Shown: piece by piece, positions 1-64,000 of the stretch
Numbering within the stretch: the stretch's first letter is position 1
How the letters are laid out: each line of letters begins with the position of its first letter
NCBI GenBank assembly: GCA_963732385.1
Contig: CAVSZB010000003.1
Coordinates: 128,001 to 192,000 of the forward strand
Reading direction: 5' to 3'
DNA: 64,000 nt
DNA from: an uncultured bacterium
GTDB lineage: Bacteria > Krumholzibacteriota > Krumholzibacteriia > LZORAL124-64-63
The notes under the pieces: model-generated
What the model saw: only the letters and a program-made list of their open reading frames with translations
What the model was told of the DNA's origin: nothing
Databases searched by the model: none
Translations under genes and position numbers: made by a program

Positions 1-6
1 GCGAAC

Positions 7-876
7 ATGAGTGATTTCGTTTACGTCACCCCCGGCACCTTTATCATGGGCAGCCCGACTTCTGAGTCGGGGCGATACACCGACGAGACTCAACATCAGG
101 TGACCCTGACCCACGGCGTCTATGTGCAGGCCAACGAGGTGACGAACCAGCAGTACATGGAGCTGGCCCAGTGGGCGTACGATCATGGTTATGCGACGGC
201 CACGAGCGCCAGTCTGGCCGACCATTTGGACGGCTCCACCCAGATCTTGAAGTATCTGGGCCTTGAAGACTACGAAATGACCTTCAGCGACGGCATCTTC
301 AGTTGCGTCAACCCGACCCACCCGGTCAAGTGTTTGACCTGGTACGGTTCGGCGGCGTACTGCGACTGGCTGAGCCTGCAGCAGGGCTTGCCGCGGGCCT
401 ACAGCCACAGCACCTGGCAGTGCAATAGTGGCAACCCCTATACGGCAACGGGCTACCGCCTGCCGACGGAAGCGGAGTGGGAGTACGCGTGTCGGGCGGG
501 AACGCAGACCGTATTCAACACGGGGCCCTGCCTGGACGCTGCCACCGAGGCGAACTTCTACGGACCTTATGCCTACCCCGGGTGCCCGACCGGGCCGTGG
601 GTCGGCTGGACGGTGCCCGGGGGAAACTACCCGGTAAACGGCTTCGGCCTGAACGACATGCACGGCAACGTGTGGGAATGGTGCAACGACTGGTACGGCA
701 CGTATGTCGGAACTGTGACGAATCCGGTGGGCCCGGTGGCGGGCTCCTACCGGGTGCTCCGCGGGGGCAGCTGGAACGATGACCCGCAGGACTGCCGCTC
801 AGCCTACCGGGCCTTCCTCTACCCGAGGCTCTCTGGCTTCAGCATGGGATTCCGTGCTGTGAGGTCGGCCAACTGA
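7..876 (+). CDS. Formylglycine-generating enzyme (FGE-sulfatase/SUMF1) domain protein; may extend 5' beyond the window
   Basis: Motifs F-x-MGS, EVTN, YRLPTEAEWEYACRAG, NGFGLNDMHGNVWEWC, RVLRGGSW, GFR. Confidence 0.9.
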   Translation: MSDFVYVTPGTFIMGSPTSESGRYTDETQHQVTLTHGVYVQANEVTNQQYMELAQWAYDHGYATATSASLADHLDGSTQILKYLGLEDYEMTFSDGIFSCVNPTHPVKCLTWYGSAAYCDWLSLQQGLPRAYSHSTWQCNSGNPYTATGYRLPTEAEWEYACRAGTQTVFNTGPCLDAATEANFYGPYAYPGCPTGPWVGWTVPGGNYPVNGFGLNDMHGNVWEWCNDWYGTYVGTVTNPVGPVAGSYRVLRGGSWNDDPQDCRSAYRAFLYPRLSGFSMGFRAVRSAN

Positions 877-905
877 GTGCGCGTAGCGGCGTCTTCAACC
901 CGGCG

Positions 906-1859
906 CTATGAAGCCTGCGTCGGCGCACCGGGGCCGGCAGGCTCGATGTGGACCATCACATCGGCGCCTGGCAGGAGCCGCTGCACGGCCAGTTCCGCAG
1001 CGTCGGCGATGGCGTGTCCGCTTTCGAGCGTCGTGTCGCGTGTCACGCGCAGGGTGACGTCGGCGAAGCTGTCGGGGCCGCTGCGACGCAGGCGGACCCG
1101 CACCACTTCGGTCACGCCCGGCAGACGCAGCGCGCGCTGCACTTCGTCGCGCGTTCCGCGCGGGATCTCGTCGAGCAGCTCCGCGATCGTGCGGCGTCCG
1201 AGCTGGATGCTCACCCACACGACGATCACGGCCACGCCGAGCGCCGCCACGGCATCCGCCCGCCGCAGCCAGACCAGCCCGGTCCGCTGAGACACGACGA
1301 CCAGCGCGAGTCCGACCAGCACCACCGACGACGACCAGATGTCGGTCGAGAAGTGCAGCGCGTCGGCCTCGAGGGCCTGGCTGTCGTACTTCTTCGCCAC
1401 GCGCGACAGGGCGCGTGACCGCGAGAAGTCGATCACGATCGAGATGATCATCACCGCGAAGGCCCAGATGGTCGCTTCCACCTCCACGTGCCGGTGGAAC
1501 AGCCGGTCGATCGCCTCCTTGACGATCCACACGCAGGTCGCCAGCAGGAGCAGCGTCTCGAACAGGGCCGACAGGTTCTCCACCTTGCCGTGTCCGTAGG
1601 TGTGCTCACGGTCGGCGGGGCGCGCCGAGACGCGCACGGCAAAGAAGGTGACCACGGCGGCCACGAGGTCGAGGGCGGAGTGTGCCGCCTCGGAAAGGAT
1701 GCCGAGACTGCCGGTCGCCAGGCCTACGACCAGCTTCATGCCGGTCAGTACGACCGCACCCGCCACCGAGGAGAGCGCCACGTTCCGCTTTTCATGGGCG
1801 GCCTGCGGGTCGGCAAGGTCGGCCGCTGCCGCGGAACGAGGGGGGTGCGCCGAATTCAT
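906..1859 (-). CDS. Cation diffusion facilitator (FieF-like) transporter
   Basis: SEAAHSALD, HTYGHGKVE and ADALHFSTD motifs; about 6 TM segments; C-terminal dimerisation domain ending DVMVHIEP. Confidence 0.92.
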   Translation of the reverse strand: MNSAHPPRSAAAADLADPQAAHEKRNVALSSVAGAVVLTGMKLVVGLATGSLGILSEAAHSALDLVAAVVTFFAVRVSARPADREHTYGHGKVENLSALFETLLLLATCVWIVKEAIDRLFHRHVEVEATIWAFAVMIISIVIDFSRSRALSRVAKKYDSQALEADALHFSTDIWSSSVVLVGLALVVVSQRTGLVWLRRADAVAALGVAVIVVWVSIQLGRRTIAELLDEIPRGTRDEVQRALRLPGVTEVVRVRLRRSGPDSFADVTLRVTRDTTLESGHAIADAAELAVQRLLPGADVMVHIEPAGPGAPTQAS

Positions 1860-2007
1860 AGCGACAACCTCGGTGATCGGGATGGTTTGGCGAGACAGTG
1901 GGGGCGGCGAAGCCGTGGCGGCACGCCGGCCGCGTTCGGCCTCACACTACGCGACCCAATTTTGATCAATAACGGTCAGTTTCGCAAGCCAGTCCTGCGT
2001 GGGCGCG

Positions 2008-2571
2008 CTACAGGAAGGGGCTGTTGTCGTAACCCCACCTTGTCACACGCGCGGGGCTCCCCAGCACCAAGCAGCCGGCTGGCACATCCTGGGTAACCTC
2101 AGCGCCGGCGCTGATCGTCGCCCCGTCCCCTACGCACAGGGGACCGATGATCCGCGCGTGCGCGCCGATCCATACACGGTTACCGATTGCCGGCCCGTCC
2201 AGGGCCTCCGGCGCCGGTTCTAACCGGACCTCTTGTTGGATGGAGCAACTCTGGCCAAGTCGGCAGCCGCGCACGCGGATCCCGGCGAAGTGGCCGATAT
2301 AAAGGCCGGCGCCGATTTCTGCCTTCAGGTCGAGGTGGAGGTCGTAGGCCAGGCGCACATAGGCGGTCAGGATGAGACATGGCAGGGTCAATACCAGTGC
2401 CACTGGAAGCCAGGCCGAACGCAGGCCGCGGCGGGTGATCCAGCGCCCGAGCCGGTAGGCCAGCAGAGCCTGGAGACCGCAGCTCCGCCTTAACAGCCCC
2501 CACGCTCGCAGTCTGCACGGCCTGGGGCAGCGGTCGAAGCGCGCAAGGTCGGCGCGGAAGTCCTCGAACAT
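2008..2571 (-). CDS. Serine O-acetyltransferase-like hexapeptide (LbH) acyltransferase
   Basis: IGAGLYIGH, PAIGNRVWIGAHA, VGDGATISAGA, GSPAR. Confidence 0.8.
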   Translation of the reverse strand: MFEDFRADLARFDRCPRPCRLRAWGLLRRSCGLQALLAYRLGRWITRRGLRSAWLPVALVLTLPCLILTAYVRLAYDLHLDLKAEIGAGLYIGHFAGIRVRGCRLGQSCSIQQEVRLEPAPEALDGPAIGNRVWIGAHARIIGPLCVGDGATISAGAEVTQDVPAGCLVLGSPARVTRWGYDNSPFL

Positions 2572-2579
2572 GGAAAACC

Positions 2580-3215
2580 TCAGCCTAGGTGTAGATCAGA
2601 CTCATCAGGCACGACATCCGGCTTGGCGGAGAAGCTGCGCCGCAGAGCAGAGTTGTCGAAGCCGCGGTGCACCACCCGTGCCGGGTTGCCCCCGACCACC
2701 ACGGACGCTGGCAGGTTCCGGGTCAGCACCGTCCTTGGCAGCACGGTAACGCCGTCGCCGATCGATACGCCGCCATAAATGACACAATGCGGGCCGACCC
2801 AGACGTTGCGCCCGATCGTCGGCCGATCGCCGTCCGCAAGGCTCATGCCGATCGTGACATGGTCATGGATCAGTGAGCCACGACCAACTGCCCGTGCCCC
2901 CATGACGATATGGCCCCGGTTCGCCAGGCAGACGCCCCCCTCGATGGACATGGACGGCATGAGGTCGCACTTGACAAGAACATGGGACAGGTAATGGGTC
3001 AAGTTGACCGCAGCGCGCAGTGGCAGGTCGCATAGCTGGCCCAAGGCACCGTGCCGCGAAGCAGGTTCGCAGCGATGGGCCAAGCGGTGCCAGAAGAGCA
3101 CCCAGAGCCCCGGCGAATCAAGCCACAGGAGCGCCAGCGAAAGGGGCGTCGGGCGCCGCCCCGGCCAGCGCAATTCGTGGTGGAATCTGGCGTCCAGCCG
3201 CATCTCATCGCGCAT
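2580..3215 (-). CDS. Serine O-acetyltransferase-like hexapeptide (LbH) acyltransferase
   Basis: PTIGRNVWVGPH, IGDGVTVLP, GGNPAR. Confidence 0.8.
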   Translation of the reverse strand: MRDEMRLDARFHHELRWPGRRPTPLSLALLWLDSPGLWVLFWHRLAHRCEPASRHGALGQLCDLPLRAAVNLTHYLSHVLVKCDLMPSMSIEGGVCLANRGHIVMGARAVGRGSLIHDHVTIGMSLADGDRPTIGRNVWVGPHCVIYGGVSIGDGVTVLPRTVLTRNLPASVVVGGNPARVVHRGFDNSALRRSFSAKPDVVPDESDLHLG

Positions 3216-3223
3216 GGTTGGCC

Positions 3224-4042
3224 TCAGCGCGCCGGCAAAGCAGCTAGGAATTTCACGAATCGCGTGGCGACCCGCTGTGCGCCGAGCGCGTTCAGGTGGC
3301 CGCCGTCGCTGGTCAGGGCCGGGTCGAGAGTCTCAACTGTCTGTCCCTGGAACCGCTCGGGCGCAGAAGTTTCGGACTCGCAGAGCGCGAGGTCGAACAG
3401 TCGCCCCTGCCGGCCATAGCGCTCGCGAAGGAGTTCGTTGAACTCGGTGCGACGGGCATTCGCGGCGAGGCCGTCGGACGCGCGTCCGAGCAGCTTCTTG
3501 ACCCGGGCCTTCAGACCCGACTGCACAGCGGTCAGCGGGGTCGTCACCGCCACGAAGGTGGTGCGGGGAAACTGCGCGCCGAGCCGGTCGAGCGTTTCGC
3601 CGTAATAGTCGGCCAGGCGCCGGATGTCCGTTTCGGAGGAGATGTCGATATAGCACAATTTCATCAGTGCGATGTCCGCGTGCTGGCCCATGGACTCCAT
3701 GACGGCCGCGAAGTCGTCGATCTTCGCCTGCGGGTCGCCGTTGCGGCCCACCTTGAAATGCACGATGCCGGCGGTGCCCGACGGCGCGCGCGTCTCCGTG
3801 ATGGCCAGCGGCACCTGCGCCTCGGCGGCGAGGGCCTGCAGGCCGGTGAGGATGTTCAGGCCCACGGACTGGCGCCCGAACACCACGCGCCTCGCGACCA
3901 GCGTGTCCCACTCCGCGGCGCTCACCTGCTCGGCGTTCGTCATCGCATCCTCCAAACGTTCCCTCTGCCCGCAGGCGAGCGCGGTGCACATCACCAGCAG
4001 GACGCCGGGCAGCATCCACGAACCGATCCGGTATTTTCTCAT
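3224..4042 (-). CDS. SGNH/GDSL-like hydrolase lipoprotein
   Basis: Lipobox LAC; FGRQSVG block; C-terminal DGGHLN (DxxH). Confidence 0.65.
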   Translation of the reverse strand: MRKYRIGSWMLPGVLLVMCTALACGQRERLEDAMTNAEQVSAAEWDTLVARRVVFGRQSVGLNILTGLQALAAEAQVPLAITETRAPSGTAGIVHFKVGRNGDPQAKIDDFAAVMESMGQHADIALMKLCYIDISSETDIRRLADYYGETLDRLGAQFPRTTFVAVTTPLTAVQSGLKARVKKLLGRASDGLAANARRTEFNELLRERYGRQGRLFDLALCESETSAPERFQGQTVETLDPALTSDGGHLNALGAQRVATRFVKFLAALPAR

Positions 4043-4314
4043 GTGGTCTTATCCTCTGGTCCCGGGTGGCTCCGCAATCCCTGGTCAGGGGGGACTGGCG
4101 TCCGTCACGACCAGGCAGGGCCTCTCTAATAGTCATGCATCCCGGCAGATTTCGCACGTCATACCGCCGCCCACGTCGGCGCTCCGCCCGAGCGAGCAAC
4201 GGGATCGAACCGGCGCCGGCGGTCGTTTGACAAGCCACCGGGCGGGGCCTACCATGGAGCCGGACGCCAACCCTTTGTCTTTGCGACGTTTGAACCCATG
4301 ATCGCGAGGTTTCC

Positions 4315-5544
4315 ATGCTGATCCGACCGCACGGCTGCGATGCTCTCAAGCCCCTGCTCCTGACCGGAGACGCCCTGCGCGCGGAGACCGACCACGCGCG
4401 GACCCTGCCGGCCTGGACCATGTCGAGCCGCGAAACCGGCGATCTGGTCATGCTCGGCATCGGCGGGTTCACGCCGCTCGGCGGGTTCATGGGGCGGGCT
4501 GACTGGGAGGGGGTCTGCCGGGCGATGACCCTGGCCGATGGCATCTTCTGGCCCATCCCGGTCACGCTGTCGGTGAGCGAGGAGTTCGCGGCGTCGGTGA
4601 AGGAGGGGCGCGACATCGCGCTGCTGTCGGCCGATACCGGCGAGATCATGGCGACCATGCGGGTGGAGGAGAAGTACGCGATCGACCGCGGTCTCGAGGC
4701 GCGCGAGGTGTTCCGCACCGAGGATCCGGCGCACCCTGGCGTCGGGATGCTGCTGGAGCAGCCGCCAGTGAACCTGGGCGGACCGGTGAAGGTGCTGAGC
4801 GAGAGCTACTACCCGACCGAGTTCGCGGGGGTCTACCAGCGGCCGGCCGAGAGCCGTGCGCTGTTCGCGCAGCGCGGCTGGACGACGATCGCGGCCCTGC
4901 AGCTGCGCAACCCGATGCATCGCAGCCACGAGTATCTGGCGAAGATCGCCGCCGAGGTGTGCGACGGTATCTACATCCACCAGCTCGTTGGCAAGCTGAA
5001 GCCGGGCGACATCCCGGCCGACGTGCGGGTGCGCTGCATCGACACCCTGGTGGAACATTACTTCGTGAAGGAGCGCGTCGTCTGCGGCGGCTATCCGCTC
5101 GACATGCGCTACGCCGGCCCGCGCGAGGGACTGCTGCACGGCCTGTTCCGCCAGAATTTCGGCTGTACGCACATGATCATCGGACGCGACCACGCCGGCG
5201 TGGGGGACTACTATGGCGCCTTCGACGCGCAGAAGATCTGGGACGAAATCCCGCCCGGCGCCCTCGAGATCCGCATGTTGCCGATCGACTGGACCTTCTG
5301 GTGTTTCAAATGCGGCGGCATGGCCTCGATGAAGACCTGCCCGCACGGCAAGGCGGACCGCCTCTTCCTGTCCGGCACCGCGCTGCGCAAGGGGCTGGCC
5401 GAAGGGGCCGGCATCCCGGCGGAGTTCAGCCGCCCCGAGGTGCTGGAGATCCTGCGCGCCTATTACGCGGAACTCGACGAGAAGCCGCAGATCGACCTGC
5501 ACCGGGCGGCGCGGGGCGAAGGGACGGCACCGGGCGGGAAGTAG
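4315..5544 (+). CDS. sat: Sulfate adenylyltransferase (ATP sulfurylase)
   Basis: [29 protein letters not shown], CxxC...CPH zinc site, LSGT. Confidence 0.96.
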
Positions 5545-5670
5545 CGGCGGCGCTCCGCGCAGGAGAACCTGCAATCTTGCATCCATATGGCAAAATTGCA
5601 CGCTCGCCGGGAGACGGAGCCCAGGTCCGAGGCGGGGAATCCGCGTCGGGCGACCGCAGAGGGGGCGGAC

Positions 5671-7434
5671 GTGGCCACGAATGATGCCCGGCGATTCGCG
5701 TTCCCGCCCGCCCTCGCCGCTTTCCTTGCCGCCCTGCTCGGCCACCTGCCGGCGCTGCGCACGTTCTGGAGCCAGGACGACTGGGGGCTGCTGGCGCGCG
5801 CGAACGGGCTGACCCCCGAGCGGGCTTTGCCGGCGCGTCTCCTCAGCCAGGTCGTCTACTGGCGCGCGTTGCACCCCCTCTTCGGGCTCGACCCCCTGCC
5901 TTGGGCGCTCACCCGCCTGCTGCTGCACGGAGGCAGCGCGGCGCTGCTGGCGCGGATCGCGGCGCGGTGCGGGCTGGCGCCGGCCGGCGCGCTGGCGGCG
6001 GGACTCCTGTTCGCGGCGGCGCCGGTGGCGCTGGCGCCGGTCTGGTCGGCGAACGCGGTGCAGGATCTGCTCGCGCTGTTTCTCGCGCTTGCGGCCACCG
6101 ACCGCTGGCTCGCCGCGCTCGGCTGGACGCCGGGCGGCGAACGCGAGCCGGCGCCGGCGCGGGCGGTGCGCGATCTCCTCCTGGCCGGCCTGTTCGGCGC
6201 GCTCGCCATGCTCGCCAAGGAGAGCGCGTTCGGACTGCCGGTGCTCTGGGGCGCCCTGCTCGTGGCGCGGCGGGAGCGGGGCGGGGGGCGAGTCGCGGCG
6301 ACGAGGTGGGCGGTCATCGCCGCGCTTCTCGTGGTCGCGGCGGGCGAGGCGGCGCTCGTGCTGCGCCACTTCGACCGCTCCGCCGGCGCGGCCTACGCGC
6401 TCGGCGCGCCGCTCGACGCGCTGTTCAACCTGCTCATCTACGGGGTCTGGACGGTCTGGCCCTGGCCGATCTACCCGACCAGATTCCCGGTCACTTTCTA
6501 CGCCGCCGCGCTCGCGGTGTGGCTGGCGTGGACGGCGTGCGCAGCGTGGCGCTGGCGCCGCGGCGACCGGCTCTGCGCCGCGGGCGGCCTGGCCGCGCTG
6601 CTGGCGCTCGCGCCGTTGCTGCCGCTCGCGCATCACACCATTCCCTACCTCGTCTACCCGGCGACAGCCGGCTTCGCTTTGGCGCTCGCGTCGCTCGTGC
6701 CGCGCCGGATCACGCTGCGACCGGTCGTGACGGCGATCATCGGACTCGCCGCGACAGCCTGGGCGCTCGCGCTCTTCTCGGTCTGGCTGCGCGCGCCGGG
6801 GGCGGACGGCTGGCCTCGTGATCCTCTGGTCGCGCACACGGAGATCTCGCGCCGCGCCACGCGGCTGCTCACGGAGATGCCGCGGCCCCCCGCCGACGCC
6901 GGCGACGGGCCGGACCTCATCCTGCTGCAGGTGCCGCCGACGCCGGCGGTGGCCGACCAGGCCGACCGTCTCGACGAACACATGGTCTTGACCAGCCGCC
7001 TGCACACGGCGGTGGGCGGGGAATTCGGTCCGCGGCTGGTGCTGGGGCGCGCGGTGCGGGTGCGCTGGATGAATCGTCTCGACACGGCGCCGCCGGGCGC
7101 GTTCGTGATGGTGGAGGCCGGCCCGCGCCTGATCCCGTGGGGCCCGACCGGCCAGGCGCGGCTCCACCTGGCGCTGACTCTGGCCGCGCGCGGATGTTTC
7201 TTCCAGGCGGCGCGCACGCTCCTGTTCGCCGCGCGGCAGGGCGGCGCGCGGCTCGCGTTCATGTACGATCCCGATCAGCTGCTCGAACCCCCGTCCGTGC
7301 TTGGGGCGAGGGCCGAGGCGTTCGACCTGTACCTGGCGGGGCCGGCGGGCCACGGAGCCGGTCTCTCCGCCGAGGCGCGTCCCGCGCTGCGCGCGATATG
7401 GGCGGAGTTGATGGCGGTGGTGCGGGAGCCGTAG
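5671..7434 (+). CDS. Polytopic membrane protein, GT-C/PMT-like glycosyltransferase candidate
   Basis: QDDW near the N-terminus, many TM helices, LAKESA motif; start uncertain (5587 or GTG 5671). Confidence 0.55.
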   Translation: MATNDARRFAFPPALAAFLAALLGHLPALRTFWSQDDWGLLARANGLTPERALPARLLSQVVYWRALHPLFGLDPLPWALTRLLLHGGSAALLARIAARCGLAPAGALAAGLLFAAAPVALAPVWSANAVQDLLALFLALAATDRWLAALGWTPGGEREPAPARAVRDLLLAGLFGALAMLAKESAFGLPVLWGALLVARRERGGGRVAATRWAVIAALLVVAAGEAALVLRHFDRSAGAAYALGAPLDALFNLLIYGVWTVWPWPIYPTRFPVTFYAAALAVWLAWTACAAWRWRRGDRLCAAGGLAALLALAPLLPLAHHTIPYLVYPATAGFALALASLVPRRITLRPVVTAIIGLAATAWALALFSVWLRAPGADGWPRDPLVAHTEISRRATRLLTEMPRPPADAGDGPDLILLQVPPTPAVADQADRLDEHMVLTSRLHTAVGGEFGPRLVLGRAVRVRWMNRLDTAPPGAFVMVEAGPRLIPWGPTGQARLHLALTLAARGCFFQAARTLLFAARQGGARLAFMYDPDQLLEPPSVLGARAEAFDLYLAGPAGHGAGLSAEARPALRAIWAELMAVVREP

Positions 7435-7539
7435 ACGGCCGCCGCCTCGCGGTCGGGAAACCTCACGGTGCGCCGGGCGGCCTCTCGCTGCAGACCCCGT
7501 CGGCCGGAAGCCTCCGGACGCCGCCCGGGCGAGCCCGGC

Positions 7540-10500
7540 TCAGGACGTCGGTTTTGGCGCCGCCACCCCGGACCGCTCACGCCTCCCCGCGAAGGTCAGC
7601 CGGTCGAACAATACATATACGACCGGGATCAAATACAGGGTGAAGACCGTAGACGCCAGCACGCCGCCAATCTGCACCACGGCCATCGGCGTGCGGAACT
7701 CGGCGCCGGCGCCGCTCATCGCCTGGGGCACCATGCCGATGGCGATGGCCAGGTTGGCCATGAGGATCGGCCGAAGTTTGATGGGACAGGCGGCCAGCAA
7801 CGCATCGGTGATGCCGAGACCCTGAGCGCGCAGTTGCGCCGTGTGGTCGAGCATCAGGATCGCGTTGTTGACCACGATGCCTACCATCATCACCAGCGCC
7901 AGCAGCGACATGATGTTGATCGTCTGTCCGGTGAAAAAGAGCGCCAGCGCCATGCCGATCAGGCCCAGAGGCAGGGTCGCCATCACCGTGACCGGATGGA
8001 TGAAACTCTCGATCACGGCAGCCATGACAATGTAGAGGAGGATCACCGCCATGATCAGGGCGGCGAAGATCGAGGCGAAGGACTCGTCCTGCATCTCCGC
8101 CGTCCCGGCGTAACGCACCACCACATCGGCCGGGAGCCCCAGCTTCGCGAGACGCTGGTCGATCAACACGCGCTTCTGCGAGAGCGTGCCCTCGGCGATA
8201 TTCGCGGTGACATTCACTTTTCGCTGCTTGTCCGCGTGCAGGATGGTGGCGTCGCCCACGATCTCCCTCAGTTCGGCCACGTCCGCGAGTGGCACCGTGG
8301 TGCCGGAGGGAGTGGTTATGGGGAGGTCGTCCAGGTAGGCGGGATCGGTGCGGCTGGCCGGGTCATAGGCCACCACGACGTCGTACTCCTCGCCGTCCTG
8401 CCGGAAAACGCCCGCCTCCTGGCCCTCGTAGGCGGCGCGCAGGATGCCGCCCACGGTCGCTGCCGTGAGGCCCTGCTGCGCGAGTTGCAGCCGCCGCGGC
8501 ACGACGTTCAGCTCCGGCTTGCCCGGCTGATCGCTGGTCTGCACTTCGACGAGCCCGGGGATCTCTTGAAGGGCGGCGTAAACCTGCCTGGCGGCCGTCT
8601 TGAGCTGGATCGGATCGGTGGCGAGCACCTCGATCTCGAGGTCCGCTTCGCCCCTGCTGCCCTCGCCCACGGGCAGCACCGAGATGCGGGCGTCAGGGAT
8701 GCCGGCCAGGTCCGGACGCAATCCGTTCATGAACGGAACCAGGCCGAGGTCGCGTTCAGCCACCGGCAGCAGCCGGATCAGCACCACGGCGTCCTCGACG
8801 CCACGGTCCTCGCCGCCGACCTTCACCTGCACCCCTGCCACCTCGGCGCGCGCGCGTGCCAGGACAGCCACCCGCTGCGCAAGCTCGCCCGTGCGTTCGA
8901 GACTGGTGCCCTCGGGCAACTCGATGACCACCTGGCACAACCCCTGATCGGTGTTCGGGATGAACTCGCCGCCCACGAAGCGGAAAAGCGCCACGCTGAA
9001 CACCAGCACTGCCAGGGTGACCGCCAGGGGCACTGCCTTGCGGCGCAGGCTCCAGGCGAGGGTGGTGCGGTAACCGACCTCGAGGCGAGAGTAGGCGGTG
9101 TCCCAGGCGCGCGCGAGCCGGGCGCCGGAACCGCTGCCGTGGCCCACGCCGCGGCCGGGCTTCACCAGGCGCGCGGCCAGCATGGGCACCAGCGTTAAGC
9201 TGATGATCAGCGAGAAGATGGTCGCGAAGACGACGGTCAGACCGAACTGCAGGAACACGCGGCCTATGATGCCGCTCATGAAGGCCACCGGCGTGAACAC
9301 GACGATGTTGGTCAGCGTGGAGGCCAGCACGGCGATGGTCACCTCGGCGGTGCCCCGCTCCGCGGCGTCGAAGGGGTCGGCTCCCTCCTGCACCAACCGG
9401 CTGATGTTCTCGAGGACGACGATCGAGTTGGTCACCAGCGTGCCCACCGAGATGCCCAGCGCCATGAGCGACATCACGTTGAGTGAGAAGCCCGAGGCCT
9501 GCATCAGCATGAAGGTGGCAACCACGGAGATGGGCATCGCCAGCGCGGCGATGAGAGTCTGCCGCCAATCGTGCAGGAAGATGAACAGCAGCAGGCCCGC
9601 GAGCAGGATGCCCAAGCCCAGGTTGCTCAGTACGCTCTTCACCGAATCGCGCACGAATTGCGAGTTCTCCGAGACCTGCTCGATGCGGTAGTCGGACGGG
9701 AGTTCGGCCCGTATCTTCGCGAGGGCGGCGCGCACGCCGTCGACGACCTTCACCGTATTGCCATCCGTGCGCTTCTGCACGCCGATGCCGATCGCCGGCA
9801 CGCCCTCCCAGGTCGTCAACTCGCGCAGCTCCGCCGTGGCATCGCGGACGGTGGCCACCTCGGACAGCGGGATGGTCTGGCCGCCGGCCAGCGGCAGGCG
9901 AAACTCGGCCAGTTCGGCCGGATCGCGCACCTCGCCGCGCAGGCGCACGTTCACCTCGTCGGCGCCGCGAGTGATGTGGCCGGCCGGCACGTTAAGATTC
10001 GCCGCGGCCAGCAGCCTGACGACATCCAGCAGCGTGAGCCCGTACGCGCGCAGACGCTCGGGATCGACGTCCACGCGCACTTCGCGTTCGCGCGCGCCCG
10101 TCACCACCACCTCCGCCACGCCATCCACGCGACTCAGGCGCTCCTTGATGATCTGGTCGACGGTGCGGTAGACCTCGTCGAGCGGCCGGTCGGCGGAAAC
10201 CGCGAGATTGATGACCGGTTCGCCGCCGATCTCGTACTTGGCGATGATCGGGTCGTCCGCGTCCTCGGGCAGTTCGGAGCGGATCTGGTCGATCTTGTCC
10301 TTCACATCGATGGCGTCCTGGTCCTGGCTCGTTTCGAGCGCGAACTGGACCACCACCTGCGACACGCTCTCACGTGACGTGGACTCGAGTTTCTCGATGT
10401 TCGCGAGGGTCGCCACCTGGTCCTCGATGCGCTTGGTGACTTGCGTCTCGATTTCACCCGGCGCCGCCCCCGGATAGACCGTGGTGACGACGATCACGGG

Positions 10501-10635
10501 GAAGTCGATCCGCGGCATCAGTTCAAGGTTGAGCGACCGGTAGCCCGTGATGCCCAGGTAGAGCATGGCGATCACGAGCATGGTTGTCATAACGGGCCGG
10601 CGTACGAAGGCGCGCAGGAGATACATGTCAGTCAC
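7540..10635 (-). CDS. RND efflux permease (AcrB/AcrD/AcrF family)
   Basis: RRPV, YPGAAPGEIE, LRPILM motifs; 1031 aa. Confidence 0.95.
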   Translation of the reverse strand: MTDMYLLRAFVRRPVMTTMLVIAMLYLGITGYRSLNLELMPRIDFPVIVVTTVYPGAAPGEIETQVTKRIEDQVATLANIEKLESTSRESVSQVVVQFALETSQDQDAIDVKDKIDQIRSELPEDADDPIIAKYEIGGEPVINLAVSADRPLDEVYRTVDQIIKERLSRVDGVAEVVVTGAREREVRVDVDPERLRAYGLTLLDVVRLLAAANLNVPAGHITRGADEVNVRLRGEVRDPAELAEFRLPLAGGQTIPLSEVATVRDATAELRELTTWEGVPAIGIGVQKRTDGNTVKVVDGVRAALAKIRAELPSDYRIEQVSENSQFVRDSVKSVLSNLGLGILLAGLLLFIFLHDWRQTLIAALAMPISVVATFMLMQASGFSLNVMSLMALGISVGTLVTNSIVVLENISRLVQEGADPFDAAERGTAEVTIAVLASTLTNIVVFTPVAFMSGIIGRVFLQFGLTVVFATIFSLIISLTLVPMLAARLVKPGRGVGHGSGSGARLARAWDTAYSRLEVGYRTTLAWSLRRKAVPLAVTLAVLVFSVALFRFVGGEFIPNTDQGLCQVVIELPEGTSLERTGELAQRVAVLARARAEVAGVQVKVGGEDRGVEDAVVLIRLLPVAERDLGLVPFMNGLRPDLAGIPDARISVLPVGEGSRGEADLEIEVLATDPIQLKTAARQVYAALQEIPGLVEVQTSDQPGKPELNVVPRRLQLAQQGLTAATVGGILRAAYEGQEAGVFRQDGEEYDVVVAYDPASRTDPAYLDDLPITTPSGTTVPLADVAELREIVGDATILHADKQRKVNVTANIAEGTLSQKRVLIDQRLAKLGLPADVVVRYAGTAEMQDESFASIFAALIMAVILLYIVMAAVIESFIHPVTVMATLPLGLIGMALALFFTGQTINIMSLLALVMMVGIVVNNAILMLDHTAQLRAQGLGITDALLAACPIKLRPILMANLAIAIGMVPQAMSGAGAEFRTPMAVVQIGGVLASTVFTLYLIPVVYVLFDRLTFAGRRERSGVAAPKPTS

Positions 10636-11677
10636 CCACCGTCTTGACCCGGTCGCCGTCGGCGAGACGAGCCTGGCCGAAGCGCACGACCTGCTCGCCC
10701 GCCGCGAGTCCCGCCGTGATCTCCACGACGTCGGTCGAGGTCGCGCCCACCGTCACCGGCCGTTTGTGAGCCACGCCGTCCTGGCCTACGACGAACACCG
10801 CCGGGCCGTCCACCAGCGCCTTCGTGGACACGCGCACCACGTTCTCGCGCACATCGGTGCGGATGCGGATGGAGACCAGGAGGCCGGGCACCAGGCGCCC
10901 GTCCGGATTGGGGAACAGGGCCTCGCCGGCGCGCAGGTGCGTCTTGGAGTCGGCGCGCAGGTCGAGCCTGGCGACGGCGCCCTCGCGGACGGTGCCGTCA
11001 GGGTCGTCCCAGACGGCCCGTTGCCCGATCGCGATCGCGAGCGCCTGCCGGCTGCCTGCGGTGAAGCACACCTTCACGTCATCCGTGCGAGCGATCCAGA
11101 CCAGGGGCTTGCCGGCCTCGGCGGTGTCGCCGACGTTCACGACGATGCTCGCAATCACCCCGTCCGCGGACGCAACCAGCGAGGTGCTTCCCTCGACGTC
11201 CTGCAGGTCGGCGGCGGCCAGCCGCAGGCGGGTTTCGGCCTGGTCGAGCGCCTGGTCGCTGATCGCCCCCTCGGCGTTCAACCGGCGCAGGCGTTTCACG
11301 TCCTTGAGCGCGTTGTCGTAGGAGGCCTGGGCTCGCGCGTAGCTATGGACCATCGGCGTTGGGGCTTCGTGCGCCAGGCGCACGATCACATCGCCGGCCC
11401 GCACGACGTCGCCCTCGTGAACCGGGACGGCGGAGATGCGCAGGGCGTTGGTCGACGTCACGGCGAACTGCACGACGCCCTCGACCGTGCCGGCCAGCGA
11501 GATCCAGTTCTCGATGTCGCCGCGATCGGCCCTCACGATCTCCACCGGCTTGCCCTCGGCGGCCTGCACCGACTCGACGCTCGCCGACACCTCGGTCCGG
11601 CCGAGGATCCGGAAGCGGGCAACGAATGCCAGCACCACCACGACCAGCGTGACGATGACGATGATGCGAGACTTCAT
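10628..11677 (-). CDS. RND periplasmic adaptor (membrane fusion protein)
   Basis: VHEGDVVRAGD lipoyl-like halves, coiled coil, GLAAGEQVV; lies between TolC and the permease. Confidence 0.92.
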   Translation of the reverse strand: MKSRIIVIVTLVVVVLAFVARFRILGRTEVSASVESVQAAEGKPVEIVRADRGDIENWISLAGTVEGVVQFAVTSTNALRISAVPVHEGDVVRAGDVIVRLAHEAPTPMVHSYARAQASYDNALKDVKRLRRLNAEGAISDQALDQAETRLRLAAADLQDVEGSTSLVASADGVIASIVVNVGDTAEAGKPLVWIARTDDVKVCFTAGSRQALAIAIGQRAVWDDPDGTVREGAVARLDLRADSKTHLRAGEALFPNPDGRLVPGLLVSIRIRTDVRENVVRVSTKALVDGPAVFVVGQDGVAHKRPVTVGATSTDVVEITAGLAAGEQVVRFGQARLADGDRVKTVGD

Positions 11678-12993
11678 GGTTTCGTTCCTCCGTTGCCGAC
11701 CGCGAGTTCGAGTACGGCGCGCGCGAGATTCGAAGCGTGAAGGGCGCCGGCGAGCTGCGCCCGCGCCGTGGACAGGGCCAGTTCGGCGTCGAGCCGCTCG
11801 ATCGGTGTGCCGACGCCGTTCTCCAGCCGCACCACCGCGAGGCGATAGGTCTCCTGCGCGAGGCGGACGGTTTCCTGCGTCCCGGCCAGGGCGAGCAGCG
11901 CGTTTTCGAGCGACAGGACCGCCTGCCGCACCGCCAGCTCGCGGTCGCGCAGCACCCGATCGCGTTCGAGTTGCGCGGTCCGCAACTCCGCTCGCGCGTT
12001 GCTGATGCCGGCCTTTGCGCGCAACCCGTCGAAGATGGGCATCTGAACGGCGAGGGCGACCTGGCTGCTGGTTGCAGGCTCATCGTTCCCAGGAAGCAGG
12101 GTGTCGTCCCACTGCCCTTGCACGGCGTAGTGTCCGGACAGCTGGACCACCGGGCCGCGGGCGGCTTCTTCCAGGCGGACCTGCTGCTCGCGGGCCGCCA
12201 CGGTCGCGGTGAGCGCCTTCAGCTCCGGGCTCGCCTCGCGCATCCGCGCCAAAAGGATGTCGGCCGGCTCGGGCGGTAGCGCGGGCGCGAGGGTGTCGGC
12301 CGGCGTCACGGAGGTCCCGCAGACGCGGTCCAGTTCGAGCCGGGCAAGATCGACCCGGTTGCGCGCCTGCACGACGCGCGGACGATGATTCGACAACTCG
12401 ACCTCGGCGCGCAGGCCATCGAAACGGCTGGTGGTGCCCTGCTCCAGGCCGAGGCGCGCCACCCGCGCCGCTTCCTCGGTCTCGGCGAGCGCCAGGTCCG
12501 CGTTGGCCAGATCGGCCTGCGCGAGCAGGGCCTTGAAGTAGGCGGCCGCGGTGGAGTAGCGCACGTAATCGCGCACCGCGCTTTCGCGGTAACGCGCGGC
12601 GTCGACGAAACCCCGCGCCGCCCCCACGGACGACGAGACCCGGCCGGCGGTCCACACGTTCACCCGGGCCGTGAGCGCGCCGGAAAGCTCGTAGTCCCCG
12701 CCCATTTCGAGCCTGGTCTGTCCACCGAAGCTCTCGGCGAGGTCTGACGGCAGGAACATGACCGGCAGCTTCAGATTCGTGGCGTACTCGGCGGCGAGAT
12801 CGAGGGTCGGCAGGCGGCCCGCCTGCGCCGCCATGACCCGCGCTTCGGCCGCAGCCACGGCGGCCGCGGCCTGCTGCAGCGTCTCGTCGCTTTCCAGTGC
12901 GAGCGACACAGCCTCGTCGAGGCGGACCAGGGTCTGACCCTGGGCCGCGCCGACACTGAACAGAAGGCAGACGATGGGCGCAAAACGTTTCAT
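11674..12993 (-). CDS. TolC-family outer membrane efflux protein
   Basis: Signal peptide, PIFDG motif, two OEP repeats. Confidence 0.92.
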   Translation of the reverse strand: MKRFAPIVCLLFSVGAAQGQTLVRLDEAVSLALESDETLQQAAAAVAAAEARVMAAQAGRLPTLDLAAEYATNLKLPVMFLPSDLAESFGGQTRLEMGGDYELSGALTARVNVWTAGRVSSSVGAARGFVDAARYRESAVRDYVRYSTAAAYFKALLAQADLANADLALAETEEAARVARLGLEQGTTSRFDGLRAEVELSNHRPRVVQARNRVDLARLELDRVCGTSVTPADTLAPALPPEPADILLARMREASPELKALTATVAAREQQVRLEEAARGPVVQLSGHYAVQGQWDDTLLPGNDEPATSSQVALAVQMPIFDGLRAKAGISNARAELRTAQLERDRVLRDRELAVRQAVLSLENALLALAGTQETVRLAQETYRLAVVRLENGVGTPIERLDAELALSTARAQLAGALHASNLARAVLELAVGNGGTKP

Positions 12994-13595
12994 CGCGGCA
13001 CCTCGTTCTTGCGCGCGTGAGGCAGGACCATCAATTCCATGATGCGATCCGGGATCGCGGCGTAGGGATCGTCGGTCTCGGCGCTGGCGAGGTTCTCCAC
13101 CAGGGCCTCGCCGGCGCCCAGGATCATGGTCGCCAGCAGATAGGTGTCGAGCGGGCGCAGATCACCATTTTCGACCGCCCGGTCCAGATGTTGCCGCAAG
13201 CGGTCACGGACCAGATCGTGGATCGGCCGTTTGACGTTGAGCGCGCGACCGAGATGCTCGGCGATCTCGACCCGGATGATGTCCCGCTTGGTCGAGGCGA
13301 AGGCGAACGCCGACCTGAGGACCTTATGCAGTTCGTCAAGGGGCCGGCCTCCATCGTCGATTACGGCCTCGAAGATGGTTCGGAACTCTGCCATTCCCCG
13401 CTCCTGGAGTCCGCGGAAAAGGTCCTCCTTCGAGGGGAAGAAGGTGTAGAGCTTGCCGACGGAGAACTCGGCCTTCTCCGCGATCTGATGCATGCTCGTG
13501 CCGCGAAAGCCTTGCTGGACAAAGAGTTGTAGGGCTACAGCGAGGATTTCATCCTCATCTTCCTGCCGCCGGCGTTCTCTGCGTGTCTCGGACAT
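12990..13595 (-). CDS. TetR/AcrR family transcriptional regulator
   Basis: HTH GFRGTSMHQIAEKAEFSVGKLYTFFPSKEDL; AGGAGG RBS before ATG 13595. Confidence 0.92.
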   Translation of the reverse strand: MSETRRERRRQEDEDEILAVALQLFVQQGFRGTSMHQIAEKAEFSVGKLYTFFPSKEDLFRGLQERGMAEFRTIFEAVIDDGGRPLDELHKVLRSAFAFASTKRDIIRVEIAEHLGRALNVKRPIHDLVRDRLRQHLDRAVENGDLRPLDTYLLATMILGAGEALVENLASAETDDPYAAIPDRIMELMVLPHARKNEVPR

Positions 13596-13616
13596 GACGG
13601 GCCTCCTCAGGCCTGA

Positions 13617-13651
13617 TGAATATAAATTCATTGAACGAATATACGTTCAAT
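13617..13651. promoter_or_regulatory. Putative TetR operator(s)
   Basis: Perfect inverted repeat ATTGAACG-N6-CGTTCAAT (13630-13651) and adjacent TGAAT-N4-ATTCA (13617-13630) in an AT-rich patch upstream of tetR. Confidence 0.7.
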
Positions 13652-13761
13652 TAATGAAGCTCGCAAACAGAAACTTTGTGCCACCGGTGAGCAGGGTGGG
13701 TTGTCCGTCGTCAGTCGGGAGGAACGGGGCCCCCGCGGCTCGCGCCGCCGAGGCCACAGAT

Positions 13762-14994
13762 CTAGTCCGCGAAAAACAGATAGCAGACGAGGATCGACGC
13801 CACGACGCCCACCGCGTCGGCGGCGAGGCCGCAGCCGAGAGCGTGGCGGGTCTTCTTGACGCCGATCGAGCCGAAGTAGACGGCCAGCACGTAGAATGTC
13901 GTTTCGGTGCTGCCCTGGATGACGCAGGAGAGGCGGCCGGCGAACGAGTCGGGTCCGGCGGTCTTCATGGTCTCGATCATCAGGCCGCGCGCGCCGCTGC
14001 CGCTGAGCGGCTTGATGAGCGCGGTCGGCAGGCCGTCCACCCAGCGGGTGTCAAGACCGAGCGCGGAGACGCCGGAGCGGATCGCGGCGAGCAGACCCTC
14101 GAGCGCGCCGCTGGCGCGCAGCGCCCCCACCGCCACGAGGATCGCCACCAGGTACGGCACGATGCCGATCGCCACCTGGAAGCCCTCCTTCGCCCCCTCG
14201 ATGAAGGTCTCGTAGAGCGGGATCCGCCGGCGCGCGCCGGCGACGAGGAACGCCACGATCACCGACAGCAGCAGGCCGTTGGCCAGCAGCGCCGACTGCC
14301 TTCCTGCCGCCTCGCCGTCGAGCCGCGCGAAATACGCCACGAGCGCGGCGATCGCCACGGTCATCGCGCCGATGTAGCCGATCACGACGCGGTTCCACAG
14401 GTTCAGCCGCTGCACCGCCGCGGTTACCAGCAGTCCCGTCAACGTGCTGCAATACGTGGCGATCAGGATCGGGATGAAGACGTCGGTGGGGTCGGCCGCG
14501 CCGAGCTGCGCGCGGAAGGTGAAGATGGTCATCGGCAGGATGGTCACCGACGACGCATTGAGGACCATGAACATGATCTGGTCGTTGCTGGCGCGCTCCG
14601 CTTCGGGATTGAGCGTCTGCAGCTCGCGCATCGCCTTGAGTCCGAGCGGCGTGGCCGCGTTGTCGAGCCCGAGCATGTTGGCCGACATGTTCATCACGAT
14701 CGCGCCGCCGGCCGGGTGTCCCTCCGGGATGCCGGGCAGCAGACGTCGGAACAGCGGACGGAACGCCCGCGCGATCGCCTCGACCACGCCGCCCTTCTCG
14801 CCGATCCGCATCAGCCCGAGCCACAGGCTCATCACGCCGGTCAGCCCGAGCGCGATTTCGAAGCCGGTCTGCGCGGAATCGAACAGCGCGCCCACGACGT
14901 CCCGGAAGGCGTCGGGCCGTCCCAGGAACACGGCCTGCACCAGCGCCGCGCCGACAGCGATCAGGAAGAAGGCGCCCCAGATCCAGTTCAGCAT
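13762..14994 (-). CDS. Fused SpmA/SpmB (nucleoside recognition Gate domain) membrane protein
   Basis: ANMLGLDNAATPLGLKAM, KPLSGSGARG, GSTETTFYVLAVYFGS. Confidence 0.9.
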   Translation of the reverse strand: MLNWIWGAFFLIAVGAALVQAVFLGRPDAFRDVVGALFDSAQTGFEIALGLTGVMSLWLGLMRIGEKGGVVEAIARAFRPLFRRLLPGIPEGHPAGGAIVMNMSANMLGLDNAATPLGLKAMRELQTLNPEAERASNDQIMFMVLNASSVTILPMTIFTFRAQLGAADPTDVFIPILIATYCSTLTGLLVTAAVQRLNLWNRVVIGYIGAMTVAIAALVAYFARLDGEAAGRQSALLANGLLLSVIVAFLVAGARRRIPLYETFIEGAKEGFQVAIGIVPYLVAILVAVGALRASGALEGLLAAIRSGVSALGLDTRWVDGLPTALIKPLSGSGARGLMIETMKTAGPDSFAGRLSCVIQGSTETTFYVLAVYFGSIGVKKTRHALGCGLAADAVGVVASILVCYLFFAD

Positions 14995-15280
14995 CGGGGG
15001 AGAATAGCGGCTAAAGGCCGCGGCGGGAAGCCCAAGGCGGCAGACAATCTTGCCGACCGGTTCCTGAACTGACTCGCCTGAGTCACTTGATGTATTGTGT
15101 GCAGCTGGCTGCACACGAAACATCACGCCGGCGGAAGGGCGGCGGCTCGTGACCGCCGATGGGCGGACAACGGTAAACCGGCCATCAGGCGGCCGCTGGC
15201 TTGCGTGCGCGCAGCCGCTGTGGGACCATGATCATCTGGCCCGGAAGGGTCCGGCCTCAACCGAAGACAGGATACTACGC

Positions 15281-16120
15281 GTGGAGCTTCTCTGGTCCGG
15301 CACCCTGTGCAAGATGCGGGTCGAGGCGACGGTGCCGGTCACCTACCGGCTGGCCGACGGGTTCCACGATCAGGACCGGCGCGCGGCCGACCTCGTGCTG
15401 AATCCGCTGATCGGACGCGCGGTGGCGCTGCGATTCACGGGGAAGATCGCCTGCGTGGCGTGCGGGCGCGAGGTGAAGAAGACCTTCGCACAGGGGTGGT
15501 GCTTTCCCTGTTCGCAATCTCTGGCCGCAGCCGATCTCTGCATCGTGAGGCCGGAGTTGTGCCACTTCGGCGATCCCGGTCATCCCTGCCGCGACGAATC
15601 GTTCGCCCACGCGCACTGCTTCCAGCCGCACGTCCTGTACGTTTCTCTGACCTCCGGCTTCAAGGTGGGGATCACCCGGAGCGCCAACATTCCGGCGCGC
15701 TGGATCGACCAGGGGGCGGTGGCGGCCATCCCGCTCGCGGTGCTGCCGAACCGGCGCGACGTGGGCCTGATCGAGGCGTCCCTGGCGCAGCGCTTTGCCG
15801 ACAGGACCCACTGGCTGCGCATGCTCCGGGAGGCGAGTCCGGCCGGAGATCTCGCGGCGTACGCGCGCGAGGTGCTGACTGCCCTCGCCGAGCTCGGCGC
15901 TCCCGGCATCCTGCCTCCCGACCAACGGGCGCCGCACGCCTTCGTCTACCCCGTGTCGCGGCATCCCGTCAAAGTGAAGAGCCTCAACCTCGACAAGGAG
16001 CCCGCGGCCGCCGGCGCGCTGCTCGGCATCAAGGGGCAGTACCTGATCCTCGACAGCTGCGTGATCAACCTGCGCAAGTACACGGGGTATCAGGTCGAAC
16101 TGCGGGGGGATCCGGCGTGA
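15281..16120 (+). CDS. DUF2797 domain protein (Cys-rich)
   Basis: CVACGR, CFPC, CIVRPELCH, KVGITR, RWIDQGA, GIKGQYL; GTG start chosen. Confidence 0.8.
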   Translation: MELLWSGTLCKMRVEATVPVTYRLADGFHDQDRRAADLVLNPLIGRAVALRFTGKIACVACGREVKKTFAQGWCFPCSQSLAAADLCIVRPELCHFGDPGHPCRDESFAHAHCFQPHVLYVSLTSGFKVGITRSANIPARWIDQGAVAAIPLAVLPNRRDVGLIEASLAQRFADRTHWLRMLREASPAGDLAAYAREVLTALAELGAPGILPPDQRAPHAFVYPVSRHPVKVKSLNLDKEPAAAGALLGIKGQYLILDSCVINLRKYTGYQVELRGDPA

Positions 16121-16476
16121 CAGACGAAGAGCGCGACGAGGCTGACGAGGAACCCGCCTGGCAGACGCCAGCGGATCTTTCCATCGACGGCGTGCTTGAT
16201 CTGCATCAGTTCAGGCCGGAAGAAGCCTCAGACCTGGTGAAGGACTATCTTGACGCCTGTCTGGCGCGGCATGTTCTTGCCGTGAGGATCATCCATGGCA
16301 GGGGGATCGGGAACCTGCGCCGGATCGTGCACGCGGCGCTGCGGCGGCACCCGGCGGTGGTGGACTTCGGACTGGCCACCGACGGTTCAGGCTGGGGGGC
16401 GACTCTGGTCCGACTGACGGCGCCGGGCGCGGAAGGAACGGGGCATGGGCCGCAAGAACCACCCCGGGAAGGCTGA
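16117..16476 (+). CDS. Stand-alone Smr domain protein
   Basis: IDGVLDLHQF, VRIIHGRGIG, GWGATLV; GTG overlaps the upstream stop. Confidence 0.88.
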   Translation: MTDEERDEADEEPAWQTPADLSIDGVLDLHQFRPEEASDLVKDYLDACLARHVLAVRIIHGRGIGNLRRIVHAALRRHPAVVDFGLATDGSGWGATLVRLTAPGAEGTGHGPQEPPREG

Positions 16477-16846
16477 CGACGACGCGCCCCGCCGCGGATT
16501 GCGTCGCAGCATTCGGCTCGACGCGCACGCGGCGGAGGGCGACGGCGCCCGTCCCAGGGAGCGCGCGTCCGACGCCCCGCCGACGATCCAGTTGCGCCGA
16601 CTCATCGCCGAAGTGGCGCTGGAGCGGCTCGCCACGATGTTGCAGGCGTATCGTCACCTGGGCCGGGTCGAAGTGCTCGTGGTGCACGGCCGGGGGCGCA
16701 ATTCGCCGGGCGGCCGGCCGGTGATCGGGCCGCTGGTGCGGCAGTGGTGTGCCGACCATCCCGCCATCGTGGCCGCGACGCGGGAGGCGCCGCCCGCGTG
16801 GGGCGGCGAGGGGGCGCTCGTGGTGACGCTGCGCCCCGAACGCTGA
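16445..16846 (+). CDS. Second, divergent Smr domain protein
   Basis: VLVVHGRGRNSPGG, WGGEGALVV; DLH replaced by QLR. Confidence 0.78.
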   Translation: MGRKNHPGKADDDAPRRGLRRSIRLDAHAAEGDGARPRERASDAPPTIQLRRLIAEVALERLATMLQAYRHLGRVEVLVVHGRGRNSPGGRPVIGPLVRQWCADHPAIVAATREAPPAWGGEGALVVTLRPER

Positions 16847-16856
16847 AGGAGGTTCC

Positions 16857-17618
16857 ATGACCGGGAATGCCGCTGCCGGAACCGATCGGCCGCTGGCCGG
16901 GCGGGTCGCGCTTGTCACGGGGGCCGCCCGCCGGGTGGGGCGCGTGCTGGCCATCGCTCTCGCGCGAGCCGGAGCCGATGTGGCGATCCACTTCCGCGGA
17001 CCGCAGACCGAGGCGCTCGCCGTTGCCAAAGAGGTCGGAATGCTGGGCGTGCGCGCGGCGATGCTGCGCGCCGAGCTCGGTGACGCCGAGAAGGTCGACC
17101 GTCTCATCGACGAGGCGGCGGCCGCGCTCGCGCCGGTGGACATCCTGGTGAACAACGCGTCGGTCTTCGCGAATATTCCGCTGGCCGCCACCGACGCGCG
17201 GATCTGGGACGAGAACGCGGCGATCAATCTGCGGGCGCCGTTTTTGCTGTCCCGGGCGTTTGCGCGCGCGCTGCCGGCCGAGCGCACCGGCGACATCATC
17301 AATCTCAACGACTGGCGCGCGCTGCGGCCCGGCGGCGACCACTTCGCCTACACCGTGAGCAAGGTCGGGCTGCATGGTCTGACCCGAAGCCTGGCCGTGG
17401 CGCTGGCGCCGCGGATCAAGGTGAACGAGATCGCGTTGGGAGCCGTGCTGCCACCGGAGCGGGAGTCGGAAGACTATGTGCATGCGCTCAAGCGGAAGAT
17501 CCCGCTCGACCGCTGGTCGACCCCGGAAGAGGTGGCCGACGCACTCATGTTCCTCGTGACCTGCCCCTCGATTACCGGGCAGACGATCCTGGTCGACGGC
17601 GGCCGGCATCTTGTCTAG
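16857..17618 (+). CDS. SDR oxidoreductase, pteridine reductase/FolM-like
   Basis: TGAARRVG, LVNNAS, YTVSK; upstream of folB-folK. Confidence 0.85.
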   Translation: MTGNAAAGTDRPLAGRVALVTGAARRVGRVLAIALARAGADVAIHFRGPQTEALAVAKEVGMLGVRAAMLRAELGDAEKVDRLIDEAAAALAPVDILVNNASVFANIPLAATDARIWDENAAINLRAPFLLSRAFARALPAERTGDIINLNDWRALRPGGDHFAYTVSKVGLHGLTRSLAVALAPRIKVNEIALGAVLPPERESEDYVHALKRKIPLDRWSTPEEVADALMFLVTCPSITGQTILVDGGRHLV

Positions 17619-17627
17619 GCTGGGGCG

Positions 17628-17993
17628 ATGGACGCGGACAAGATCCTGATCCGGGACCTGCTGCTGCGCGGTATCGTCGGCGTCAAGCCTGACGAGCGCG
17701 CGAATCGCCAGGACATCCTCATCAACCTCGTGCTCACCGCCGATCTGCACCCCGCCGGCGCCAGCGACCGCATAGATGATGCCGTCAACTACCGCACGAT
17801 CACCAAGGAGGTCATCGCGCTGGTGGAGAGCGCGGAATTCGCGACCGTGGAGAAGCTCGCCACGGAAATCGCGCGCCTCATCGTGACCGGACACCCGGTC
17901 GCCGAAGCCGAGGTCACGGTCGAGAAGCCGGGGGCCCTGCGCTTCGCCCGCTCGGTCGGCGTCTGCGTGACCAGACGGCGGGACGACTTCTGA
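17628..17993 (+). CDS. folB: Dihydroneopterin aldolase
   Basis: DKILIRDL, GIVGV, AVNY, VEKLA, VEKPGALRFARSVGV. Confidence 0.92.
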   Translation: MDADKILIRDLLLRGIVGVKPDERANRQDILINLVLTADLHPAGASDRIDDAVNYRTITKEVIALVESAEFATVEKLATEIARLIVTGHPVAEAEVTVEKPGALRFARSVGVCVTRRRDDF

Positions 17994-18526
17994 TGGCGCT
18001 GGTGGCGCTCTCGCTGGGATCGAACATCGAACCGGGACGCAATCTGCTGCTCGCGGTCGCCATGCTGCGGGGGGCGGGGCGGATCGTCGGCGTGTCGCGG
18101 GTTTTCGAGACCGATCCGGTGGACGTTCCGGGCGGGTCTCTGTTTCTCAACGCGGCGGTCCTGTTCGAGACCGCCCTCGATCCCTCCACGCTCAAGCGCG
18201 ACGTGATCGGCGGCATCGAGCGGGCGCTCGGCCGGGTGCGCGATCCGGAGGACCGGAACGCGCCGCGCACGATCGATATCGACATCTCTCTGTGGGATGA
18301 AGAGGCCGGGACGGAGGGCGCGCCGTCGCCGGATCCCGACATCGCCCGGCGGGCGCATGTGGCGGTGCCGCTGGCGGATCTCCTGCCGGAACGGATCGTG
18401 CCGGGGGACGGTCGCGCCCTCGGGGAGATCGCGGCGGCCCTCGTCGCACCGGGTGCGGCGGCCGATGCGTTGCCGAAGGTGCGGGTCGACCTGTCGCTGC
18501 GCGGCGCAGCCGGACTGGGCGCCTGA
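17993..18526 (+). CDS. folK: 2-amino-4-hydroxy-6-hydroxymethyldihydropteridine diphosphokinase
   Basis: SLGSNI, FLNAA, PRTIDIDI. Confidence 0.92.
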   Translation: MALVALSLGSNIEPGRNLLLAVAMLRGAGRIVGVSRVFETDPVDVPGGSLFLNAAVLFETALDPSTLKRDVIGGIERALGRVRDPEDRNAPRTIDIDISLWDEEAGTEGAPSPDPDIARRAHVAVPLADLLPERIVPGDGRALGEIAAALVAPGAAADALPKVRVDLSLRGAAGLGA

Positions 18527-18536
18527 CGAGCCGCGG

Positions 18537-20084
18537 CTACGGGAAGTGGAGCGGCAGCGCCCACTGTTCCACCATCCGCCCATTCACCCAGATCGTGTAA
18601 TCGAACGGGTCGGGGTGTATTCCGCTGTCCATGATCAACTCGATCCGGCCGTGGCGGAAATCGCGCGCGTAGTTGTTTCCGCTGATCAGCGGCGGGCCGA
18701 GCGCCGGCCCGAGGCTGATGTCCACGTTCGTCCAGCCGTAGCCCCAGATGCCGCCCGGATTCCACGCCGAGTACGTGCCGGCCAGCAGCCCGATGGCGCG
18801 GAACAGGTTGCCGAGGATGAGCGGCTTCATCGTGCCAGTATAATAATCGTAATAGCTGTTCTGGGTCGTGCTGGCGAGGATGTTGTAGGGGCCTCCGTTG
18901 TCGCGCCGGGGCCAGTTTATCGTGCGGAAGACATTGTAGGGGAACGACGGGCTCAGGGCGTTGCGCACCGTTTCCGGGCGCGGGAAGAAGATCTCCGGGA
19001 ACATCTCGTAGAACATACCGTCGCCCAGGGCCGCGAAGGCGGAGTCGGCGTACGCCCGCTGTCCGTTGAAGATCTGGATGAAGTCGTCACCCAGCGAGTC
19101 GCGCACGGCGCTGATGAGCGAAGCTTCCCCCGCCTTGAAGGCCGCGATCTCGTCGGGGTCGGACGCCATGGCGATGCCGTCGCCATCGAAATCGGGCTCA
19201 CCGTCGACGATCGGATCGACCGCGGGCGCGATCCAGATCAGATTGTTGAAGTAGTCCCAGAAAATGCCGTCGAACTTGTTGTTCGAGTTGCGCTGGAACT
19301 CCACGATCGTGCGCACCATCGCCTCGCGGCAGGCCGGGTTGGTGATGTCGATCACCGGCTGCCCCGGCCAGTCCATCAGGGTGTCGCCGAGCGTGGTGGA
19401 AACCCAGAAGGGGCGCGTGCGGTCGAACCAGGCCTGGCAGAACGGCAGGTTCGCACCGGAATTCTCCCAGTTCAGCATCGAGGTCTTGCCCAGGACGTAG
19501 CCGATCACCCGGCAATCGGGATTGATGGCCTTGATCCGGTCGATGACGTGCAGCGACTCGTTCAGCGGGTTGCCCCACAGGTAATTCGGCGTCAGGACGA
19601 CCAGATCGGCGCGCGCGTACTTTTCGAACTGACCCGGCACGGTCCAGTCGATCGACATCCAGTCGTTGATCGCGTACAGGCGGGGAGAATGGGGCGCGAA
19701 GAGCGTGCCGAGATCACTGGCCACCACCCGGACCCGGTAGTCGTTCCCCTCCCGATCGGGGTTGTCGAAGCCGAAATTCCAGACGATGTGCCGGCCGGAC
19801 CCCGGAGCGATGCCCGGCCCGGCATCGCCCGTGTATTGCGAACAGGGCATGACCCAGTCGGCGCCGCCGTCGTCCGAGACGAGCAGGGTGACGGCGCAGG
19901 TGTCGCCGTCGGCGTCCGCCAGGTCGTAGGTGACGTCCACGAGCCGGCTGCCATCGGTCCGCTGGGCGAACCGCACGTTGCTGACGACAGGATCGGCCGC
20001 GCGCGCCGTCGGGGCGGACGCGGTGGCGAGGCCGAGCAGCGCGATGGCGAGTGTGCAGGCGCGGAGGCCGGGGGCGTGCGTCAA
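18537..20084 (-). CDS. Secreted protein: N-terminal Ig-like domain plus putative glycoside hydrolase (GHL15-like TIM barrel)
   Basis: Signal peptide from TTG 20084, which overlaps the upstream stop; VIDITNP...FDGIFWD; DGMFYE. Confidence 0.6.
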   Translation of the reverse strand: MTHAPGLRACTLAIALLGLATASAPTARAADPVVSNVRFAQRTDGSRLVDVTYDLADADGDTCAVTLLVSDDGGADWVMPCSQYTGDAGPGIAPGSGRHIVWNFGFDNPDREGNDYRVRVVASDLGTLFAPHSPRLYAINDWMSIDWTVPGQFEKYARADLVVLTPNYLWGNPLNESLHVIDRIKAINPDCRVIGYVLGKTSMLNWENSGANLPFCQAWFDRTRPFWVSTTLGDTLMDWPGQPVIDITNPACREAMVRTIVEFQRNSNNKFDGIFWDYFNNLIWIAPAVDPIVDGEPDFDGDGIAMASDPDEIAAFKAGEASLISAVRDSLGDDFIQIFNGQRAYADSAFAALGDGMFYEMFPEIFFPRPETVRNALSPSFPYNVFRTINWPRRDNGGPYNILASTTQNSYYDYYTGTMKPLILGNLFRAIGLLAGTYSAWNPGGIWGYGWTNVDISLGPALGPPLISGNNYARDFRHGRIELIMDSGIHPDPFDYTIWVNGRMVEQWALPLHFP

Positions 20085-20827
20085 GGCACCATCACCACCT
20101 TGGTCGTGAGTTCGGCCTGTCCGGAGGCGCCGCGCCAGGTCAGGCGCAGCAGGTACGTGCCGGCGGCGACACGCCGGCCGGTGTGGTCGGTGCCGTTCCA
20201 GATCGCCTCGTACTCGCCTGCCTCGCGCGGCCCCTCGGCCAGCGTGCGGATCATGCGGCCGCGGGCATCGTAAAGCACGAGCCGCACCTCTCCGGGCGCC
20301 GCCAGGGCCCACGCCAGGCGGGTGGCCGGATTGAAGGGGTTCGGGTGCGGGGGCCGCAGCACGACCGGGTTGCCCGCGAAGGTTGGGGTGACGCCGGTCG
20401 TGGAGGCGAGGATCGAGAACCGGGTGGTGGTGGCCGCGGTGCGGTTGCCGAAGGAGTCGGCCGCCGTGACCGTCAGGAAGCAGAGCGCCGAATTGAGCTC
20501 CGGAACCGGCCAGGCCCACTGCACCGGGCCGGACAGGGGAGGGGCGGCAAGACTGTCGAGCGCGGCGAGATCCATCATTACGCGCGCCAGGAGGGCCGCG
20601 GAACCGGAACCGGGGTGCAGTTCGCCGAACGTCCAGGCGAAAAGGGCCGTTTCGCCGCCGCGATAAGTCTGGCCGATCGGCAGGATCGGCAGGACGACCT
20701 CGGGGTTGCGGGCATCCAGGGGGCCGGGCGCGGCGTCTCCCCGCCCGACGCCGGCCTGAACGCAAGCCGGCAGCCCCGCGGCAAACATAAAAAGAATAAA
20801 CAAACTACATAAATACAAAAACCTCAC
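20081..20827 (-). CDS. Secreted protein with FlgD-Ig/T9SS-like C-terminal domain
   Basis: PHPNPFNP, YDARGR, WNGTD, GTYLLRL; start uncertain. Confidence 0.7.
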   Translation of the reverse strand: MRFLYLCSLFILFMFAAGLPACVQAGVGRGDAAPGPLDARNPEVVLPILPIGQTYRGGETALFAWTFGELHPGSGSAALLARVMMDLAALDSLAAPPLSGPVQWAWPVPELNSALCFLTVTAADSFGNRTAATTTRFSILASTTGVTPTFAGNPVVLRPPHPNPFNPATRLAWALAAPGEVRLVLYDARGRMIRTLAEGPREAGEYEAIWNGTDHTGRRVAAGTYLLRLTWRGASGQAELTTKVVMVP

Positions 20828-20981
20828 CCTGCATGCACTTTCCCTCGACCAGCCCGAAAAGAGACTCTTCGGGTTCCAGGTCGAGATTGGCACTTCGGGC
20901 GAGGTTGTCGCATAATGATAACACAAGTGAGGATCGGCGGACAAGGGGGGTGCCCGGGGGCGCCCCGGAAGGACGATTAAC

Positions 20982-21395
20982 GTGGTTGGCCTGCGCAAGC
21001 GCCTGATCGTGGTGGGAGATCGCATCCTCGTGCGGCCCGAACGGGGGGAGGAGCGGACCAATACCGGACTTTACCTGCCTCAGACCGCCATCAGTTCGCG
21101 TCTGGCGCAGGGGGGATGGGTGGCGGCGGTCGGGCCGGGCCTGCCGATTCCTGAGCTTGCCGACCTGTACGACGAGTCGGCCTCGCCGCGCGAGTCGGTG
21201 GCGCGGTACGTCCCCCTGCAGGCACAGGAGGGGGATTACATGCTCTTTCTGCGCAAGGCAGCCGTGGAAATCACCTTCGACCAGCAGCAATATCTGATCG
21301 TGCCGAACTCGGCGGTTCTGGTCCTGATGCGCGAGGACTGGGACGGGGATCTGCACGGCTCCCTGCCGCGGAGCACCGACGAACCGCCGGAATGA
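20982..21395 (+). CDS. GroES/Cpn10-like co-chaperone (orphan)
   Basis: GDRILVRP, TGLYLP, VAAVGPG, GDYMLF; no adjacent groEL. Confidence 0.8.
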   Translation: MVGLRKRLIVVGDRILVRPERGEERTNTGLYLPQTAISSRLAQGGWVAAVGPGLPIPELADLYDESASPRESVARYVPLQAQEGDYMLFLRKAAVEITFDQQQYLIVPNSAVLVLMREDWDGDLHGSLPRSTDEPPE

Positions 21396-21518
21396 TGCCG
21401 CGCAACCCCTGCACGGGCTAAACCCCGCCCCGGTCCGACCGATCCTTTAAGGCAGAATTGCGCCGCTCGCCCGCTTTCGCCCGGCTGGCGCTACGCAGCG
21501 CAAAGAGGAGACGGCCCG

Positions 21519-21995
21519 TTGAAAACCCTAGTCGATGCCATCATGAATCGCCGCGTCACCCTCGGCAGGGTGGTGACTCTGCGTCTGGCCGCGCGCAACG
21601 ACATCCGTGTGGTGGAGCAGGTCGTGCGGGAAGTGATGCGTTTTCTGGACGACCAGGCCCGGCCGTCCGACGATTGGCAGCTCCGTTTCGCGCTCTGTCT
21701 GCGCGAGACGGTCTACAACGCCGTCATGCACGGCAACCAGAACCGACGCGATGCCGCCGTCGACATCGAGGCGCAGTGGCACCCCGATGAGCGGCGCGCC
21801 GTGCTGATCGTGCGGGACGGCGGTCGTGGCTTCGACTGGAAGGCCGCGCTGGAGAGCGAACGCACCCAGGGCGCGGACCGCGTGCGAGGCCGCGGCCTGG
21901 TGATCCTGGCCGAGATGACTGAACAGGTGGATGTGGATTCGGGCGAGGTCCGTTTCACGCTGAGCCTGCCGCCGCCGGCGGACGGCCCGGCCTGA
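21519..21995 (+). CDS. Anti-sigma factor / RsbW-like HATPase_c kinase
   Basis: ETVYNAVMHGN, VRDGGRGFD, GRGL. Confidence 0.85.
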   Translation: MKTLVDAIMNRRVTLGRVVTLRLAARNDIRVVEQVVREVMRFLDDQARPSDDWQLRFALCLRETVYNAVMHGNQNRRDAAVDIEAQWHPDERRAVLIVRDGGRGFDWKAALESERTQGADRVRGRGLVILAEMTEQVDVDSGEVRFTLSLPPPADGPA

Positions 21996-22026
21996 GCGCC
22001 GAGTCCGACAGGGGAAAGGAAACGCA

Positions 22027-22365
22027 ATGTTGCAGAGCGCGCGGAACGGGATCCTTACGCTGGCGCCGGAGCAGCCGTTGATCGCCATCAACGAAGGTGA
22101 ACTGGGCGCCGACATGGCCGAGGCGCTCGCCGTGCACGCGGGCCAGTTCTCCGATGTCTGCTTCGACCTGTCGCGCGTGATCGAGATCGATTCCAGGGGG
22201 GTTGGCCTGGTGGTCGATCTGCATCGGCGTTGCCGCCAGCAGGGGGCGCATCTGCGCGTGATCGGCGTGACCCCGCACATCCGCCGGGTGTTCGACCTGT
22301 TCCAGCTCGCGGCGCTGTTCCAGGTCGAGGAGCTCGTCGAGCCGGCGGGTCGCGGCGAGGCCTGA
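22027..22365 (+). CDS. STAS-domain anti-anti-sigma factor
   Basis: DLSRVIEIDSRGVGLVV. Confidence 0.85.
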   Translation: MLQSARNGILTLAPEQPLIAINEGELGADMAEALAVHAGQFSDVCFDLSRVIEIDSRGVGLVVDLHRRCRQQGAHLRVIGVTPHIRRVFDLFQLAALFQVEELVEPAGRGEA

Positions 22366-22385
22366 GCGAAGCGCAGCCGCAAACG

Positions 22386-22416
22386 CGCGGGCCCGCCCAA
22401 CGCCGACGGGCCCGCG
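22386..22416. terminator. Hairpin between convergent genes
   Basis: CGCGGGCCCG / CGGGCCCGCG 10-bp inverted repeat. Confidence 0.5.
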
Positions 22417-22441
22417 ACGAGTCTCTCCCGGCGATCTCCCG

Positions 22442-25054
22442 CTACCGCGCGTAAAGCTCGTTCCACCACTCCGGCTCGTTTTTCAGCCACTTCGCGAACC
22501 AGGCGAGGATCGTGTCGTTCCAGAGGATGCGCTGATCGCGATTGATGATGTGATGGTTCTGCCCCTCGACCCGCACGTATTCCACTTCGCGGCCCAGCAG
22601 CTTCAGCGCGGTGTAGAGCTGATCGCTCTCGCCGGGGGGGACATTCGTGTCGGCGCTGCCGTGCAGAAGCAGCAGCGGGGTGTGGATTTTGTCGGCGCTG
22701 AAGAGCGCGCTCTGGTTCACGTACAGATCGCGATGGGACCAGGGAAAGGCATCGGCCAGCGCGCGGGCGCCGTAGTCGTAGCCCCAGTAGCCCTCGCCCC
22801 AGTAGCCGGCGATCGACGAAATTCCGGCATGGCTGATGCCGCAGGCGAACATGTCGGTGCGGGTGAGGAGGTACTCGGTGAGAAAGCCGCCGTACGAGGC
22901 GCCGATGCAGGCGAGCCTGTCCTTGTCGACGAACGGGTGCGCGGCAAGAAAGGCCTGTGTGCCGTCGATCACTTCCTGTGCCGTGCGGGCGCCCCAGTCG
23001 TTGACGTGACGCGCCGCGAATTCCTGCCCGTAGCCGGTGGCTCCGCTCGGTTGCGGCACGTAGACGAAGTAGCCCAGACCGGCCCAGACGTTCTTCGGGT
23101 AGCGCCCGGCGAAGTCGCGTCCCACCGGCGTGGTGCCGCCGTAATAGTAGACGATGCAGGGGTATTTCCGCGCCGGATCGAAGTCGAGCGGGTAGTAGAC
23201 GCGGCCGTCGAGCCGCTCGCCCGACGGCAGTTTCGCCGGCCAGTCCTCGACCCGTCCGAGGCGGACGTCCCGGTAGTATCCGGCCGCCGGCTCCACGATG
23301 ACGCGCGACAGTCCCCGCCTGAGGTCCACCAGCGAGAGGCGCTGCGGCTGTGTGGCGCCGCTGCCGAGCGCGAGGCCGAGCGGGGCATCGACGGCCAGAT
23401 CGAAGTTCTCCACTACGTCCATGTCCACGGCAAGCCGGGTCCACTTCCGTGAAGCAGGGTCGAGGGCCTGAAGATCCTGGCGCTGGCCCGCGACGACCAG
23501 TGCGTAGATGCGCCCGTCCTTGCGGTTCCACGTCATCCGGAGCAGGTCCGGAGCGAAGTCGCGGCTGACCGCCGTCGGCGTGCCGGTACGCAGGTCGTAG
23601 AGGTAGAGCTGACCGCCGTAATCGTTGGCCACGGTCCCCTCCGGCAGGTCCCGGCCCAGGCCGCCGAACGCCGAGGGCGAACCCTGCAGCGCGAGCGCCT
23701 GCCCGTCGGGTCCGTACTCGGCTGCTTCGATCCAGGGGTCGACAAGGATGATTCGCGCGGCCAGCGTGGTCAGGTTTAGCTCCCACAGTTCGCGGTGGGT
23801 GTAGGGGCGCACGGTGTAGTCGGGCCACTCGCGGAAGAACAGGAGCCGGCTGCCGTCCGGGGATATGCGCCAGTTGTCGGCGCTCCACTCGCCGGCGGTG
23901 AGACGGCGCGTGGCGCCGTCCGGCACGGAGACCTGCACGAGGCGCGTGCGGTCGCGCCATTCGGGCTGTCGGTCGGCCAGATTCGCGAAACGCTTCATCT
24001 GGCGCTTGTCGGGCTCGGCCTTGACCACGTGCTGGCAGACCAGGAACGTCCCGTCGGGACTCCAGGCGTACTCGGCGAGGTCTGCGGCATCGCGCAGCAG
24101 GGGCGAGGTTTCGCCGGTCGCGAGGTCGAGCAGCCAGATGGTGGTCCGGTCGTCGGAGCTGCTCGTGTAGGAGAGGCGCAGGCCGGTCGGCGCCCAGCGC
24201 ACGTTGTCCATGTCGAGGGCGCCGCGCCAGCTGCGTTCGAGGCGGCCGTCGGACGCGCGGCGCAGTTCGACCCAGGTCTCGCGCTGCCCGCCCGGCCCGA
24301 CTTCCGCGAGCGTGAGCGCGATGAGCCGGCCGTCCGGCGAGATGGCGGGGGTGGTGATCGCCGGAGCGTCGAGCACGTCGCGGACGGTCTGCGCGCGCAG
24401 CGGGGCGGTCGAGACGCGGAGCGCGTCGGCGGGGACGTCCGTGCCTGGCGCGAGCGACGCGGCGATGCCCCACGCCCCCTTCACCGCGGGATCGGCCACG
24501 GTGTGAAGCAGCAGCAGGTGCCTGCCGGGCGCCAGTTTGAGCGGGGCCGTTTGGCGCGTCTTCGTCGTGTCGCCGGGGGCGGGCGCGGGCGCGAGCGTGA
24601 GTGGTTCACCGTCGAGCCACGCGGCGATCGGGTGTGCGGTGACGAGCGTCAGGGTCGCGGCCAGCCAGCGCCCGCACTCGAGGCGGGTGGCGAGCCAGGC
24701 GACCGACGGCTGGTCGTTCGCCGGGCGCGCCAGGGCCGCTTCCGCGCCCGCGCTCGGCCGCCAGGCGTGGAGGCCCGCGCCGGGCAGCGTCACGGTGTCT
24801 GCGGCGTGCGGATCGAGGCGCCGGGGGTCGAGCGCGCCGGCGTCGGCCAGATCTCCCGCCGCGAACCCTCTCACCTTGTCGGCGTGGAACGCCGGCAACG
24901 GTGCCGGCGTCGGCCCGAGCAGCAGCCACGCCGTCAGCGGGAGGGGGGGCGGGGCCTGGGCGGTGTCGCTCCGGGCGGGCGCAGTCGCGGCGGCGGGCGA
25001 CGACAGGGCCAGAAAGGCAAGCAGGGCGAGGACAAAGGAGCGCTTGAGCGACAT
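22442..25054 (-). CDS. S9 family (prolyl oligopeptidase/DAP2-like) peptidase
   Basis: Signal peptide, beta-propeller SPDG repeats, GASYGG nucleophile, HGSADTNV, GQNH. Confidence 0.92.
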   Translation of the reverse strand: MSLKRSFVLALLAFLALSSPAAATAPARSDTAQAPPPLPLTAWLLLGPTPAPLPAFHADKVRGFAAGDLADAGALDPRRLDPHAADTVTLPGAGLHAWRPSAGAEAALARPANDQPSVAWLATRLECGRWLAATLTLVTAHPIAAWLDGEPLTLAPAPAPGDTTKTRQTAPLKLAPGRHLLLLHTVADPAVKGAWGIAASLAPGTDVPADALRVSTAPLRAQTVRDVLDAPAITTPAISPDGRLIALTLAEVGPGGQRETWVELRRASDGRLERSWRGALDMDNVRWAPTGLRLSYTSSSDDRTTIWLLDLATGETSPLLRDAADLAEYAWSPDGTFLVCQHVVKAEPDKRQMKRFANLADRQPEWRDRTRLVQVSVPDGATRRLTAGEWSADNWRISPDGSRLLFFREWPDYTVRPYTHRELWELNLTTLAARIILVDPWIEAAEYGPDGQALALQGSPSAFGGLGRDLPEGTVANDYGGQLYLYDLRTGTPTAVSRDFAPDLLRMTWNRKDGRIYALVVAGQRQDLQALDPASRKWTRLAVDMDVVENFDLAVDAPLGLALGSGATQPQRLSLVDLRRGLSRVIVEPAAGYYRDVRLGRVEDWPAKLPSGERLDGRVYYPLDFDPARKYPCIVYYYGGTTPVGRDFAGRYPKNVWAGLGYFVYVPQPSGATGYGQEFAARHVNDWGARTAQEVIDGTQAFLAAHPFVDKDRLACIGASYGGFLTEYLLTRTDMFACGISHAGISSIAGYWGEGYWGYDYGARALADAFPWSHRDLYVNQSALFSADKIHTPLLLLHGSADTNVPPGESDQLYTALKLLGREVEYVRVEGQNHHIINRDQRILWNDTILAWFAKWLKNEPEWWNELYAR

Positions 25055-25171
25055 GCTGAGCCTCCACGGAGACGGGGCCGGTTCAGACGGCCCGGAGAGT
25101 GTCGCCGTCCGGCGAAGAGGTTACGGCACGGGATCGGCTCCATCAACTGGGTTGACGCTCAACACGCGGCG

Positions 25172-25187
25172 TGGTCTGGTTCTTGCA
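25172..25187 (+). promoter_or_regulatory. Possible sigma-54 (-24/-12) promoter of the cytochrome operon
   Basis: TGGTCTGGTTCTTGCA has exact GG-N10-GC spacing and TTGCA, about 75 bp upstream of ATG 25263. Confidence 0.35.
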
Positions 25188-25262
25188 TAATCCCCATCTT
25201 TTAAGTTGGGATTCCCGGCCGCAACGGTTTACGGGGGAGGTCGTCGCCTTGGGTGGACACAT

Positions 25263-25973
25263 ATGACATCCCGGCGCGACATCGGTTTTCGTCTCATGGT
25301 GGCTGTGCTGTACGTCACGGCGGCCGCGGTCGTAATGACCGCACTGATCGACGGCTACTCCTATTACATCACGCCGCTGGCAGAGCGCCCGCATATGGAG
25401 GACTACCGCCTGCTGCGTCCCGGCGGGATGCGCGGGCACGGCTACGGCGTGGTCGGCTCGGCGCTGGTCCTGCTGCTGCTGCTCTACTCGGTGCGCAAGC
25501 GCTCGCGATGGTTGCAGAAGTACGGCACGCCCGCGCAGTGGCTGCAGGTGCACATCTGCTTCGGCATCGTGGGGCCGCTGCTGATCATCCTCCACACCTC
25601 ATTCAAGGTGCGGGGGCTGGTGGCCGTGAGTTTCTGGTCGATGATGGCTGTGGCGTTGAGCGGGGTCTTCGGGCGGTGGCTCTACCTGCAGATCCCGCGC
25701 AACCTCGCCGGACACGAACTCTCGCGCCAGGAGATCGCGGCGCTGGAGAAGGAGCTGTCGGAGCGCGTGGCGCAGGAATCACGACCGCGCCAACTGGTCC
25801 GTCTGGCCAGGCGACGGGCAGTCCTGGAGCGCAAGGTGCGGCGACTCGAAACGATCCGCGGCATTTTCCACTGGTGGCATGTCGTTCACAAGCCGTTCGC
25901 GGTCATCATGCTGGTCATCATGCTCGTGCATGTCGCCGTCGCCGCGAGTCTCGGCTACACGTGGGTGTTCTGA
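25263..25973 (+). CDS. Inner-membrane protein with intramembrane His residues (cytochrome b-like candidate)
   Basis: About 5 TM helices; QVHICFG, IILHTS, WHVVHKPF, LVHVA; TGATG coupling to the next gene. Confidence 0.65.
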   Translation: MTSRRDIGFRLMVAVLYVTAAAVVMTALIDGYSYYITPLAERPHMEDYRLLRPGGMRGHGYGVVGSALVLLLLLYSVRKRSRWLQKYGTPAQWLQVHICFGIVGPLLIILHTSFKVRGLVAVSFWSMMAVALSGVFGRWLYLQIPRNLAGHELSRQEIAALEKELSERVAQESRPRQLVRLARRRAVLERKVRRLETIRGIFHWWHVVHKPFAVIMLVIMLVHVAVAASLGYTWVF

Positions 25974-27730
25974 TGCTGCATACGACACTTCGCCTGCGCG
26001 CTCTTTGGCCGCGCGCCGCGGCGCTTCTTTTGGCGCTGTCGGCCGCCGCGCCGGCGTCCGCGCAGCTGAGTCCCGGACCGCTGCACGGGTCGCACCAGAA
26101 ACTCGAAGGGGTGGAGAACTGCACGCGCTGTCACGAAGTGGGGCGCAAGCTCTCCGCGGACAGGTGCCTCGCCTGCCACACCGCCCTCGCGGCGCGGGTC
26201 CGCGCGAAGCAGGGATTGCACGCGCAGCCGGGCCACGAGACCTGCGAGAAGTGTCACGTGGAGCACCAGGGCCGCGACTATCAGCTCATCTGGTGGGGCA
26301 GGGCCGGCCAGGCCGAGTTCGACCACGCACAGACCGGCTGGAAGCTGGAGGGTAAGCACGCGGGCCCGGCCTGCGGGCGGTGTCACAAGCCGGAAGCCGT
26401 CGCCGGCCGGGCGGCGCTCGTGGCCGGCGCCGCCAATCCCCAGCGCACGTTCCTGGGCCTGCGCACCGACTGTGCCGCCTGCCACCGCGATCCGCACTCC
26501 GGCCAGCTCGGGGCGGACTGCCGCTCGTGCCACGGCCTGGAGAGCTGGCGCGGGGCCACCGGTTTCGATCATGCCCGGACGCACTTCCCGCTGACCGGTC
26601 GCCACCGGGATGTCGTCTGCGCGAAGTGCCACCCGGCATTGCCGGCGGAGGCTGACGCCGTCGAGCCGGCAGCTGTGGCCGGCGTACCGGCGGGCGCGGG
26701 GCGACGGCAGTGGCGAGGCGTGGCTTTCGCGGGCTGCGACGACTGCCACCAGGATCCGCACGCCGGACGTCTCGGCGGCGCCTGCGCCTCCTGCCACACG
26801 ACCGAGAGCTGGCGCGCCGTGAGCCAGGCGCGGTTCGATCACGAGCGCACGCGCTATCCGCTGCGTGGGAAGCACATCGCGGTGCCGTGCAAAGGCTGCC
26901 ATCGTCCCGACCGCCCTGCCCGCGGACTGAAGTTCGCGGCCTGCACCGACTGTCACGCCGACCGGCACGCCGGGCAGTTCACGAAGCTCGAGGGGGGGGG
27001 CGACTGCGCCCGCTGCCACTCCGTCGAGGGGTACGCTCCGTCCAGCTACACGGTCGACCGTCACGCCGGCACGACCTATCCGCTCGCGGGGGCGCACCTG
27101 GCCGTGCCGTGCGTCGGCTGCCACGCCCGTCCGCGGGCCGGCGCGCCGGTCTCGGACATCCCGTTCCACTTCGTTTCCACCCGTTGCCAGGTCTGTCATC
27201 GCGATCCTCATCGCGACGAAGCCAGGCCGTGGGTCGACAAGGGCGGCTGCGAGTCGTGCCATCGTCTCGACGCGTGGTCGGCAGCTACCTACGACCACGC
27301 CACGACCAAATTCCCGCTCGCGGACAAGCACGCCACGGCGCGCTGCTCCGCCTGCCACAAGCCGCTGGCGCCCGCTGCGCCGCCCGGGGCCATCCACCTG
27401 CGTGGCGTGGACCGCGCCTGCGAGTCGTGCCATCGCGACCCGCACGCCGGACAGTTTTGCGCCGCGACCGGGGGCGTCACCGCCTGCGAACGCTGCCACG
27501 AAACGGCGAATTGGCGCGCCGGGCGCTTCGATCACAACCGCGAGGCGGCCTTCAGGATCGACGGTGCGCACGCCCGCACCCGTTGCGCGCAGTGCCATCT
27601 CCGCGAGGGGGAGGGCGAGGCGGCCTTCACCCGCTACAAGCCGCTCGGACGGGAATGCGCGACGTGCCATCGGTCGAATCCGGTCCGGCCGGAGGCCGCC
27701 GTCGTCCCGTCGCAGGAAGGAACCCCATGA
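25973..27730 (+). CDS. Multiheme cytochrome c, 20 CxxCH
   Basis: Sec signal peptide (APASA-Q); 20 CxxCH counted by hand; repeating FDH...FPLxGxH modules. Confidence 0.93.
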   Translation: MLHTTLRLRALWPRAAALLLALSAAAPASAQLSPGPLHGSHQKLEGVENCTRCHEVGRKLSADRCLACHTALAARVRAKQGLHAQPGHETCEKCHVEHQGRDYQLIWWGRAGQAEFDHAQTGWKLEGKHAGPACGRCHKPEAVAGRAALVAGAANPQRTFLGLRTDCAACHRDPHSGQLGADCRSCHGLESWRGATGFDHARTHFPLTGRHRDVVCAKCHPALPAEADAVEPAAVAGVPAGAGRRQWRGVAFAGCDDCHQDPHAGRLGGACASCHTTESWRAVSQARFDHERTRYPLRGKHIAVPCKGCHRPDRPARGLKFAACTDCHADRHAGQFTKLEGGGDCARCHSVEGYAPSSYTVDRHAGTTYPLAGAHLAVPCVGCHARPRAGAPVSDIPFHFVSTRCQVCHRDPHRDEARPWVDKGGCESCHRLDAWSAATYDHATTKFPLADKHATARCSACHKPLAPAAPPGAIHLRGVDRACESCHRDPHAGQFCAATGGVTACERCHETANWRAGRFDHNREAAFRIDGAHARTRCAQCHLREGEGEAAFTRYKPLGRECATCHRSNPVRPEAAVVPSQEGTP

Positions 27731-29208
27731 GACTCGCGAAGTGGGCCGTGGCGAGCGCGGCCGTTCTGCTGGCGATCGTGGCTTCTCCGGCCGGCGCGCA
27801 GACGCCGGCAGACAGTCCGCACGGCCCGCTGGCGCTCGACTGCGCGATCTGCCACAACACCGCGGACTGGAGCGTGGCGCCGCGGCCGCCCGCCTTCGAT
27901 CACGGCCGCTCCGGCTTCCCGCTCGCGGGGCGACATGCGGCCGTGAAATGCGGCGACTGCCACCGCGATCTCACCTTCGGGCATGTCGGCAGCGCCTGCG
28001 CCGACTGCCATGTCGACGCCCATCGTGGCCAGCTCGGCCCGAACTGCGAGCGATGCCACGCGCCGACCGGCTGGGAGAGCCGTGGCGTGCTGTTCGAGCA
28101 GCACGCCGAGCGCGGTTTCCCACTCGTCGGCGTGCACGCGGCCGCCGACTGCGAGGCGTGCCATGTCGACCAGCAGCGGCAGGACTTCGTGGGCAACCCG
28201 GTCACCTGCTACGGCTGCCATGCGAACGACTATGCCGCCACGCGCGAGCCCAGCCATCTGCTGACCGGCTTCAGCACGGACTGCTCCCAGTGCCACGTGC
28301 CGACCGCCTCCTGGCGGCCGGTGTTCGTGCAGCACACCCCGGCCTTCCCGTTGCGCAATGCCCACGCCCGTACCGGCTGCCTCTCCTGCCATGCGAGCGG
28401 TTACGCCGGCACCTCGCCCCTCTGCTACTCATGCCACGCGGACGACTACAACGGCACGCAGGAGCCGCCGCATGTCGCCTCCGGCCTGGCGACCGCCTGC
28501 GAGCAGTGTCACACCGACGCCGGCTGGGGCGGCGGCACCTTCGATCACGCCGTGAGCACCGGCTTCGCGCTGACCGGCGCGCATGTGAGCCTCGCCTGCA
28601 CCGCCTGCCACGTGAACGGACTATGGGCCGGCACGCCGCAGGACTGTTACAGCTGCCACGCCGCCGACTACAACGGCACCACCGATCCGCCGCACGCCGC
28701 CTCCGGCATGCCGACAACGTGCCAGCAGTGCCACAGCACGACCACCTGGGGCGACGGCACCTTCGATCACGCCGTGAGCACCGGCTTCGCGCTGACCGGT
28801 GCGCACGCGACCACGACCTGCACGACGTGCCATGTCGATGGGCAGTGGAGCGGCCTGCCGCAGGACTGCGACGGCTGCCACGCCGCGACCTACAATGCCA
28901 CCACCGATCCCGCGCACACCGCGGCGAATTTTCCGCGCACCTGCCAGACCTGCCATACGACGCTTGCCTGGCAGCCGTCGACATGGAACCACGAGACGCT
29001 GTTTCCGATCAACTCCGGGGCGCACCGAACGGTGTGGGCCTCCTGCGCGACCTGCCACGTGAATCCGGCCGACTACGGCGTGTTCGAGTGCATCGACTGC
29101 CACGAGCACAACCGGACCGACACGGACGGCCACCACGACGGCGTCAGGAACTACGAGTATCTCAGCACCGCCTGCTACAGCTGCCACCCGAACGGGAGGG
29201 CCGATTGA
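27727..29208 (+). CDS. Multiheme cytochrome c, 19 CxxCH
   Basis: Signal peptide (PAGA-Q); 19 CxxCH counted by hand; 74-aa triheme repeats; ATGA overlap. Confidence 0.93.
   Translation: MRLAKWAVASAAVLLAIVASPAGAQTPADSPHGPLALDCAICHNTADWSVAPRPPAFDHGRSGFPLAGRHAAVKCGDCHRDLTFGHVGSACADCHVDAHRGQLGPNCERCHAPTGWESRGVLFEQHAERGFPLVGVHAAADCEACHVDQQRQDFVGNPVTCYGCHANDYAATREPSHLLTGFSTDCSQCHVPTASWRPVFVQHTPAFPLRNAHARTGCLSCHASGYAGTSPLCYSCHADDYNGTQEPPHVASGLATACEQCHTDAGWGGGTFDHAVSTGFALTGAHVSLACTACHVNGLWAGTPQDCYSCHAADYNGTTDPPHAASGMPTTCQQCHSTTTWGDGTFDHAVSTGFALTGAHATTTCTTCHVDGQWSGLPQDCDGCHAATYNATTDPAHTAANFPRTCQTCHTTLAWQPSTWNHETLFPINSGAHRTVWASCATCHVNPADYGVFECIDCHEHNRTDTDGHHDGVRNYEYLSTACYSCHPNGRAD
28533..28799 (+). repeat. 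Intragenic direct repeat, 45 bp identical at 222-bp spacing
   Basis: CGGCACCTTCGATCACGCCGTGAGCACCGGCTTCGCGCTGACCGG at 28533-28577 and 28755-28799. Confidence 0.9.
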
Positions 29209-30824
29209 TGCACCGCGCGCAACCAGCTGTCGCCCGCCTCTGGCTGGCCGCCGTGACCATGGCGCTCCTGCTGCCCGCGTCGGCCGCCGCGCGCGAATTC
29301 AAGGTGCGCTATCTTTCGGCCGACTTCGTCTATCTCGACGCCGGCACGGTCGATGGCCTTGCTCCTGGCGACACGCTGCTCGTGTCGCGCCGGGGCGAGG
29401 GCGTGGCCACCCTGGCCGTGGCGCATGCCGCCGAGCATTCGGCGTCGTGCCGCGTGCTCGCCGCGAACACGGCCGTGCAGCCCGGCGATGCCGTGAGGCC
29501 CCTCCGCGACGGGACCGTCACCGTTGCCGCGGCGGTCGCGCCGCCGCCGGCTCCCGCCCCGATCGCCGAGCCGGCGCCGGTCGACGAGCCGTCCGATCCA
29601 CCCTGGGCCCGGGCGAGCGGCTATGTCGCGCTGCAGTGGTACCGGTTCGCGGACCGCGGCGCCTCGGGGCTGGACTACGACCAGCCGACGCTGCGCATCA
29701 ACTTCCGCGCCCGCAAACTGTGGGGGAAGGATCTCACGTTCCAGATGCGCTGCCGCGCCCGGCACGACGGGCGTTCGCGTCGCTACAACGCGACGGTCCC
29801 CGCCGATGAGTGGAGCAATCGCGTCTACGCGCTGTCGCTCGCCTTTGACAATCCGGACGCCACGGTCAACTGGCAGGCGGGGCGGATTGTCTCGAACGCG
29901 CTCGCCGCGACCGGCCCGGTGGACGGCGCGCTGGTGGAAGCCCGCCTCTCCCCGACGCTGCGCGCCGGCGCCTTTGGCGGGTTCCTGCCCGACTGGAGCA
30001 GCACGGCGCCGCGCGGCTCGCTCCGGAAGTACGGCCTGTTCCTGAACGCCGCCGGCGGGGAATACGGCGCGTCGCGGTGGTCGGCGGCGCTGGCCGGCAC
30101 CGCCGAATACCACGGCTCCACGGTGAGCCGTCAGTATCTCTTCCTGCGGAACGACTGGCAGTCCGGACGCCGCTGGAGCCTGTTCCAGAGCTGGGAGATC
30201 GATCTCAACCACGGTTGGCGCCGGCCGCCCGGCACCGCCGCGGTGGAACTGTCGAACGTATACCTCTCGGCCGGCTACCGTCCGGGTGGGCGGACCGCGC
30301 TGTCGGTCAGCTACGACAATCGCCGCAGCTACCGCACCTGGGACAATCGCGCCCTGCCCGACAGCCTGTTCGACGCCGCCTTCCGCACCGGCCTGCGCGC
30401 GAATCTCCACGCCCGCCTGGGCGCCGGCTGGACCGGCTCTGCGGGCGGCGGCTGGCGCCACCGGCAGGGCGAGGCGGACGACACCTGGTCGTGGCACGGC
30501 AGCCTGACCCGCGACGATTTCCTGGGCGAGCGCGTGCGCCTGACCGCGCAGGCCGCCGGCTTCTCGGGGCCGTGGGCCGACGGATTCAATCCTTCGCTGC
30601 AGCTGCAGAAGGCATTCCTGGCCGGTCACCTGATCGGCCTGTCGGGCGGCGAATACCTCTACACGCCGACCGCTGGCGGCGATCGTCGCCAGAACCGCTG
30701 GGCGAGGATCGACGGAACCCGCTACCTGACGACGCGGTTCTTCCTGTCCGGCCAGTACGAACGCGACTGGGGCGATGACGTGGAGGGGGACCGGTTCCTG
30801 GCCGAAGCCGGTCTCAACTTCTAG
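29208..30824 (+). CDS. Outer-membrane beta-barrel (porin candidate) with a small N-terminal soluble domain
   Basis: Signal peptide, Pro-rich linker, amphipathic aromatic-rich strands, C-terminal FLAEAGLNF; TGATG coupling. Confidence 0.75.
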   Translation: MHRAQPAVARLWLAAVTMALLLPASAAAREFKVRYLSADFVYLDAGTVDGLAPGDTLLVSRRGEGVATLAVAHAAEHSASCRVLAANTAVQPGDAVRPLRDGTVTVAAAVAPPPAPAPIAEPAPVDEPSDPPWARASGYVALQWYRFADRGASGLDYDQPTLRINFRARKLWGKDLTFQMRCRARHDGRSRRYNATVPADEWSNRVYALSLAFDNPDATVNWQAGRIVSNALAATGPVDGALVEARLSPTLRAGAFGGFLPDWSSTAPRGSLRKYGLFLNAAGGEYGASRWSAALAGTAEYHGSTVSRQYLFLRNDWQSGRRWSLFQSWEIDLNHGWRRPPGTAAVELSNVYLSAGYRPGGRTALSVSYDNRRSYRTWDNRALPDSLFDAAFRTGLRANLHARLGAGWTGSAGGGWRHRQGEADDTWSWHGSLTRDDFLGERVRLTAQAAGFSGPWADGFNPSLQLQKAFLAGHLIGLSGGEYLYTPTAGGDRRQNRWARIDGTRYLTTRFFLSGQYERDWGDDVEGDRFLAEAGLNF

Positions 30825-30843
30825 CGGACGGCGGGAGGACGGC

Positions 30844-32283
30844 GTGGAGAACCTGCTGATCTGGGGCGTCGTTGCGGTCCTCTGCGCGGTCATTCTCATT
30901 CCGTACGCGGTCGGCTTCCGACGGCGCAACCGGACCGACACGGCGCGCCGCGAGGAGGCGGTTCAGCTTGGCGCCGACCGCCCGGTCGCCCAGTACCCGC
31001 TCATCGACGAGGGGCAGTGCATCGGCTGCGGCGCCTGCGTGGCGGCCTGTCCCGAGGGGGATGTGCTCGGCATCGTCGATGGACGGGCCGTCATCGTGAA
31101 CGGCATGCGCTGTATCGGACACGCGCGCTGCGCCGATGCCTGCCCGGTCGGCGCGCTCCAGGTCGGTCTCGGCGATGTCGGCGAGCGCGAGGACATTCCG
31201 CGGCTGACCGCGGACTGTGAGACCACCGTGCCCGGCGTGTATATCGCCGGCGAGCTGAGCGGTTTCGCCCTCATCCGCAACGCCATCAGCCAGGGGGAGC
31301 GGGTCGTGATGACGGTGGCGCGGCGGCTGCGGGCGGCCGGTCCCGCCGCCGTCGAGCCCCCCGCCCCGGGAGGCGTCGCCGACGGTGCGCGTCTGCGCGA
31401 TCTTATCATCGTGGGGGCCGGACCGGCCGGGATGAGCGCCGCCCTGACGGCGCGACGCGAGGGGCTGTCGTACCTCGTTCTGGAGCAGGAGCAGGCCGGC
31501 GGCACGATTCTGCAGTATCCGCGCAAGAAAGTGGTCCTCACCCAGCCGGTAGAGATCCCGCTCTACGGCCGTCTCGACCGCGAGGAGTACACCAAGGAGG
31601 AGCTGCTCGGCATCTGGCAGGAGGCACGCGAGCAGTTCGAACTGCACGTGCGCACCGGCGAGAAGCTCGAGATGATCACGCACCGCCCCGACGGTCTGCT
31701 GGCCGTCCGCACCCAGACCGGCGAATGGCTCGCGCGCGCCGTCATCCTGGCGCTCGGACGCCGCGGTACGCCGCGCCGGCTCGGCGCGCCCGGGGAGGAG
31801 CTGGAAAAGGTCGCCTACAAGCTGCTCGATGCCGAATCGTACCACGGTGAGAATCTGCTCGTGATCGGTGGCGGCGACAGCGCCGTGGAGGCCGCGCTCG
31901 GGCTGGCGCGCCAGCCGGGCAACACCGTCACCCTGGCGTACCGCAAGGAGAAGCTGTTCCGCATCAAGAAGCGCAACGCGGAGCGCTTTGCCGCCGCGCT
32001 GGTCGCGAACGAGGTGAAAACGCTGTTTTCCGCCGAGGTCACGGCGATCCTGCCCGACCGTGTGCGCCTGCGCCGGGGGGACGTCGAGATCGAACTGCCG
32101 AACGACTACGTTTTCATCTTCGCCGGAGGTGAGCCGCCCTATCCGCTGTTGCAGCGCATGGGCATCGCTTTCGGCGGCAAGGCGACCCGGCGCGCCGATG
32201 CGTTGCCCGCGTCGCCCGCGCCCTCCACGTCGCCCGCCCGCGCCGTCGCCTCCGATCTGCCCACCGCCGCCCACAGGCGTTGA
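30844..32283 (+). CDS. Membrane-anchored ferredoxin-flavoprotein (thioredoxin-reductase-like NAD(P)/FAD oxidoreductase)
   Basis: N-terminal TM helix; CIGCGACVAACP; CIGHARCADACP; GAGPAG; GGGDSAVE; GGGAGG RBS before GTG. Confidence 0.85.
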   Translation: MENLLIWGVVAVLCAVILIPYAVGFRRRNRTDTARREEAVQLGADRPVAQYPLIDEGQCIGCGACVAACPEGDVLGIVDGRAVIVNGMRCIGHARCADACPVGALQVGLGDVGEREDIPRLTADCETTVPGVYIAGELSGFALIRNAISQGERVVMTVARRLRAAGPAAVEPPAPGGVADGARLRDLIIVGAGPAGMSAALTARREGLSYLVLEQEQAGGTILQYPRKKVVLTQPVEIPLYGRLDREEYTKEELLGIWQEAREQFELHVRTGEKLEMITHRPDGLLAVRTQTGEWLARAVILALGRRGTPRRLGAPGEELEKVAYKLLDAESYHGENLLVIGGGDSAVEAALGLARQPGNTVTLAYRKEKLFRIKKRNAERFAAALVANEVKTLFSAEVTAILPDRVRLRRGDVEIELPNDYVFIFAGGEPPYPLLQRMGIAFGGKATRRADALPASPAPSTSPARAVASDLPTAAHRR

Positions 32284-32303
32284 TTTCCGGCGGTGTTCGG
32301 CTC

Positions 32304-33598
32304 ATGCTGAGCGGCATGCGCCGGTTCGGACATGCTGCGACTCCACCGTCACCCTGGCTCGTGCCGGCCCTGTTCGTGGCCGTCGGCGCGGCGCTGCAGG
32401 CGGTCCATCACGGTCCGCTTCTCCAGACCGTGGAAAACGACTTCGTCGGCCACGCCGCCCGCGCCGCAAGCTGGCGCGCGGTCTTCACCCTGCACGGTCT
32501 CTATCCGTTCGGCTATGCGTTCGTGTTGCGGCTCGGGACCCTGCTGCTGGCCGACCCGTTCGTCGCGGCCAGGATAATCGCCGTCGTCTCGGCCGGTCTG
32601 TCCCTGCGCGTGGCGCACGCGCTGGCCCGCGAACTGTTCGGGCCGGGCGCGGCGCTGGCCACGCAGGTATTTCTCGCCCTGAACTGGCACTTCCACGAGA
32701 CGGCCCTGCTCGTCGGCACGGATCAACTCGCCTCTCTGATCGCCTTGCTGGCCGTGCGGGCGCTGGTCGCGTCGCTGCGGGACGCGACGTTTTCCCGCGC
32801 GATCAGCGGGGGGGGTGGGCCGGTGCCGCCGCGCTCGTGCGCCAGACCGCGCTGGTCCTGCTGCCGGCCTTCGTGCTGGCGGCGCTCTGGATCGCGTTGC
32901 GCGGGCGCGACGGACGCCGTCGGTGGCTGCTCGCGGTCGTGACCGTGGGCGCCGGCCTGGCGGTCTACGCGCCGCAGATGGCGATCTCCTGGCGCGAGAC
33001 CGGCACGCCGTTCCACCATACCCAGGCCCGGAACGTCTGGTTCGGGCTGCACGGCGAAATGGACTGGAGCCGATCGCCGGGGGAGCGCGAGCTGTCGCTG
33101 ATCGGCATCGTGCGCGACGACCCGCGTCTCTTCTTCACGCACTGGGCGAACGAAACGGTCCTCGGCGGCATCCGTCTCGCGGCGATGACCGTCGGCCAGT
33201 TCCCCCCCTGGCTGGCGCGGCGGGTGGGCGGGATCGTTCCGGTCATCTGCGGCTGCCTGACCGGCCTTGCCGTGCTGGCGACGCTGGTCAGCCTGCGCCC
33301 GCTGCGACTGCGTCGGCTGGCGCGACAGATCGCGCTGCCGGGCGGCGTCGCGCTGTTTTTGATCCTGCTCGTAGGCGGCTGGACGGCCGCAGTGGGCCTC
33401 GCCTTTTCCACTTCGCGGTTCCTGCTCACTCCCTGGATCGTCTGCGCGATCGTCGCCGTGGCTCTTTTCCGGAGCGTCTGCCTGCCGGGCGACGGGGGAC
33501 TGGACCGGCGCGCCGCGCTGGCGCAGGGCGCCTGGCTGCTGACGCTGCTGGTCCACGCCGTCTGCGTGATCTGGTTGACGTTCCGGCTGGGCGCCTGA
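32304..33598 (+). pseudogene. GT-C/ArnT-like membrane glycosyltransferase split by a frameshift at a G8 tract (phase-variable, pseudogene or sequencing error)
   Basis: The N-half frame (ends 32942) and the C-half frame (ends 33598) join at the G8 run 32808-32815: ...RAISG / WAGAAALVRQT. Confidence 0.65.
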
Positions 33599-33668
33599 GA
33601 CGCCGAATCCGGACGCGTCGACCGGTCGCGGTTGATTTCTCCGGCCTTCCGGCCCATGCTGTGGCGCG

Positions 33669-34523
33669 ATGAGACCAGGCGAGGAGATCAAGCGGTTCGG
33701 CCTCTTTCTGCGGCGCCTCCAGCGCGAGATGGGGTACGACGACTGCATGGGGATGGCGGCGCAGATCGCCTTCTACATGCTGCTGTCCATCTTTCCCTTC
33801 CTTGTCTTCCTGCTGAGCCTCATCAGTTTCCTGCCCATCCCCGACCTGGATCGCCATGTCATGGGGGTGCTGAGCGAGTCGCTTCCCGTGGAGTCCTTCC
33901 AGCTGGTCGCCGACACGGTGCAGTCGCTGCTGACGACCCGCCGCGAGGAGTTGCTCGGCGTCGGCCTGCTGGTGGCGCTCTGGTCGGGATCGATGGGGAT
34001 CGGCGCCATCATCACCACGATCAATCGCGCCTACAACATCCGCCCGCGGCGTTCGCTCGTGGAGCAGAAGCTCCTCGCCATCGTGCTCACGATCGCACTG
34101 AGCGGCATCATGCTGCTGTCGACGGTGCTTGTGCTGGTCGGCCCCCACGCCACCCACGTCATCTTCCAGTTCCTGGGTCTGGCCGGCGACAGCTACAACG
34201 CCTGGACGCAGCTGCGCCTGGCTGTCGTGTTCGGACTGAACCTGCTCACGCTCGCCCTGCTCTACTATTTCGGACCGGAGGCGCGCCAGGAGTTCCGCTG
34301 GATCCTGCCCGGCGCGGTCACCTCGACCGTGCTGTGGCTCGGCGCCTCCTCGCTGTTCCGCCTGTTCGTGCGCAATTTCGGCTCCTACAACGCCACCTAC
34401 GGCTCACTGGCCGCGTTCGTCATCCTCATGGTGTGGCTCTGGATGAGCGGCCTGATCTTCCTGCTCGGCGCGGAGATCAACGCGGGGATGAAACGCATGG
34501 ACCTGCACGAAGAACGACCCTGA
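33669..34523 (+). CDS. YihY/BrkB family membrane protein
   Basis: AAQIAFYMLLSIFP, YNATYGSLAA, LLGAEIN. Confidence 0.92.
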   Translation: MRPGEEIKRFGLFLRRLQREMGYDDCMGMAAQIAFYMLLSIFPFLVFLLSLISFLPIPDLDRHVMGVLSESLPVESFQLVADTVQSLLTTRREELLGVGLLVALWSGSMGIGAIITTINRAYNIRPRRSLVEQKLLAIVLTIALSGIMLLSTVLVLVGPHATHVIFQFLGLAGDSYNAWTQLRLAVVFGLNLLTLALLYYFGPEARQEFRWILPGAVTSTVLWLGASSLFRLFVRNFGSYNATYGSLAAFVILMVWLWMSGLIFLLGAEINAGMKRMDLHEERP

Positions 34524-34549
34524 CGGATGCGCCACCACGGGAGGTCTGC

Positions 34550-34900
34550 ATGCCGGGCCCCGACTGGATCCGTGAGTTTCCCGCCGCCGTCACCGTTTGC
34601 GACGCGGCGGGCATCATCCTCGACCTGAATGAGCGCGCGGTGGAGACGTTCGCACGGGACGGCGGCGCCGCCCTGATCGGGCGCAACGTGCTCGACTGCC
34701 ATCCCGAGCCGTCGCGTTCGCAGCTTGAGCAGATGCTGGCCGAACGGACGCGCCACGTGTACACGATCGAGAAGGACGGGGTGCGCAAGCTGATCTACCA
34801 GGCTCCGTGGTTCGTGGCTGGCGAGTACTGCGGTTTCGTGGAGCTTGCCCTGCCGTTGCCCGATTCGCTGCCCCATTTCGTGCGGGAGGCGCAACCATGA
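34550..34900 (+). CDS. Small stand-alone PAS domain protein
   Basis: VTVCDAAGIILDLN, IGRNVLDCHP, YTIEKDG. Confidence 0.75.
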   Translation: MPGPDWIREFPAAVTVCDAAGIILDLNERAVETFARDGGAALIGRNVLDCHPEPSRSQLEQMLAERTRHVYTIEKDGVRKLIYQAPWFVAGEYCGFVELALPLPDSLPHFVREAQP

Positions 34901-35310
34901 CCACTGCCAGAGCCAGCTGGGCCGGCGGCCTGCGCTTCGTCGGCGAAGCCGATTCGGGCCACCTCGTCATGATGGACGCCCCCGGTCCGGACGGCGACGA
35001 TCCGCAGGCGCCCACGCCGGTGGAGCACTGCCTGATCGCGTTGTGCGCCTGCAGTGGCATCGACGTGGCGAGCATCCTGCACAAGATGAAGACGCCGTTC
35101 CGTTCACTCGAGGTCTCCGCCGAAGCGGAGCGCGCGCCGGGCCACCCGCGCGTGTTCACGAGGATCCGCTTGAAATACCGCGTGGGCGGTGATGTGCCGG
35201 AGGAGAAGGTGCGCCGGGCCGTGGACCTGTCCGAGGAGACCTACTGTTCGGTCGGCGCGATGCTGCGCGCGACGGCGGAGGTCACGCACGAGATCGAGAT
35301 CGTGCCGTGA
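34897..35310 (+). CDS. OsmC/YhfA family protein
   Basis: PTPVE, ACSGIDV, PRVFT, YCSV. Confidence 0.88.
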   Translation: MTTARASWAGGLRFVGEADSGHLVMMDAPGPDGDDPQAPTPVEHCLIALCACSGIDVASILHKMKTPFRSLEVSAEAERAPGHPRVFTRIRLKYRVGGDVPEEKVRRAVDLSEETYCSVGAMLRATAEVTHEIEIVP

Positions 35311-35478
35311 CGACCGGTCCCGACCCGATTGCGCCGGCGCGCCCACATGTAGTATATTCACCCGATACTGCAAGACTTTCAGATCGAAACAGCGGATCGG
35401 CCGGCCTGCTTTCCCCGCCAGCGCGCCAGCGTCGTTTCTTCACCGCAAACGGCTTCATCCGCGGCCAGGGAGAAACTC

Positions 35479-38400
35479 ATGCTCCGTCGTCACGTGCTGT
35501 TTTCCTGCCTGATTCCGGCCCTTGCGGCGCTGGCTGCGGGGGCCGGTCTCGTGGGCGCCGCCACGATCGATCCCGGCCTGCAGGCTGAACTGGGCGCCAA
35601 GGGCGCCGGCGCCGCGGTCGACGTGCTGATGCTGTTCGACGATACGTTCGATTACCCTGCCCTGGACCGTGGTCTCGATGGAGCTGCGCCGGAGGTGCGG
35701 CGGGCGGCGGTGGTCGCGGCGCTGAAGGAACGCGCGGAGACGGATCAGGCGGAGGCGCGCCACGCGCTCGAGGTCGCCGTGCGCGCCGGTCGCGCCACGA
35801 ACGTGCGCGTGCTCTGGCTTGCCGACGCGCTGGCCTTTCGCGGCGATGCGGCGACAGTGCAGACCCTCGCCGCCACGAAGAGTACCGCCACGCTGATCCA
35901 CGACAAGCCGTACGACATGGCGGGCGGCGTGACCGCGGCTCCGCGCGCCGCAGACCAGCCCCGACCCGCCGCGGCAAGGTTGATGACCTCCGCGAACGAC
36001 ACGGCGTGGAGCGTGAAATGGGTGAAGGCGAACCGCGTATGGCTCGACACCGGCTGCAACGGCTACGGGATCGTGGTGGCGCACTTCGACACCGGCGTGT
36101 GGCTGATGCATCCCGACCTCGCCAGCCGGCTCTGGGTGAATTCGGGCGAAATCGCCGGCAACGGTCTTGACGACGATGGCAACGGCTACGTGGACGACGT
36201 CAACGGCTACGATTTCGCCGACTTCGACGGTGATCCGAATGATGACGTGACCGGCGTCGCCGCCGGCCACGGCACGCACACCGCCGGCACCTTGGCCGGC
36301 GACGGCACGAACGGTACGATTACCGGCGTCGCCCCGGGCGCGCGGGTGATGGTCTGCAAGGTCTTCTATTCGGATGGTTCGGGCGCGCCGTTCAGCGTCA
36401 TCTACGAGGGGCAGCAGTACGCCATCCTGGAGGGGGCCCGGGTCTTCACCATGTCGCTCGGCATCGGCGGCTATCTGCCGGTGTCGCTCCACAAGACCGA
36501 GCGGCAGAACGCCGAGGGCATCCGCACGGCCGGCGTGGCGTTCTTCAACGCGTCCGGCAATGACCACGGCTTCTACAGCCCTCCCGACGAACTTGGCGTG
36601 ACGGCCCGCGTGCCGGCCCCTTGGCACGCCGCCGGCACCGCCTGGAGCTCGCGCGGTGGGGTGATCTCCGTCGGCGGCACTGGCTACCTGAACGACACGA
36701 TCTACGCCGTATCATCGTGGGGCCCGGCTTACTGGGGCGATGTGTCGCCATGGAACGACTGGCCTTCCCCGACCGGCATCATCAAGCCGGACATCTGCGC
36801 GCCGGCCGTCAATGTCAATTCGCTTCTGAAGCCGGACGGCTACTCCGGCGACACCTGGAGCGGGACCTCGATGGCCACCCCGCACGCCGCGGGCGTGGCG
36901 GCGCTCATGCTGTCGAGGAACCCATCGTTGTCTCCAGCCGGCATCGACTCGATCATCGAGCAGACCGCCACACCGCTCGGCGCGGCAGGCAAGGACAACA
37001 CCTACGGCGCGGGCGCCATCAACGCGCTGGCGGCGGTCAACGCGGTGCCGGCGGCGCTGCATCCGTACCTGGTGCGATCCACGCTCACGATCGATGACGC
37101 CGACGCTGACGGCGCGATCGATCCGGGCGAGAGCTTCAACCTGCTCATCACTCTTCGGAACAACAGTTCGCTGGTGAACGCCACCGGCGTCACGGCGGGT
37201 CTGGTCGTGGCGGCGAACCCGTACGTCACCGTCAGTGACGGTTACGCGGTCTACCCGGATCTCGCCACGGGCACAGAATCGGCCGCGAACGCGGGTGATC
37301 TGTTCGCCCTCACGGTTGGCGCCGCCGCCCCGCAGGGCTACGTCTTCACCTGCCGGCTGACCATGTTCGCGGCGGACGGCTATCAGGTGACCGAGGATTT
37401 CAAGCTGCCGGTCGGTCTGCCCGAGTACCGCGATCACGATGCCGGCCGGGTCTACCTGACCGTCACCGATCAGGGCACGCTCGGCTTCATGAACGATACC
37501 CTCAGCCTCGGCAACGGGTTCGGCCGCGTCAATGAAGGCAGCGTGCTTTACCTCGGCTCATTCTGGGGAGGCACCGGCGAGAACTACATCTGTAACCACG
37601 ATTACAGCGGGACCGCCGTCGGCACTACGGTCGAGACCTACGAGTGGGTTGCCTCCTCCACGCCCCTCGGGCGGGTGGCCGCAGTCAACACCGGCGTGGC
37701 GCCGCAGGAATACCAGGCCATCTTCAACGATTCCGGCCATGCCGCGCCGCGGGATCTCCTGGTAACCCAAAACAGCTACGCCTGGACGGATGCGGCCAGC
37801 GAGGACTTCGTCGTTCTCAGGTACACGATACGCAACACCGGCGTGGCCGCGGTGACCGATTACCACGCCGGCGTGTTCTGCGACTGGGACCTTGGCAATT
37901 CCGGCCAGAACTACGGCGATTCCGATATCGCGCGCCACCTGACCTACATGTATGAGAACGCGGCCGGGCCCTGCGTCGGCATCGCGCTGCTTTACCCCGA
38001 TGCGCACCGCAACCTGACGCTGATCGATAATGCCACCTACGTCTATCCGGAGGGGTCGATCGACGATGGCGTGAAGGCGCGCCACCTCAGGGGCACCATG
38101 TCGCTGCCGACCGCCACCACCGCGGCGGACTACTCCGCTCTCACCTCCGCCGGACCGTTCGCGATCGATCCGGGTGCGGAAATTTCTGTGGCCTTCGCGC
38201 TGATCTACGGGGACAACCTCGCCGACCTGCGGGCCAACGCGGACGTCGCGCAACTCATGTACCGCGACCCGTTGGAAGAGGAAACGCCGGTTCGGTGCCT
38301 CGACCAGAACCGCCCGAATCCCTTCAACCCGTTTACGCTGATCAACTACTCGATCGAGCGCGAGGGCCCGGTCACGTTGACTGTGTTCGACCCCGGCGGT

Positions 38401-38565
38401 CGCAAACTGCGCACGTTCGAGCAGGGCGTGCAGGCGCCCGGCCGCCACGCGGTGGTCTGGGACGGTACGGACGAGCGCGGCGCCCGCCAGTCCTCCGGCA
38501 TGTATCTGTACCGGCTGCAGGCCGATGGCCGCTCGCTCACGCGCAAGATGATGCTGGTGAAATGA
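35479..38565 (+). CDS. Secreted S8 subtilisin-like protease with FlgD-Ig/T9SS-like CTD
   Basis: DTG, HGTHTAG, SGTSMATPH triad motifs; PNPFNP...KMMLVK. Confidence 0.93.
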   Translation: MLRRHVLFSCLIPALAALAAGAGLVGAATIDPGLQAELGAKGAGAAVDVLMLFDDTFDYPALDRGLDGAAPEVRRAAVVAALKERAETDQAEARHALEVAVRAGRATNVRVLWLADALAFRGDAATVQTLAATKSTATLIHDKPYDMAGGVTAAPRAADQPRPAAARLMTSANDTAWSVKWVKANRVWLDTGCNGYGIVVAHFDTGVWLMHPDLASRLWVNSGEIAGNGLDDDGNGYVDDVNGYDFADFDGDPNDDVTGVAAGHGTHTAGTLAGDGTNGTITGVAPGARVMVCKVFYSDGSGAPFSVIYEGQQYAILEGARVFTMSLGIGGYLPVSLHKTERQNAEGIRTAGVAFFNASGNDHGFYSPPDELGVTARVPAPWHAAGTAWSSRGGVISVGGTGYLNDTIYAVSSWGPAYWGDVSPWNDWPSPTGIIKPDICAPAVNVNSLLKPDGYSGDTWSGTSMATPHAAGVAALMLSRNPSLSPAGIDSIIEQTATPLGAAGKDNTYGAGAINALAAVNAVPAALHPYLVRSTLTIDDADADGAIDPGESFNLLITLRNNSSLVNATGVTAGLVVAANPYVTVSDGYAVYPDLATGTESAANAGDLFALTVGAAAPQGYVFTCRLTMFAADGYQVTEDFKLPVGLPEYRDHDAGRVYLTVTDQGTLGFMNDTLSLGNGFGRVNEGSVLYLGSFWGGTGENYICNHDYSGTAVGTTVETYEWVASSTPLGRVAAVNTGVAPQEYQAIFNDSGHAAPRDLLVTQNSYAWTDAASEDFVVLRYTIRNTGVAAVTDYHAGVFCDWDLGNSGQNYGDSDIARHLTYMYENAAGPCVGIALLYPDAHRNLTLIDNATYVYPEGSIDDGVKARHLRGTMSLPTATTAADYSALTSAGPFAIDPGAEISVAFALIYGDNLADLRANADVAQLMYRDPLEEETPVRCLDQNRPNPFNPFTLINYSIEREGPVTLTVFDPGGRKLRTFEQGVQAPGRHAVVWDGTDERGARQSSGMYLYRLQADGRSLTRKMMLVK

Positions 38566-38643
38566 CATTTCAGGGACGGAGGAGCAGGCCGCGCCCTGCC
38601 CGCATTTCCGGTTGATCGGACCCTTTTCCTGGAGCGTTCGCAC

Positions 38644-41064
38644 ATGAAGCACACTTCGCCGTATTTCGCCGCCGCCCCCCGCGCCGTCGCCCGGATCGTC
38701 GGCCTGCTGTTGGCGCTGACCGCCGTCGCCGTGCCTGGCGTCTCCGCGGAAAGGCCAGGCGGGCCGGACTTCATGCCGGCTCATCCAGAGTTGCTCGCGC
38801 GCGTTGGCAAGGCCGGCCTGGTCCGCCTGACCGGCGAGCAGACGCCGGTGGAGATGTACACCGAGTCGCGCGACGCTCGCGCCAAGGCGGGCGCCGACAA
38901 GATCTCCGGCAGCGGCACCTGCCTGGTCATCCTGTGGCAGTTCACGGATCATCCTGCCGATGTGACGGCGCACCCGGCGTCCGCGTACCAGAACCTGCTG
39001 TTCTCGACCGGGACCTGGCCGACGGGGAGCATGAACGACTACTTCCGTGAGGTCAGCTACGGCGCGTTCGGCGTGTCGGGCGCGCCGATCGGCTGGACGA
39101 CCTCCAGCACCACCTACGCGAGCTACACGCCCTACGATTTCACCACGACGCGCACCATGATCCAGAACGCGGTCGCCCAGCTCGATCCCACCGTGAACTT
39201 CGCCCTCTACGACAACGACGGTCCCGACGGCGTGCCGCACTCGGCCGACGATGACGGCTACGTGGACGCGCTCTTCTTCGTCCACGCCGGCCCCGGTCAG
39301 GAGGAGACCGGCAACCCTGTCGACATCTGGTCGCATGCCTGGTCGTTCACGGGCGGTCTGGCCACCGGCGACGGGGTGCGCATCGGGCGCTACTCGGTTG
39401 AGCCGGAGGAGACCGCCAGCGGCCTCCTCGAATCGATCGGCGTCTTCTGCCACGAGTACGGGCACGTGCTCGGTCTGCCCGACCTCTACGACACCGACTA
39501 CAGTTCGGAGGGCGTGGGGGATTGGTGCCTGATGAGCGGCGGTTCCTGGAACGCGCGTCCCGGCGGACAGTGGGGCTCCTGTCCCGCCCACCCGCTGGCG
39601 TGGTGCAAGCAGCAGCTAGGCTGGCTCTCGCCGACGGTCGTTACCACGACGACCGTCGGTGTTACGCTTCCGCCGGCGGAAACGAGTCCGTCGGCGCGCC
39701 GCATCTTCCGCGGTGGCGTCACCACCGGCGACGAATATTTTCTGGTCGAGAATCGGCGCCAACTCGGCTTCGATGCCGGCCTGACCCGGCGCCAGGTGCG
39801 GTTCGGCCTGCCCGCGCCCGAGGGGCTGCTCGTTCTGCACGTTGACGAGTCGTGCATCAGCAACGCCGGCGACACGCACCGCCTCGTCGACGTCGTGGAG
39901 GCCACTCCCTGGTTCACGCTCGCGGGCGCCCCGTTCGAGCATCTCGACGGCGCGGCCGGCTGGGACGAGCCGCGCTGGCTCGACAACGCCAACCGCGGCG
40001 ACAACGGCGATCTCTGGCCCGGCTTCGCGTCCGCCAGCGCCGACACGACCGACTGGCTCGCGCCGCGCAGCCGCGACCGCTTCGCCGCCGACACCGTGCC
40101 GTCCGCCATCGACTACTTCTGCGAGCCGACCGGCATCGCGCTCACCAATATCACGCTCGCCGCCCCCAACGTGCAGGTCGACTTCGAGATCGGGACCGCG
40201 CTCGCCGCCGTGGCCCTGTCATCGGTGGCCGATCTGACCTGGAACTTCGAGAACGGTCCCGAGGACTGGCAGTTCTGCAACAGCTTCGTTCACGTCGATG
40301 AGACGCAGGCGATCGGCTGTGACGGCGCCGCCGGCCTGTGGTTCGGCGTCAACGATCCCAGCTTCGTCTGCCCGCCCGGCTACGGCAACGGCTGGAACGA
40401 CTTCGCCTGGCACACGATCGTCGTGCAGGCCGGCGCCTCCGTGACTCTGCGCCACAAGTTCGACCTGGAGTGGGCCTACGACTACGGCTGGGTAGAGGTG
40501 CGCTGCGCCGGCGATTCAGGAGCGCCTTGGCATGTGGTGGCCACGTTCACCGGCGACAGCGGCGGCTGCGCCCTGGAGTCGTTCGCGATCCCGGTCGCCG
40601 CCATCACCGAATGCGCCGACCCGGAAACCGGTTACGCCAAACTGGACCTGCGCCTGCGCCTGACCAGTGACTCGGGCTGGTCGGCCGAGGACGGGGATTA
40701 CTGCGGCTTCGGCTGGTGGATCGACGAGTTGACGGTCGGCAACGCCATCACAGCCGCCGGGGACGTCCCCGCCGCCGCCGCCTTGACGACCGTGCTTCTG
40801 CCCGCCAGTCCGAATCCGTTCAATCCGCTCACCACGGTCCGTTTCCATATCCCGTCCGGCGCCCGCGACATCCTGCTGACCGTTCATGATCAGCGCGGTC
40901 GCCTCGTGCGCATTCTCGCCGACGGTCCCCTCGCCTCCGGCTGGCTCGAATGCACCTGGGACGGCCGCGGCGCCTCCGGCCAGGCGATGGCCAGCGGCGT
41001 CTATTTCGCGCGCCTGACCGTGGACGGCGAGGTGAAGATCCAGAAGTTGGCGCTGGTGAAATGA
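38644..41064 (+). CDS. Secreted M6 (immune inhibitor A) metalloprotease with FlgD-Ig/T9SS-like CTD
   Basis: HEYGHVLGLPDLYD, CLMSGGSW, EYFLVENR; PNPFNP...KLALVK. Confidence 0.92.
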   Translation: MKHTSPYFAAAPRAVARIVGLLLALTAVAVPGVSAERPGGPDFMPAHPELLARVGKAGLVRLTGEQTPVEMYTESRDARAKAGADKISGSGTCLVILWQFTDHPADVTAHPASAYQNLLFSTGTWPTGSMNDYFREVSYGAFGVSGAPIGWTTSSTTYASYTPYDFTTTRTMIQNAVAQLDPTVNFALYDNDGPDGVPHSADDDGYVDALFFVHAGPGQEETGNPVDIWSHAWSFTGGLATGDGVRIGRYSVEPEETASGLLESIGVFCHEYGHVLGLPDLYDTDYSSEGVGDWCLMSGGSWNARPGGQWGSCPAHPLAWCKQQLGWLSPTVVTTTTVGVTLPPAETSPSARRIFRGGVTTGDEYFLVENRRQLGFDAGLTRRQVRFGLPAPEGLLVLHVDESCISNAGDTHRLVDVVEATPWFTLAGAPFEHLDGAAGWDEPRWLDNANRGDNGDLWPGFASASADTTDWLAPRSRDRFAADTVPSAIDYFCEPTGIALTNITLAAPNVQVDFEIGTALAAVALSSVADLTWNFENGPEDWQFCNSFVHVDETQAIGCDGAAGLWFGVNDPSFVCPPGYGNGWNDFAWHTIVVQAGASVTLRHKFDLEWAYDYGWVEVRCAGDSGAPWHVVATFTGDSGGCALESFAIPVAAITECADPETGYAKLDLRLRLTSDSGWSAEDGDYCGFGWWIDELTVGNAITAAGDVPAAAALTTVLLPASPNPFNPLTTVRFHIPSGARDILLTVHDQRGRLVRILADGPLASGWLECTWDGRGASGQAMASGVYFARLTVDGEVKIQKLALVK

Positions 41065-41105
41065 TATGGAACGACCGCAGTAGGGACGGTGTTGGCCCTC
41101 TCGGC

Positions 41106-41136
41106 GGCCCTCGGGACGCTGGTCCCGGGGGCCTTT
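41106..41136 (+). terminator. Probable intrinsic terminator
   Basis: GGCCCTCGGGAC-GCTG-GTCCCGGGGGCC followed by TTT, after the M6 gene. Confidence 0.55.
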
Positions 41137-41284
41137 CCATGCGGGCCAGATATCCTACAAAATTCGTTGGACATTAGCGGTCGCTCTTCACTTATTTGGC
41201 AGTGCCCGCACGTGGCGGTACAATGCAGTGTGCCGCGGCCCGCCCCGGGCGGTCGGCCCTCCTTTCACTCCGGCAGGTGACGCC

Positions 41285-42787
41285 TTGCCAAGTCTCGGAT
41301 CCGACGCCAAACCCCGCGCCGTCCGCCGGTCCCCCTGGACGCCGGCCCGGCTGTGGGGCCGGCTCTCGAACATGCGCTTCGCAATCTGGCTGCTGTTGCT
41401 CATGGCCATCGGCAGCATCGTGGGCGTGATCGTCAGCGACCAGTTTCCGACCGACCGGATGAACTGGGAACAGCTCGCCGAGAAGAAGGCGGGACCGGCG
41501 CTGTTCCCGATCCTGAAATTCTTCGGCATGTTCGACCCCTTCCGGTCGTGGTGGTTCCGCGGCCTGGTGGGGCTGCTGACGCTGGCGCTGCTGGCCTGCG
41601 CGATCAAGCGCGCCCGCGGCGTCTGGCGGCGCGCGCTGTTCGCGAGCTGGATCGATCACCCGCGTTTCTTCGAGCGCTACGACAATCGCGCCACGTACGA
41701 TTGCAAGGGCGACGATCCGTTCGCCATGATCACCGGGCCGCTGCGGCGCGCCCTGTACAGAGTGGAGCGCCGGCCCGGACCCGGGGACGCGCTCCTGCTG
41801 GCGGCGAATCGCGGCGGTCCGGCCCGCTTCGGTCCGTTCCTGAGCCACGCCGGCCTGCTGTTCCTGCTGGTGGGCGGCCTCGTCTCCACCGTGTTCGGCC
41901 TCAAGACGATGCTCTGGCTGGCGCCGGGCGAGAGTTCCGGCATGCTCACCGTCGGTGATATGGGCGAGCAGGAGCACGCGCTGCCGTTCACGATCACCGT
42001 CGACGATTTCAACGTCGAGTTGAACGAGCAGGGGATGGTCAAACAGTACCGCTCCGACCTCTCGGTCACGCCGCGCGTCGGCGAGACCTTCAAACAGCAG
42101 ATCGCGGTGAACCACCCGTTGCGTTACGGTGGCTACAACTTCTACCAGGCCAGCTACCAGCCGGCCCACGACCGGGTGAAGAGCCTGATCGCGGCGGTGC
42201 GCGACACGTCCGGCAACGAGCTGTCGCCGGCGCGCGAGGTGCGCTTCGGCGAACGCCTGCCGCTCGGCGGCGGGTTCGAGGCGGAGGCGACGCGCTATCT
42301 GTCGGACGCGCGGGTCGGTCCCAACGGCCTGCAGAATGTCTCGCCCGACCCCAACAACCCCGCCTTCCTCTTCCGCATCCTGCAGGACGGGCGGCAGGTC
42401 GGCACCCAGTGGGTGTTCGCGCGCTTCCCTGACCTGGCGATGGGGGACTGGACGGAGCGGCGGGTGGCCGTGCAGAACTTCGAGCCGGCCTACGCGACCG
42501 GACTCGAGGTCACGCGGGCGCCGTTCGTCGGCCTGATCTGGGCCGGCCTGTTGCTGAGCACGGTCGGTCTCGTGCTGTCGTTCAACGTGGCGCACCGGCA
42601 GCTCTGGGCCCATGCCGAACCGGACGGCCGGGGGGGATGGCAGGTCCACGTGGCGGTGTTCACCAACCGGGCCAGCCTGCTCTTCGGCCAGGACTTCCGT
42701 CGCTGGGCCGAGAAGTGGGGCGCCGACCCCGGCGTCAGGAACCTGCGCGTGGCGACGCGCGCGGATGCAAAGGAGAAGGCCGCTTGA
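41285..42787 (+). CDS. resB: Cytochrome c biogenesis protein ResB (system II)
   Basis: SNMRFAIWLL, FRSWWF, LSHAG, VNHPLRYGGYNFYQASY; start uncertain. Confidence 0.88.
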   Translation: MPSLGSDAKPRAVRRSPWTPARLWGRLSNMRFAIWLLLLMAIGSIVGVIVSDQFPTDRMNWEQLAEKKAGPALFPILKFFGMFDPFRSWWFRGLVGLLTLALLACAIKRARGVWRRALFASWIDHPRFFERYDNRATYDCKGDDPFAMITGPLRRALYRVERRPGPGDALLLAANRGGPARFGPFLSHAGLLFLLVGGLVSTVFGLKTMLWLAPGESSGMLTVGDMGEQEHALPFTITVDDFNVELNEQGMVKQYRSDLSVTPRVGETFKQQIAVNHPLRYGGYNFYQASYQPAHDRVKSLIAAVRDTSGNELSPAREVRFGERLPLGGGFEAEATRYLSDARVGPNGLQNVSPDPNNPAFLFRILQDGRQVGTQWVFARFPDLAMGDWTERRVAVQNFEPAYATGLEVTRAPFVGLIWAGLLLSTVGLVLSFNVAHRQLWAHAEPDGRGGWQVHVAVFTNRASLLFGQDFRRWAEKWGADPGVRNLRVATRADAKEKAA

Positions 42788-43659
42788 CGACGCAACTCGT
42801 TCCCGGCGGGGCGTGGGTCCTCGGGGCGGCCTTCACCGGCGCCCCCGACAGCGCCCTGTTCACGGTCACCTTCGCGCTGTATCTGCTGTCGTTCCTGGCC
42901 TTCGTCGTCTTCGGGGCGACGAAGCGGCCGCCGCTCGCGCGCGCGGCCACCGCGCTGATCGCGCTGGGCGTGGTTGCGCACACGGCGGCCATCATCGTGC
43001 GCTGGCGGGCGTCCGGCCACGTGCCGTTCGCCAACATGTACGAGTACGCGAACATCATGGCCTGGATGGCCGTGGTCTCGTTCCTCATCATCATGTGGCG
43101 CTACAACAAGCCGATCATCGGCGTGGTCGTGTCGCCGCTGGTGGTGATCCTGATCGTCAGCGCCTCGATGCTGCCCAACGACGTCACGCAGCAGCTCGTG
43201 CCGGCGCTGCAGAGCTACTGGCTGCCGATCCACGTGGTGCTCGCCGCGCTGGGCGAGGGGGCGTTCCTGGTCGCCACGGCGGTCAGCGTGATGTACCTGA
43301 TCGTGTCCCGCCGGCGTTTGCGCGCCGCGGCCGACGCCTCGCCGGGAGGGATCTCCCTCGAGATGCTCGAGGAGATCAACTACAAGGCGCTCAGCATCGG
43401 CTACCCCCTGTTCACGGTCGGAGCGCTGTTCGCCGGCGCCGTCTGGGCCTACGAGGCGTGGGGCTCGTTCTGGAGCTGGGACCCGAAGGAAGTGGGCGCG
43501 CTCGTGGTCTGGCTCTTCTACACCCTGTTCCTGCATGGCCGCTACAATCGCGGCTGGCGCGGGCGCAAGGCCGCCTGGATGTCGGTGCTCGGCTTCATCA
43601 TGATTCTGGCGAGCTTCTTCGGGAATCTCGTGCTGGGCGGGCAGCACGCCTACGGATGA
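42784..43659 (+). CDS. ccsA: Cytochrome c biogenesis protein CcsA/ResC
   Basis: HVPFANMYE, PALQSYWLPIH, WAYEAWGSFWSWDPKE (WWD domain), GQHAYG. Confidence 0.93.
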   Translation: MTTQLVPGGAWVLGAAFTGAPDSALFTVTFALYLLSFLAFVVFGATKRPPLARAATALIALGVVAHTAAIIVRWRASGHVPFANMYEYANIMAWMAVVSFLIIMWRYNKPIIGVVVSPLVVILIVSASMLPNDVTQQLVPALQSYWLPIHVVLAALGEGAFLVATAVSVMYLIVSRRRLRAAADASPGGISLEMLEEINYKALSIGYPLFTVGALFAGAVWAYEAWGSFWSWDPKEVGALVVWLFYTLFLHGRYNRGWRGRKAAWMSVLGFIMILASFFGNLVLGGQHAYG

Positions 43660-43699
43660 TCGCTGGCGTCCGGCCGGCCGCCGCACAAAGGATCGCCGA

Positions 43700-43737
43700 C
43701 AAACAGAACGGTCGGCGCCACGGGGCGCCGACCGTTC
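43700..43737 (-). terminator. Intrinsic terminator between convergent genes
   Basis: 14-bp perfect stem GAACGGTCGGCGCC / GGCGCCGACCGTTC; T-rich tail on the minus strand. Confidence 0.75.
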
Positions 43738-43755
43738 GCGTCGGGGGATCAGGGA

Positions 43756-44538
43756 TCAGAAGTTCTCCCGCCACTGCAGGCGCGTGAAGCTGGCGCCGGC
43801 GTTCATCTCGTCCACGATCTCGGCCGCGGTGAGGGCGCGCTTCCAGATCTTCACCTCGTCTAGCGTGCCGGGAAAGGCGTTTTCCCACTCCCCGACCGCC
43901 TCGGCCAGCGCCCCCACGCCCAGCGGCAGGCTGGCGTTGCTGCTCACGTTCACGGTCCCCGTGCAGGCCGAGTTGCCGAGTTGAACGCCGTCCAGGTAGA
44001 CCCGCAGCCGGCTGCCGTCGTAGGTGCCGGCCACGTGGTACCAGGTTCCGGCCGACAGGCCGGCGCCGGGGATCGTCGCCGTCAGCGTGCGGCGGGACGA
44101 GCCGACGATCACGCTGAACGGGATGCGCTTGTCGTTGGCGTGCAACTCGAGCTGCCAGTCGGTGGCCTCCGAGCGGCCGACGAGCGTCTGCTCGTCGTTG
44201 TCCGTGCCGGTCAGCTTCAGCCACGCCATGACCGTCAGACCGGTTGTCACCCGCAGGCTCGTGTGCCACGGCACCTGGATGTAGCGCGCGCCGGTCGAGG
44301 TCAGCCCTTCGAACAGGAGCGCCCCGCCGCGATGACCCGTGACCCAGTCGGGCCCGTTCACCCCCGCCACGACCGTGCCGTTGTTGGCCAGCCCGGAGGA
44401 ATCGACCGCGGCCGTGCCGCTGGTCGCGTCGAGCTTCAGGTACAGGATCAGGTCAGGATCGGCCGCGCGCGCCGGCGCGGCAAGCCACACCACGGTCGCC
44501 AGCGCGAACGTCAGGAACGAATTGCGGCGCAACGACAT
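43756..44538 (-). CDS. Secreted LamG/ConA-like lectin domain protein
   Basis: Signal peptide; WYHVAGTYDGSRLRVYLDG; GTLDEVKIWKRALTAAEI. Confidence 0.85.
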   Translation of the reverse strand: MSLRRNSFLTFALATVVWLAAPARAADPDLILYLKLDATSGTAAVDSSGLANNGTVVAGVNGPDWVTGHRGGALLFEGLTSTGARYIQVPWHTSLRVTTGLTVMAWLKLTGTDNDEQTLVGRSEATDWQLELHANDKRIPFSVIVGSSRRTLTATIPGAGLSAGTWYHVAGTYDGSRLRVYLDGVQLGNSACTGTVNVSSNASLPLGVGALAEAVGEWENAFPGTLDEVKIWKRALTAAEIVDEMNAGASFTRLQWRENF

Positions 44539-44647
44539 GACAGTAACCTCCGCCGGACGCGGCCGTGCGCCGGCCCCTTCTTATCGGCGGCGGCGGCAGG
44601 GGCTGTAGGGGCAGAGGGGCGGCGGCGTGACAGGTCCGCCGGCCCGC

Positions 44648-45949
44648 TCAGCGGATCCGGGGGGGGGCGGTGGGGCTGAATACGATGGTGGCGGTGCGGA
44701 CGGCGCTGAACCAGTCATTGCGGAACTGACCGTAGACGACCTTTGTCCCGGGCAGGATACGCAGACTGTCGGGGTCAGCGCTGAATGTAAATTCGCTGGC
44801 GGCGGCCCAGGCAAGCCACGGCACGGACGGAAAAGCGGGGTCTTCGCTGAAGCGCATTTCGGTGGCGACGGCGACGCTGGCCAGTGCGACCGACGGCTCA
44901 AGGGTGACGGCGGCGCCGCCGGCGAGCTGGAAGCTGGCGGAGGCGAGATCGTCCGGCTCGCAGAGCAGGCTGTCCACGAACGTGTAGCCGAAGTCCCCCT
45001 CGAACTCCCCGTACAGCCATTGCGGTGACGCCGCGGCGCCGAGAACATCGCCGGTGAACCAGGCGTGGTCGGTCACGAACGAATCGGGCGCGGCCCAGGT
45101 CATCGCCGACAGTTCCGCGCGCGTCGGCGCGAAACGCAGACGGGTCATGCCGGCGCTGCCGGGGATATCCAGGGTGAGACGGCGCGTGGCCAGGGTCGCC
45201 GGCAGGGCGCGAATCTGGAGGTCGGGTCGGAACGACGTCACCACGGAGTCGTGCGTGACGAGCGAGAACACCGCGCCCGTCTTCACGCGCAGCCAGACCC
45301 ACATGCGCTGGCCGTTGGCGGTCGCGGCGCCGAGATCCCATGTCACATGGTTGGTGTCGGTCGTGCTCGCAACCAGGCGCAGCGCGCCGGCGAACGTGGC
45401 GTTGTCCGCGATTTCCAGCGAATCGCCCGCCGCGGTCACGATCGAGAGGGTGACGTGGCGTGTCGGCGTGGTCTGGGCGCCGCCGGCGATGTCGAGACGG
45501 GGATACGTCAGGCCGGCCGCCGCCACCTGGCGCGACGTTCCCGATACCTCTCCCGCCGTGTTGCGCGCGCGCACCTTGTAGTAGTTGACCCGGTTGGGGA
45601 CGAACGAGGTGTCGAAATAGCTGTTCACGTCGGCAGTCGTTGCGTCAACGGAGTAAAAATTCTGGTTGTCGAGAGAACGCCGCACTTCGTAGGCCGCGAT
45701 GTCGGAGAATGGGGGCGCGTCCCAGAGCAGGACGACCGCGTTCTCCGTCGCGAGGGCGGTCAGATGGAACGGATCGGCGGCCTCCGGATCGAACGGATTG
45801 GTCCAGGCGGGGGAGTCGGGCTTGCGCGCGCAGCCCGGGGCGAAGGTTGCAGTCAGCAACCCCAGCAACCCGAGCAGACCCAGAAACGCCGCGGGTGCGA
45901 GGCGAACGGGGGAGCGGGCGGTGAAGCGGCGGTGGCGCATCGCGGACAT
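44648..45949 (-). CDS. Lipoprotein with fibronectin type III domain
   Basis: Lipobox APGC, NPFDP, LLWD...YEVRR...YYKVRARN. Confidence 0.7.
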   Translation of the reverse strand: MSAMRHRRFTARSPVRLAPAAFLGLLGLLGLLTATFAPGCARKPDSPAWTNPFDPEAADPFHLTALATENAVVLLWDAPPFSDIAAYEVRRSLDNQNFYSVDATTADVNSYFDTSFVPNRVNYYKVRARNTAGEVSGTSRQVAAAGLTYPRLDIAGGAQTTPTRHVTLSIVTAAGDSLEIADNATFAGALRLVASTTDTNHVTWDLGAATANGQRMWVWLRVKTGAVFSLVTHDSVVTSFRPDLQIRALPATLATRRLTLDIPGSAGMTRLRFAPTRAELSAMTWAAPDSFVTDHAWFTGDVLGAAASPQWLYGEFEGDFGYTFVDSLLCEPDDLASASFQLAGGAAVTLEPSVALASVAVATEMRFSEDPAFPSVPWLAWAAASEFTFSADPDSLRILPGTKVVYGQFRNDWFSAVRTATIVFSPTAPPRIR

Positions 45950-45966
45950 CCTCCCTGAGCGACCGG

Positions 45967-46746
45967 TCAGAAGCGGGCGGTCCAGCCGACATGCAGCGCG
46001 GCGCCGGCCGTAGACGGTGCTCCCGCCGTCACGGTTTCCGCCGCGGACGCTGAGGCCGCCGCCCCCTCAGGCAGGAGCCCCGCGCCCGTATCGAATGACG
46101 GAAAGCGCAACCAGGCGTCGAGCACGCTGACGACAATTGCGCCGGCAGCCACGAGCAGGCCGGTCCGGCGCAGCGACTCCGCATCTTCCACCCGGGTCCA
46201 CGCCGCCGCGGCTTCGGCGCGCCGCGCAACGATCTCCTCGTCCGTGATGGCGTTAAGGTAGGCGTCGTAGATCACCGCGTAGTCGTCGCGCCGGTTGCGC
46301 AACGACAATTCGCCGACCAGTCCGGTCACCAGACCGCCCGCCTCGAGGCCGGTCAGGGCCCAGCCGAGCGCCGGCCGTCCAATATGCTGTTGCCCCAGCC
46401 CGGCGAACACGAGGCTGAAGAGCGCGCTGTCGCGACGGCGCAGCGGGATCAGGCGGGCGTAAAGGCGATGCGCGTCGCTTTCGTGGGCGATCAGGACGTC
46501 TGCATTGAACGGCTCGTAGCCGCGCAGCGCGCAGGTCACGACATGCAGGCCCGGCGTCAGCGAAACGGGCGAGACCAGCGGCAGCCGCCCTGACGGGGCG
46601 CCGTCGACAGTGACGGCCGTGCCGGCCGGACCGTCGATTTCCAGGGTCGCGGCGGCGGCCATGGTGGTGGCGAGCAGGAGGGCCAGGACCGCGGAGCCGG
46701 CGAACAGCCGTCCAGGGACCGCAACAGGCAAAGGCGCGAAACGCAT
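45967..46746 (-). CDS. PEGA-domain protein with C-terminal membrane region
   Basis: GPAGTAVTVDG, LTPGLHVV, GYEP; SLVFAGLGQ. Confidence 0.65.
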   Translation of the reverse strand: MRFAPLPVAVPGRLFAGSAVLALLLATTMAAAATLEIDGPAGTAVTVDGAPSGRLPLVSPVSLTPGLHVVTCALRGYEPFNADVLIAHESDAHRLYARLIPLRRRDSALFSLVFAGLGQQHIGRPALGWALTGLEAGGLVTGLVGELSLRNRRDDYAVIYDAYLNAITDEEIVARRAEAAAAWTRVEDAESLRRTGLLVAAGAIVVSVLDAWLRFPSFDTGAGLLPEGAAASASAAETVTAGAPSTAGAALHVGWTARF

Positions 46747-46919
46747 GGGCGGCAGCCTTCCCGGGGCGGCAGGTTCATGTTGAGTTGAGCGCCCGCACAT
46801 TATAGGCCACGCCACCGACGGCGCAAAGCACGACCTCCCGCCCGTCCTGCCACCCGGGCATGGCGGCAGGGACTTGTTGCCGACGCAGGAGGTGAGCAGG
46901 GGAGGGCTGGTCAGGCGGC

Positions 46920-47354
46920 TCAATCCCGGTGGTACGCGTGCCCCTTCAGGATCGTCAGGCCGCGGTAGATCTGCTCGGTCAGCAGCAGGCGGGCCAGTTC
47001 GTGGGGGAGGGTCAGGGTGGACAGGCGCACGGTGCGCGCGGCGCGGGCGCGGACGGCGGCGCCGAGGCCGTCGGGGCCGCCGATCAGGAAATCGATCGCG
47101 CCGTGGCGCCCGAGCAGGTCGGCCAGACCGCGGGAGGTCAGTTCGTCGCCCCGCTCGTCGAGCGCCACCACCAGGGAGTGGCCGGCTGCGGAACCGAGGC
47201 GGCGCAACATGGCCTCCGCCTCGCGGTCGGGCCCCTCGTCGCGCAGTTCAACGGTTTCGAAGGGGGCCAGGGGGCGGATGCGCTGCGCGTATTCCTCCAC
47301 TAATGCCGCAATTCGGCGCTCTTTGAGTCGCCCCACGGCGATAACGCGGATCAT
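46920..47354 (-). CDS. rlmH: 23S rRNA (pseudouridine1915-N3)-methyltransferase
   Basis: IAVGRLK, LDERG, FLIGGPDG, TLPHELARL, EQIYR, HAYH. Confidence 0.95.
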   Translation of the reverse strand: MIRVIAVGRLKERRIAALVEEYAQRIRPLAPFETVELRDEGPDREAEAMLRRLGSAAGHSLVVALDERGDELTSRGLADLLGRHGAIDFLIGGPDGLGAAVRARAARTVRLSTLTLPHELARLLLTEQIYRGLTILKGHAYHRD

Positions 47355-47546
47355 TCTTATCTCCTTCGGAATAAAGGAGCTTAACAAGTTCTTGATTCCT
47401 TGGACAGCCCTCCCTTATTTTGTCGCGGCAACCGATCCGTCCGGCGCCGCCGCGCGGTCTGCCCGCCCGGCGGTCCGGAACCGCCGTAGCGGCCAGCTCG
47501 CCAGCCGTGTCGATCCCGGAACACCCAGTCAGGGGCAGTGGTATTG

Positions 47547-48005
47547 ATGAATTCTTCCATGCCTCCCGCCGCGGTCAGCAGTGGCGTACAGGCTGATTTT
47601 GCGACCGTCCTCATCTTTATCCTGTTCGGGATATTTTTCGGCCTCCTCGCGCTGGGCATCGCCCGGCTGCTGCGGCCGAATCATCCCACCCCGGAGAAGC
47701 TGACTACCTACGAGTGCGGAGAGCTGCCGCGCGGCTCGTCGTGGGTGCGCTTCAATGTCCGGTTCTATCTGGTGGCGCTGTTCTTCATCGTCTTTGACGT
47801 CGAGGTCATCTTCCTCTTCCCGTGGGCGGTCGTTTTCCGCCAGTTCCTGGGGGTGAGCGGCCTCGGCGCGCTCGTCTTCTGGGAGATGGTCCTGTTTCTG
47901 ACGATTCTCGCGGCGGGGCTGGCGTATGTCTGGGGCAAGGGGGACCTCGACTGGGTCCGGAGCCTGGCCGCCCGTCCGTCGGGCGAGGAGGTGGCGGCCG
48001 AATGA
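47547..48005 (+). CDS. nuoA: NADH-quinone oxidoreductase subunit A
   Basis: [24 protein letters not shown]. Confidence 0.95.
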
Positions 48006-48640
48006 CCGCCCGCGATTACATCCCCGAGAGCACCACGCCGCCGCCCGGTTACGATCCCGCCCGCGAGCAGATGCTCGATTTCGGCGTCGACGACGACCTG
48101 GCGAAGGTGGTCGACAGCGACCGCAAGAATTTCATCCTGACGACGCTCGACGAGGTGTTCAACTGGGCCAGGCTGTCGAGCATCTGGCCGGTCACCTTTG
48201 GCCTCGCCTGCTGCGCGATCGAGATGATGTCCGCGAGCGCGACACGCTATGACATCGACCGCTTCGGCGCCGGCGCGTTCCGGCCCACGCCGCGGCAGGC
48301 CGACCTCATGATCGTTTCGGGCACCGTCACCGCGAAAATGGCCTCGCGCCTCAAGCGCATCTACGACCAGATGCCCGAACCGAAATGGGTCGTGGCGATG
48401 GGTTCGTGCGCCATCGGCGGCGGGCCCTACTTCAAGTACGGTTACCACGTCGTCAAGGGCGTGGACCTGCTGGTGCCGGTCGATGTCTACATTCCGGGCT
48501 GCCCGCCGCGGCCGGAAGTGCTGTTCGACGGGCTGATGCGGCTGCAGGACAAGATCCGCGGGCGCCGGGGCAAATTCCGGCCGCCGGTCTGGGTGTCGGA
48601 ATACGCAAAGAAGATCCCGTACCAGAACACGGGCAAGTAA
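48002..48640 (+). CDS. nuoB: NADH-quinone oxidoreductase subunit B
   Basis: [27 protein letters not shown]. Confidence 0.96.
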
Positions 48641-48649
48641 GGGGGGCGC

Positions 48650-49282
48650 ATGGAGCAGGCGGATATCCACGCGCTGCTGGTCGGGAAGTTCGGCGAAGCC
48701 GTCACCGGCTGGCGTGCCGACGGTCCGGAACCGTGCGCGGAGATCGCGCCGGCGCGGATCGCCGATGTGGCGCTCTTCCTGCGCGATGACCCGCGTCTCG
48801 CCTGCGATTCGCTGATGTGCCTGTCCGGCGTCGACTGGGACGGCTACGATGCGTCGGGCAAGGGCAAGAGCGTGGCGATACTCGGTTACGACGCCGATGG
48901 CAAGGCGCAGCGCAGCGAACGCGTCGGCACCGGTGACTTCGGCGTGGTCTACCACCTCTTCTCGAACACGCACCGCCACAAGTTCACGCTGCAGACGCGC
49001 GTGCCGCGGGCGGAACCGCAGCTGCCGACCGTTGGCGGGGTCTGGGTGACGGCCGCCTGGCATGAGCGCGAGGCGTTCGACCTCTTCGGTATCGTCTTCG
49101 AGGGCCACCCCGATCTCCGGCGCATCCTGCTCGAGGACGGCTGGGTCGGTCATCCGCTGCGCAAGGACTACCAGATGCCGGACCAGTGGGACGGCGTGCC
49201 GCTCGAGGGTCGATCTTACAGCGTCAGCCACGCGCAGCCGGTGCTGCCCCCGCCCGGCCCCGCGGCCCCCAGCGAAGGATGA
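48650..49282 (+). CDS. nuoC: NADH-quinone oxidoreductase subunit C
   Basis: WHEREAFDLFGIVFEGHPDLRRILL, GHPLRKDY. Confidence 0.95.
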   Translation: MEQADIHALLVGKFGEAVTGWRADGPEPCAEIAPARIADVALFLRDDPRLACDSLMCLSGVDWDGYDASGKGKSVAILGYDADGKAQRSERVGTGDFGVVYHLFSNTHRHKFTLQTRVPRAEPQLPTVGGVWVTAAWHEREAFDLFGIVFEGHPDLRRILLEDGWVGHPLRKDYQMPDQWDGVPLEGRSYSVSHAQPVLPPPGPAAPSEG

Positions 49283-50457
49283 ACGGCATGGCCACCACGC
49301 ATGACGGCGTCCCCCCGCGGGACGACACCGGCTCGCTGCCGCGGATGAAGTCGGATCTGCTGGAGCTCAACATGGGGCCGCAGCATCCGTCCACGCACGG
49401 CGTGCTGCGCCTGCTCATCCACACCGACGGCGAGATCGTGCACTCGGTGCGCCCGTACATCGGCTACCTGCACCGCTGCGCTGAGAAGACCGCCGAGGGC
49501 TGCGACTACCGGCAGTGGATCGTCTATACGGACCGCTTCGACTATCTCGCCCCGATGAACTGCAACTTCGGCTACGTGGTGGCGGTGGAGAAGCTGCTGG
49601 GGATTGCGATTCCGGAGCGCGCCGACTACATCCGGGTCATCTGCGCCGAGCTGCAGCGCATCGCCAGCCATCTTATCGCCTTCGGCACCTTCGGGCTCGA
49701 CATGGGGGCCTGGACTCCTCTGCTGTACGCCTTCCGCGAGCGCGAGGTGATCCTGAACATTTTCGAGCGGCTGTGCGGCGGGCGGATGCTCTACAACTAC
49801 TACGACATCGGCGGCGTCCGCTTCGACCTTCCGGATCGCCTGGTTGAGGAAATCACGGAATTCCTCGACATCTTCGAGCCGAAGCTCGACGAGTACAACA
49901 CGCTGCTCAGCTACAACAAGATCTTCATCGAGCGCACCGCAGACGTGGGCGTGCTGAGCGTGGCCGACGCCCACGCGTTCGGCTGCACGGGGCCGGTGCT
50001 GCGCGGGTCCGGCGTGTCGTGGGACTGTCGTCGCGACGACCCGTACTCGGTCTATGACCGGTTCGAGTTCGACATCCCGGTCGGCCAGGGCGAGGTGGGC
50101 ACGGTCGGCGACTGCTGGGACCGGTACATGGTGCGCGTCCGCGAGATGGCGGAGTCGTGCCGTATCGTGCGGCAGGCCCTGAGCAGTCTGCCGGACGGCC
50201 CGGTGAAGTCGGACCAGGTGAAGAAAGTCGTGAAGGTGCCTGCGGGCGCGGCCTATACGCGCACGGAGAGCAGCAAGGGCGAACTGGGCTTCTACGTCGT
50301 CGCCGACGGCGGCGCCACGCCGTTCCGCCTGAAGGTGCGGTCGCCCTCGTTCTCCAATCTGCACGTGATCGAGAAGCTCGGGCCGGGTCAGATGATCTCG
50401 GATCTGGTGGCGGCCGTGGGCTCGCTGGACCTCGTTCTCGGGGAGATCGACAGGTAG
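49279..50457 (+). CDS. nuoD: NADH-quinone oxidoreductase subunit D
   Basis: NMGPQHPSTHGVLRL, GYLHR, GEIDR; no NiFe CxxC. Confidence 0.96.
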   Translation: MNGMATTHDGVPPRDDTGSLPRMKSDLLELNMGPQHPSTHGVLRLLIHTDGEIVHSVRPYIGYLHRCAEKTAEGCDYRQWIVYTDRFDYLAPMNCNFGYVVAVEKLLGIAIPERADYIRVICAELQRIASHLIAFGTFGLDMGAWTPLLYAFREREVILNIFERLCGGRMLYNYYDIGGVRFDLPDRLVEEITEFLDIFEPKLDEYNTLLSYNKIFIERTADVGVLSVADAHAFGCTGPVLRGSGVSWDCRRDDPYSVYDRFEFDIPVGQGEVGTVGDCWDRYMVRVREMAESCRIVRQALSSLPDGPVKSDQVKKVVKVPAGAAYTRTESSKGELGFYVVADGGATPFRLKVRSPSFSNLHVIEKLGPGQMISDLVAAVGSLDLVLGEIDR

Positions 50458-50459
50458 CC

Positions 50460-51512
50460 ATGGATCAGGTGACCCGGTTGTTCACGGCCCTGGGCGGCGG
50501 CGCACTCGCGCCGCAGGTCCTGTTCGCGCTGGTCGGGCTGACGATGGCGCTGATCATGGCGCTGGTGATGGCGTCGTGCGCGATCGTCTTCACCTGGGCC
50601 GAACGCAAGGTGGCGGGCTACATCCAGAGCCGCTTCGGACCGATGCGCGTCGGCCGCTGGCACGGCGTCGGCCAGCCGATCGCCGATATGCTGAAGATCC
50701 TCCAGAAGGAGGACATCATTCCGGCCGAGGCCGACAAGCGGTTTTTCATCCTTGCGCCGTTCGTGCTCTTTCTCGGCTCGCTTCTGTCCTGGGCGGTGAT
50801 CCCGTTCGCGCCCGGGTTCCTGGCTGCCGACCTGGACACTGGCCTGCTCTTCATTTTCGCGGCCAGCAGCCTGGTCACGATCGGCATCCTGATGGCGGGC
50901 TGGGCCTCGAACAACAAGTGGTCGCTTTACGGGGCGGCGCGCGGCGCGGCGCAGATCGTCAGCTACGAGATCCCGCTCGCGCTGGCGGTGGTGCCGGTCG
51001 TTCTGTATGCCGGCTCGCTCAACATGACCGCCATCATCGACGCCCAGCAGGGCGGCTTCTGGCGCTGGTTCGTGTTCCGCAATCCATTCCTGTTCGTGTC
51101 GTTCTTCATCTACTACATCTGCTCCATCGCCGAGGTGAACCGCACCCCGTTCGACCTTCCCGAGACCGAATCGGAGCTGGTGGCCGGCTACCACACCGAG
51201 TATTCCGGGATGCGCTTCGCCTTCTTCTTCCTGGCCGAGTACGCGAACCTGTTCCTGGTTTCCTGCATCGCCACGGTCGTTTTCCTGGGCGGCTGGCAGC
51301 ACGCGATCCCCGGCGTGCACGTCGCGCCGGCCGCCGTGTTCCTGATCAAGGCGGTGCTGCTGGTTCTGGGGCAGATGTGGATCCGCTGGACGCTGCCGCG
51401 CCTGCGTGTCGACCAGCTCATGCACGTCTGCTGGAAAGTCATGATCCCGCTCGCGCTCCTCTGTCTGGTGGGCGCGGGCTTTTGGCTGATGGCGTTCAGC
51501 CGGCCGGCCTGA
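50460..51512 (+). CDS. nuoH: NADH-quinone oxidoreductase subunit H
   Basis: ERKV...RFGP, AQIVSYE, NRTPFDLPE, RLRVDQL. Confidence 0.96.
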   Translation: MDQVTRLFTALGGGALAPQVLFALVGLTMALIMALVMASCAIVFTWAERKVAGYIQSRFGPMRVGRWHGVGQPIADMLKILQKEDIIPAEADKRFFILAPFVLFLGSLLSWAVIPFAPGFLAADLDTGLLFIFAASSLVTIGILMAGWASNNKWSLYGAARGAAQIVSYEIPLALAVVPVVLYAGSLNMTAIIDAQQGGFWRWFVFRNPFLFVSFFIYYICSIAEVNRTPFDLPETESELVAGYHTEYSGMRFAFFFLAEYANLFLVSCIATVVFLGGWQHAIPGVHVAPAAVFLIKAVLLVLGQMWIRWTLPRLRVDQLMHVCWKVMIPLALLCLVGAGFWLMAFSRPA

Positions 51513-51545
51513 CGGTCTGGCGCCGGACGCCCCGGGAGAGGCCCC

Positions 51546-52019
51546 ATGCGGCAGTATTTCGCCAATATCCGGCACGCGCTGCTCTCGACGCTGCAGGGAA
51601 TGGGCATCACCATCAAGCATGTGGTGAAGAAGCCGGTCACCCTGCAGTATCCGGACGAGCGCTGGGTGTTGCCCGAGCGTTTCCGCGGCTTCGTCCACCT
51701 TGATACCAACCGCTGCAACGCCTGCCTGCAGTGCGCCCGAGCCTGTCCGGTCTCCTGCATCTACATCGAGACTGCGGGCAAGGGCGTCGACCGGTACATG
51801 ACCCGCTACGCCGTGGATTTCAACAAGTGCATCTGGTGCGGTCTCTGCACCGAGCCGTGCCCGACCGACGCGGTCACCATGAGTCACGACTACGATCACG
51901 CGCTTTATTTCCGGCAGAAGCTGGTATACGAGTTCGTCTCGCCCGAGCGCCCAATCCCGACGCACAAGCAGAAGCGCGCGGAGCTCGGGATGTTCGTTGA
52001 AGAGGAGGAACACGAGTGA
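51546..52019 (+). CDS. nuoI: NADH-quinone oxidoreductase subunit I
   Basis: VTLQYPDE; two CxxCxxCxxxCP motifs. Confidence 0.95.
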   Translation: MRQYFANIRHALLSTLQGMGITIKHVVKKPVTLQYPDERWVLPERFRGFVHLDTNRCNACLQCARACPVSCIYIETAGKGVDRYMTRYAVDFNKCIWCGLCTEPCPTDAVTMSHDYDHALYFRQKLVYEFVSPERPIPTHKQKRAELGMFVEEEEHE

Positions 52020-52573
52020 CCGGCGACCTCGTCTTCTACGCGTTCGCCCTGCTGATCGTGCTGTCGGCCTTCTGCGTCGTGTTCAGCCGCAACATCGTGC
52101 ATGCCGGCTTCAGCCTGTTGTTCACGCTGTTCGGGGTGGCCGGACTGTACGCTCTGCTCGGCGCCGACTTTCTGGCCGTGACGCAGGTGATCGTCTACAT
52201 CGGCGGCATCCTGGTGCTCGTGCTGTTCACCGTGATGATGACGCGCATCCCGCGCGCCGGCTCCGGCGGCCGCGGTCTCGACCGCTTCGTGCCGGCCGGC
52301 ATCTTCGCGCTGATGCTCTTCGCGCTGCTCTACAAGGTGATTACCGGCACGACGTGGGCCGCGCGCGCGCCGGAGGCGGCTCAGGGCACTACCGCGCGCC
52401 TGGGCGCCCAATTCCTGACCCGCTTCGTCTTTCCGTTCGAATTCGTGTCGATCGTTCTGCTCGTCGCCATGATCGGCGCGGCGATCCTGATCCGTGAGCC
52501 GCGGCGCCAGGACCCGGCCGGTCTTGCCGGCGATGCCGGCGGCGACACAGCCGACAAGGAGGTGCGGTCGTGA
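52016..52573 (+). CDS. nuoJ: NADH-quinone oxidoreductase subunit J
   Basis: QVIVYIGGILVL, PFEFVS. Confidence 0.94.
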   Translation: MTGDLVFYAFALLIVLSAFCVVFSRNIVHAGFSLLFTLFGVAGLYALLGADFLAVTQVIVYIGGILVLVLFTVMMTRIPRAGSGGRGLDRFVPAGIFALMLFALLYKVITGTTWAARAPEAAQGTTARLGAQFLTRFVFPFEFVSIVLLVAMIGAAILIREPRRQDPAGLAGDAGGDTADKEVRS

Positions 52574-52878
52574 ACGTCGGCCTGGAGCACTTCCTCACTG
52601 TCGGCGCGGTGCTGTTCGGCCTGGGCGTCTTCGCCGTGATGACGCGGCGGAACGCGGTCGGGCTGCTGATGGGCGTGGAGCTGATTCTCAACGCCGCGAA
52701 CGTGAATTTCGTGGCCTTCGCGCGCTTCGTCGAGCACGGGCTGGACGGGCAGGTCGTGGCGGCCTTCGTGATCGTGCTGGCGGCCGCGGAGGCCGCGGTG
52801 GCGCTGGCCATCGTGCTCGCGATGTTCCGCAACTTCGGTACCGTGCACGTGGACGCCGCCAGCCGGTTGCAGCGATAG
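52570..52878 (+). CDS. nuoK: NADH-quinone oxidoreductase subunit K
   Basis: RRN, ELILNAAN, AAAEAAVALA. Confidence 0.95.
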   Translation: MNVGLEHFLTVGAVLFGLGVFAVMTRRNAVGLLMGVELILNAANVNFVAFARFVEHGLDGQVVAAFVIVLAAAEAAVALAIVLAMFRNFGTVHVDAASRLQR

Positions 52879-52942
52879 CGCCGGACGCGCCGCGTCGGCG
52901 CGCCGCGCCGGGCCCGCGGCCCGAAGGGGGAGCGCAGAAACG

Positions 52943-55120
52943 ATGACCGACACCGCCGTCCTGCAGACCGCCCTGACGATCCTGCTGCTGCCGATCGTCT
53001 CCTACGCCATCCTGTTCTTCCTGGGCCGCCGGCTGCCGCGGCAGGGGGACTGGCTCGGCGTGGGGCTGCTGGGCATCGCCTGGTTGCTGGCGCTGCGCAT
53101 TTTCTTCCACTTCTGGGGGCTGAACGACCCGGGGTACCGCGTCGAGGGGGTCTGGCGCTGGCTCGACCTCGGGGCTTTCCGCATCGACGCCGGCATCCTG
53201 GTCGACGGCATGACCGCCGTGATGCTGGTAGTGGTGACGACCGTCAGCTTCCTGGTCCACCTGTTCTCCACCGGATACATGCAGGGCGAGAAGCGCTATG
53301 AGCGGTACTTCGCGTTCCTGGGCTTCTTCACGTTCGCCATGCTCGGCATCGTACTGTCGAACAGCCTCTTCTTCCTGTACGTGTTCTGGGAACTGGTCGG
53401 CCTGGCCAGCTACCTGCTGATCGGCTTCTTCTTCTTCAAGCCGTCGGCCGCGGCCGCGAACAAGAAGGCGTTCCTGACCAACCGGGTGGGAGACTTCGGC
53501 TTCTTCTTCGGGATCCTGGCCCTCTTCACGGCGTGCGGGACGTTCAACTACCTCGAACTGTTCACGAAGGTGAGCCAGGGCGCTTTGACCGGCAGCGTGC
53601 TGACCTGGGCCGGCATCGGCCTGTTCATGGGCTGCGTCGGCAAGTCCGCCCAGGCGCCCCTGCACATCTGGCTGCCCGACGCCATGGAGGGCCCGACCCC
53701 GGTCAGCGCCCTCATCCACGCCGCCACGATGGTCGCCGCGGGCGTCTACATGGTGGCGCGCCTGCTGCCGCTGTTCGACCCGAACGCCCTGCTCGTCGTG
53801 GCTTACGTCGGTGCGATCACCGCTTTCCTCGCCGCGACCATCGCCATGGTGAAGACCGACATCAAGAAGTCGCTCGCCTACTCCACCATCAGCCAGCTCG
53901 GCTACATGGTGATGGCGATCGGGGTCGGCGGCGCGGCCGCGGGCATGTTCCATCTGACGACGCACGCCTTCTTCAAAGCGCTCCTTTTCCTCGGCGCCGG
54001 CTCGGTCATCCACGCCGTGCACACGCAGGAGATGCCCGAGATGGGCGGCCTGCGGCACAAGATGCCGATCACGTTCTGGACGTTCCTCATCGCCACGCTG
54101 GCGATCTCCGGCGTGCCCCTGTTTGCGGGCTTCTACAGCAAGGACGCCATTCTCGGCTCGGCGCTCGCCTTCGCCATGCTCAGCCCGGCGCACTTCCTGC
54201 CGTTTGCGCTGGCGCTGGCCGCGGCGGGCCTGACGGCTTTCTACATGTTCCGCATGGTGTTCCTCACCTTCACCGGCAAGCCGCGCGACCACCACAAATA
54301 CGAGCACGCGCACGAATCGCCCTGGGTGATAACGGCGCCCCTGGTGATGCTGGCGTTCCTGTCCGTGGTGAGCGCCGGCTGGCGCGGTCCGGCGGACGGC
54401 TGGTTCGCGCGCTTCGTCGGTCCGTATGACCTGGCCCGGATCGCGGCGGATCATGGCGGGCCGACAGCGTCGGCGCCGATCATGGTGGCGGCCCACGAGA
54501 CGGAAGCCGCGACGGAGCCGGCTGAAGCGGACGCCGGGGAGGCGCACGGCGAACCGGCGCATGCCGAGCCCCACGCCGCGGGGGACGGCGCGCACGCGGC
54601 GCCGGCCGGCGGCCACGGCGCCGTGGCGGGCCACGACGCGCACGTCGAGCACGTGCACCATGTGGCGCACCGGCTCGCCATGTATTTGTCGATCCTGGTG
54701 GCCGGCGCCGGCATCGGGTTGTCGTGGCTGACGTACCAGAAGGGGCGCATCAGCGCGCCGGCGATCCTGGCCCGGCTGCCGCGCCTGCACCATGTCCTGC
54801 AGAACATGTATTTCTTCGACCAATTCTACGCCGCCACGGTCTATCGCGGCACGCTCGGCTGGAGCCGGCTGTGCGGGTGGTTCGACCTGACGGTGGTTGA
54901 CGGTATCGTGAACGGTTGTGGCTATCTGACGCGCTTCACGAGCTGGGTCGTGGGCCTGTTCGATCTGCGCGGGGTCGACGGCTTCGTGAACGGCATCGCC
55001 TGGGTTCTGCAGGGGACGGGCGAGGGCTTCCGGCGCGTACAGACCGGCCGGGTGCAGACCTATCTGGTGTTCGTCTGCTTCTCGGTCGTGCTTCTGATTT
55101 TTGTCTTCAGGGCCCTGTAA
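52943..55120 (+). CDS. nuoL: NADH-quinone oxidoreductase subunit L
   Basis: KSAQAPLHIWLPDAMEGPTPVSALIHAATMV, HAFFKALLFL. Confidence 0.96.
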   Translation: MTDTAVLQTALTILLLPIVSYAILFFLGRRLPRQGDWLGVGLLGIAWLLALRIFFHFWGLNDPGYRVEGVWRWLDLGAFRIDAGILVDGMTAVMLVVVTTVSFLVHLFSTGYMQGEKRYERYFAFLGFFTFAMLGIVLSNSLFFLYVFWELVGLASYLLIGFFFFKPSAAAANKKAFLTNRVGDFGFFFGILALFTACGTFNYLELFTKVSQGALTGSVLTWAGIGLFMGCVGKSAQAPLHIWLPDAMEGPTPVSALIHAATMVAAGVYMVARLLPLFDPNALLVVAYVGAITAFLAATIAMVKTDIKKSLAYSTISQLGYMVMAIGVGGAAAGMFHLTTHAFFKALLFLGAGSVIHAVHTQEMPEMGGLRHKMPITFWTFLIATLAISGVPLFAGFYSKDAILGSALAFAMLSPAHFLPFALALAAAGLTAFYMFRMVFLTFTGKPRDHHKYEHAHESPWVITAPLVMLAFLSVVSAGWRGPADGWFARFVGPYDLARIAADHGGPTASAPIMVAAHETEAATEPAEADAGEAHGEPAHAEPHAAGDGAHAAPAGGHGAVAGHDAHVEHVHHVAHRLAMYLSILVAGAGIGLSWLTYQKGRISAPAILARLPRLHHVLQNMYFFDQFYAATVYRGTLGWSRLCGWFDLTVVDGIVNGCGYLTRFTSWVVGLFDLRGVDGFVNGIAWVLQGTGEGFRRVQTGRVQTYLVFVCFSVVLLIFVFRAL

Positions 55121-55150
55121 GAGGGCGGCAACTCGAGAGGAGCGGCACGC

Positions 55151-56647
55151 ATGGGTGAGCACGTGTTGTCCTGGATGACCTTCTTCCCCCTCCTCGGGGC
55201 GGCGGTGATCGCCTTCCTGCCCCGCGAGCGGAAGACGCTCATCAAGTACGTGGCGGCTGCGGCCACGGCCGTGCCGCTGCTGCTGGGCGTCCAGGTCTTC
55301 ATCGGCTTCGATCGCGGCACGGCGGCGATGCAGCTGGTGGAGAAAGCGGCCTGGATCCCGCCGTTCAACATCGAGTACTTCATGGGCGTCGATGGCCTGA
55401 GCGTGCCGATGGTGCTGCTGACGGCGCTGCTCTCGTTCATCTGCGTGATCGCCTCGTGGGGCATCGACAAGGCGCCCAAGGGCTATTTCTCGCTTTTCCT
55501 GCTGCTCGAGACCGGCATGATGGGCGTCTTCTGCGCGCTCGACTTCTTCCTCTTCTACATGTTCTGGGAAGTCATGCTTCTGCCGATGTACTTTCTCATC
55601 GGCATCTGGGGCGGGCCGCGCAAGGAATACGCCGCGATCAAGTTCTTCCTCTACACGCTCTCCGGTTCCGTGCTGATGCTGTTGGCGATGCTGGCGCTGT
55701 ACTTCAACGTGAAGGACCCCGCCACCGGAGGCCACACCTTCAACATGCTGCACATGATGAGCCAGGCCAACCACTCGCCCTGGCTGCTCGGAGGCCACGT
55801 GCGGCACCTCGTCTGGATGGCGCTGTTCATCGGTTTCGCCATCAAGGTGCCGATCTTCCCGTTCCACACCTGGCTGCCCGACGCCCACGTCGAGGCGCCG
55901 ACCGCCGTGTCGGTCATCCTGGCTGGCGTGCTGCTGAAGATGGGCACCTACGGCATTTTGCGGATCAGCTATCCGATGTTGCCGGACGCCGCGCGCTGGT
56001 TCGCGCTGCCGCTGGCGGTGCTGGGGATGATCAACATCATCTACGGCGCCTTCTGCGCCATGGCGCAAAGCGACATGAAGAAGCTGGTGGCCTATTCATC
56101 GATCAGCCATATGGGCTACGTGCTGCTCGGCATGGCGGCCTTCACGACGCAGGGCATCAACGGCGCCGTATTCCAGATGTTCAATCACGGCACGATCACC
56201 GCCATGCTGTTCCTCGGCGTCGGCGTGATCTACGACCGGGCGCATCATCGCCGGATCGACGGCTTCGGAGGCCTGATGCAGCAGATGCCGGTCTACGGCA
56301 GCGTCTTCTCGTTCGCCCTGTTCGCGGCGCTCGGCCTGCCGGGCCTGTCGGGATTCATCAGTGAGGCGCTGGTCTTCATGGGCGCCTTCCAGACGTTCCC
56401 CGTGATCACGATCATCAGCGGGCTCGGCATCGTCATCGGCGCGGCCTACGTGCTGTGGCTGTTGCAGCGGGTCTTCCTGGGCGAGAAGAATCCCCAGTAC
56501 GACAACCTGCCCGACATCAGCGCGCGCGAACTGGTGACGCTGGTGCCGATCGGCCTGATCGTCCTGCTGCTGGGCGTGTTCCCGATGCCGGTGTTGAATC
56601 TGATGAAGGTGACGTTGAACAACCTGATCACCGTCGTGGCCAACTGA
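55151..56647 (+). CDS. nuoM: NADH-quinone oxidoreductase subunit M
   Basis: KVPIFPFHTWLPDAHVEAPT, KKLVAYSSISHMG. Confidence 0.96.
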   Translation: MGEHVLSWMTFFPLLGAAVIAFLPRERKTLIKYVAAAATAVPLLLGVQVFIGFDRGTAAMQLVEKAAWIPPFNIEYFMGVDGLSVPMVLLTALLSFICVIASWGIDKAPKGYFSLFLLLETGMMGVFCALDFFLFYMFWEVMLLPMYFLIGIWGGPRKEYAAIKFFLYTLSGSVLMLLAMLALYFNVKDPATGGHTFNMLHMMSQANHSPWLLGGHVRHLVWMALFIGFAIKVPIFPFHTWLPDAHVEAPTAVSVILAGVLLKMGTYGILRISYPMLPDAARWFALPLAVLGMINIIYGAFCAMAQSDMKKLVAYSSISHMGYVLLGMAAFTTQGINGAVFQMFNHGTITAMLFLGVGVIYDRAHHRRIDGFGGLMQQMPVYGSVFSFALFAALGLPGLSGFISEALVFMGAFQTFPVITIISGLGIVIGAAYVLWLLQRVFLGEKNPQYDNLPDISARELVTLVPIGLIVLLLGVFPMPVLNLMKVTLNNLITVVAN

Positions 56648-56675
56648 CCGGCCTCGCGCCAAGGAGGCGCCGCCC

Positions 56676-58181
56676 TTGACGCCGATTGCCCTGATCGCAC
56701 CGAGCTGGGGGGACCTGAGGCATTTTCTGCCCGAGACCGTCCTCGCGGCCACGTTCCTGCTGGCGCTGCTCGCCGACCTGGTCGTGCGGGGCCGTCGTCC
56801 GGCCGTGTCGTTCACCGTATCCCTGGCCGGCTGCCTGCTGGCGCTCGCGCTTGGCGTGGCCGGCCTGCCGGATCGCGCCCACGCCGTTCTCGGCTCATCG
56901 ATCGTCGTGGACGGGCTGGCCGGGTTCTTCCGCATACTGTTCGCCGGCGTGGCTGTCGTGACGATCCTGTTCTCCTGGGCCAGCGAGGAGATCATGGGTC
57001 GGCGCCGCGAGAACAAGGGCGAGTTCTACGCCCTGGTCGCGCTGATGACCTTCGGCATGTGCGTGATGGCCGAGGCGCGCGATCTGGTCATGCTTTACCT
57101 GTCCCTTGAGCTGACAAGCCTCACCAGCTACGTGATGGCCGGCTACATGCGCACCAGCCTCCGCTCGACCGAAGCGTCGTTGAAGTACGTCATTTTCGGC
57201 GCGGTCTCGTCGGGCATCATGCTCTACGGCCTTTCGCTTCTCTATGGCCTGACCGGCGCGGTGACGTTCGAGGGCATTCGCACGGCGCTGGTGGCCGGCC
57301 GCGCGGACAATTTTGCATTGCTCGTGGTGTTGGTTCTGGTCATGGTCGGCATGGGCTACAAAATCGCCGCGGTGCCGTTCCACTTCTGGTGTCCCGACGT
57401 CTACGAAGGGGCGCCGACGCCAGTGGCGGCCCTCTTTTCCGTGGGCCCGAAGGCGGCCGGCTTCGCGCTGATGATCCGCTTCTTCTACTCGACGCTGCTC
57501 GCCCCGAACGTTGGCGCGGCGCCCGGCGCGCTGGTCGGTCCGACCGACTGGCCGCTGCTCATCGCGGTGCTCTCGGTGGTGACGATGACCTACGGAAATC
57601 TCGTGGCGCTGCGCCAGACCAACGTCAAAAGGCTGCTCGCCTACTCCAGCATCGCCCACGTGGGCTATCTGCTGATGGGCTTTTTGATGCTTACGCGCGG
57701 CGGCCTGCAGGCGATCCTGTTCTATCTGCTGGTCTACGCGATCATGAATCTCGGCGCCTTCCTCTTCGTGATCGCGCTCAACAACCGCCTGCACAGCGAG
57801 GAGATCGACGACTACGCCGGACTCGGCTCGCGCGCCCCCGCGGCGGCGATCATGATGACGATCTTCCTCTTTTCGCTGACCGGCCTGCCGCCCACCGCCG
57901 GCTTCATCGGGAAGTTCTACCTTTTCGCCGAAGTGGTGAACCGCCACTACTTCTGGCTCGCGGTGATCGGCGCCCTCAACAGCGTGGTAAGCCTTTTCTA
58001 CTATATGAAAATCGTCAGGGCGATGTACTTCGCGCCCGGGTCGGGGGAGGAGATCCGTCTCGCGCCACTGCATTTGGCCGTGCTCGGACTGCTGGCGGCG
58101 CCGACCCTGCTGCTTGGCGTCTACTGGACGCCCCTGAAGGCACTGGCCGACCGGGCCATCGCCGCTTTTTCCCTGGGCTAG
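56676..58181 (+). CDS. nuoN: NADH-quinone oxidoreductase subunit N
   Basis: EASLKY, PFHFWCPDVYEGAP, KRLLAYSSIAH. Confidence 0.96.
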   Translation: MTPIALIAPSWGDLRHFLPETVLAATFLLALLADLVVRGRRPAVSFTVSLAGCLLALALGVAGLPDRAHAVLGSSIVVDGLAGFFRILFAGVAVVTILFSWASEEIMGRRRENKGEFYALVALMTFGMCVMAEARDLVMLYLSLELTSLTSYVMAGYMRTSLRSTEASLKYVIFGAVSSGIMLYGLSLLYGLTGAVTFEGIRTALVAGRADNFALLVVLVLVMVGMGYKIAAVPFHFWCPDVYEGAPTPVAALFSVGPKAAGFALMIRFFYSTLLAPNVGAAPGALVGPTDWPLLIAVLSVVTMTYGNLVALRQTNVKRLLAYSSIAHVGYLLMGFLMLTRGGLQAILFYLLVYAIMNLGAFLFVIALNNRLHSEEIDDYAGLGSRAPAAAIMMTIFLFSLTGLPPTAGFIGKFYLFAEVVNRHYFWLAVIGALNSVVSLFYYMKIVRAMYFAPGSGEEIRLAPLHLAVLGLLAAPTLLLGVYWTPLKALADRAIAAFSLG

Positions 58182-58348
58182 GCGGCGCCCGGGAGCGTTT
58201 CTGCGGTTAGGTTGCGGCGGGATGGCACAACATGCGATCCCGCCGTTCCATGTCCGGCGGACGACGCGGGGGAAGCGGCGGATCCGGCCGTTCTGTGGCA
58301 TATTACTGATTGGTATTTGGGAGAGTCGGCCAGTCCGGGGAGGATCCC

Positions 58349-59155
58349 ATGCGATTGAGCGTACTGTTTCCACTGCTGTCGGTGTGCCTGTTCGCTTCAT
58401 CCTGCGCCACGGTGCCGATCACCGGACGACGGCAGCTCAGCCTGGTCCCCGAGTCGCAGATGATGGCCACGAGCTACCAGCAGTACGACGAGTTCATCAA
58501 GAGCAACCAGCTCAGCACCGACACCCGCCAGACCGCCCTGGTGCAGGGCGTCGGCCGGCGTGTCCAGGGGGCCGTCGAACAGTACTTCGCCCGGCAGGGA
58601 CAGACGCAGCGCCTGGCTGACTATCGCTGGGAGTTCAACCTCGTGGAGAGTCCGGAGGTGAACGCCTGGTGCATGCCGGGCGGCAAGGTGGTCGTCTATT
58701 CAGGACTGTTGCCGGTGGCGCAGAACGAGGCGGGTCTGGCCGTGGTCGTGGGCCATGAGATCGCGCACGCCATCGCCGACCATGGCGGCGAGCGCATGAG
58801 CCAGCAGCTTCTGGCACAGTTCGGCGGCCTGGCGCTCGACACGGCGCTGCAGAGCCGCCCCGACCAGACCCGCCAGCTCTGGATGGGCGTTTACGGCGCC
58901 GGAGCCCAGTACGGCGTACTGATGCCGTTCAGCCGGCAGCAGGAGAGTGAAGCGGACCGCCTCGGCCTTATCTTCATGGCCATGGCCGGCTACGACCCGC
59001 AAGAGGCGGTCACGTTCTGGACCCGCATGGCTGCGGCATCCGGCGGCCAGAAGCCGCCCGAATTCATGAGCACGCATCCGTCGGACGCAACGCGGATCGC
59101 CAACCTGAACAAGCTGCTGCCGGAGGCGACCGGGTACTTCCAGCAAAAGCCGTGA
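58349..59155 (+). CDS. M48 family metallopeptidase lipoprotein
   Basis: Lipobox ASSC, VNAWCMPGG, HEIAH, ESEAD, STHP. Confidence 0.93.
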   Translation: MRLSVLFPLLSVCLFASSCATVPITGRRQLSLVPESQMMATSYQQYDEFIKSNQLSTDTRQTALVQGVGRRVQGAVEQYFARQGQTQRLADYRWEFNLVESPEVNAWCMPGGKVVVYSGLLPVAQNEAGLAVVVGHEIAHAIADHGGERMSQQLLAQFGGLALDTALQSRPDQTRQLWMGVYGAGAQYGVLMPFSRQQESEADRLGLIFMAMAGYDPQEAVTFWTRMAAASGGQKPPEFMSTHPSDATRIANLNKLLPEATGYFQQKP

Positions 59156-59194
59156 GAGAATTTCAGGCATCCGGATGTAGGCGTTCATAAGGGA

Positions 59195-59267
59195 CGCACC
59201 AACAGAAGCGGCCCCCCCGTGCGGGGGGGCCGCTCCCTTCAGACTCGGCCGTGAAGCAACCGGATTA
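59195..59267 (+). repeat. 73-bp direct repeat, copy 1 (stop codon and terminator of the 59265-62396 gene)
   Basis: Identical to 63048-63120; contains the hairpin AGCGGCCCCCCC-GTGC-GGGGGGGCCGCT. Confidence 0.95.
59201..59234 (-). terminator. Intrinsic terminator
   Basis: 12-bp GC stem followed by TCTGTT on the minus strand. Confidence 0.75.
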
Positions 59268-62200
59268 CTTCACCAGCGTCATCTTCTCCATCTTCTCGTA
59301 GCTGCCGGCCTTCAGGCTGTAGAAGTACACGCCCGAGGAGACCGACTGACCGGTGGAGTTGCGGCCGTCCCAGATCACGGAGTGCGTCGTCGCATCCATG
59401 TTCTCGTTCAGCAGCGTCTTCACCAGTTCGCCGCGCACGTTGTAGATCTTCAGCTCAACCTGGCTCTTGGCCGGCAGGGTGAACTCGATCTTCGTGCTCG
59501 GGTTGAACGGGTTCGGGAAGTTCCTGGCCGTGAATACTGCCTCGGGCGTCACGCCCACTGCAGCCCCGCCAGGCAAATGACCGAAGAAGGCCAGAACGTC
59601 CTGCAAAATCTGGGTACGGACCGGGAGCCCGCCGGTCGGGGCGCCGTTCCAGATGTAGCTCAGGTCGTAGGGCATGAAAACGACGCGGGCCGTGTTCGCC
59701 GTGACGTTGTTGTAGACCGCCGCCGCGTACGGGTAGACCCCGAGGGCGCCGGTCGGGCTGGTGAACTGGGCAATCCGGACCGCCGGAGCAACCACGGTGA
59801 TGGCGTCAAAGTCGTTGATGCCGCCCTCACAGCCACCCTGCACCATGTAGGGCTTGGTCAGCACCGGCGCGTCCGCCACGGTGATCGGGCTCACGTGTGG
59901 CGTCAGCTGGCCACCAATGAGCGGCGCGAGGTAGAAGTTGTTGTATGTGACCCCGAACCACTTGTCCCTGAAGGCAACCGCGTTGACGCCGGAGGCCGAC
60001 AGGTCCTGGATGATGTTATCGCCGGTGGCAAAGAAGTTCTTGCCGCCCTGCTGCAGCCAGGAATCCACCACGTAGATATCGTTGCCGGAATCCGCTTTCT
60101 TAATATCCCCGTTGGAGAGCGTAATAGAGCCCAGATTTCCGGGAGTGTAAAGCAACGTGTTGTAACCGGACATCTGCAGCGCGTTCGTCCGGCCGCCGAG
60201 GCCGTTGCCCAGGCCGGAGGACGGGCCGGCATTGCAGTAGATGTCATAGTCGATGCCCTGACGGAAGCCGAGATTGTCCAGGGCAGCGAACCACTCATCC
60301 TGGTTGGCGCGGTCCTGAGAATCGTCCCAGAACAGCAGGTGAGGCTGCCCAACGTCCTTCTCCGCCGTAATCAGCGTCGGCAGGGCGTCAATCTTGTAGA
60401 GTTCATAATAGCGGTACGAGTCGTAGTGCAGGTCGCCAGGGAAATAGGCGAAACCGGTGGTATCCCTGGGCATATGCGTGACACCGGGAACCCCGCCCAC
60501 GGAGTCCTCGGCTCTGAAGTAGTAATGGAAACTGTCGCCGGGGAAGAAGAACCCGGTGTCGGGCAGGTCGAATTGATAGAGGTTCGGCAAGCGGACTGGC
60601 GGAACGGACGTATTCCAGACCGTGTCGCCGACCACGGTGCCGTAGAGATAATTACCGTCCTGGGTAAAGCCGGCCGGAATGGCCGTACGGCAGGTGGAGT
60701 CGAACAGAGGATTCATCTTCATCTTGACGTGCATGGTGGGCCGACCGGTAAGCACAGCACCGTTGCGGACCGCCTTGACTGTCACGACGACAGAGTCGCC
60801 AATGTCGCTCTCGAGAGTGTCGATGTTCTGCGCGATGTCCACGCGCACGGAATTTTTGGTCAGATCCGCATAGTCGATTTCAGGATTTTCCGGCCAGCCG
60901 TCGTTGAACAGGTCCCAGGCACCCAACACCGTAATCGTGGGGCCATAGAAGGGGAAGGCGCACAGCATCACGTTGTCGAAATACGGTGCCGGCGTGTTAT
61001 CGTTGCCGAGATAATCATCGGGCCACGTCTCGTTCACGCCCAGCGAGATCTGGACCGCATTGCGGCCGGCGTTCAGCAGGGCGGTCACCGGAGTTGCATA
61101 CGGAAAGCGGCCATACGAGGCCAGGCCGCCGCCGTAGTACACGGTATTGAAATCCTTCCAGCCGCCGGGCCAGGTGAGCCCGCCGTCCATGGAGGTGCGG
61201 ATGCCAAAGAAGTAGAAGATCCCGTTGGAGAGCGGAAGGTGGGTGTAATTGTCCCAAGTGTAATTGGCGCCGTCGTAACCCCCATCAGCACCCCCGGGCC
61301 ATTCCATTACAGGGGACCAGACGTTGTTGTTGATCGCGTAAGTGTCGCCGGCGAGACCACCGGTCGTCGTCACGCCCCAGCCACCGGGGCCGTAGTTCCA
61401 GGTCGTGCACTGGGTGCCGCCCGTTCCGGGGACCACGATGCCATCGTCGATGAACGCCATTTGCGGTGTGCTGTTGGTGTTGCACTCGTCGGCGTCCCCC
61501 AGCAACGGCCACACCTTGTGGAATTCGCCGACATACGGCGGCTTGACGTTGACCCAGTGCACCGGATCGCCGGGCTGGAAAGTATCATAAGTCTGCCGCA
61601 CCTCTGCGTGCAGTTTGCCGAACAGCACCTCGATGTTGTCGAGCTGCGCGAGGCCATTGCTGGGCCAGAAGCAGTCGCCGTCGGACCAGCCGCCATCGGA
61701 AAAACCTAGCCAGCGCAGGTGGATCTCGTTGTTGAGGTCCCCGACGTAGCTGTCCGGTTCTACGGTGAAGGCCACTGCCACAGCCACGGCGACATTCACG
61801 CCGTCCCAGGCGCTCGTCGGTTTCGCCTGTTCCATAACGCCGAGCTTCTCGACCTGGAGAATCAGATAGTCGTAGCGCTTCTCGGAGTTGGAGTTGAAAA
61901 TCGCCCTCACGGTGACGTCCGTGGGCACGGTATTGTCCACGACCTGGCCGTACCAATCGAGCCAAAGGTTGTAGTTGTTGTCGTAGCCTTCGAGCGGATC
62001 CTCTGGACTGCAGGATCCGGAGAAAACCTCACCGCACCACATGGCGAGGTTGGCGGCGCCGAGTGGATCCAGGTTCGCGCAATTGTAGTCGGAGATGTGC
62101 CAGATGGCCGTCATGTTCGTATAGTCTTTGCCGGTCCACCCCTGGTCGTCCGCAACCCCCAAAGCAGTCTGGAACTTGCCGTCCAGCCGGGCCGGGCCGC

Positions 62201-62396
62201 CCATGATATAAACTGTATCGGCCGCAGCCTTGCCGCTGCTTATGGGCCCGCCAGAAAGTATGCTGGTGTCGGCGCCCCTGGCGTCAAATATGTGACGCTG
62301 GGCCTGTTGACTGTCATCCCTGGAAGAATCGTCAGCGATAGCGAGGCTGGCGAAGAGCGCCAGAGACAGACATACGGTAAATGTGAGTCTCTTCAT
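59265..62396 (-). CDS. Large secreted protein of unknown function with FlgD-Ig/T9SS-like CTD
   Basis: Signal peptide MKRLTFTVCLSLALFASLAIA; NFPNPFNP...KMTLVK; Asp/Gly/Trp-rich beta domains. Confidence 0.85.
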   Translation of the reverse strand: MKRLTFTVCLSLALFASLAIADDSSRDDSQQAQRHIFDARGADTSILSGGPISSGKAAADTVYIMGGPARLDGKFQTALGVADDQGWTGKDYTNMTAIWHISDYNCANLDPLGAANLAMWCGEVFSGSCSPEDPLEGYDNNYNLWLDWYGQVVDNTVPTDVTVRAIFNSNSEKRYDYLILQVEKLGVMEQAKPTSAWDGVNVAVAVAVAFTVEPDSYVGDLNNEIHLRWLGFSDGGWSDGDCFWPSNGLAQLDNIEVLFGKLHAEVRQTYDTFQPGDPVHWVNVKPPYVGEFHKVWPLLGDADECNTNSTPQMAFIDDGIVVPGTGGTQCTTWNYGPGGWGVTTTGGLAGDTYAINNNVWSPVMEWPGGADGGYDGANYTWDNYTHLPLSNGIFYFFGIRTSMDGGLTWPGGWKDFNTVYYGGGLASYGRFPYATPVTALLNAGRNAVQISLGVNETWPDDYLGNDNTPAPYFDNVMLCAFPFYGPTITVLGAWDLFNDGWPENPEIDYADLTKNSVRVDIAQNIDTLESDIGDSVVVTVKAVRNGAVLTGRPTMHVKMKMNPLFDSTCRTAIPAGFTQDGNYLYGTVVGDTVWNTSVPPVRLPNLYQFDLPDTGFFFPGDSFHYYFRAEDSVGGVPGVTHMPRDTTGFAYFPGDLHYDSYRYYELYKIDALPTLITAEKDVGQPHLLFWDDSQDRANQDEWFAALDNLGFRQGIDYDIYCNAGPSSGLGNGLGGRTNALQMSGYNTLLYTPGNLGSITLSNGDIKKADSGNDIYVVDSWLQQGGKNFFATGDNIIQDLSASGVNAVAFRDKWFGVTYNNFYLAPLIGGQLTPHVSPITVADAPVLTKPYMVQGGCEGGINDFDAITVVAPAVRIAQFTSPTGALGVYPYAAAVYNNVTANTARVVFMPYDLSYIWNGAPTGGLPVRTQILQDVLAFFGHLPGGAAVGVTPEAVFTARNFPNPFNPSTKIEFTLPAKSQVELKIYNVRGELVKTLLNENMDATTHSVIWDGRNSTGQSVSSGVYFYSLKAGSYEKMEKMTLVK

Positions 62397-63047
62397 GTTT
62401 TCCCCCAAACGTTGATCAAATCAACGCAATCAAGGTTGCGCACACGTCACCGGCCGCCACTCACTCAGCCGGGCGCAATTCAAGGGAGGCCAAAGTTCAT
62501 TCCCGCACAGTTGCGCGGCGCAAAGCCGGGCGAGAAATGAAGCTTACCTCCTTCGAATTGGAACGTGGGCGTATGGAACTTAGCAACAGTACCGAATGTC
62601 AAGTGCGCGGACGGCTGAGAGAGTGGAACCCAAAGACAGCGCGCATTGCACGAACTTTTGCCCATGAGCCACTACATGAGTCACAAAGGTGAGATTGGCC
62701 TCCTTTTCGTTTTGTGTGTTTGGTGCGGTCGCAAAAGCATCCTTCTCCAAACCCTCCCTAACCTCAATGCCAGGCCAAGACCGGAATGGTCCAGACAGCA
62801 GCGCGGCACTGACGATAGGCCCAGCAGCAGGTCGGCGAGGATGGTATTGCAGAGTCTTCCCGTCGGGCTTTGCCCGCGGGAATCAGCGAGGATCCTCAGA
62901 TTACCAGATTGCCCTTCCCTCTGTCAACGGTCCCCTGCATGGAAGTGGGGAATAACTTCACTGCTTATTATTAAACTTGCCGTTTCGCCATATATAAGAA
63001 CCTTTTAGGTTTGGCATTGTCTCGAGTTGTGAAATCCCCGGATCGGG

Positions 63048-63120
63048 CGCACCAACAGAAGCGGCCCCCCCGTGCGGGGGGGCCGCTCCCTTCAGACTCG
63101 GCCGTGAAGCAACCGGATTA
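63048..63120 (+). repeat. 73-bp direct repeat, copy 2, abutting the IS110 left end
   Basis: Identical to 59195-59267; identity stops after CGGATTA. Confidence 0.95.
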
Positions 63121-64000
63121 GACATAATGGAACGGCTGGGCCCCTCGGGTATCGTGTGTTAGTCCGCACGGACCAGGGACACTAGGGAGCCGAAACTCCC
63201 GCTCACGAAAGGACCCAGCCATGACACACGATAGCACAGCGACCGTTTGGGTGGGCATGGATGTTCACCAGGAGTCCATCACCGCGGCGATCCTCTTTGG
63301 AGACAAGGACATCCCGGAGATTGTCCGGTTGCCAGGGGACCTCAACGCGGTTCGCCGGCTCTTCCGCCGCTTGACCAAGCAGGGCTCCCCGCGGGCATGC
63401 TACGAGGCCTCGGGTGCAGGCTACGTCCTGCAGCGGGCCCTGGACCACGATGGGTTCCAGTGCGAGGTGATCGCCCCGAGTCTGATCCCCCGCTGCCCGG
63501 GCGATCACCGCAAGACCGATCGCCTGGATGCCGTGCGCTTGGCGCGCATGTATCGCAGCGGCCATCTGCGGGCGGTGACGATACCAGATGAGGAGCAAGA
63601 GGCGGTACGCCAGCTCGTGCGATGCCGACTGTCGCTGCAGCGTCAGATCGTGCGCAGCAAGCATCGGATCGTCCGGGTGCTGGCTACCCACGGACATCGT
63701 TTCACCGGGACCAAAAGCAATTGGACGAAGCAGCATCGCGCCTGGCTGGCCACGTTGCGCCGCGAGATGACGGGCCCGCTGCAGACGGTCCTGGCCTACG
63801 ACCTCGACCACCTGGAGTACCTCGAGTCTCAGCAGCGGTCGCTCGACGCCGAGATCGAGCAGTGGTCCTGTCGCGAGCCCTGGCGGGCGACCGTCGAGGC
63901 GCTGCAGTGCTTCCGCGGCATCAAGACCCTGACGGCGATGACGTTGGTCACCGAGATCGGAGACATCCGTCGCTTCAGTCACCCGGACCGGCTGATGGGG
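63121..64000 (+). mobile_element. IS110-family insertion sequence (left end; truncated by the window)
   Basis: Boundary inferred from where identity with the empty-site copy ends; CATAAT -10-like box at 63123-63128; transposase follows. Confidence 0.85.
63221..64000 (+). CDS. IS110-family DEDD recombinase/transposase (3'-partial; not in the ORF track)
   Basis: Manual translation MTHDSTATVWVGMDVHQESI...CYEASGAG...KTDRLDA...FRGIKTLTAMTLVTEIGDIRRF; open to the window end. Confidence 0.93.
   Translation, partial: MTHDSTATVWVGMDVHQESITAAILFGDKDIPEIVRLPGDLNAVRRLFRRLTKQGSPRACYEASGAGYVLQRALDHDGFQCEVIAPSLIPRCPGDHRKTDRLDAVRLARMYRSGHLRAVTIPDEEQEAVRQLVRCRLSLQRQIVRSKHRIVRVLATHGHRFTGTKSNWTKQHRAWLATLRREMTGPLQTVLAYDLDHLEYLESQQRSLDAEIEQWSCREPWRATVEALQCFRGIKTLTAMTLVTEIGDIRRFSHPDRLMG

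Follow-up and report, generated by a model that had tools for sequence, protein, structure and literature searches.

The operon at 25263-32283 of the window (the whole stretch of 64,000 nucleotides that was analysed) may encode a PCC3-type redox chain across the whole cell envelope, in which the flavoprotein g5 would feed electrons from cytoplasmic NAD(P)H outward; we give this reading a probability of about 0.55. Five co-directional genes on the + strand made up the operon (Table 1), and four of them were linked via overlapping stop/start codons. The g1/g2 and g3/g4 junctions each had one base in common (TGATG), the g2/g3 junction had four (ATGA), and a gap of 19 bases lay between g4 and g5. 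In total the operon encoded 39 CxxCH motifs (20 in g2 and 19 in g3). The gene count, junction types and heme-motif counts given in an earlier note on this DNA were all re-checked on the sequence and were borne out. The GTG start of g5 agreed with the aligned start of its orthologues, and a g5 that started farther upstream, at the ATG at 30775, would overlap g4.

Table 1. Positions of the operon genes and neighbouring features in the window.
Feature	Positions	Strand	Details
S9-peptidase gene	22442-25054	-	Pfam Peptidase_S9 E 1.4e-42; divergent from g1
Intergenic region, 208 bp	25055-25262		Between the divergent S9-peptidase gene and g1; presumed operon promoter region
g1	25263-25973	+	ATG start, 236 aa
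g2	25973-27730	+	ATG start, 585 aa
g3	27727-29208	+	ATG start, 493 aa
Tandem repeat in g3	28432-28922	+	222 bp (74 aa, three hemes), 2.2 copies
g4	29208-30824	+	ATG start, 538 aa, C-terminal end ...GLNF
g5	30844-32283	+	GTG start, 479 aa
ResB and CcsA genes (system II cytochrome c maturation)	41228-43659	+	Pfam ResB E 1.4e-77, Cytochrom_C_asm E 8e-41

Synteny kept across rearrangements, together with natural g1/g5 fusions, indicated that g5 belongs to the system and is linked to g1. All five genes were present in 12/14 stretches of relatives' genomes and in 49/79 loci from genome contigs. For the 46 informative loci, i.e., the subset of the 79 with enough flanking DNA, the synteny search found the five genes together in 44, spread over several phyla, so the co-occurrence on which the earlier note depended was observed. 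The locus labels were Krumholzibacteriia, Calditrichota, Ignavibacteria, Zixibacteria, Eisenbacteria, Thermoanaerobaculia, Holophagae, and others. Gene order among 42 loci with five complete ORFs was g1-g2-g3-g4-g5 (31 loci), g1-g5-g2-g3-g4 (6), g5-g1-g2-g3-g4 (2), or another order (3). As several gene orders occur, the five-gene association survives rearrangement. One second-copy locus (L019) held just g3-like and g4-like genes up to the contig end. The cluster was patchy, as 61 of the 151 genomes sampled in the phylum had the g1 type, and it is therefore an accessory trait.

Fusions of g1-type and g5-type proteins were seen in five protein clusters (P0128, P0130-P0133) and in both orders, which backed the link between membrane protein and flavoprotein drawn in the earlier note. 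In P0128 the g1-type domain (29-297; hhalign 99.6%, E 2.7e-24) came first and the g5-type part (319-723; 39% identity, E 7e-88) second. Its gene adjoined g2-like, g3-like, and g4-like genes in L102, directly after them, and the fusion junction was also covered by a second contig, L103. P0132 and P0133 had the opposite order, and P0130 and P0131 were additional g1-type fusions with flavoproteins. These orders were consistent with the topology of the two proteins (g1 N-in/C-out, g5 N-out/bulk-in). Two other partners of the g1-type domain were a polyferredoxin (P0126, hhalign 99.9%) and a 23-CxxCH cytochrome (P0129).

The membrane protein g1 showed five hydrophobic TM segments (11-29, 59-77, 96-114, 118-136, and 212-230). 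Its loops obeyed the positive-inside rule, the cytoplasmic ones being basic, and the five helices and loop charge placed the N-terminus inside and the C-terminus outside. The intramembrane His noticed in the earlier note proved to be conserved: H97, H111, H206, H209, and H223 were invariant in 42 orthologues from several phyla, as were W205, S133, G134, and G137. Two WX3HX13H motifs were found in 90/92 orthologues, and SGxxG was present in all 92. Members of the family (n = 42) matched DUF4405 (27), Ferric_reduct (15), and Ni_hydr_CYTB (12) weakly, every match falling below the curated cut-offs. The AF2 model had a pLDDT of 93.4, and its comparison with solved structures gave no informative match. 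The prediction for g1 is an inner-membrane cytochrome of the PCC3 'IMP' type with two b hemes. A purified DUF4405 protein has been described to bind heme b (PMC11334425).

In g5, a TM anchor at the N-terminus (5-23) preceded a ferredoxin domain of the 2x[4Fe-4S] type (about 53-107; Fer4_10 E 1.2e-10) and an FAD/NAD(P) domain of thioredoxin-reductase fold (about 120-446; Pyr_redox_3 E 4.9e-42). The protein had two cysteine motifs of ferredoxin type as well as Rossmann motifs for FAD and NAD(P). C59, C65, C69, C90, H93, C96, C100, GxGxxG, GGGDSA, Y366, R367, and R373 were invariant in the orthologues. One cluster motif, CxGHxxCxxxC[PG] (63/64 orthologues), carried an invariant His where Cys is expected. 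NAD(P)H would be the substrate as judged by these motifs, which belong to a fold that also serves other substrates. No twin-arginine signal was present and basic residues directly followed the TM segment, so the domain is placed in the cytoplasm. The nearest solved chains were of the YpdA/Bdr type (7a76 and 7a7b, E about 1e-23), and the best NCBIfam match was YpdA, whose cut-off of 339.9 is far above the 160 bits reached. The two-Rossmann fold and NAD(P)H motifs of the g5 flavin part also occur in its nearest solved relatives, YpdA/Bdr bacillithiol-disulfide reductase and TrxR-type ferredoxin-NADP+ reductases (7a76, 7a7b, 3ab1). Unlike these enzymes, g5 has a TM anchor, a ferredoxin domain, and no conserved thiol. 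A disulfide reductase role was ruled out because the flavin part lacked a redox-active CxxC (past residue 180, CxxC was seen in 1/64 orthologues). There was also a weak sign that the last FAD-binding unit of g5 lies before GxGxxG instead of after it.

Both cytochromes were dense in hemes, with 29 aa per heme in g2 and 26 aa per heme in g3. Shuffled g2 and g3 (2000 shuffles each) gave a mean CxxCH count of 0.24 and maxima of 2 and 4. Pfam Cytochrome_C7 matched g2 (E 9.9e-23) and g3 (E 5.7e-24), and both scored far below the MtrA/DmsE model. Their His content (46 and 41, respectively) was sufficient for bis-His ligation. Heme number was steady in g2, with 20 CxxCH in 51/69 orthologous ORFs and in 11/12 ORFs of relatives' genomes; across 57 g3-orthologous ORFs it ranged from 11 to 85. 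g3 was made of repeated triheme modules, detected by Tandem Repeats Finder with 81% matches and a score of 613, and exactly one 74-aa module was missing from the g3 of a congener. The g2 N-terminus, judged by eye, resembled a signal peptide without a lipobox Cys. Going by these features, g2 is likely a secreted cytochrome c that acts as a heme wire spanning the periplasm, and g3 is likely a secreted cytochrome c that acts as the outer or barrel-associated wire. Neither cytochrome carried a lipobox, nor was a route of export to the cell surface identified, so an extracellular g3 is an assumption.

In the product of the fourth gene, the signal peptide was followed by a small beta domain (31-98), a linker rich in Pro/Ala (101-130), and a putative barrel (135-537) ending in Phe; most orthologues ended in ...YRF, RRF, or similar. 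The AF2 model, built with 36 orthologues, had a mean pLDDT of 88.6 and 22 strands by DSSP. SusC BT1762 was the best VIA-align match (Z 19.6, rmsd 4.0, 364 aligned), followed by FyuA (17.9), Cir (17.9), and BtuB (17.6). Foldseek matched ushers and Occ porins (E about 1e-8), and searches of Pfam and NCBIfam gave zero family matches. The beta-barrel assigned to this product in the earlier note was upheld, as the prediction was of high confidence and the best structural matches were 22-strand outer-membrane barrels. g4 is thus predicted to be an outer-membrane barrel of about 22 strands, and g3 is the cytochrome that we infer to sit in or at it.

The earlier note did not recognise a characterised system, but g1-g4 match the PCC3 cluster type described from sequence by He, Barco, Emerson & Roden in 2017 (PMC5566968). 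In that description, a PCC3 cluster encodes a porin, two cytochromes (one periplasmic with about 21 hemes, one repetitive with up to 85), and an IMP of about 300 aa whose five TM helices include TM4 with SGXXG and TM3 and TM5 with WX3HX13H. Compared by description only, the g1-g4 core fits every one of these published features: both systems have a barrel gene, a ~20-heme cytochrome, a repetitive cytochrome whose heme number varies widely, a low residue/heme ratio in both cytochromes, and a 5-TM membrane protein with SGXXG and two WX3HX13H. The membrane protein of the window is shorter (236 aa), and carriers of the window type belong to other phyla, whereas PCC3 was described in Proteobacteria. 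PCC3 descriptions (PMC5566968, PMC9900912) give four genes; the window adds a conserved fifth, the TM-anchored ferredoxin-flavoprotein. A preprint (10.1101/2025.02.27.639646) still regarded PCC3 as functionally unverified.

The same kind of membrane protein is described for PCC4 and for porin-less clusters of a multiheme c, a 5-TM HX13H membrane protein, and a redox protein (PMC5566968). Subgroup II has an Fe-S protein gene beside the membrane protein gene, annotated as fused in one genome, which parallels P0126. In PCC4 as described there, unlike in the window, a large repetitive cytochrome is absent, and the periplasmic cytochromes are three small proteins with 4, 5, and 10 hemes.

Along the path that we infer, NAD(P)H would reduce the g5 FAD on the cytoplasmic side, and electrons would pass through the two Fe-S clusters of g5 to g1, first to its inner b heme (H97 with H209 or H206) and then to the outer one (H111 with H223). 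The 20-heme g2 would take them up in the periplasm, and the modular 19-heme g3, in or at the 22-strand barrel g4, would lead them out of the cell, where the acceptor could be, for example, Fe(III) or Mn(IV) minerals, humic matter, or a partner cell. The potential of NAD(P)H is near -320 mV, and the membrane potential favours a flow of electrons out of the cell. By this path, the cell would re-oxidise pyridine nucleotides while bypassing the quinone pool.

Because of this proposed NAD(P)H, FAD, Fe-S, and b heme path, the inner-membrane part would be a split analogue of NADPH oxidase. NOX/FRE enzymes likewise lead electrons from cytoplasmic pyridine nucleotide via flavin and two stacked b hemes, held by HX13H pairs of TM3 and TM5, to an acceptor outside the membrane. 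Their single-chain layout is shared by the fused P0128, P0132, and P0133, and the PCC3 membrane protein has already been likened to NOX and ferric reductases (PMC5566968). The folds differ from those of NOX/FRE: g1, with its five TM helices, does not score as a Ferric_reduct member, and g5 has a thioredoxin-reductase fold with an inserted di-cluster ferredoxin in place of the FNR-like FAD/NADPH module. The acceptor would be a multiheme cytochrome, in contrast to O2 or an Fe(III) chelate.

MtrCAB (Shewanella) and Pcc/Ext (Geobacter) also combine multiheme cytochromes with an outer-membrane barrel. They differ from the window in their decaheme or smaller cytochromes, lipoprotein outer cytochrome, and 26-strand MtrB, and they are quinol-fed by CymA, ImcH, or CbcL, encoded elsewhere. 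A quinol-fed conduit is the first alternative for the window, with g1 as a quinol-oxidising (or quinone-reducing) di-heme cytochrome b, the cytochromes and barrel as the onward carriers of electrons, and g5 as an accessory enzyme (e.g., for keeping the hemes reduced) or as a minor additional input. A quinone link has been proposed in the literature for the membrane proteins of PCC3 and PCC4 (PMC5566968), and the Ni_hydr_CYTB family weakly matched by g1 relatives comprises quinone-reactive cytochromes b. A quinone-linked complex I operon was present in the same genome, therefore NADH has another outlet. Quinol feeding would, however, leave unexplained why g5 stays with g1 through several rearrangements and why g1 is fused in both orders with g5-type flavoproteins and also with a polyferredoxin. 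No quinone-site motif came up among the motifs identified by the general analysis. We consider quinol feeding unlikely.

A reversed direction, in which an extracellular donor (Fe(II) minerals, reduced humics, a cathode, or a partner cell) would reduce g1 through the wire and g5 would then reduce NAD(P)+ or another cytoplasmic acceptor, appears rather unlikely. Multiheme wires conduct both ways. PCC3 is known in Fe(II)-oxidising bacteria and was expressed in Sideroxydans cultures (PMC5566968, PMC9900912, 10.1101/2025.02.27.639646), and its literature discusses inward flow in Fe(II) oxidation through a quinone-linked cytochrome b (PMC5566968). Against this, the cluster encodes no energy-coupling device, and secreted peptidases encoded in the surroundings weakly suggest an organotroph. 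Flow from Fe(II) to NAD(P)+ is also strongly uphill (several hundred millivolts), and electrons moving inward would have to go against the membrane potential.

Very unlikely is a module, like MsrQ or DsbD, that brings cytoplasmic reducing power into the periplasm for a periplasmic or outer-membrane reaction, with the hemes as an electron store and g4 as a transport barrel: related di-heme membrane proteins (MsrQ-like, PepSY-like, DUF4405) serve periplasmic reductions (PMC11334425), comparable clusters without a porin are known (PMC5566968), and the best structural matches of g4 were TonB-dependent transporter barrels, but the barrel gene was kept in all 44 complete informative loci, g4 had no TonB-transporter plug and matched no such family, and Pfam annotation of the operon and surrounding window gave no terminal reductase gene in the operon.

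A sigma-70 consensus scan of 24800-34000 gave zero sites. The ResB/CcsA genes, 9 kb downstream and not part of the operon, are needed for attaching the 39 hemes.

The operon has five + strand genes at window positions 25263–32283, and this layout agrees exactly with the earlier note in coordinates, overlaps, and heme counts. The overlaps of g1/g2, g2/g3, and g3/g4 are 1, 4, and 1 bases, and the gap between g4 and g5 is 19 bases. In 2000 shuffles per protein the average was 0.24 CxxCH motifs and the highest counts were 2 and 4; the heme motifs of g2 and g3 are far above chance. A scan of 24800–34000 found no sigma-70-like promoter, and terminator-like sites were at chance level. The upstream neighbour (a divergent S9-peptidase gene) and the downstream neighbour (a short ORF weakly matching PMT_2) lie outside the conserved set.

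Genes of the operon in window coordinates
Gene	Position	Strand	Length	Feature
g1	25263–25973	+	236 aa	predicted membrane protein
g2	25973–27730	+	585 aa	multiheme cytochrome, 20 CxxCH
g3	27727–29208	+	493 aa	multiheme cytochrome, 19 CxxCH
g4	29208–30824	+	538 aa	predicted barrel, C-terminal Phe
g5	30844–32283	+	479 aa	ferredoxin/FAD/NAD(P) protein, GTG start

The g1 profile found at least 545 relatives in one-genome-per-species contigs, and relatives of g1 form 2023 protein clusters in a large protein collection. Synteny was counted for the best 79 of these at least 545 loci, all from metagenome-assembled genomes, with labels of Krumholzibacteriia, Calditrichota, Ignavibacteria, Zixibacteria, Eisenbacteria, Thermoanaerobaculia, Holophagae, and others. 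The co-occurrence of the five genes elsewhere, for which a synteny search had been suggested, was found in several phyla: the five genes were detected together in 49 of the 79 loci and in 44 of the 46 informative loci, which extend at least 8.5 kb beyond g1 on the downstream side and at least 1.5 kb on the upstream side. The remaining two have g4 at the very end of the DNA examined. The 42 loci in which all five ORFs are complete have the order g1-g2-g3-g4-g5 in 31, g1-g5-g2-g3-g4 in six, g5-g1-g2-g3-g4 in two, and other orders in three. A g4 relative was present in 16 of 41 related genomes, and 12 of the 14 stretches around their g4 matches held all five genes; one exception begins at the contig start. 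The other, L019, is an additional copy in the genome of one relative, with g3-like and g4-like genes; its contig ends inside g4, and g1, g2, and g5 are absent from the 6.5 kb upstream. It may be a partial second conduit sharing the inner-membrane module of the first. Within the phylum of the window the g1 type is unevenly distributed, with 61 positives among 151 sampled genomes and 48 among the 117 of good quality.

The four-gene core g1–g4 shows every descriptive feature of PCC3, a porin-cytochrome cluster type predicted from sequence by He et al. 2017 (PMC5566968), an assignment made on the published descriptive features. In the account of that paper the cluster comprises a porin, a periplasmic cytochrome (median 21 hemes; 21–27), a second, repetitive cytochrome called 'extracellular' (median 34 hemes, up to 85), and a membrane protein of ~300 aa with five TM segments, SGXXG on TM4, and WX3HX13H on TM3 and TM5, whose likeness to ferric-reductase/NOX domains it notes. 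Here too a barrel gene is present (g4, ~22 strands in the model). g2 has 20 CxxCH compared with the published ~21, and g3 is repetitive and, as in PCC3, of very variable heme number (11–85 among 57 orthologous ORFs), with a putative extracellular place. g1 has five TM segments, SGXXG, and both WX3HX13H motifs, with 236 aa compared with ~300. The earlier note, which recognised no characterised system, is therefore to be amended: the operon is a variant of the sequence-predicted PCC3 type (PMC5566968), and the conserved, sometimes fused flavoprotein g5 is its point of interest. The same four PCC3 genes are listed, and their function called untested, in the available portions of PMC9900912 and preprint 10.1101/2025.02.27.639646. 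These portions and the accessible text of PMC5566968 do not mention a flavoprotein partner; 'FAD' is absent from the main text of PMC5566968, whose Supplementary Figure 4/Table 6 ('other redox proteins' domains) could bear on it. A search for descriptions of the five-gene set or its flavoprotein partner also covered the accessible parts of PMC7399161, PMC5317091, PMC6137239, PMC4245776, PMC9324843, PMC11334425, and preprint 10.64898/2026.05.27.727921, in which the partner is likewise unmentioned.

The five hydrophobic segments and basic loops of g1 predict an N-terminus inside and a C-terminus outside. H97, H111, W205, H206, H209, H223, S133, G134, and G137 are invariant in 42 orthologues from several phyla, so the membrane histidines, on whose conservation the earlier note had made its proposal depend, are retained. 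The motifs are W93-H97-H111, S133-G134-x-x-G137, and W205-H209-H223; of 92 orthologues, 90 have two WX3HX13H and all have SGxxG. The pairs H97/H111 and H209/H223 each have a 13-residue spacing and lie near two faces of TM3 and TM5. In ferric-reductase/NOX domains, His pairs 13 apart on two helices hold two stacked b hemes, and g1 shares this arrangement of His with NADPH oxidases and ferric reductases. However, g1 scored 14.9 bits with Ferric_reduct (PF01794; cut-off 28; weak matches in 15 of 42 relatives), and instead of the FNR-like FAD_binding_8/NAD_binding_6 domain of that family g5 has a thioredoxin-reductase fold with Fer4. The window g1 was below every Pfam cut-off. Its DUF4405 (PF14358) score was 19.6 bits (gathering threshold 26.7), and 27 of 42 relatives matched DUF4405 at E up to 0.1 (best 4.2e-5), which indicates a distant relationship only; Ni_hydr_CYTB matched weakly in 12 of 42. 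DUF4405, Ferric_reduct, and Ni_hydr_CYTB are related di-heme families. A purified DUF4405 protein bound heme b (PMC11334425).

For the AlphaFold model of g1 (pLDDT 93.4), Foldseek gave no match at E <= 0.001. The matches listed by VIA-align were just long-helix and coiled-coil chains (Z up to 8.8), and no NOX, STEAP, or MsrQ chain was among the matches listed for the model. The g1 profile found nothing below E 0.5 in PDB sequences; these searches assigned g1 to no solved fold, and a protein atlas search returned unnamed clusters only (scores 0.86–0.87). In the genus of the window g1 has 236 aa, compared with 280–300 aa in most relatives, and lacks ~50 residues of the TM4–TM5 cytoplasmic loop (alignments A1 and A3); its genome-search match comes in two pieces.

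The N-termini of g2 and g3 resemble signal peptides and have no lipobox; for g2 this signal peptide suggests a periplasmic location. Both proteins match c7/c3-type multiheme domains, with 29 (g2) and 26 (g3) residues per heme and His enough for bis-His ligation. Neither had a meaningful match in PDB sequences. Of 69 orthologous g2 ORFs, 51 have 20 CxxCH, and the whole set ranges from 11 to 24. g3 is built from a 74 aa module with three hemes, seen as a 222-bp tandem repeat at window 28432–28922. The g3 of a congener, a genome of the same genus (L022:6776–8032), lacks exactly one module (419 compared with 493 aa, 16 compared with 19 CxxCH), so the length of the heme wire varies within the genus by module gain or loss. 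The congener g2 is in two frames (tblastn pieces L022:5020–6048 and 6042–6776; also L023:9711–10739), which points to a frameshift or to misassembly. Some relatives have giant g3-type genes, for example L037:11945–17893, with up to 85 CxxCH per ORF, or have additional cytochrome genes lying among g2, g3, and g4, so that the barrel gene lies 5–9 kb from g1. Unlike the decaheme MtrA/DmsE-family cytochrome of MtrCAB, g2 and g3 have 20 and 19 hemes, and their TIGR03508 scores of 28.6 and 46.7 bits are below the cut-off of 192.2. A Geobacter-type Pcc cluster was also considered and rejected, as its heme numbers and lipoprotein cytochrome (PMC4245776) do not match.

g4 had no family match in Pfam or NCBIfam. 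Its AF2 model (pLDDT 88.6) predicts a ~22-strand barrel, joined by a 30-residue linker to a small beta domain. The beta-barrel proposed previously for this product is thus supported by a confident prediction, with outer-membrane barrels as its best matches. The best structural match was SusC (Z 19.6, rmsd 4.0 over 364 residues), followed by FyuA, Cir, and BtuB (Z 17.6–17.9). All four are 22-strand barrels of TonB-dependent transporters, whose plug domain is absent from g4. Ushers (24-strand) and Occ porins (18-strand) came lower. MtrB has a 26-strand barrel, compared with ~22 strands in the g4 model, and was not in the best 50 matches listed by Foldseek or VIA-align; the two barrels may nonetheless be related.

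The N-terminal anchor of g5 is followed by basic residues, so the bulk of the protein is predicted to be cytoplasmic. A di-cluster ferredoxin is joined to a thioredoxin-reductase-fold FAD/NAD(P) part (Pfam: Pyr_redox_3, Pyr_redox_2, and Fer4 domains), and YpdA/Bdr chains are the nearest solved relatives of the flavin domain. The cluster ligands are invariant. The first motif is the canonical CxxCxxCxxxCP in 54 of 64 orthologues, and the second, CxGHxxCxxxC[PG] in 63 of 64, has His in place of the second Cys; from this sequence it could be either a His-ligated 4Fe-4S or a 3Fe-4S cluster. A role as disulfide reductase was dropped because there is no conserved thiol pair, with a CxxC in the flavin part, beyond residue 180, in only 1 of 64 orthologues. 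Unlike thioredoxin reductase and YpdA (Bdr), g5 thus has no redox-active CxxC, and its family scores are below the cut-offs (TIGR04018 (YpdA), 160 bits, cut-off 339.9; TIGR01292, 85.8 bits, cut-off 343.45). Within residues ~115–182 (window 31186–31389), 'PGVYIAGEL..LIRNA..QG' stands before the GxGxxG motif, and residues ~120–170 weakly match (E 0.04–0.9) the FAD-binding motif with which the FAD/NAD fold of lipoamide dehydrogenase and thioredoxin reductase ends; the flavin domain may be circularly permuted. In three relatives of other families, which have the order g1-g5-g2-g3-g4, g5 has no N-terminal TM anchor and begins with a zinc-ribbon-like CxxC...CxxC (L016:13130–14491, L018:13142–14464, L020:12399–13724).

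Longer proteins containing the g1-type domain form eight clusters (P0126–P0133), and five of them (P0128, P0130, P0131, P0132, P0133) join it to a g5-type flavoprotein. The g1 part comes first in P0128 and the flavoprotein comes first in P0132 and P0133; P0130 and P0131 are further forms. In P0128, residues 29–297 matched the g1 profile (99.6%) and residues 319–723 matched g5 with 39% identity (E 7e-88). At locus L102 the P0128 gene directly follows g2-like (36 CxxCH), g3-like, and g4-like genes, and a second contig covers the fusion junction. P0126 joins a polyferredoxin and P0129 a 23-heme cytochrome c to the g1-type domain. P0127 looks like a miscalled ORF, with a g1-type gene running into the adjacent cytochrome gene. 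In their order the fusions are consistent with the predicted g1 and g5 topologies: the outside C-terminus of g1 would continue into a cytochrome c or a flavoprotein anchor helix, and its inside N-terminus would follow a cytoplasmic flavoprotein. Predicted as a complex together with two hemes and two Fe-S clusters, g1 and g5 scored 0.12 and 0.19, the mark being 0.32, a result without weight for or against their binding.

We propose that g5 and g1 form a split NOX-like entry module that feeds a heme wire. Electrons would pass from NAD(P)H to FAD and two Fe-S clusters, all in g5, then to the inner and outer b heme of g1, to the 20 c hemes of g2 and the 19 of g3, and from g3, at or through the barrel g4, to an extracellular acceptor. 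What we infer here is that the cofactors are all bound, that g2 precedes g3, where g3 lies, which donor is used, and which way the electrons flow. We give this whole mechanism a probability of roughly 0.55; the narrower claims, a PCC3-type envelope conduit and g5 as redox partner of g1, are probable, more so than the whole. That PCC3-type conduits in general are quinone-independent, with a split NOX-like NAD(P)H dehydrogenase injecting cytoplasmic electrons into an envelope-spanning heme wire, is a more tentative suggestion.

The Gram-negative extracellular electron transfer routes Mtr and Pcc/Ext draw on the quinone pool, and to our knowledge the only well-studied NADH-linked route, the flavin-based Listeria system, also runs via a quinone. 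In a rival reading the conduit is fed by quinol and g5 serves as an accessory enzyme, in line with the quinone-active cytochrome b proposed in PMC5566968; next to the conserved g5 gene and the g1–g5 fusions, it appears unlikely. Slightly less likely again is inward electron uptake, the flow that the same paper proposes for iron oxidisers. We prefer the outward direction on thermodynamic grounds: NAD(P)H is strongly reducing, electrons moving outward run with the membrane potential, and NAD(P)+ reduction from Fe(II) would need an energy input for which the cluster has no gene. A periplasmic supply line, not extracellular, is improbable.

A conduit fed by a cytoplasmic NAD(P)H flavoprotein, as we prefer, would be a different bioenergetic design, with no proton pumping at the entry step and a direct sink for excess reducing power. 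Because the gene set is widespread, the mechanism matters for the cycling of iron, manganese, and humics in sediments and soils, and also for the reading of the PCC3 clusters of iron oxidisers. If the quinone-independent reading of PCC3-type conduits is true, fermentative and organotrophic bacteria from many poorly studied phyla might respire minerals or humics directly from pyridine nucleotides, and the published quinone-linked, iron-oxidation view of PCC3 would need revision. The g5 partner makes a quinone-independent NAD(P)H-to-surface route a concrete, testable hypothesis, and the system is compact (five genes, 7 kb) and therefore directly testable by heterologous expression.

Further genes were observed in the surroundings. 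ResB and CcsA (system II cytochrome c maturation) are at window 41228–43659, 9 kb downstream of the operon. A complex I operon at 47822–58181 has nuoB, C, D, H, I, J, K, L, M, and N (Pfam); nuoE, F, and G are absent between D and H, so the locus encodes a form of complex I without the usual NADH-binding module. Three large secreted proteins with FlgD_ig C-terminal domains are encoded at 35479–41064 and 59265–62408. Two are peptidases (subtilase, M6); the one at 59265–62408 had no peptidase-domain match and matched a type IX secretion sorting tail. These secreted FlgD_ig proteins and peptidases fit an organotroph of the FCB group.

What the first reader, a model, noticed from the sequence alone, without database searches (positions are those of the whole stretch)
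59195..63220. IS110 inserted at the stop codon in a perfect 73-bp duplicate of a gene end, with the empty target site 3.85 kb away
Seen: 59195-59267 equals 63048-63120 exactly. In copy 1 the last three bases TTA are the TAA stop of the 1043-aa secreted protein, and the sequence continues CTTCACCAG (L-V-K on the minus strand). In copy 2 the same TTA is followed directly by the IS110 left end. Known: IS110 elements are RNA-guided (bridge/seek RNA), sequence-specific and often target repeated sequences. Inference: a tandem paralogue with an identical 3' end lies beyond the IS, and the element targets CGGATTA^CTTCAC, the junction between the conserved LVK CTD end and the terminator. Empty and filled sites side by side define the target directly. 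The insertion could alter the paralogue's C-terminus or termination.
Basis: partly seen in the sequence, partly recalled or inferred. Interest (0 to 1): 0.78.

Follow-up and report, generated by a model that had tools for sequence, protein, structure and literature searches.

The report
Jumping gene homing to stop codons
An RNA-guided jumping gene lands exactly on the stop signal of a large family of secreted-protein genes and brings its own replacement stop signal and likely transcription terminator, so the host protein is left unchanged.

Summary
The 73-bp match is real, but it is only the shared end of a 3.9-kb unit repeated three times in tandem. The element is a 1,474-bp IS1111-type IS110-family insertion sequence. 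Past its right end lies the predicted paralogue. All 3 of 3 identical genome copies sit in the stop codon of genes ending in a T9SS/FlgD-like C-terminal domain. The element's last bases read as a new TGA, so the protein is unchanged. A hairpin with a T-rich tail near the right end faces the host gene. Relatives form one clade; 57 of 63 distinct sites with readable flanks are such gene ends, against 1 of 50 outside it. A downstream two-loop RNA carries a guide that pairs with the target (302 of 350 positions; shuffles 154±9) and changes when the target changes. A second lineage (41% identical) sits at another secreted-protein end motif in 14 of 17 sites. The target is about 8 nt (YTA-YTTSA), not CGGATTA^CTTCAC. 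Whether guide plus selection fully explains the preference is open. An earlier scan note reported similar homing in another genome.

The parts
59195..59267 (.). 73-bp repeat copy 1: 3' end of tandem unit 1 (terminator hairpin plus stop codon); an empty, guide-matching site at 59265-59272
59207..59234 (-). Native GC hairpin followed by a T-rich tail in the host-gene direction (terminator-like; function inferred)
   Evidence: I1 arms; tail read
59265..62396 (-). 1043-aa putative secreted protein with FlgD_ig / T9SS type A-like C-terminal domain, ending ...MTLVK*; paralogue 1 of 3 in the array
59192..63044 (.). Tandem unit 1 (3,853 bp), 88% identical to units 2 and 3 beyond the window over about 3.5 kb
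63048..63120 (.). 73-bp repeat copy 2: native terminator region of paralogue 2, now pushed 1,474 bp away from that gene's stop
63120..63137 (+). Element left end: 7-nt extension (63120-63126) and 11-bp subterminal inverted repeat (63127-63137); supplies the -10-like box of the circle-junction promoter
   Evidence: boundary agrees with the 1,474-nt skip with ends AG..TC
63221..64000 (+). First 260 of 371 codons of the DEDD IS110-family transposase (continues to G000:C3:192336)
   Evidence: NF033542, 239 bits vs cut-off 140
63120..64000 (+). The element as far as the window holds it; it runs on to G000:C3:192593. Beyond the window: predicted two-loop guide RNA at C3:192347-192507 (top-strand target guide 192376-192384, bottom-strand guide ending 192417, donor-matching segment 192470-192476); then at C3:192527-192593 a hairpin with T-rich tail facing the host gene, a -35-like box, the right inverted repeat and the 3-nt extension that, with the core A, forms the new TGA stop of paralogue 2

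Best explanation
An active-looking IS1111-type element of the IS110 family. Shown from sequence: a 1,474-bp element with a DEDD transposase, 11-bp subterminal inverted repeats with 7- and 3-nt extensions, and a structured non-coding RNA region downstream of the transposase. Inferred from the family: it excises as a circle whose joined ends make a promoter (TTGACT-17 nt-CATAAT), and transposase plus RNA find the target by base pairing. Shown by covariation: one guide pairs with the top strand over the core and the next 5 nt, and a second matches the 3 nt on the left. The target (YTA-YTTSA) is the reverse strand of 'hydrophobic codon-Lys codon-TAA/TAG', the usual end of this phylum's T9SS/FlgD-like cargo genes. 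The element goes in antisense at the A of the stop codon, and its last bases rebuild a stop (TGA here), so the protein is unchanged. In one subgroup a hairpin with a T tail about 40 nt inside the right end probably replaces the displaced terminator (inferred). The near-exclusive use of these gene ends most likely comes from a guide tuned to the commonest harmless site, plus loss of lineages with insertions at the many matching sites inside genes (inferred).
For: 3 of 3 identical copies at CTD stop codons, each rebuilt as TAA/TAG before and TGA after. Clade of 38 of 55 transposase rows with SH-aLRT 100 (quick tree). Of 71 rows assigned to the clade by RNA profile, 63 are distinct with at least 20 nt of right flank: 55 are CTD ends by HMM or Pfam and 2 more by terminal motif only; outside it 1 of 50, a decayed clade member. 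The left triplet is a stop in 27 of 27 CTD sites with a left flank. Element ends read as stops in 117 of 117 parsed ends (102 TGA, 13 TAG, 2 TAA). Guide-target Watson-Crick pairs at +1..+5: 302 of 350 vs shuffles 154±9, max 191; within CTD sites alone 140 of 160 vs 114±4. Guides switch with Arg-ending (L020, L145, L151) and TGA-ending (L010, L020) targets. RNA: 15 of 31 consensus pairs have compensatory changes; z = -3.2. Hairpin plus at least 4 T in 25 of 32 long-ended CTD elements. One clade member (L021) sits inside a gene at a sense-strand Tyr-Phe site, as guide-plus-selection predicts. Independent metagenome contigs of related strains bridge the left (X3) and right (X3, X5) junctions.
Against: The guide alone is too short. 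The genome has 164 empty YTAYTTCA sites: 8 CTD stops, 8 other stops, 16 intergenic, 132 in predicted genes (home-made gene caller). Among operon-terminal stops matching YTAYTTSA, 8 are non-CTD and 7 are CTD, yet non-CTD gene ends are rare in the clade, so selection may not explain everything. Six of 63 clade sites are not CTD ends (L021, L068, L089, L091, L092, L205). The 22 short-ended CTD elements have no hairpin by my test, and the stock terminator scan did not flag the hairpin. Core matching is not strict: an X3 contig and L169 have a TCA flank where the top-strand guide ends in TA (for X3 judged from its listed differences). The donor loop and element end disagree in L076, L087 and L136. 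Stop-like ends are shared with distant relatives that are not CTD-specific, so they may be a pre-existing trait. Rows are related and not independent. No RNA, circle or transposition was observed.
Confidence: 0.85

Rival explanations
1. Same RNA-guided element, but it actively prefers gene ends through a second determinant beyond the 8-nt guide. Candidates: extra bases read by the protein (A at +8), a nearby terminator hairpin, or transcription arriving from the opposite strand.
For: 57 of 63 clade sites are CTD ends although such sites were 11 of 200 empty YTAYTTSA sites in the one genome counted. A at +8 in 39 of 41 clade sites; requiring it raises the CTD share to 11 of 52 sites and 11 of 14 stops.
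Against: A at +8 follows from the hydrophobic codon of the protein motif. No guide position covaries with target positions beyond +6. L021 shows that an intragenic insertion happens. Only surviving insertions are seen.
Confidence: 0.25
2. The element targets the 73-bp repeat or its terminator hairpin (REP-like targeting).
For: This copy sits at the edge of the repeat, which has a strong hairpin and several copies. The other C3 copy also has a hairpin-like sequence on its left (by eye).
Against: The other two copies have unrelated left flanks. The left guide matches only 3, weakly 4, positions over 36 sites. Conservation is on the coding side.
Confidence: 0.03
3. Mis-assembly at 63120 between repeat copies and a multicopy IS.
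For: Both the array and the element are repeats; no laid contig spans the whole stretch.
Against: The right flank continues into a distinct paralogue, 82% and 90% identical to its neighbours. Exact element ends recur at two other loci. Contigs from other runs bridge each junction, and one skips exactly 1,474 nt (this may be a paralogue's empty site).
Confidence: 0.02

Closest known systems
IS1111-group elements with a downstream seekRNA (ISEc11, ISKpn4, ISPa11; PMC11187229, sections read)
   Same: Subterminal inverted repeats with 7+3-nt extensions, long non-coding region after the transposase, junction promoter, top-strand guide 5' of the bottom-strand guide, natural re-programming between relatives.
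   Different: Targets there are a short linear site, attC sites or REP repeats. Here it is the stop codon of a host gene family, rebuilt by the element end. The transposase is 371 aa against the 330-350 aa given for IS1111 members.
ISEc21 (IS110 group; PMC11187229 passage)
   Same: Guide reads conserved codons of a multi-copy gene family (around the second D of IS3-family DDE transposases).
   Different: ISEc21 inserts within the coding region of another mobile element's gene and has an upstream RNA. This clade inserts at the end of host genes and leaves the protein intact.
IS621 bridge-RNA recombinase (PMC11208160 passages; PDB 8wt6, weak hit E 3e-7)
   Same: Two-loop RNA with target- and donor-matching segments around a short core.
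   Different: RNA in the left end, REP targets, distant sequence.
ISSfr2-type annotated IS110-family transposases (42.6% identity)
   Same: Closest named transposase among the 25 listed plasmid hits; all 5,000 counted hits were under 60% identical.
   Different: Far outside the clade; its targets were not examined.
Phage and island integrases that rebuild the 3' end of the target gene (recalled, no call)
   Same: Insertion at a gene end made harmless by supplying the displaced end.
   Different: Protein-specified att sites, usually in tRNA genes; here RNA-specified and only a stop codon and hairpin are supplied.

Membership tests
IS110 family (broad) | DEDD RuvC-like transposase with C-terminal S-G motif domain | tested here: met
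   PF01548 above cut-off; NF033542 239 bits vs 140 over residues 10-362; GL-x5-SSG visible in the translation.
IS110 family (broad) | No target duplication beyond a short core; specific site and one orientation | tested here: met
   Single shared A; 3 of 3 copies in the same orientation at the same motif.
IS1111 group | 11-13-bp subterminal inverted repeats with 7-nt left and 3-nt right extensions | tested here: met
   11-bp perfect repeat, 7 and 3 nt outside; criterion from PMC11187229.
IS1111 group | Long non-coding region downstream of the transposase | tested here: met
   About 100 nt upstream vs about 257 nt downstream.
IS1111 group | Guide order: top-strand complement 5' of bottom-strand match | tested here: met
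   criterion.
IS1111 group | Promoter formed at the circle junction | tested here: inconclusive
   Joined ends give a -35/-10-like pair at 17 nt; the circle and its activity were not observed.
IS1111 group | Transposase groups with IS1111 references (typically 330-350 aa) | not tested
   No ISfinder reference set in the tree; the length is 371 aa. PMC11187229 notes IS110-group members that also have a downstream region.
IS1111 group | RNA from the non-coding region binds the transposase and is needed for movement | not testable with these tools
   Only structure and covariation evidence; no Rfam match near a gathering score.
T9SS type A cargo (host genes) | C-terminal sorting domain | tested here: met
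   TIGR04183 above cut-off for both paralogues tested; FlgD_ig and Por_Secre_tail.
T9SS type A cargo (host genes) | Host encodes a type IX secretion machine that exports them | not tested
   The genome was not searched for T9SS components.

The most novel reading that the evidence does not exclude
IS1111-type elements in these bacteria have repeatedly evolved guides for the C-terminal sorting-signal codons of secreted-protein families (two lineages, two different motifs, plus one switch between motifs). They also sense gene ends through a determinant beyond the RNA guide, and their decayed ends are kept by the host as ready-made stop-plus-terminator modules.
Probability: 0.2. Interest if true: 0.8.

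Novelty: new variant of a known kind. Interest (0 to 1): 0.6.

Why it matters
It shows one thing natural bridge/seek-RNA guides can evolve toward: the conserved last codons of a roughly 90-member host gene family, with the element repairing the stop it lands on. The set of 70 natural guide-target pairs gives pairing rules (about 8 nt, G-U tolerated, little beyond +6) for a branch under 60% identical to the 5,000 best hits in the plasmid collection searched. It makes a clear question testable: do such short guides get their apparent specificity from selection or from a second determinant? Recombinases that insert at a stop codon without changing the protein could also be useful tagging tools. 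I did not find this target type described in nine literature searches (open-licence library only), but ISfinder entries and paper supplements were not seen.

Tried and rejected
Element boundary TAGAC...CCATAT (the plain BLAST boundary): rejected, because it makes the empty sites of two copies read Trp instead of stop. The 73-bp repeat as a decayed element end: not supported; it scored under 8 bits against a right-end profile, whereas a true relic at C8:445414 scored 34.9. Longer guide pairing: none beyond +6, and the left guide matches only 3-4 nt. A second donor guide (GTCTGA): it fits this element's junction but stays constant when donor ends change, so it is not claimed. Rfam: 3 weak matches, all far below gathering score. 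The stock promoter/terminator scan found no promoter and did not flag the right-end hairpin. Viral contigs: 2 pattern matches, neither had a parsable element end. The first guide-parsing regex failed and was replaced by an alignment. Rows dropped: 21 of 189 pattern rows as duplicates; 38 of 168 as not element-like (all 11 CCA-core rows among them); 20 of 98 aligned rows flagged as not intact or misaligned before the guide test; 7 clade rows with under 20 nt of flank and 1 duplicate site. The careful tree did not finish; the quick tree is used. No RNA run was laid (the one listed held 0.05 of the words). on the host gene family listed only unrelated papers (20 of 81 shown). Look-ups of earlier findings by place and by sequence were empty.
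Full report
OBSERVATION. The exact repeat 59195-59267 = 63048-63120 is confirmed. Copy 1 ends in the stop of a 1043-aa minus-strand protein with a FlgD/T9SS-like C-terminal domain (CTD). Copy 2 runs into an IS110-family transposase locus. The window is G000:C3:128001-192000. Some loci from genomes of the same family are identical to records titled Ca. Krumholzibacteriia, others to records with different titles, so the host is probably of that phylum (inference).

WHAT THE REPEAT IS. Reading past the window shows three tandem units of 3,853, 3,971 (without the element) and 3,957 bp, 88-92% identical over the main blocks. They encode paralogues 82-90% identical. The 73 bp are the most conserved part of the unit end: a GC hairpin and the stop codon. 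The element interrupts unit 2, and its right flank is the predicted ...TLVK gene end.

THE ELEMENT. It is 1,474 bp with a 371-aa transposase, and three identical copies lie in the genome. It has 11-bp subterminal inverted repeats with 7 and 3 nt outside, a long non-coding region after the gene, and ends that would join into a -35/-10-like pair 17 nt apart. These are the IS1111-group features given in PMC11187229 (abstract, introduction and first results sections; passages; one section). All three copies sit at the stop codon of CTD genes, antisense. Left flanks share only YTA. Taking the shared A as core, the empty sites read TAA, TAG, TAG and the filled sites read TGA, supplied by the element. 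The C-terminus is therefore unchanged. Contigs from other public runs bridge the left junction (X3) and the right junction (X3, X5), and one X5 contig skips exactly 1,474 nt with ends AG..TC. These are related strains, none spans the whole stretch, and the skip may be a paralogue's empty site.

RELATIVES. A quick tree of 55 transposase rows puts all CTD-associated elements in one clade (38 rows, SH-aLRT 100, long stem). By RNA profile 71 of 168 non-duplicate rows belong to it. Sixty-three are distinct with at least 20 nt of flank: 54 hit an HMM built from 64 unoccupied CTDs of the own genome, 1 more has a Pfam hit, and 2 short ones end in the motif, 57 in all. The exceptions are L021 (inside a gene, sense strand, Tyr-Phe codons), L068 (end of a ..KALYR gene), L089 and L092 (another IS at the junction), L091 and L205 (unclear). 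Outside the clade 1 of 50 is a CTD end, and it is a decayed clade member. The phylum search is biased to CTD-rich hosts, but the host-blind metagenome rows show the same: 18 of 19 distinct clade sites with flank (my count). Rows are related, so these counts are not independent trials.

THE GUIDE. The downstream region folds into an outer stem with two internal-loop arms; 15 of 31 consensus pairs show compensatory change in 36 sequences. In 70 distinct guide-target pairs the 9-nt segment in the first loop pairs with target positions +1..+5 at 302 of 350 positions (shuffles 154±9, max 191). The signal holds within CTD sites (140 of 160 vs 114±4) and non-CTD sites (162 of 190 vs 82±6), and fades at +6. 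The second segment matches the left flank at -2 in 36 of 36 and at -3 in 32 of 36, weakly at -4, and not beyond. Guides change with Arg-ending and TGA-ending targets. The order of the two matches is that reported for IS1111 seekRNAs. The donor loop usually matches the element end, with 3 clear mismatches (L076, L087, L136) and a changed end in L068; the first parser required this match, so it is partly circular.

STOP AND TERMINATOR. Distant relatives share this, and a few of them also sit at Pfam-supported gene ends (FecCD, guanylate cyclase, TPR, porin), so it predates the CTD habit. A strong hairpin followed by at least 4 T in the host direction lies about 30-45 nt inside the right end in 25 of 32 long-ended CTD elements. 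The three own copies score 3 T only because the stem was extended over two T. It is absent from all 22 short-ended ones. Terminator function is inferred.

WHY CTD GENES? The genome has 90 CTD genes; 36 end in Lys, against 144 of 3,084 predicted genes overall. The guide therefore reads an enriched gene end. But 164 empty YTAYTTCA sites exist, 132 inside predicted genes and 8 at CTD stops. Three of three at CTDs has probability 0.0002 if all sites count, 0.025 without intragenic sites and 0.17 among stops only. Guide plus purifying selection is the simplest account and L021 fits it. The rarity of non-CTD gene ends across the clade leaves room for a second determinant that I could not identify.

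CONVERGENCE. A second element in the genome (C6:54036, 41% identical) sits at the stop of a gene ending ..WSAVKSLYR. In a phylum search, 14 of 17 recognisable ends among 32 stretches are at this second motif. L068 of the first clade has switched to it with a matching guide. Decayed right ends remain at other CTD stops: one clear (C8:445414) and two weak.

KNOWN AND NEW. Mechanism and layout are those of IS1111-group elements; membership by phylogeny was not tested. Known targets in the papers read are short linear sites, attC, REP repeats and, for ISEc21, catalytic codons of IS3-family transposases (PMC11208160 passages). The passages seen of PMC3196728 and PMC2516522 did not describe this. 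Nine searches found no description of homing to host stop codons or to T9SS-like cargo ends (listings and abstract starts only for most hits); supplements and ISfinder were not seen and could list such targets. An earlier AI note of this scan (e1-767677) reached a similar reading in another genome; it is unchecked and not independent support. Verdict: real, a new variant of a known kind, interest 0.6.

Noticed in passing
G000:C6:53885-55399 (L212/L214): Second IS110-family lineage (41% identical) inserted at the stop of genes ending W/F-G-x-V/I-K-x-L/M-Y/F-R; 14 of 17 recognisable ends in the phylum search. The protein carrying that short C-terminal motif had no NCBIfam hit; the motif ends 14 predicted genes here.
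   Followed up: partly
G000:C8:445414, C3:169062, C7:1313178: Decayed right ends of related elements left at other CTD stop codons, keeping TGA and a hairpin; only the C8 one scores clearly (34.9 bits).
   Followed up: partly
L089:1138 and L092:1938: In two genomes a different IS110-like element (transposase C-terminus on the opposite strand) abuts the exact right end of this clade's element, as if one element targets the other's junction.
   Followed up: no
L021:2816-3150: Clade member inserted in the sense direction inside a reading frame that itself looks like a divergent CTD gene, at Tyr-Phe codons matching the guide.
   Followed up: partly
L091 and L154: Clade members with a re-programmed guide and a matching non-CTD target of unknown nature.
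   Followed up: no
G000:C3:187192-200514; C4:87467-90457; C7:172753-175704: Five paralogues (72-90% identical) of a roughly 1,000-aa secreted protein with no Pfam match outside the CTD in the copy scanned; three are in tandem with their upstream regions, followed by a fourth terminator copy with no gene.
   Followed up: no
L118, L124, L192, L207: Distant relatives outside the clade also sit at the stops of ordinary genes (FecCD permease, cyclase, porin, TPR protein), hinting at a wider stop-codon habit; most others had no Pfam-supported gene end.
   Followed up: partly
window 51546-58181 (+) and 58310-59155 (+): NADH dehydrogenase-like gene cluster (named from the translations, recalled) and an M48 peptidase gene converging on the array; ordinary.
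   Followed up: no
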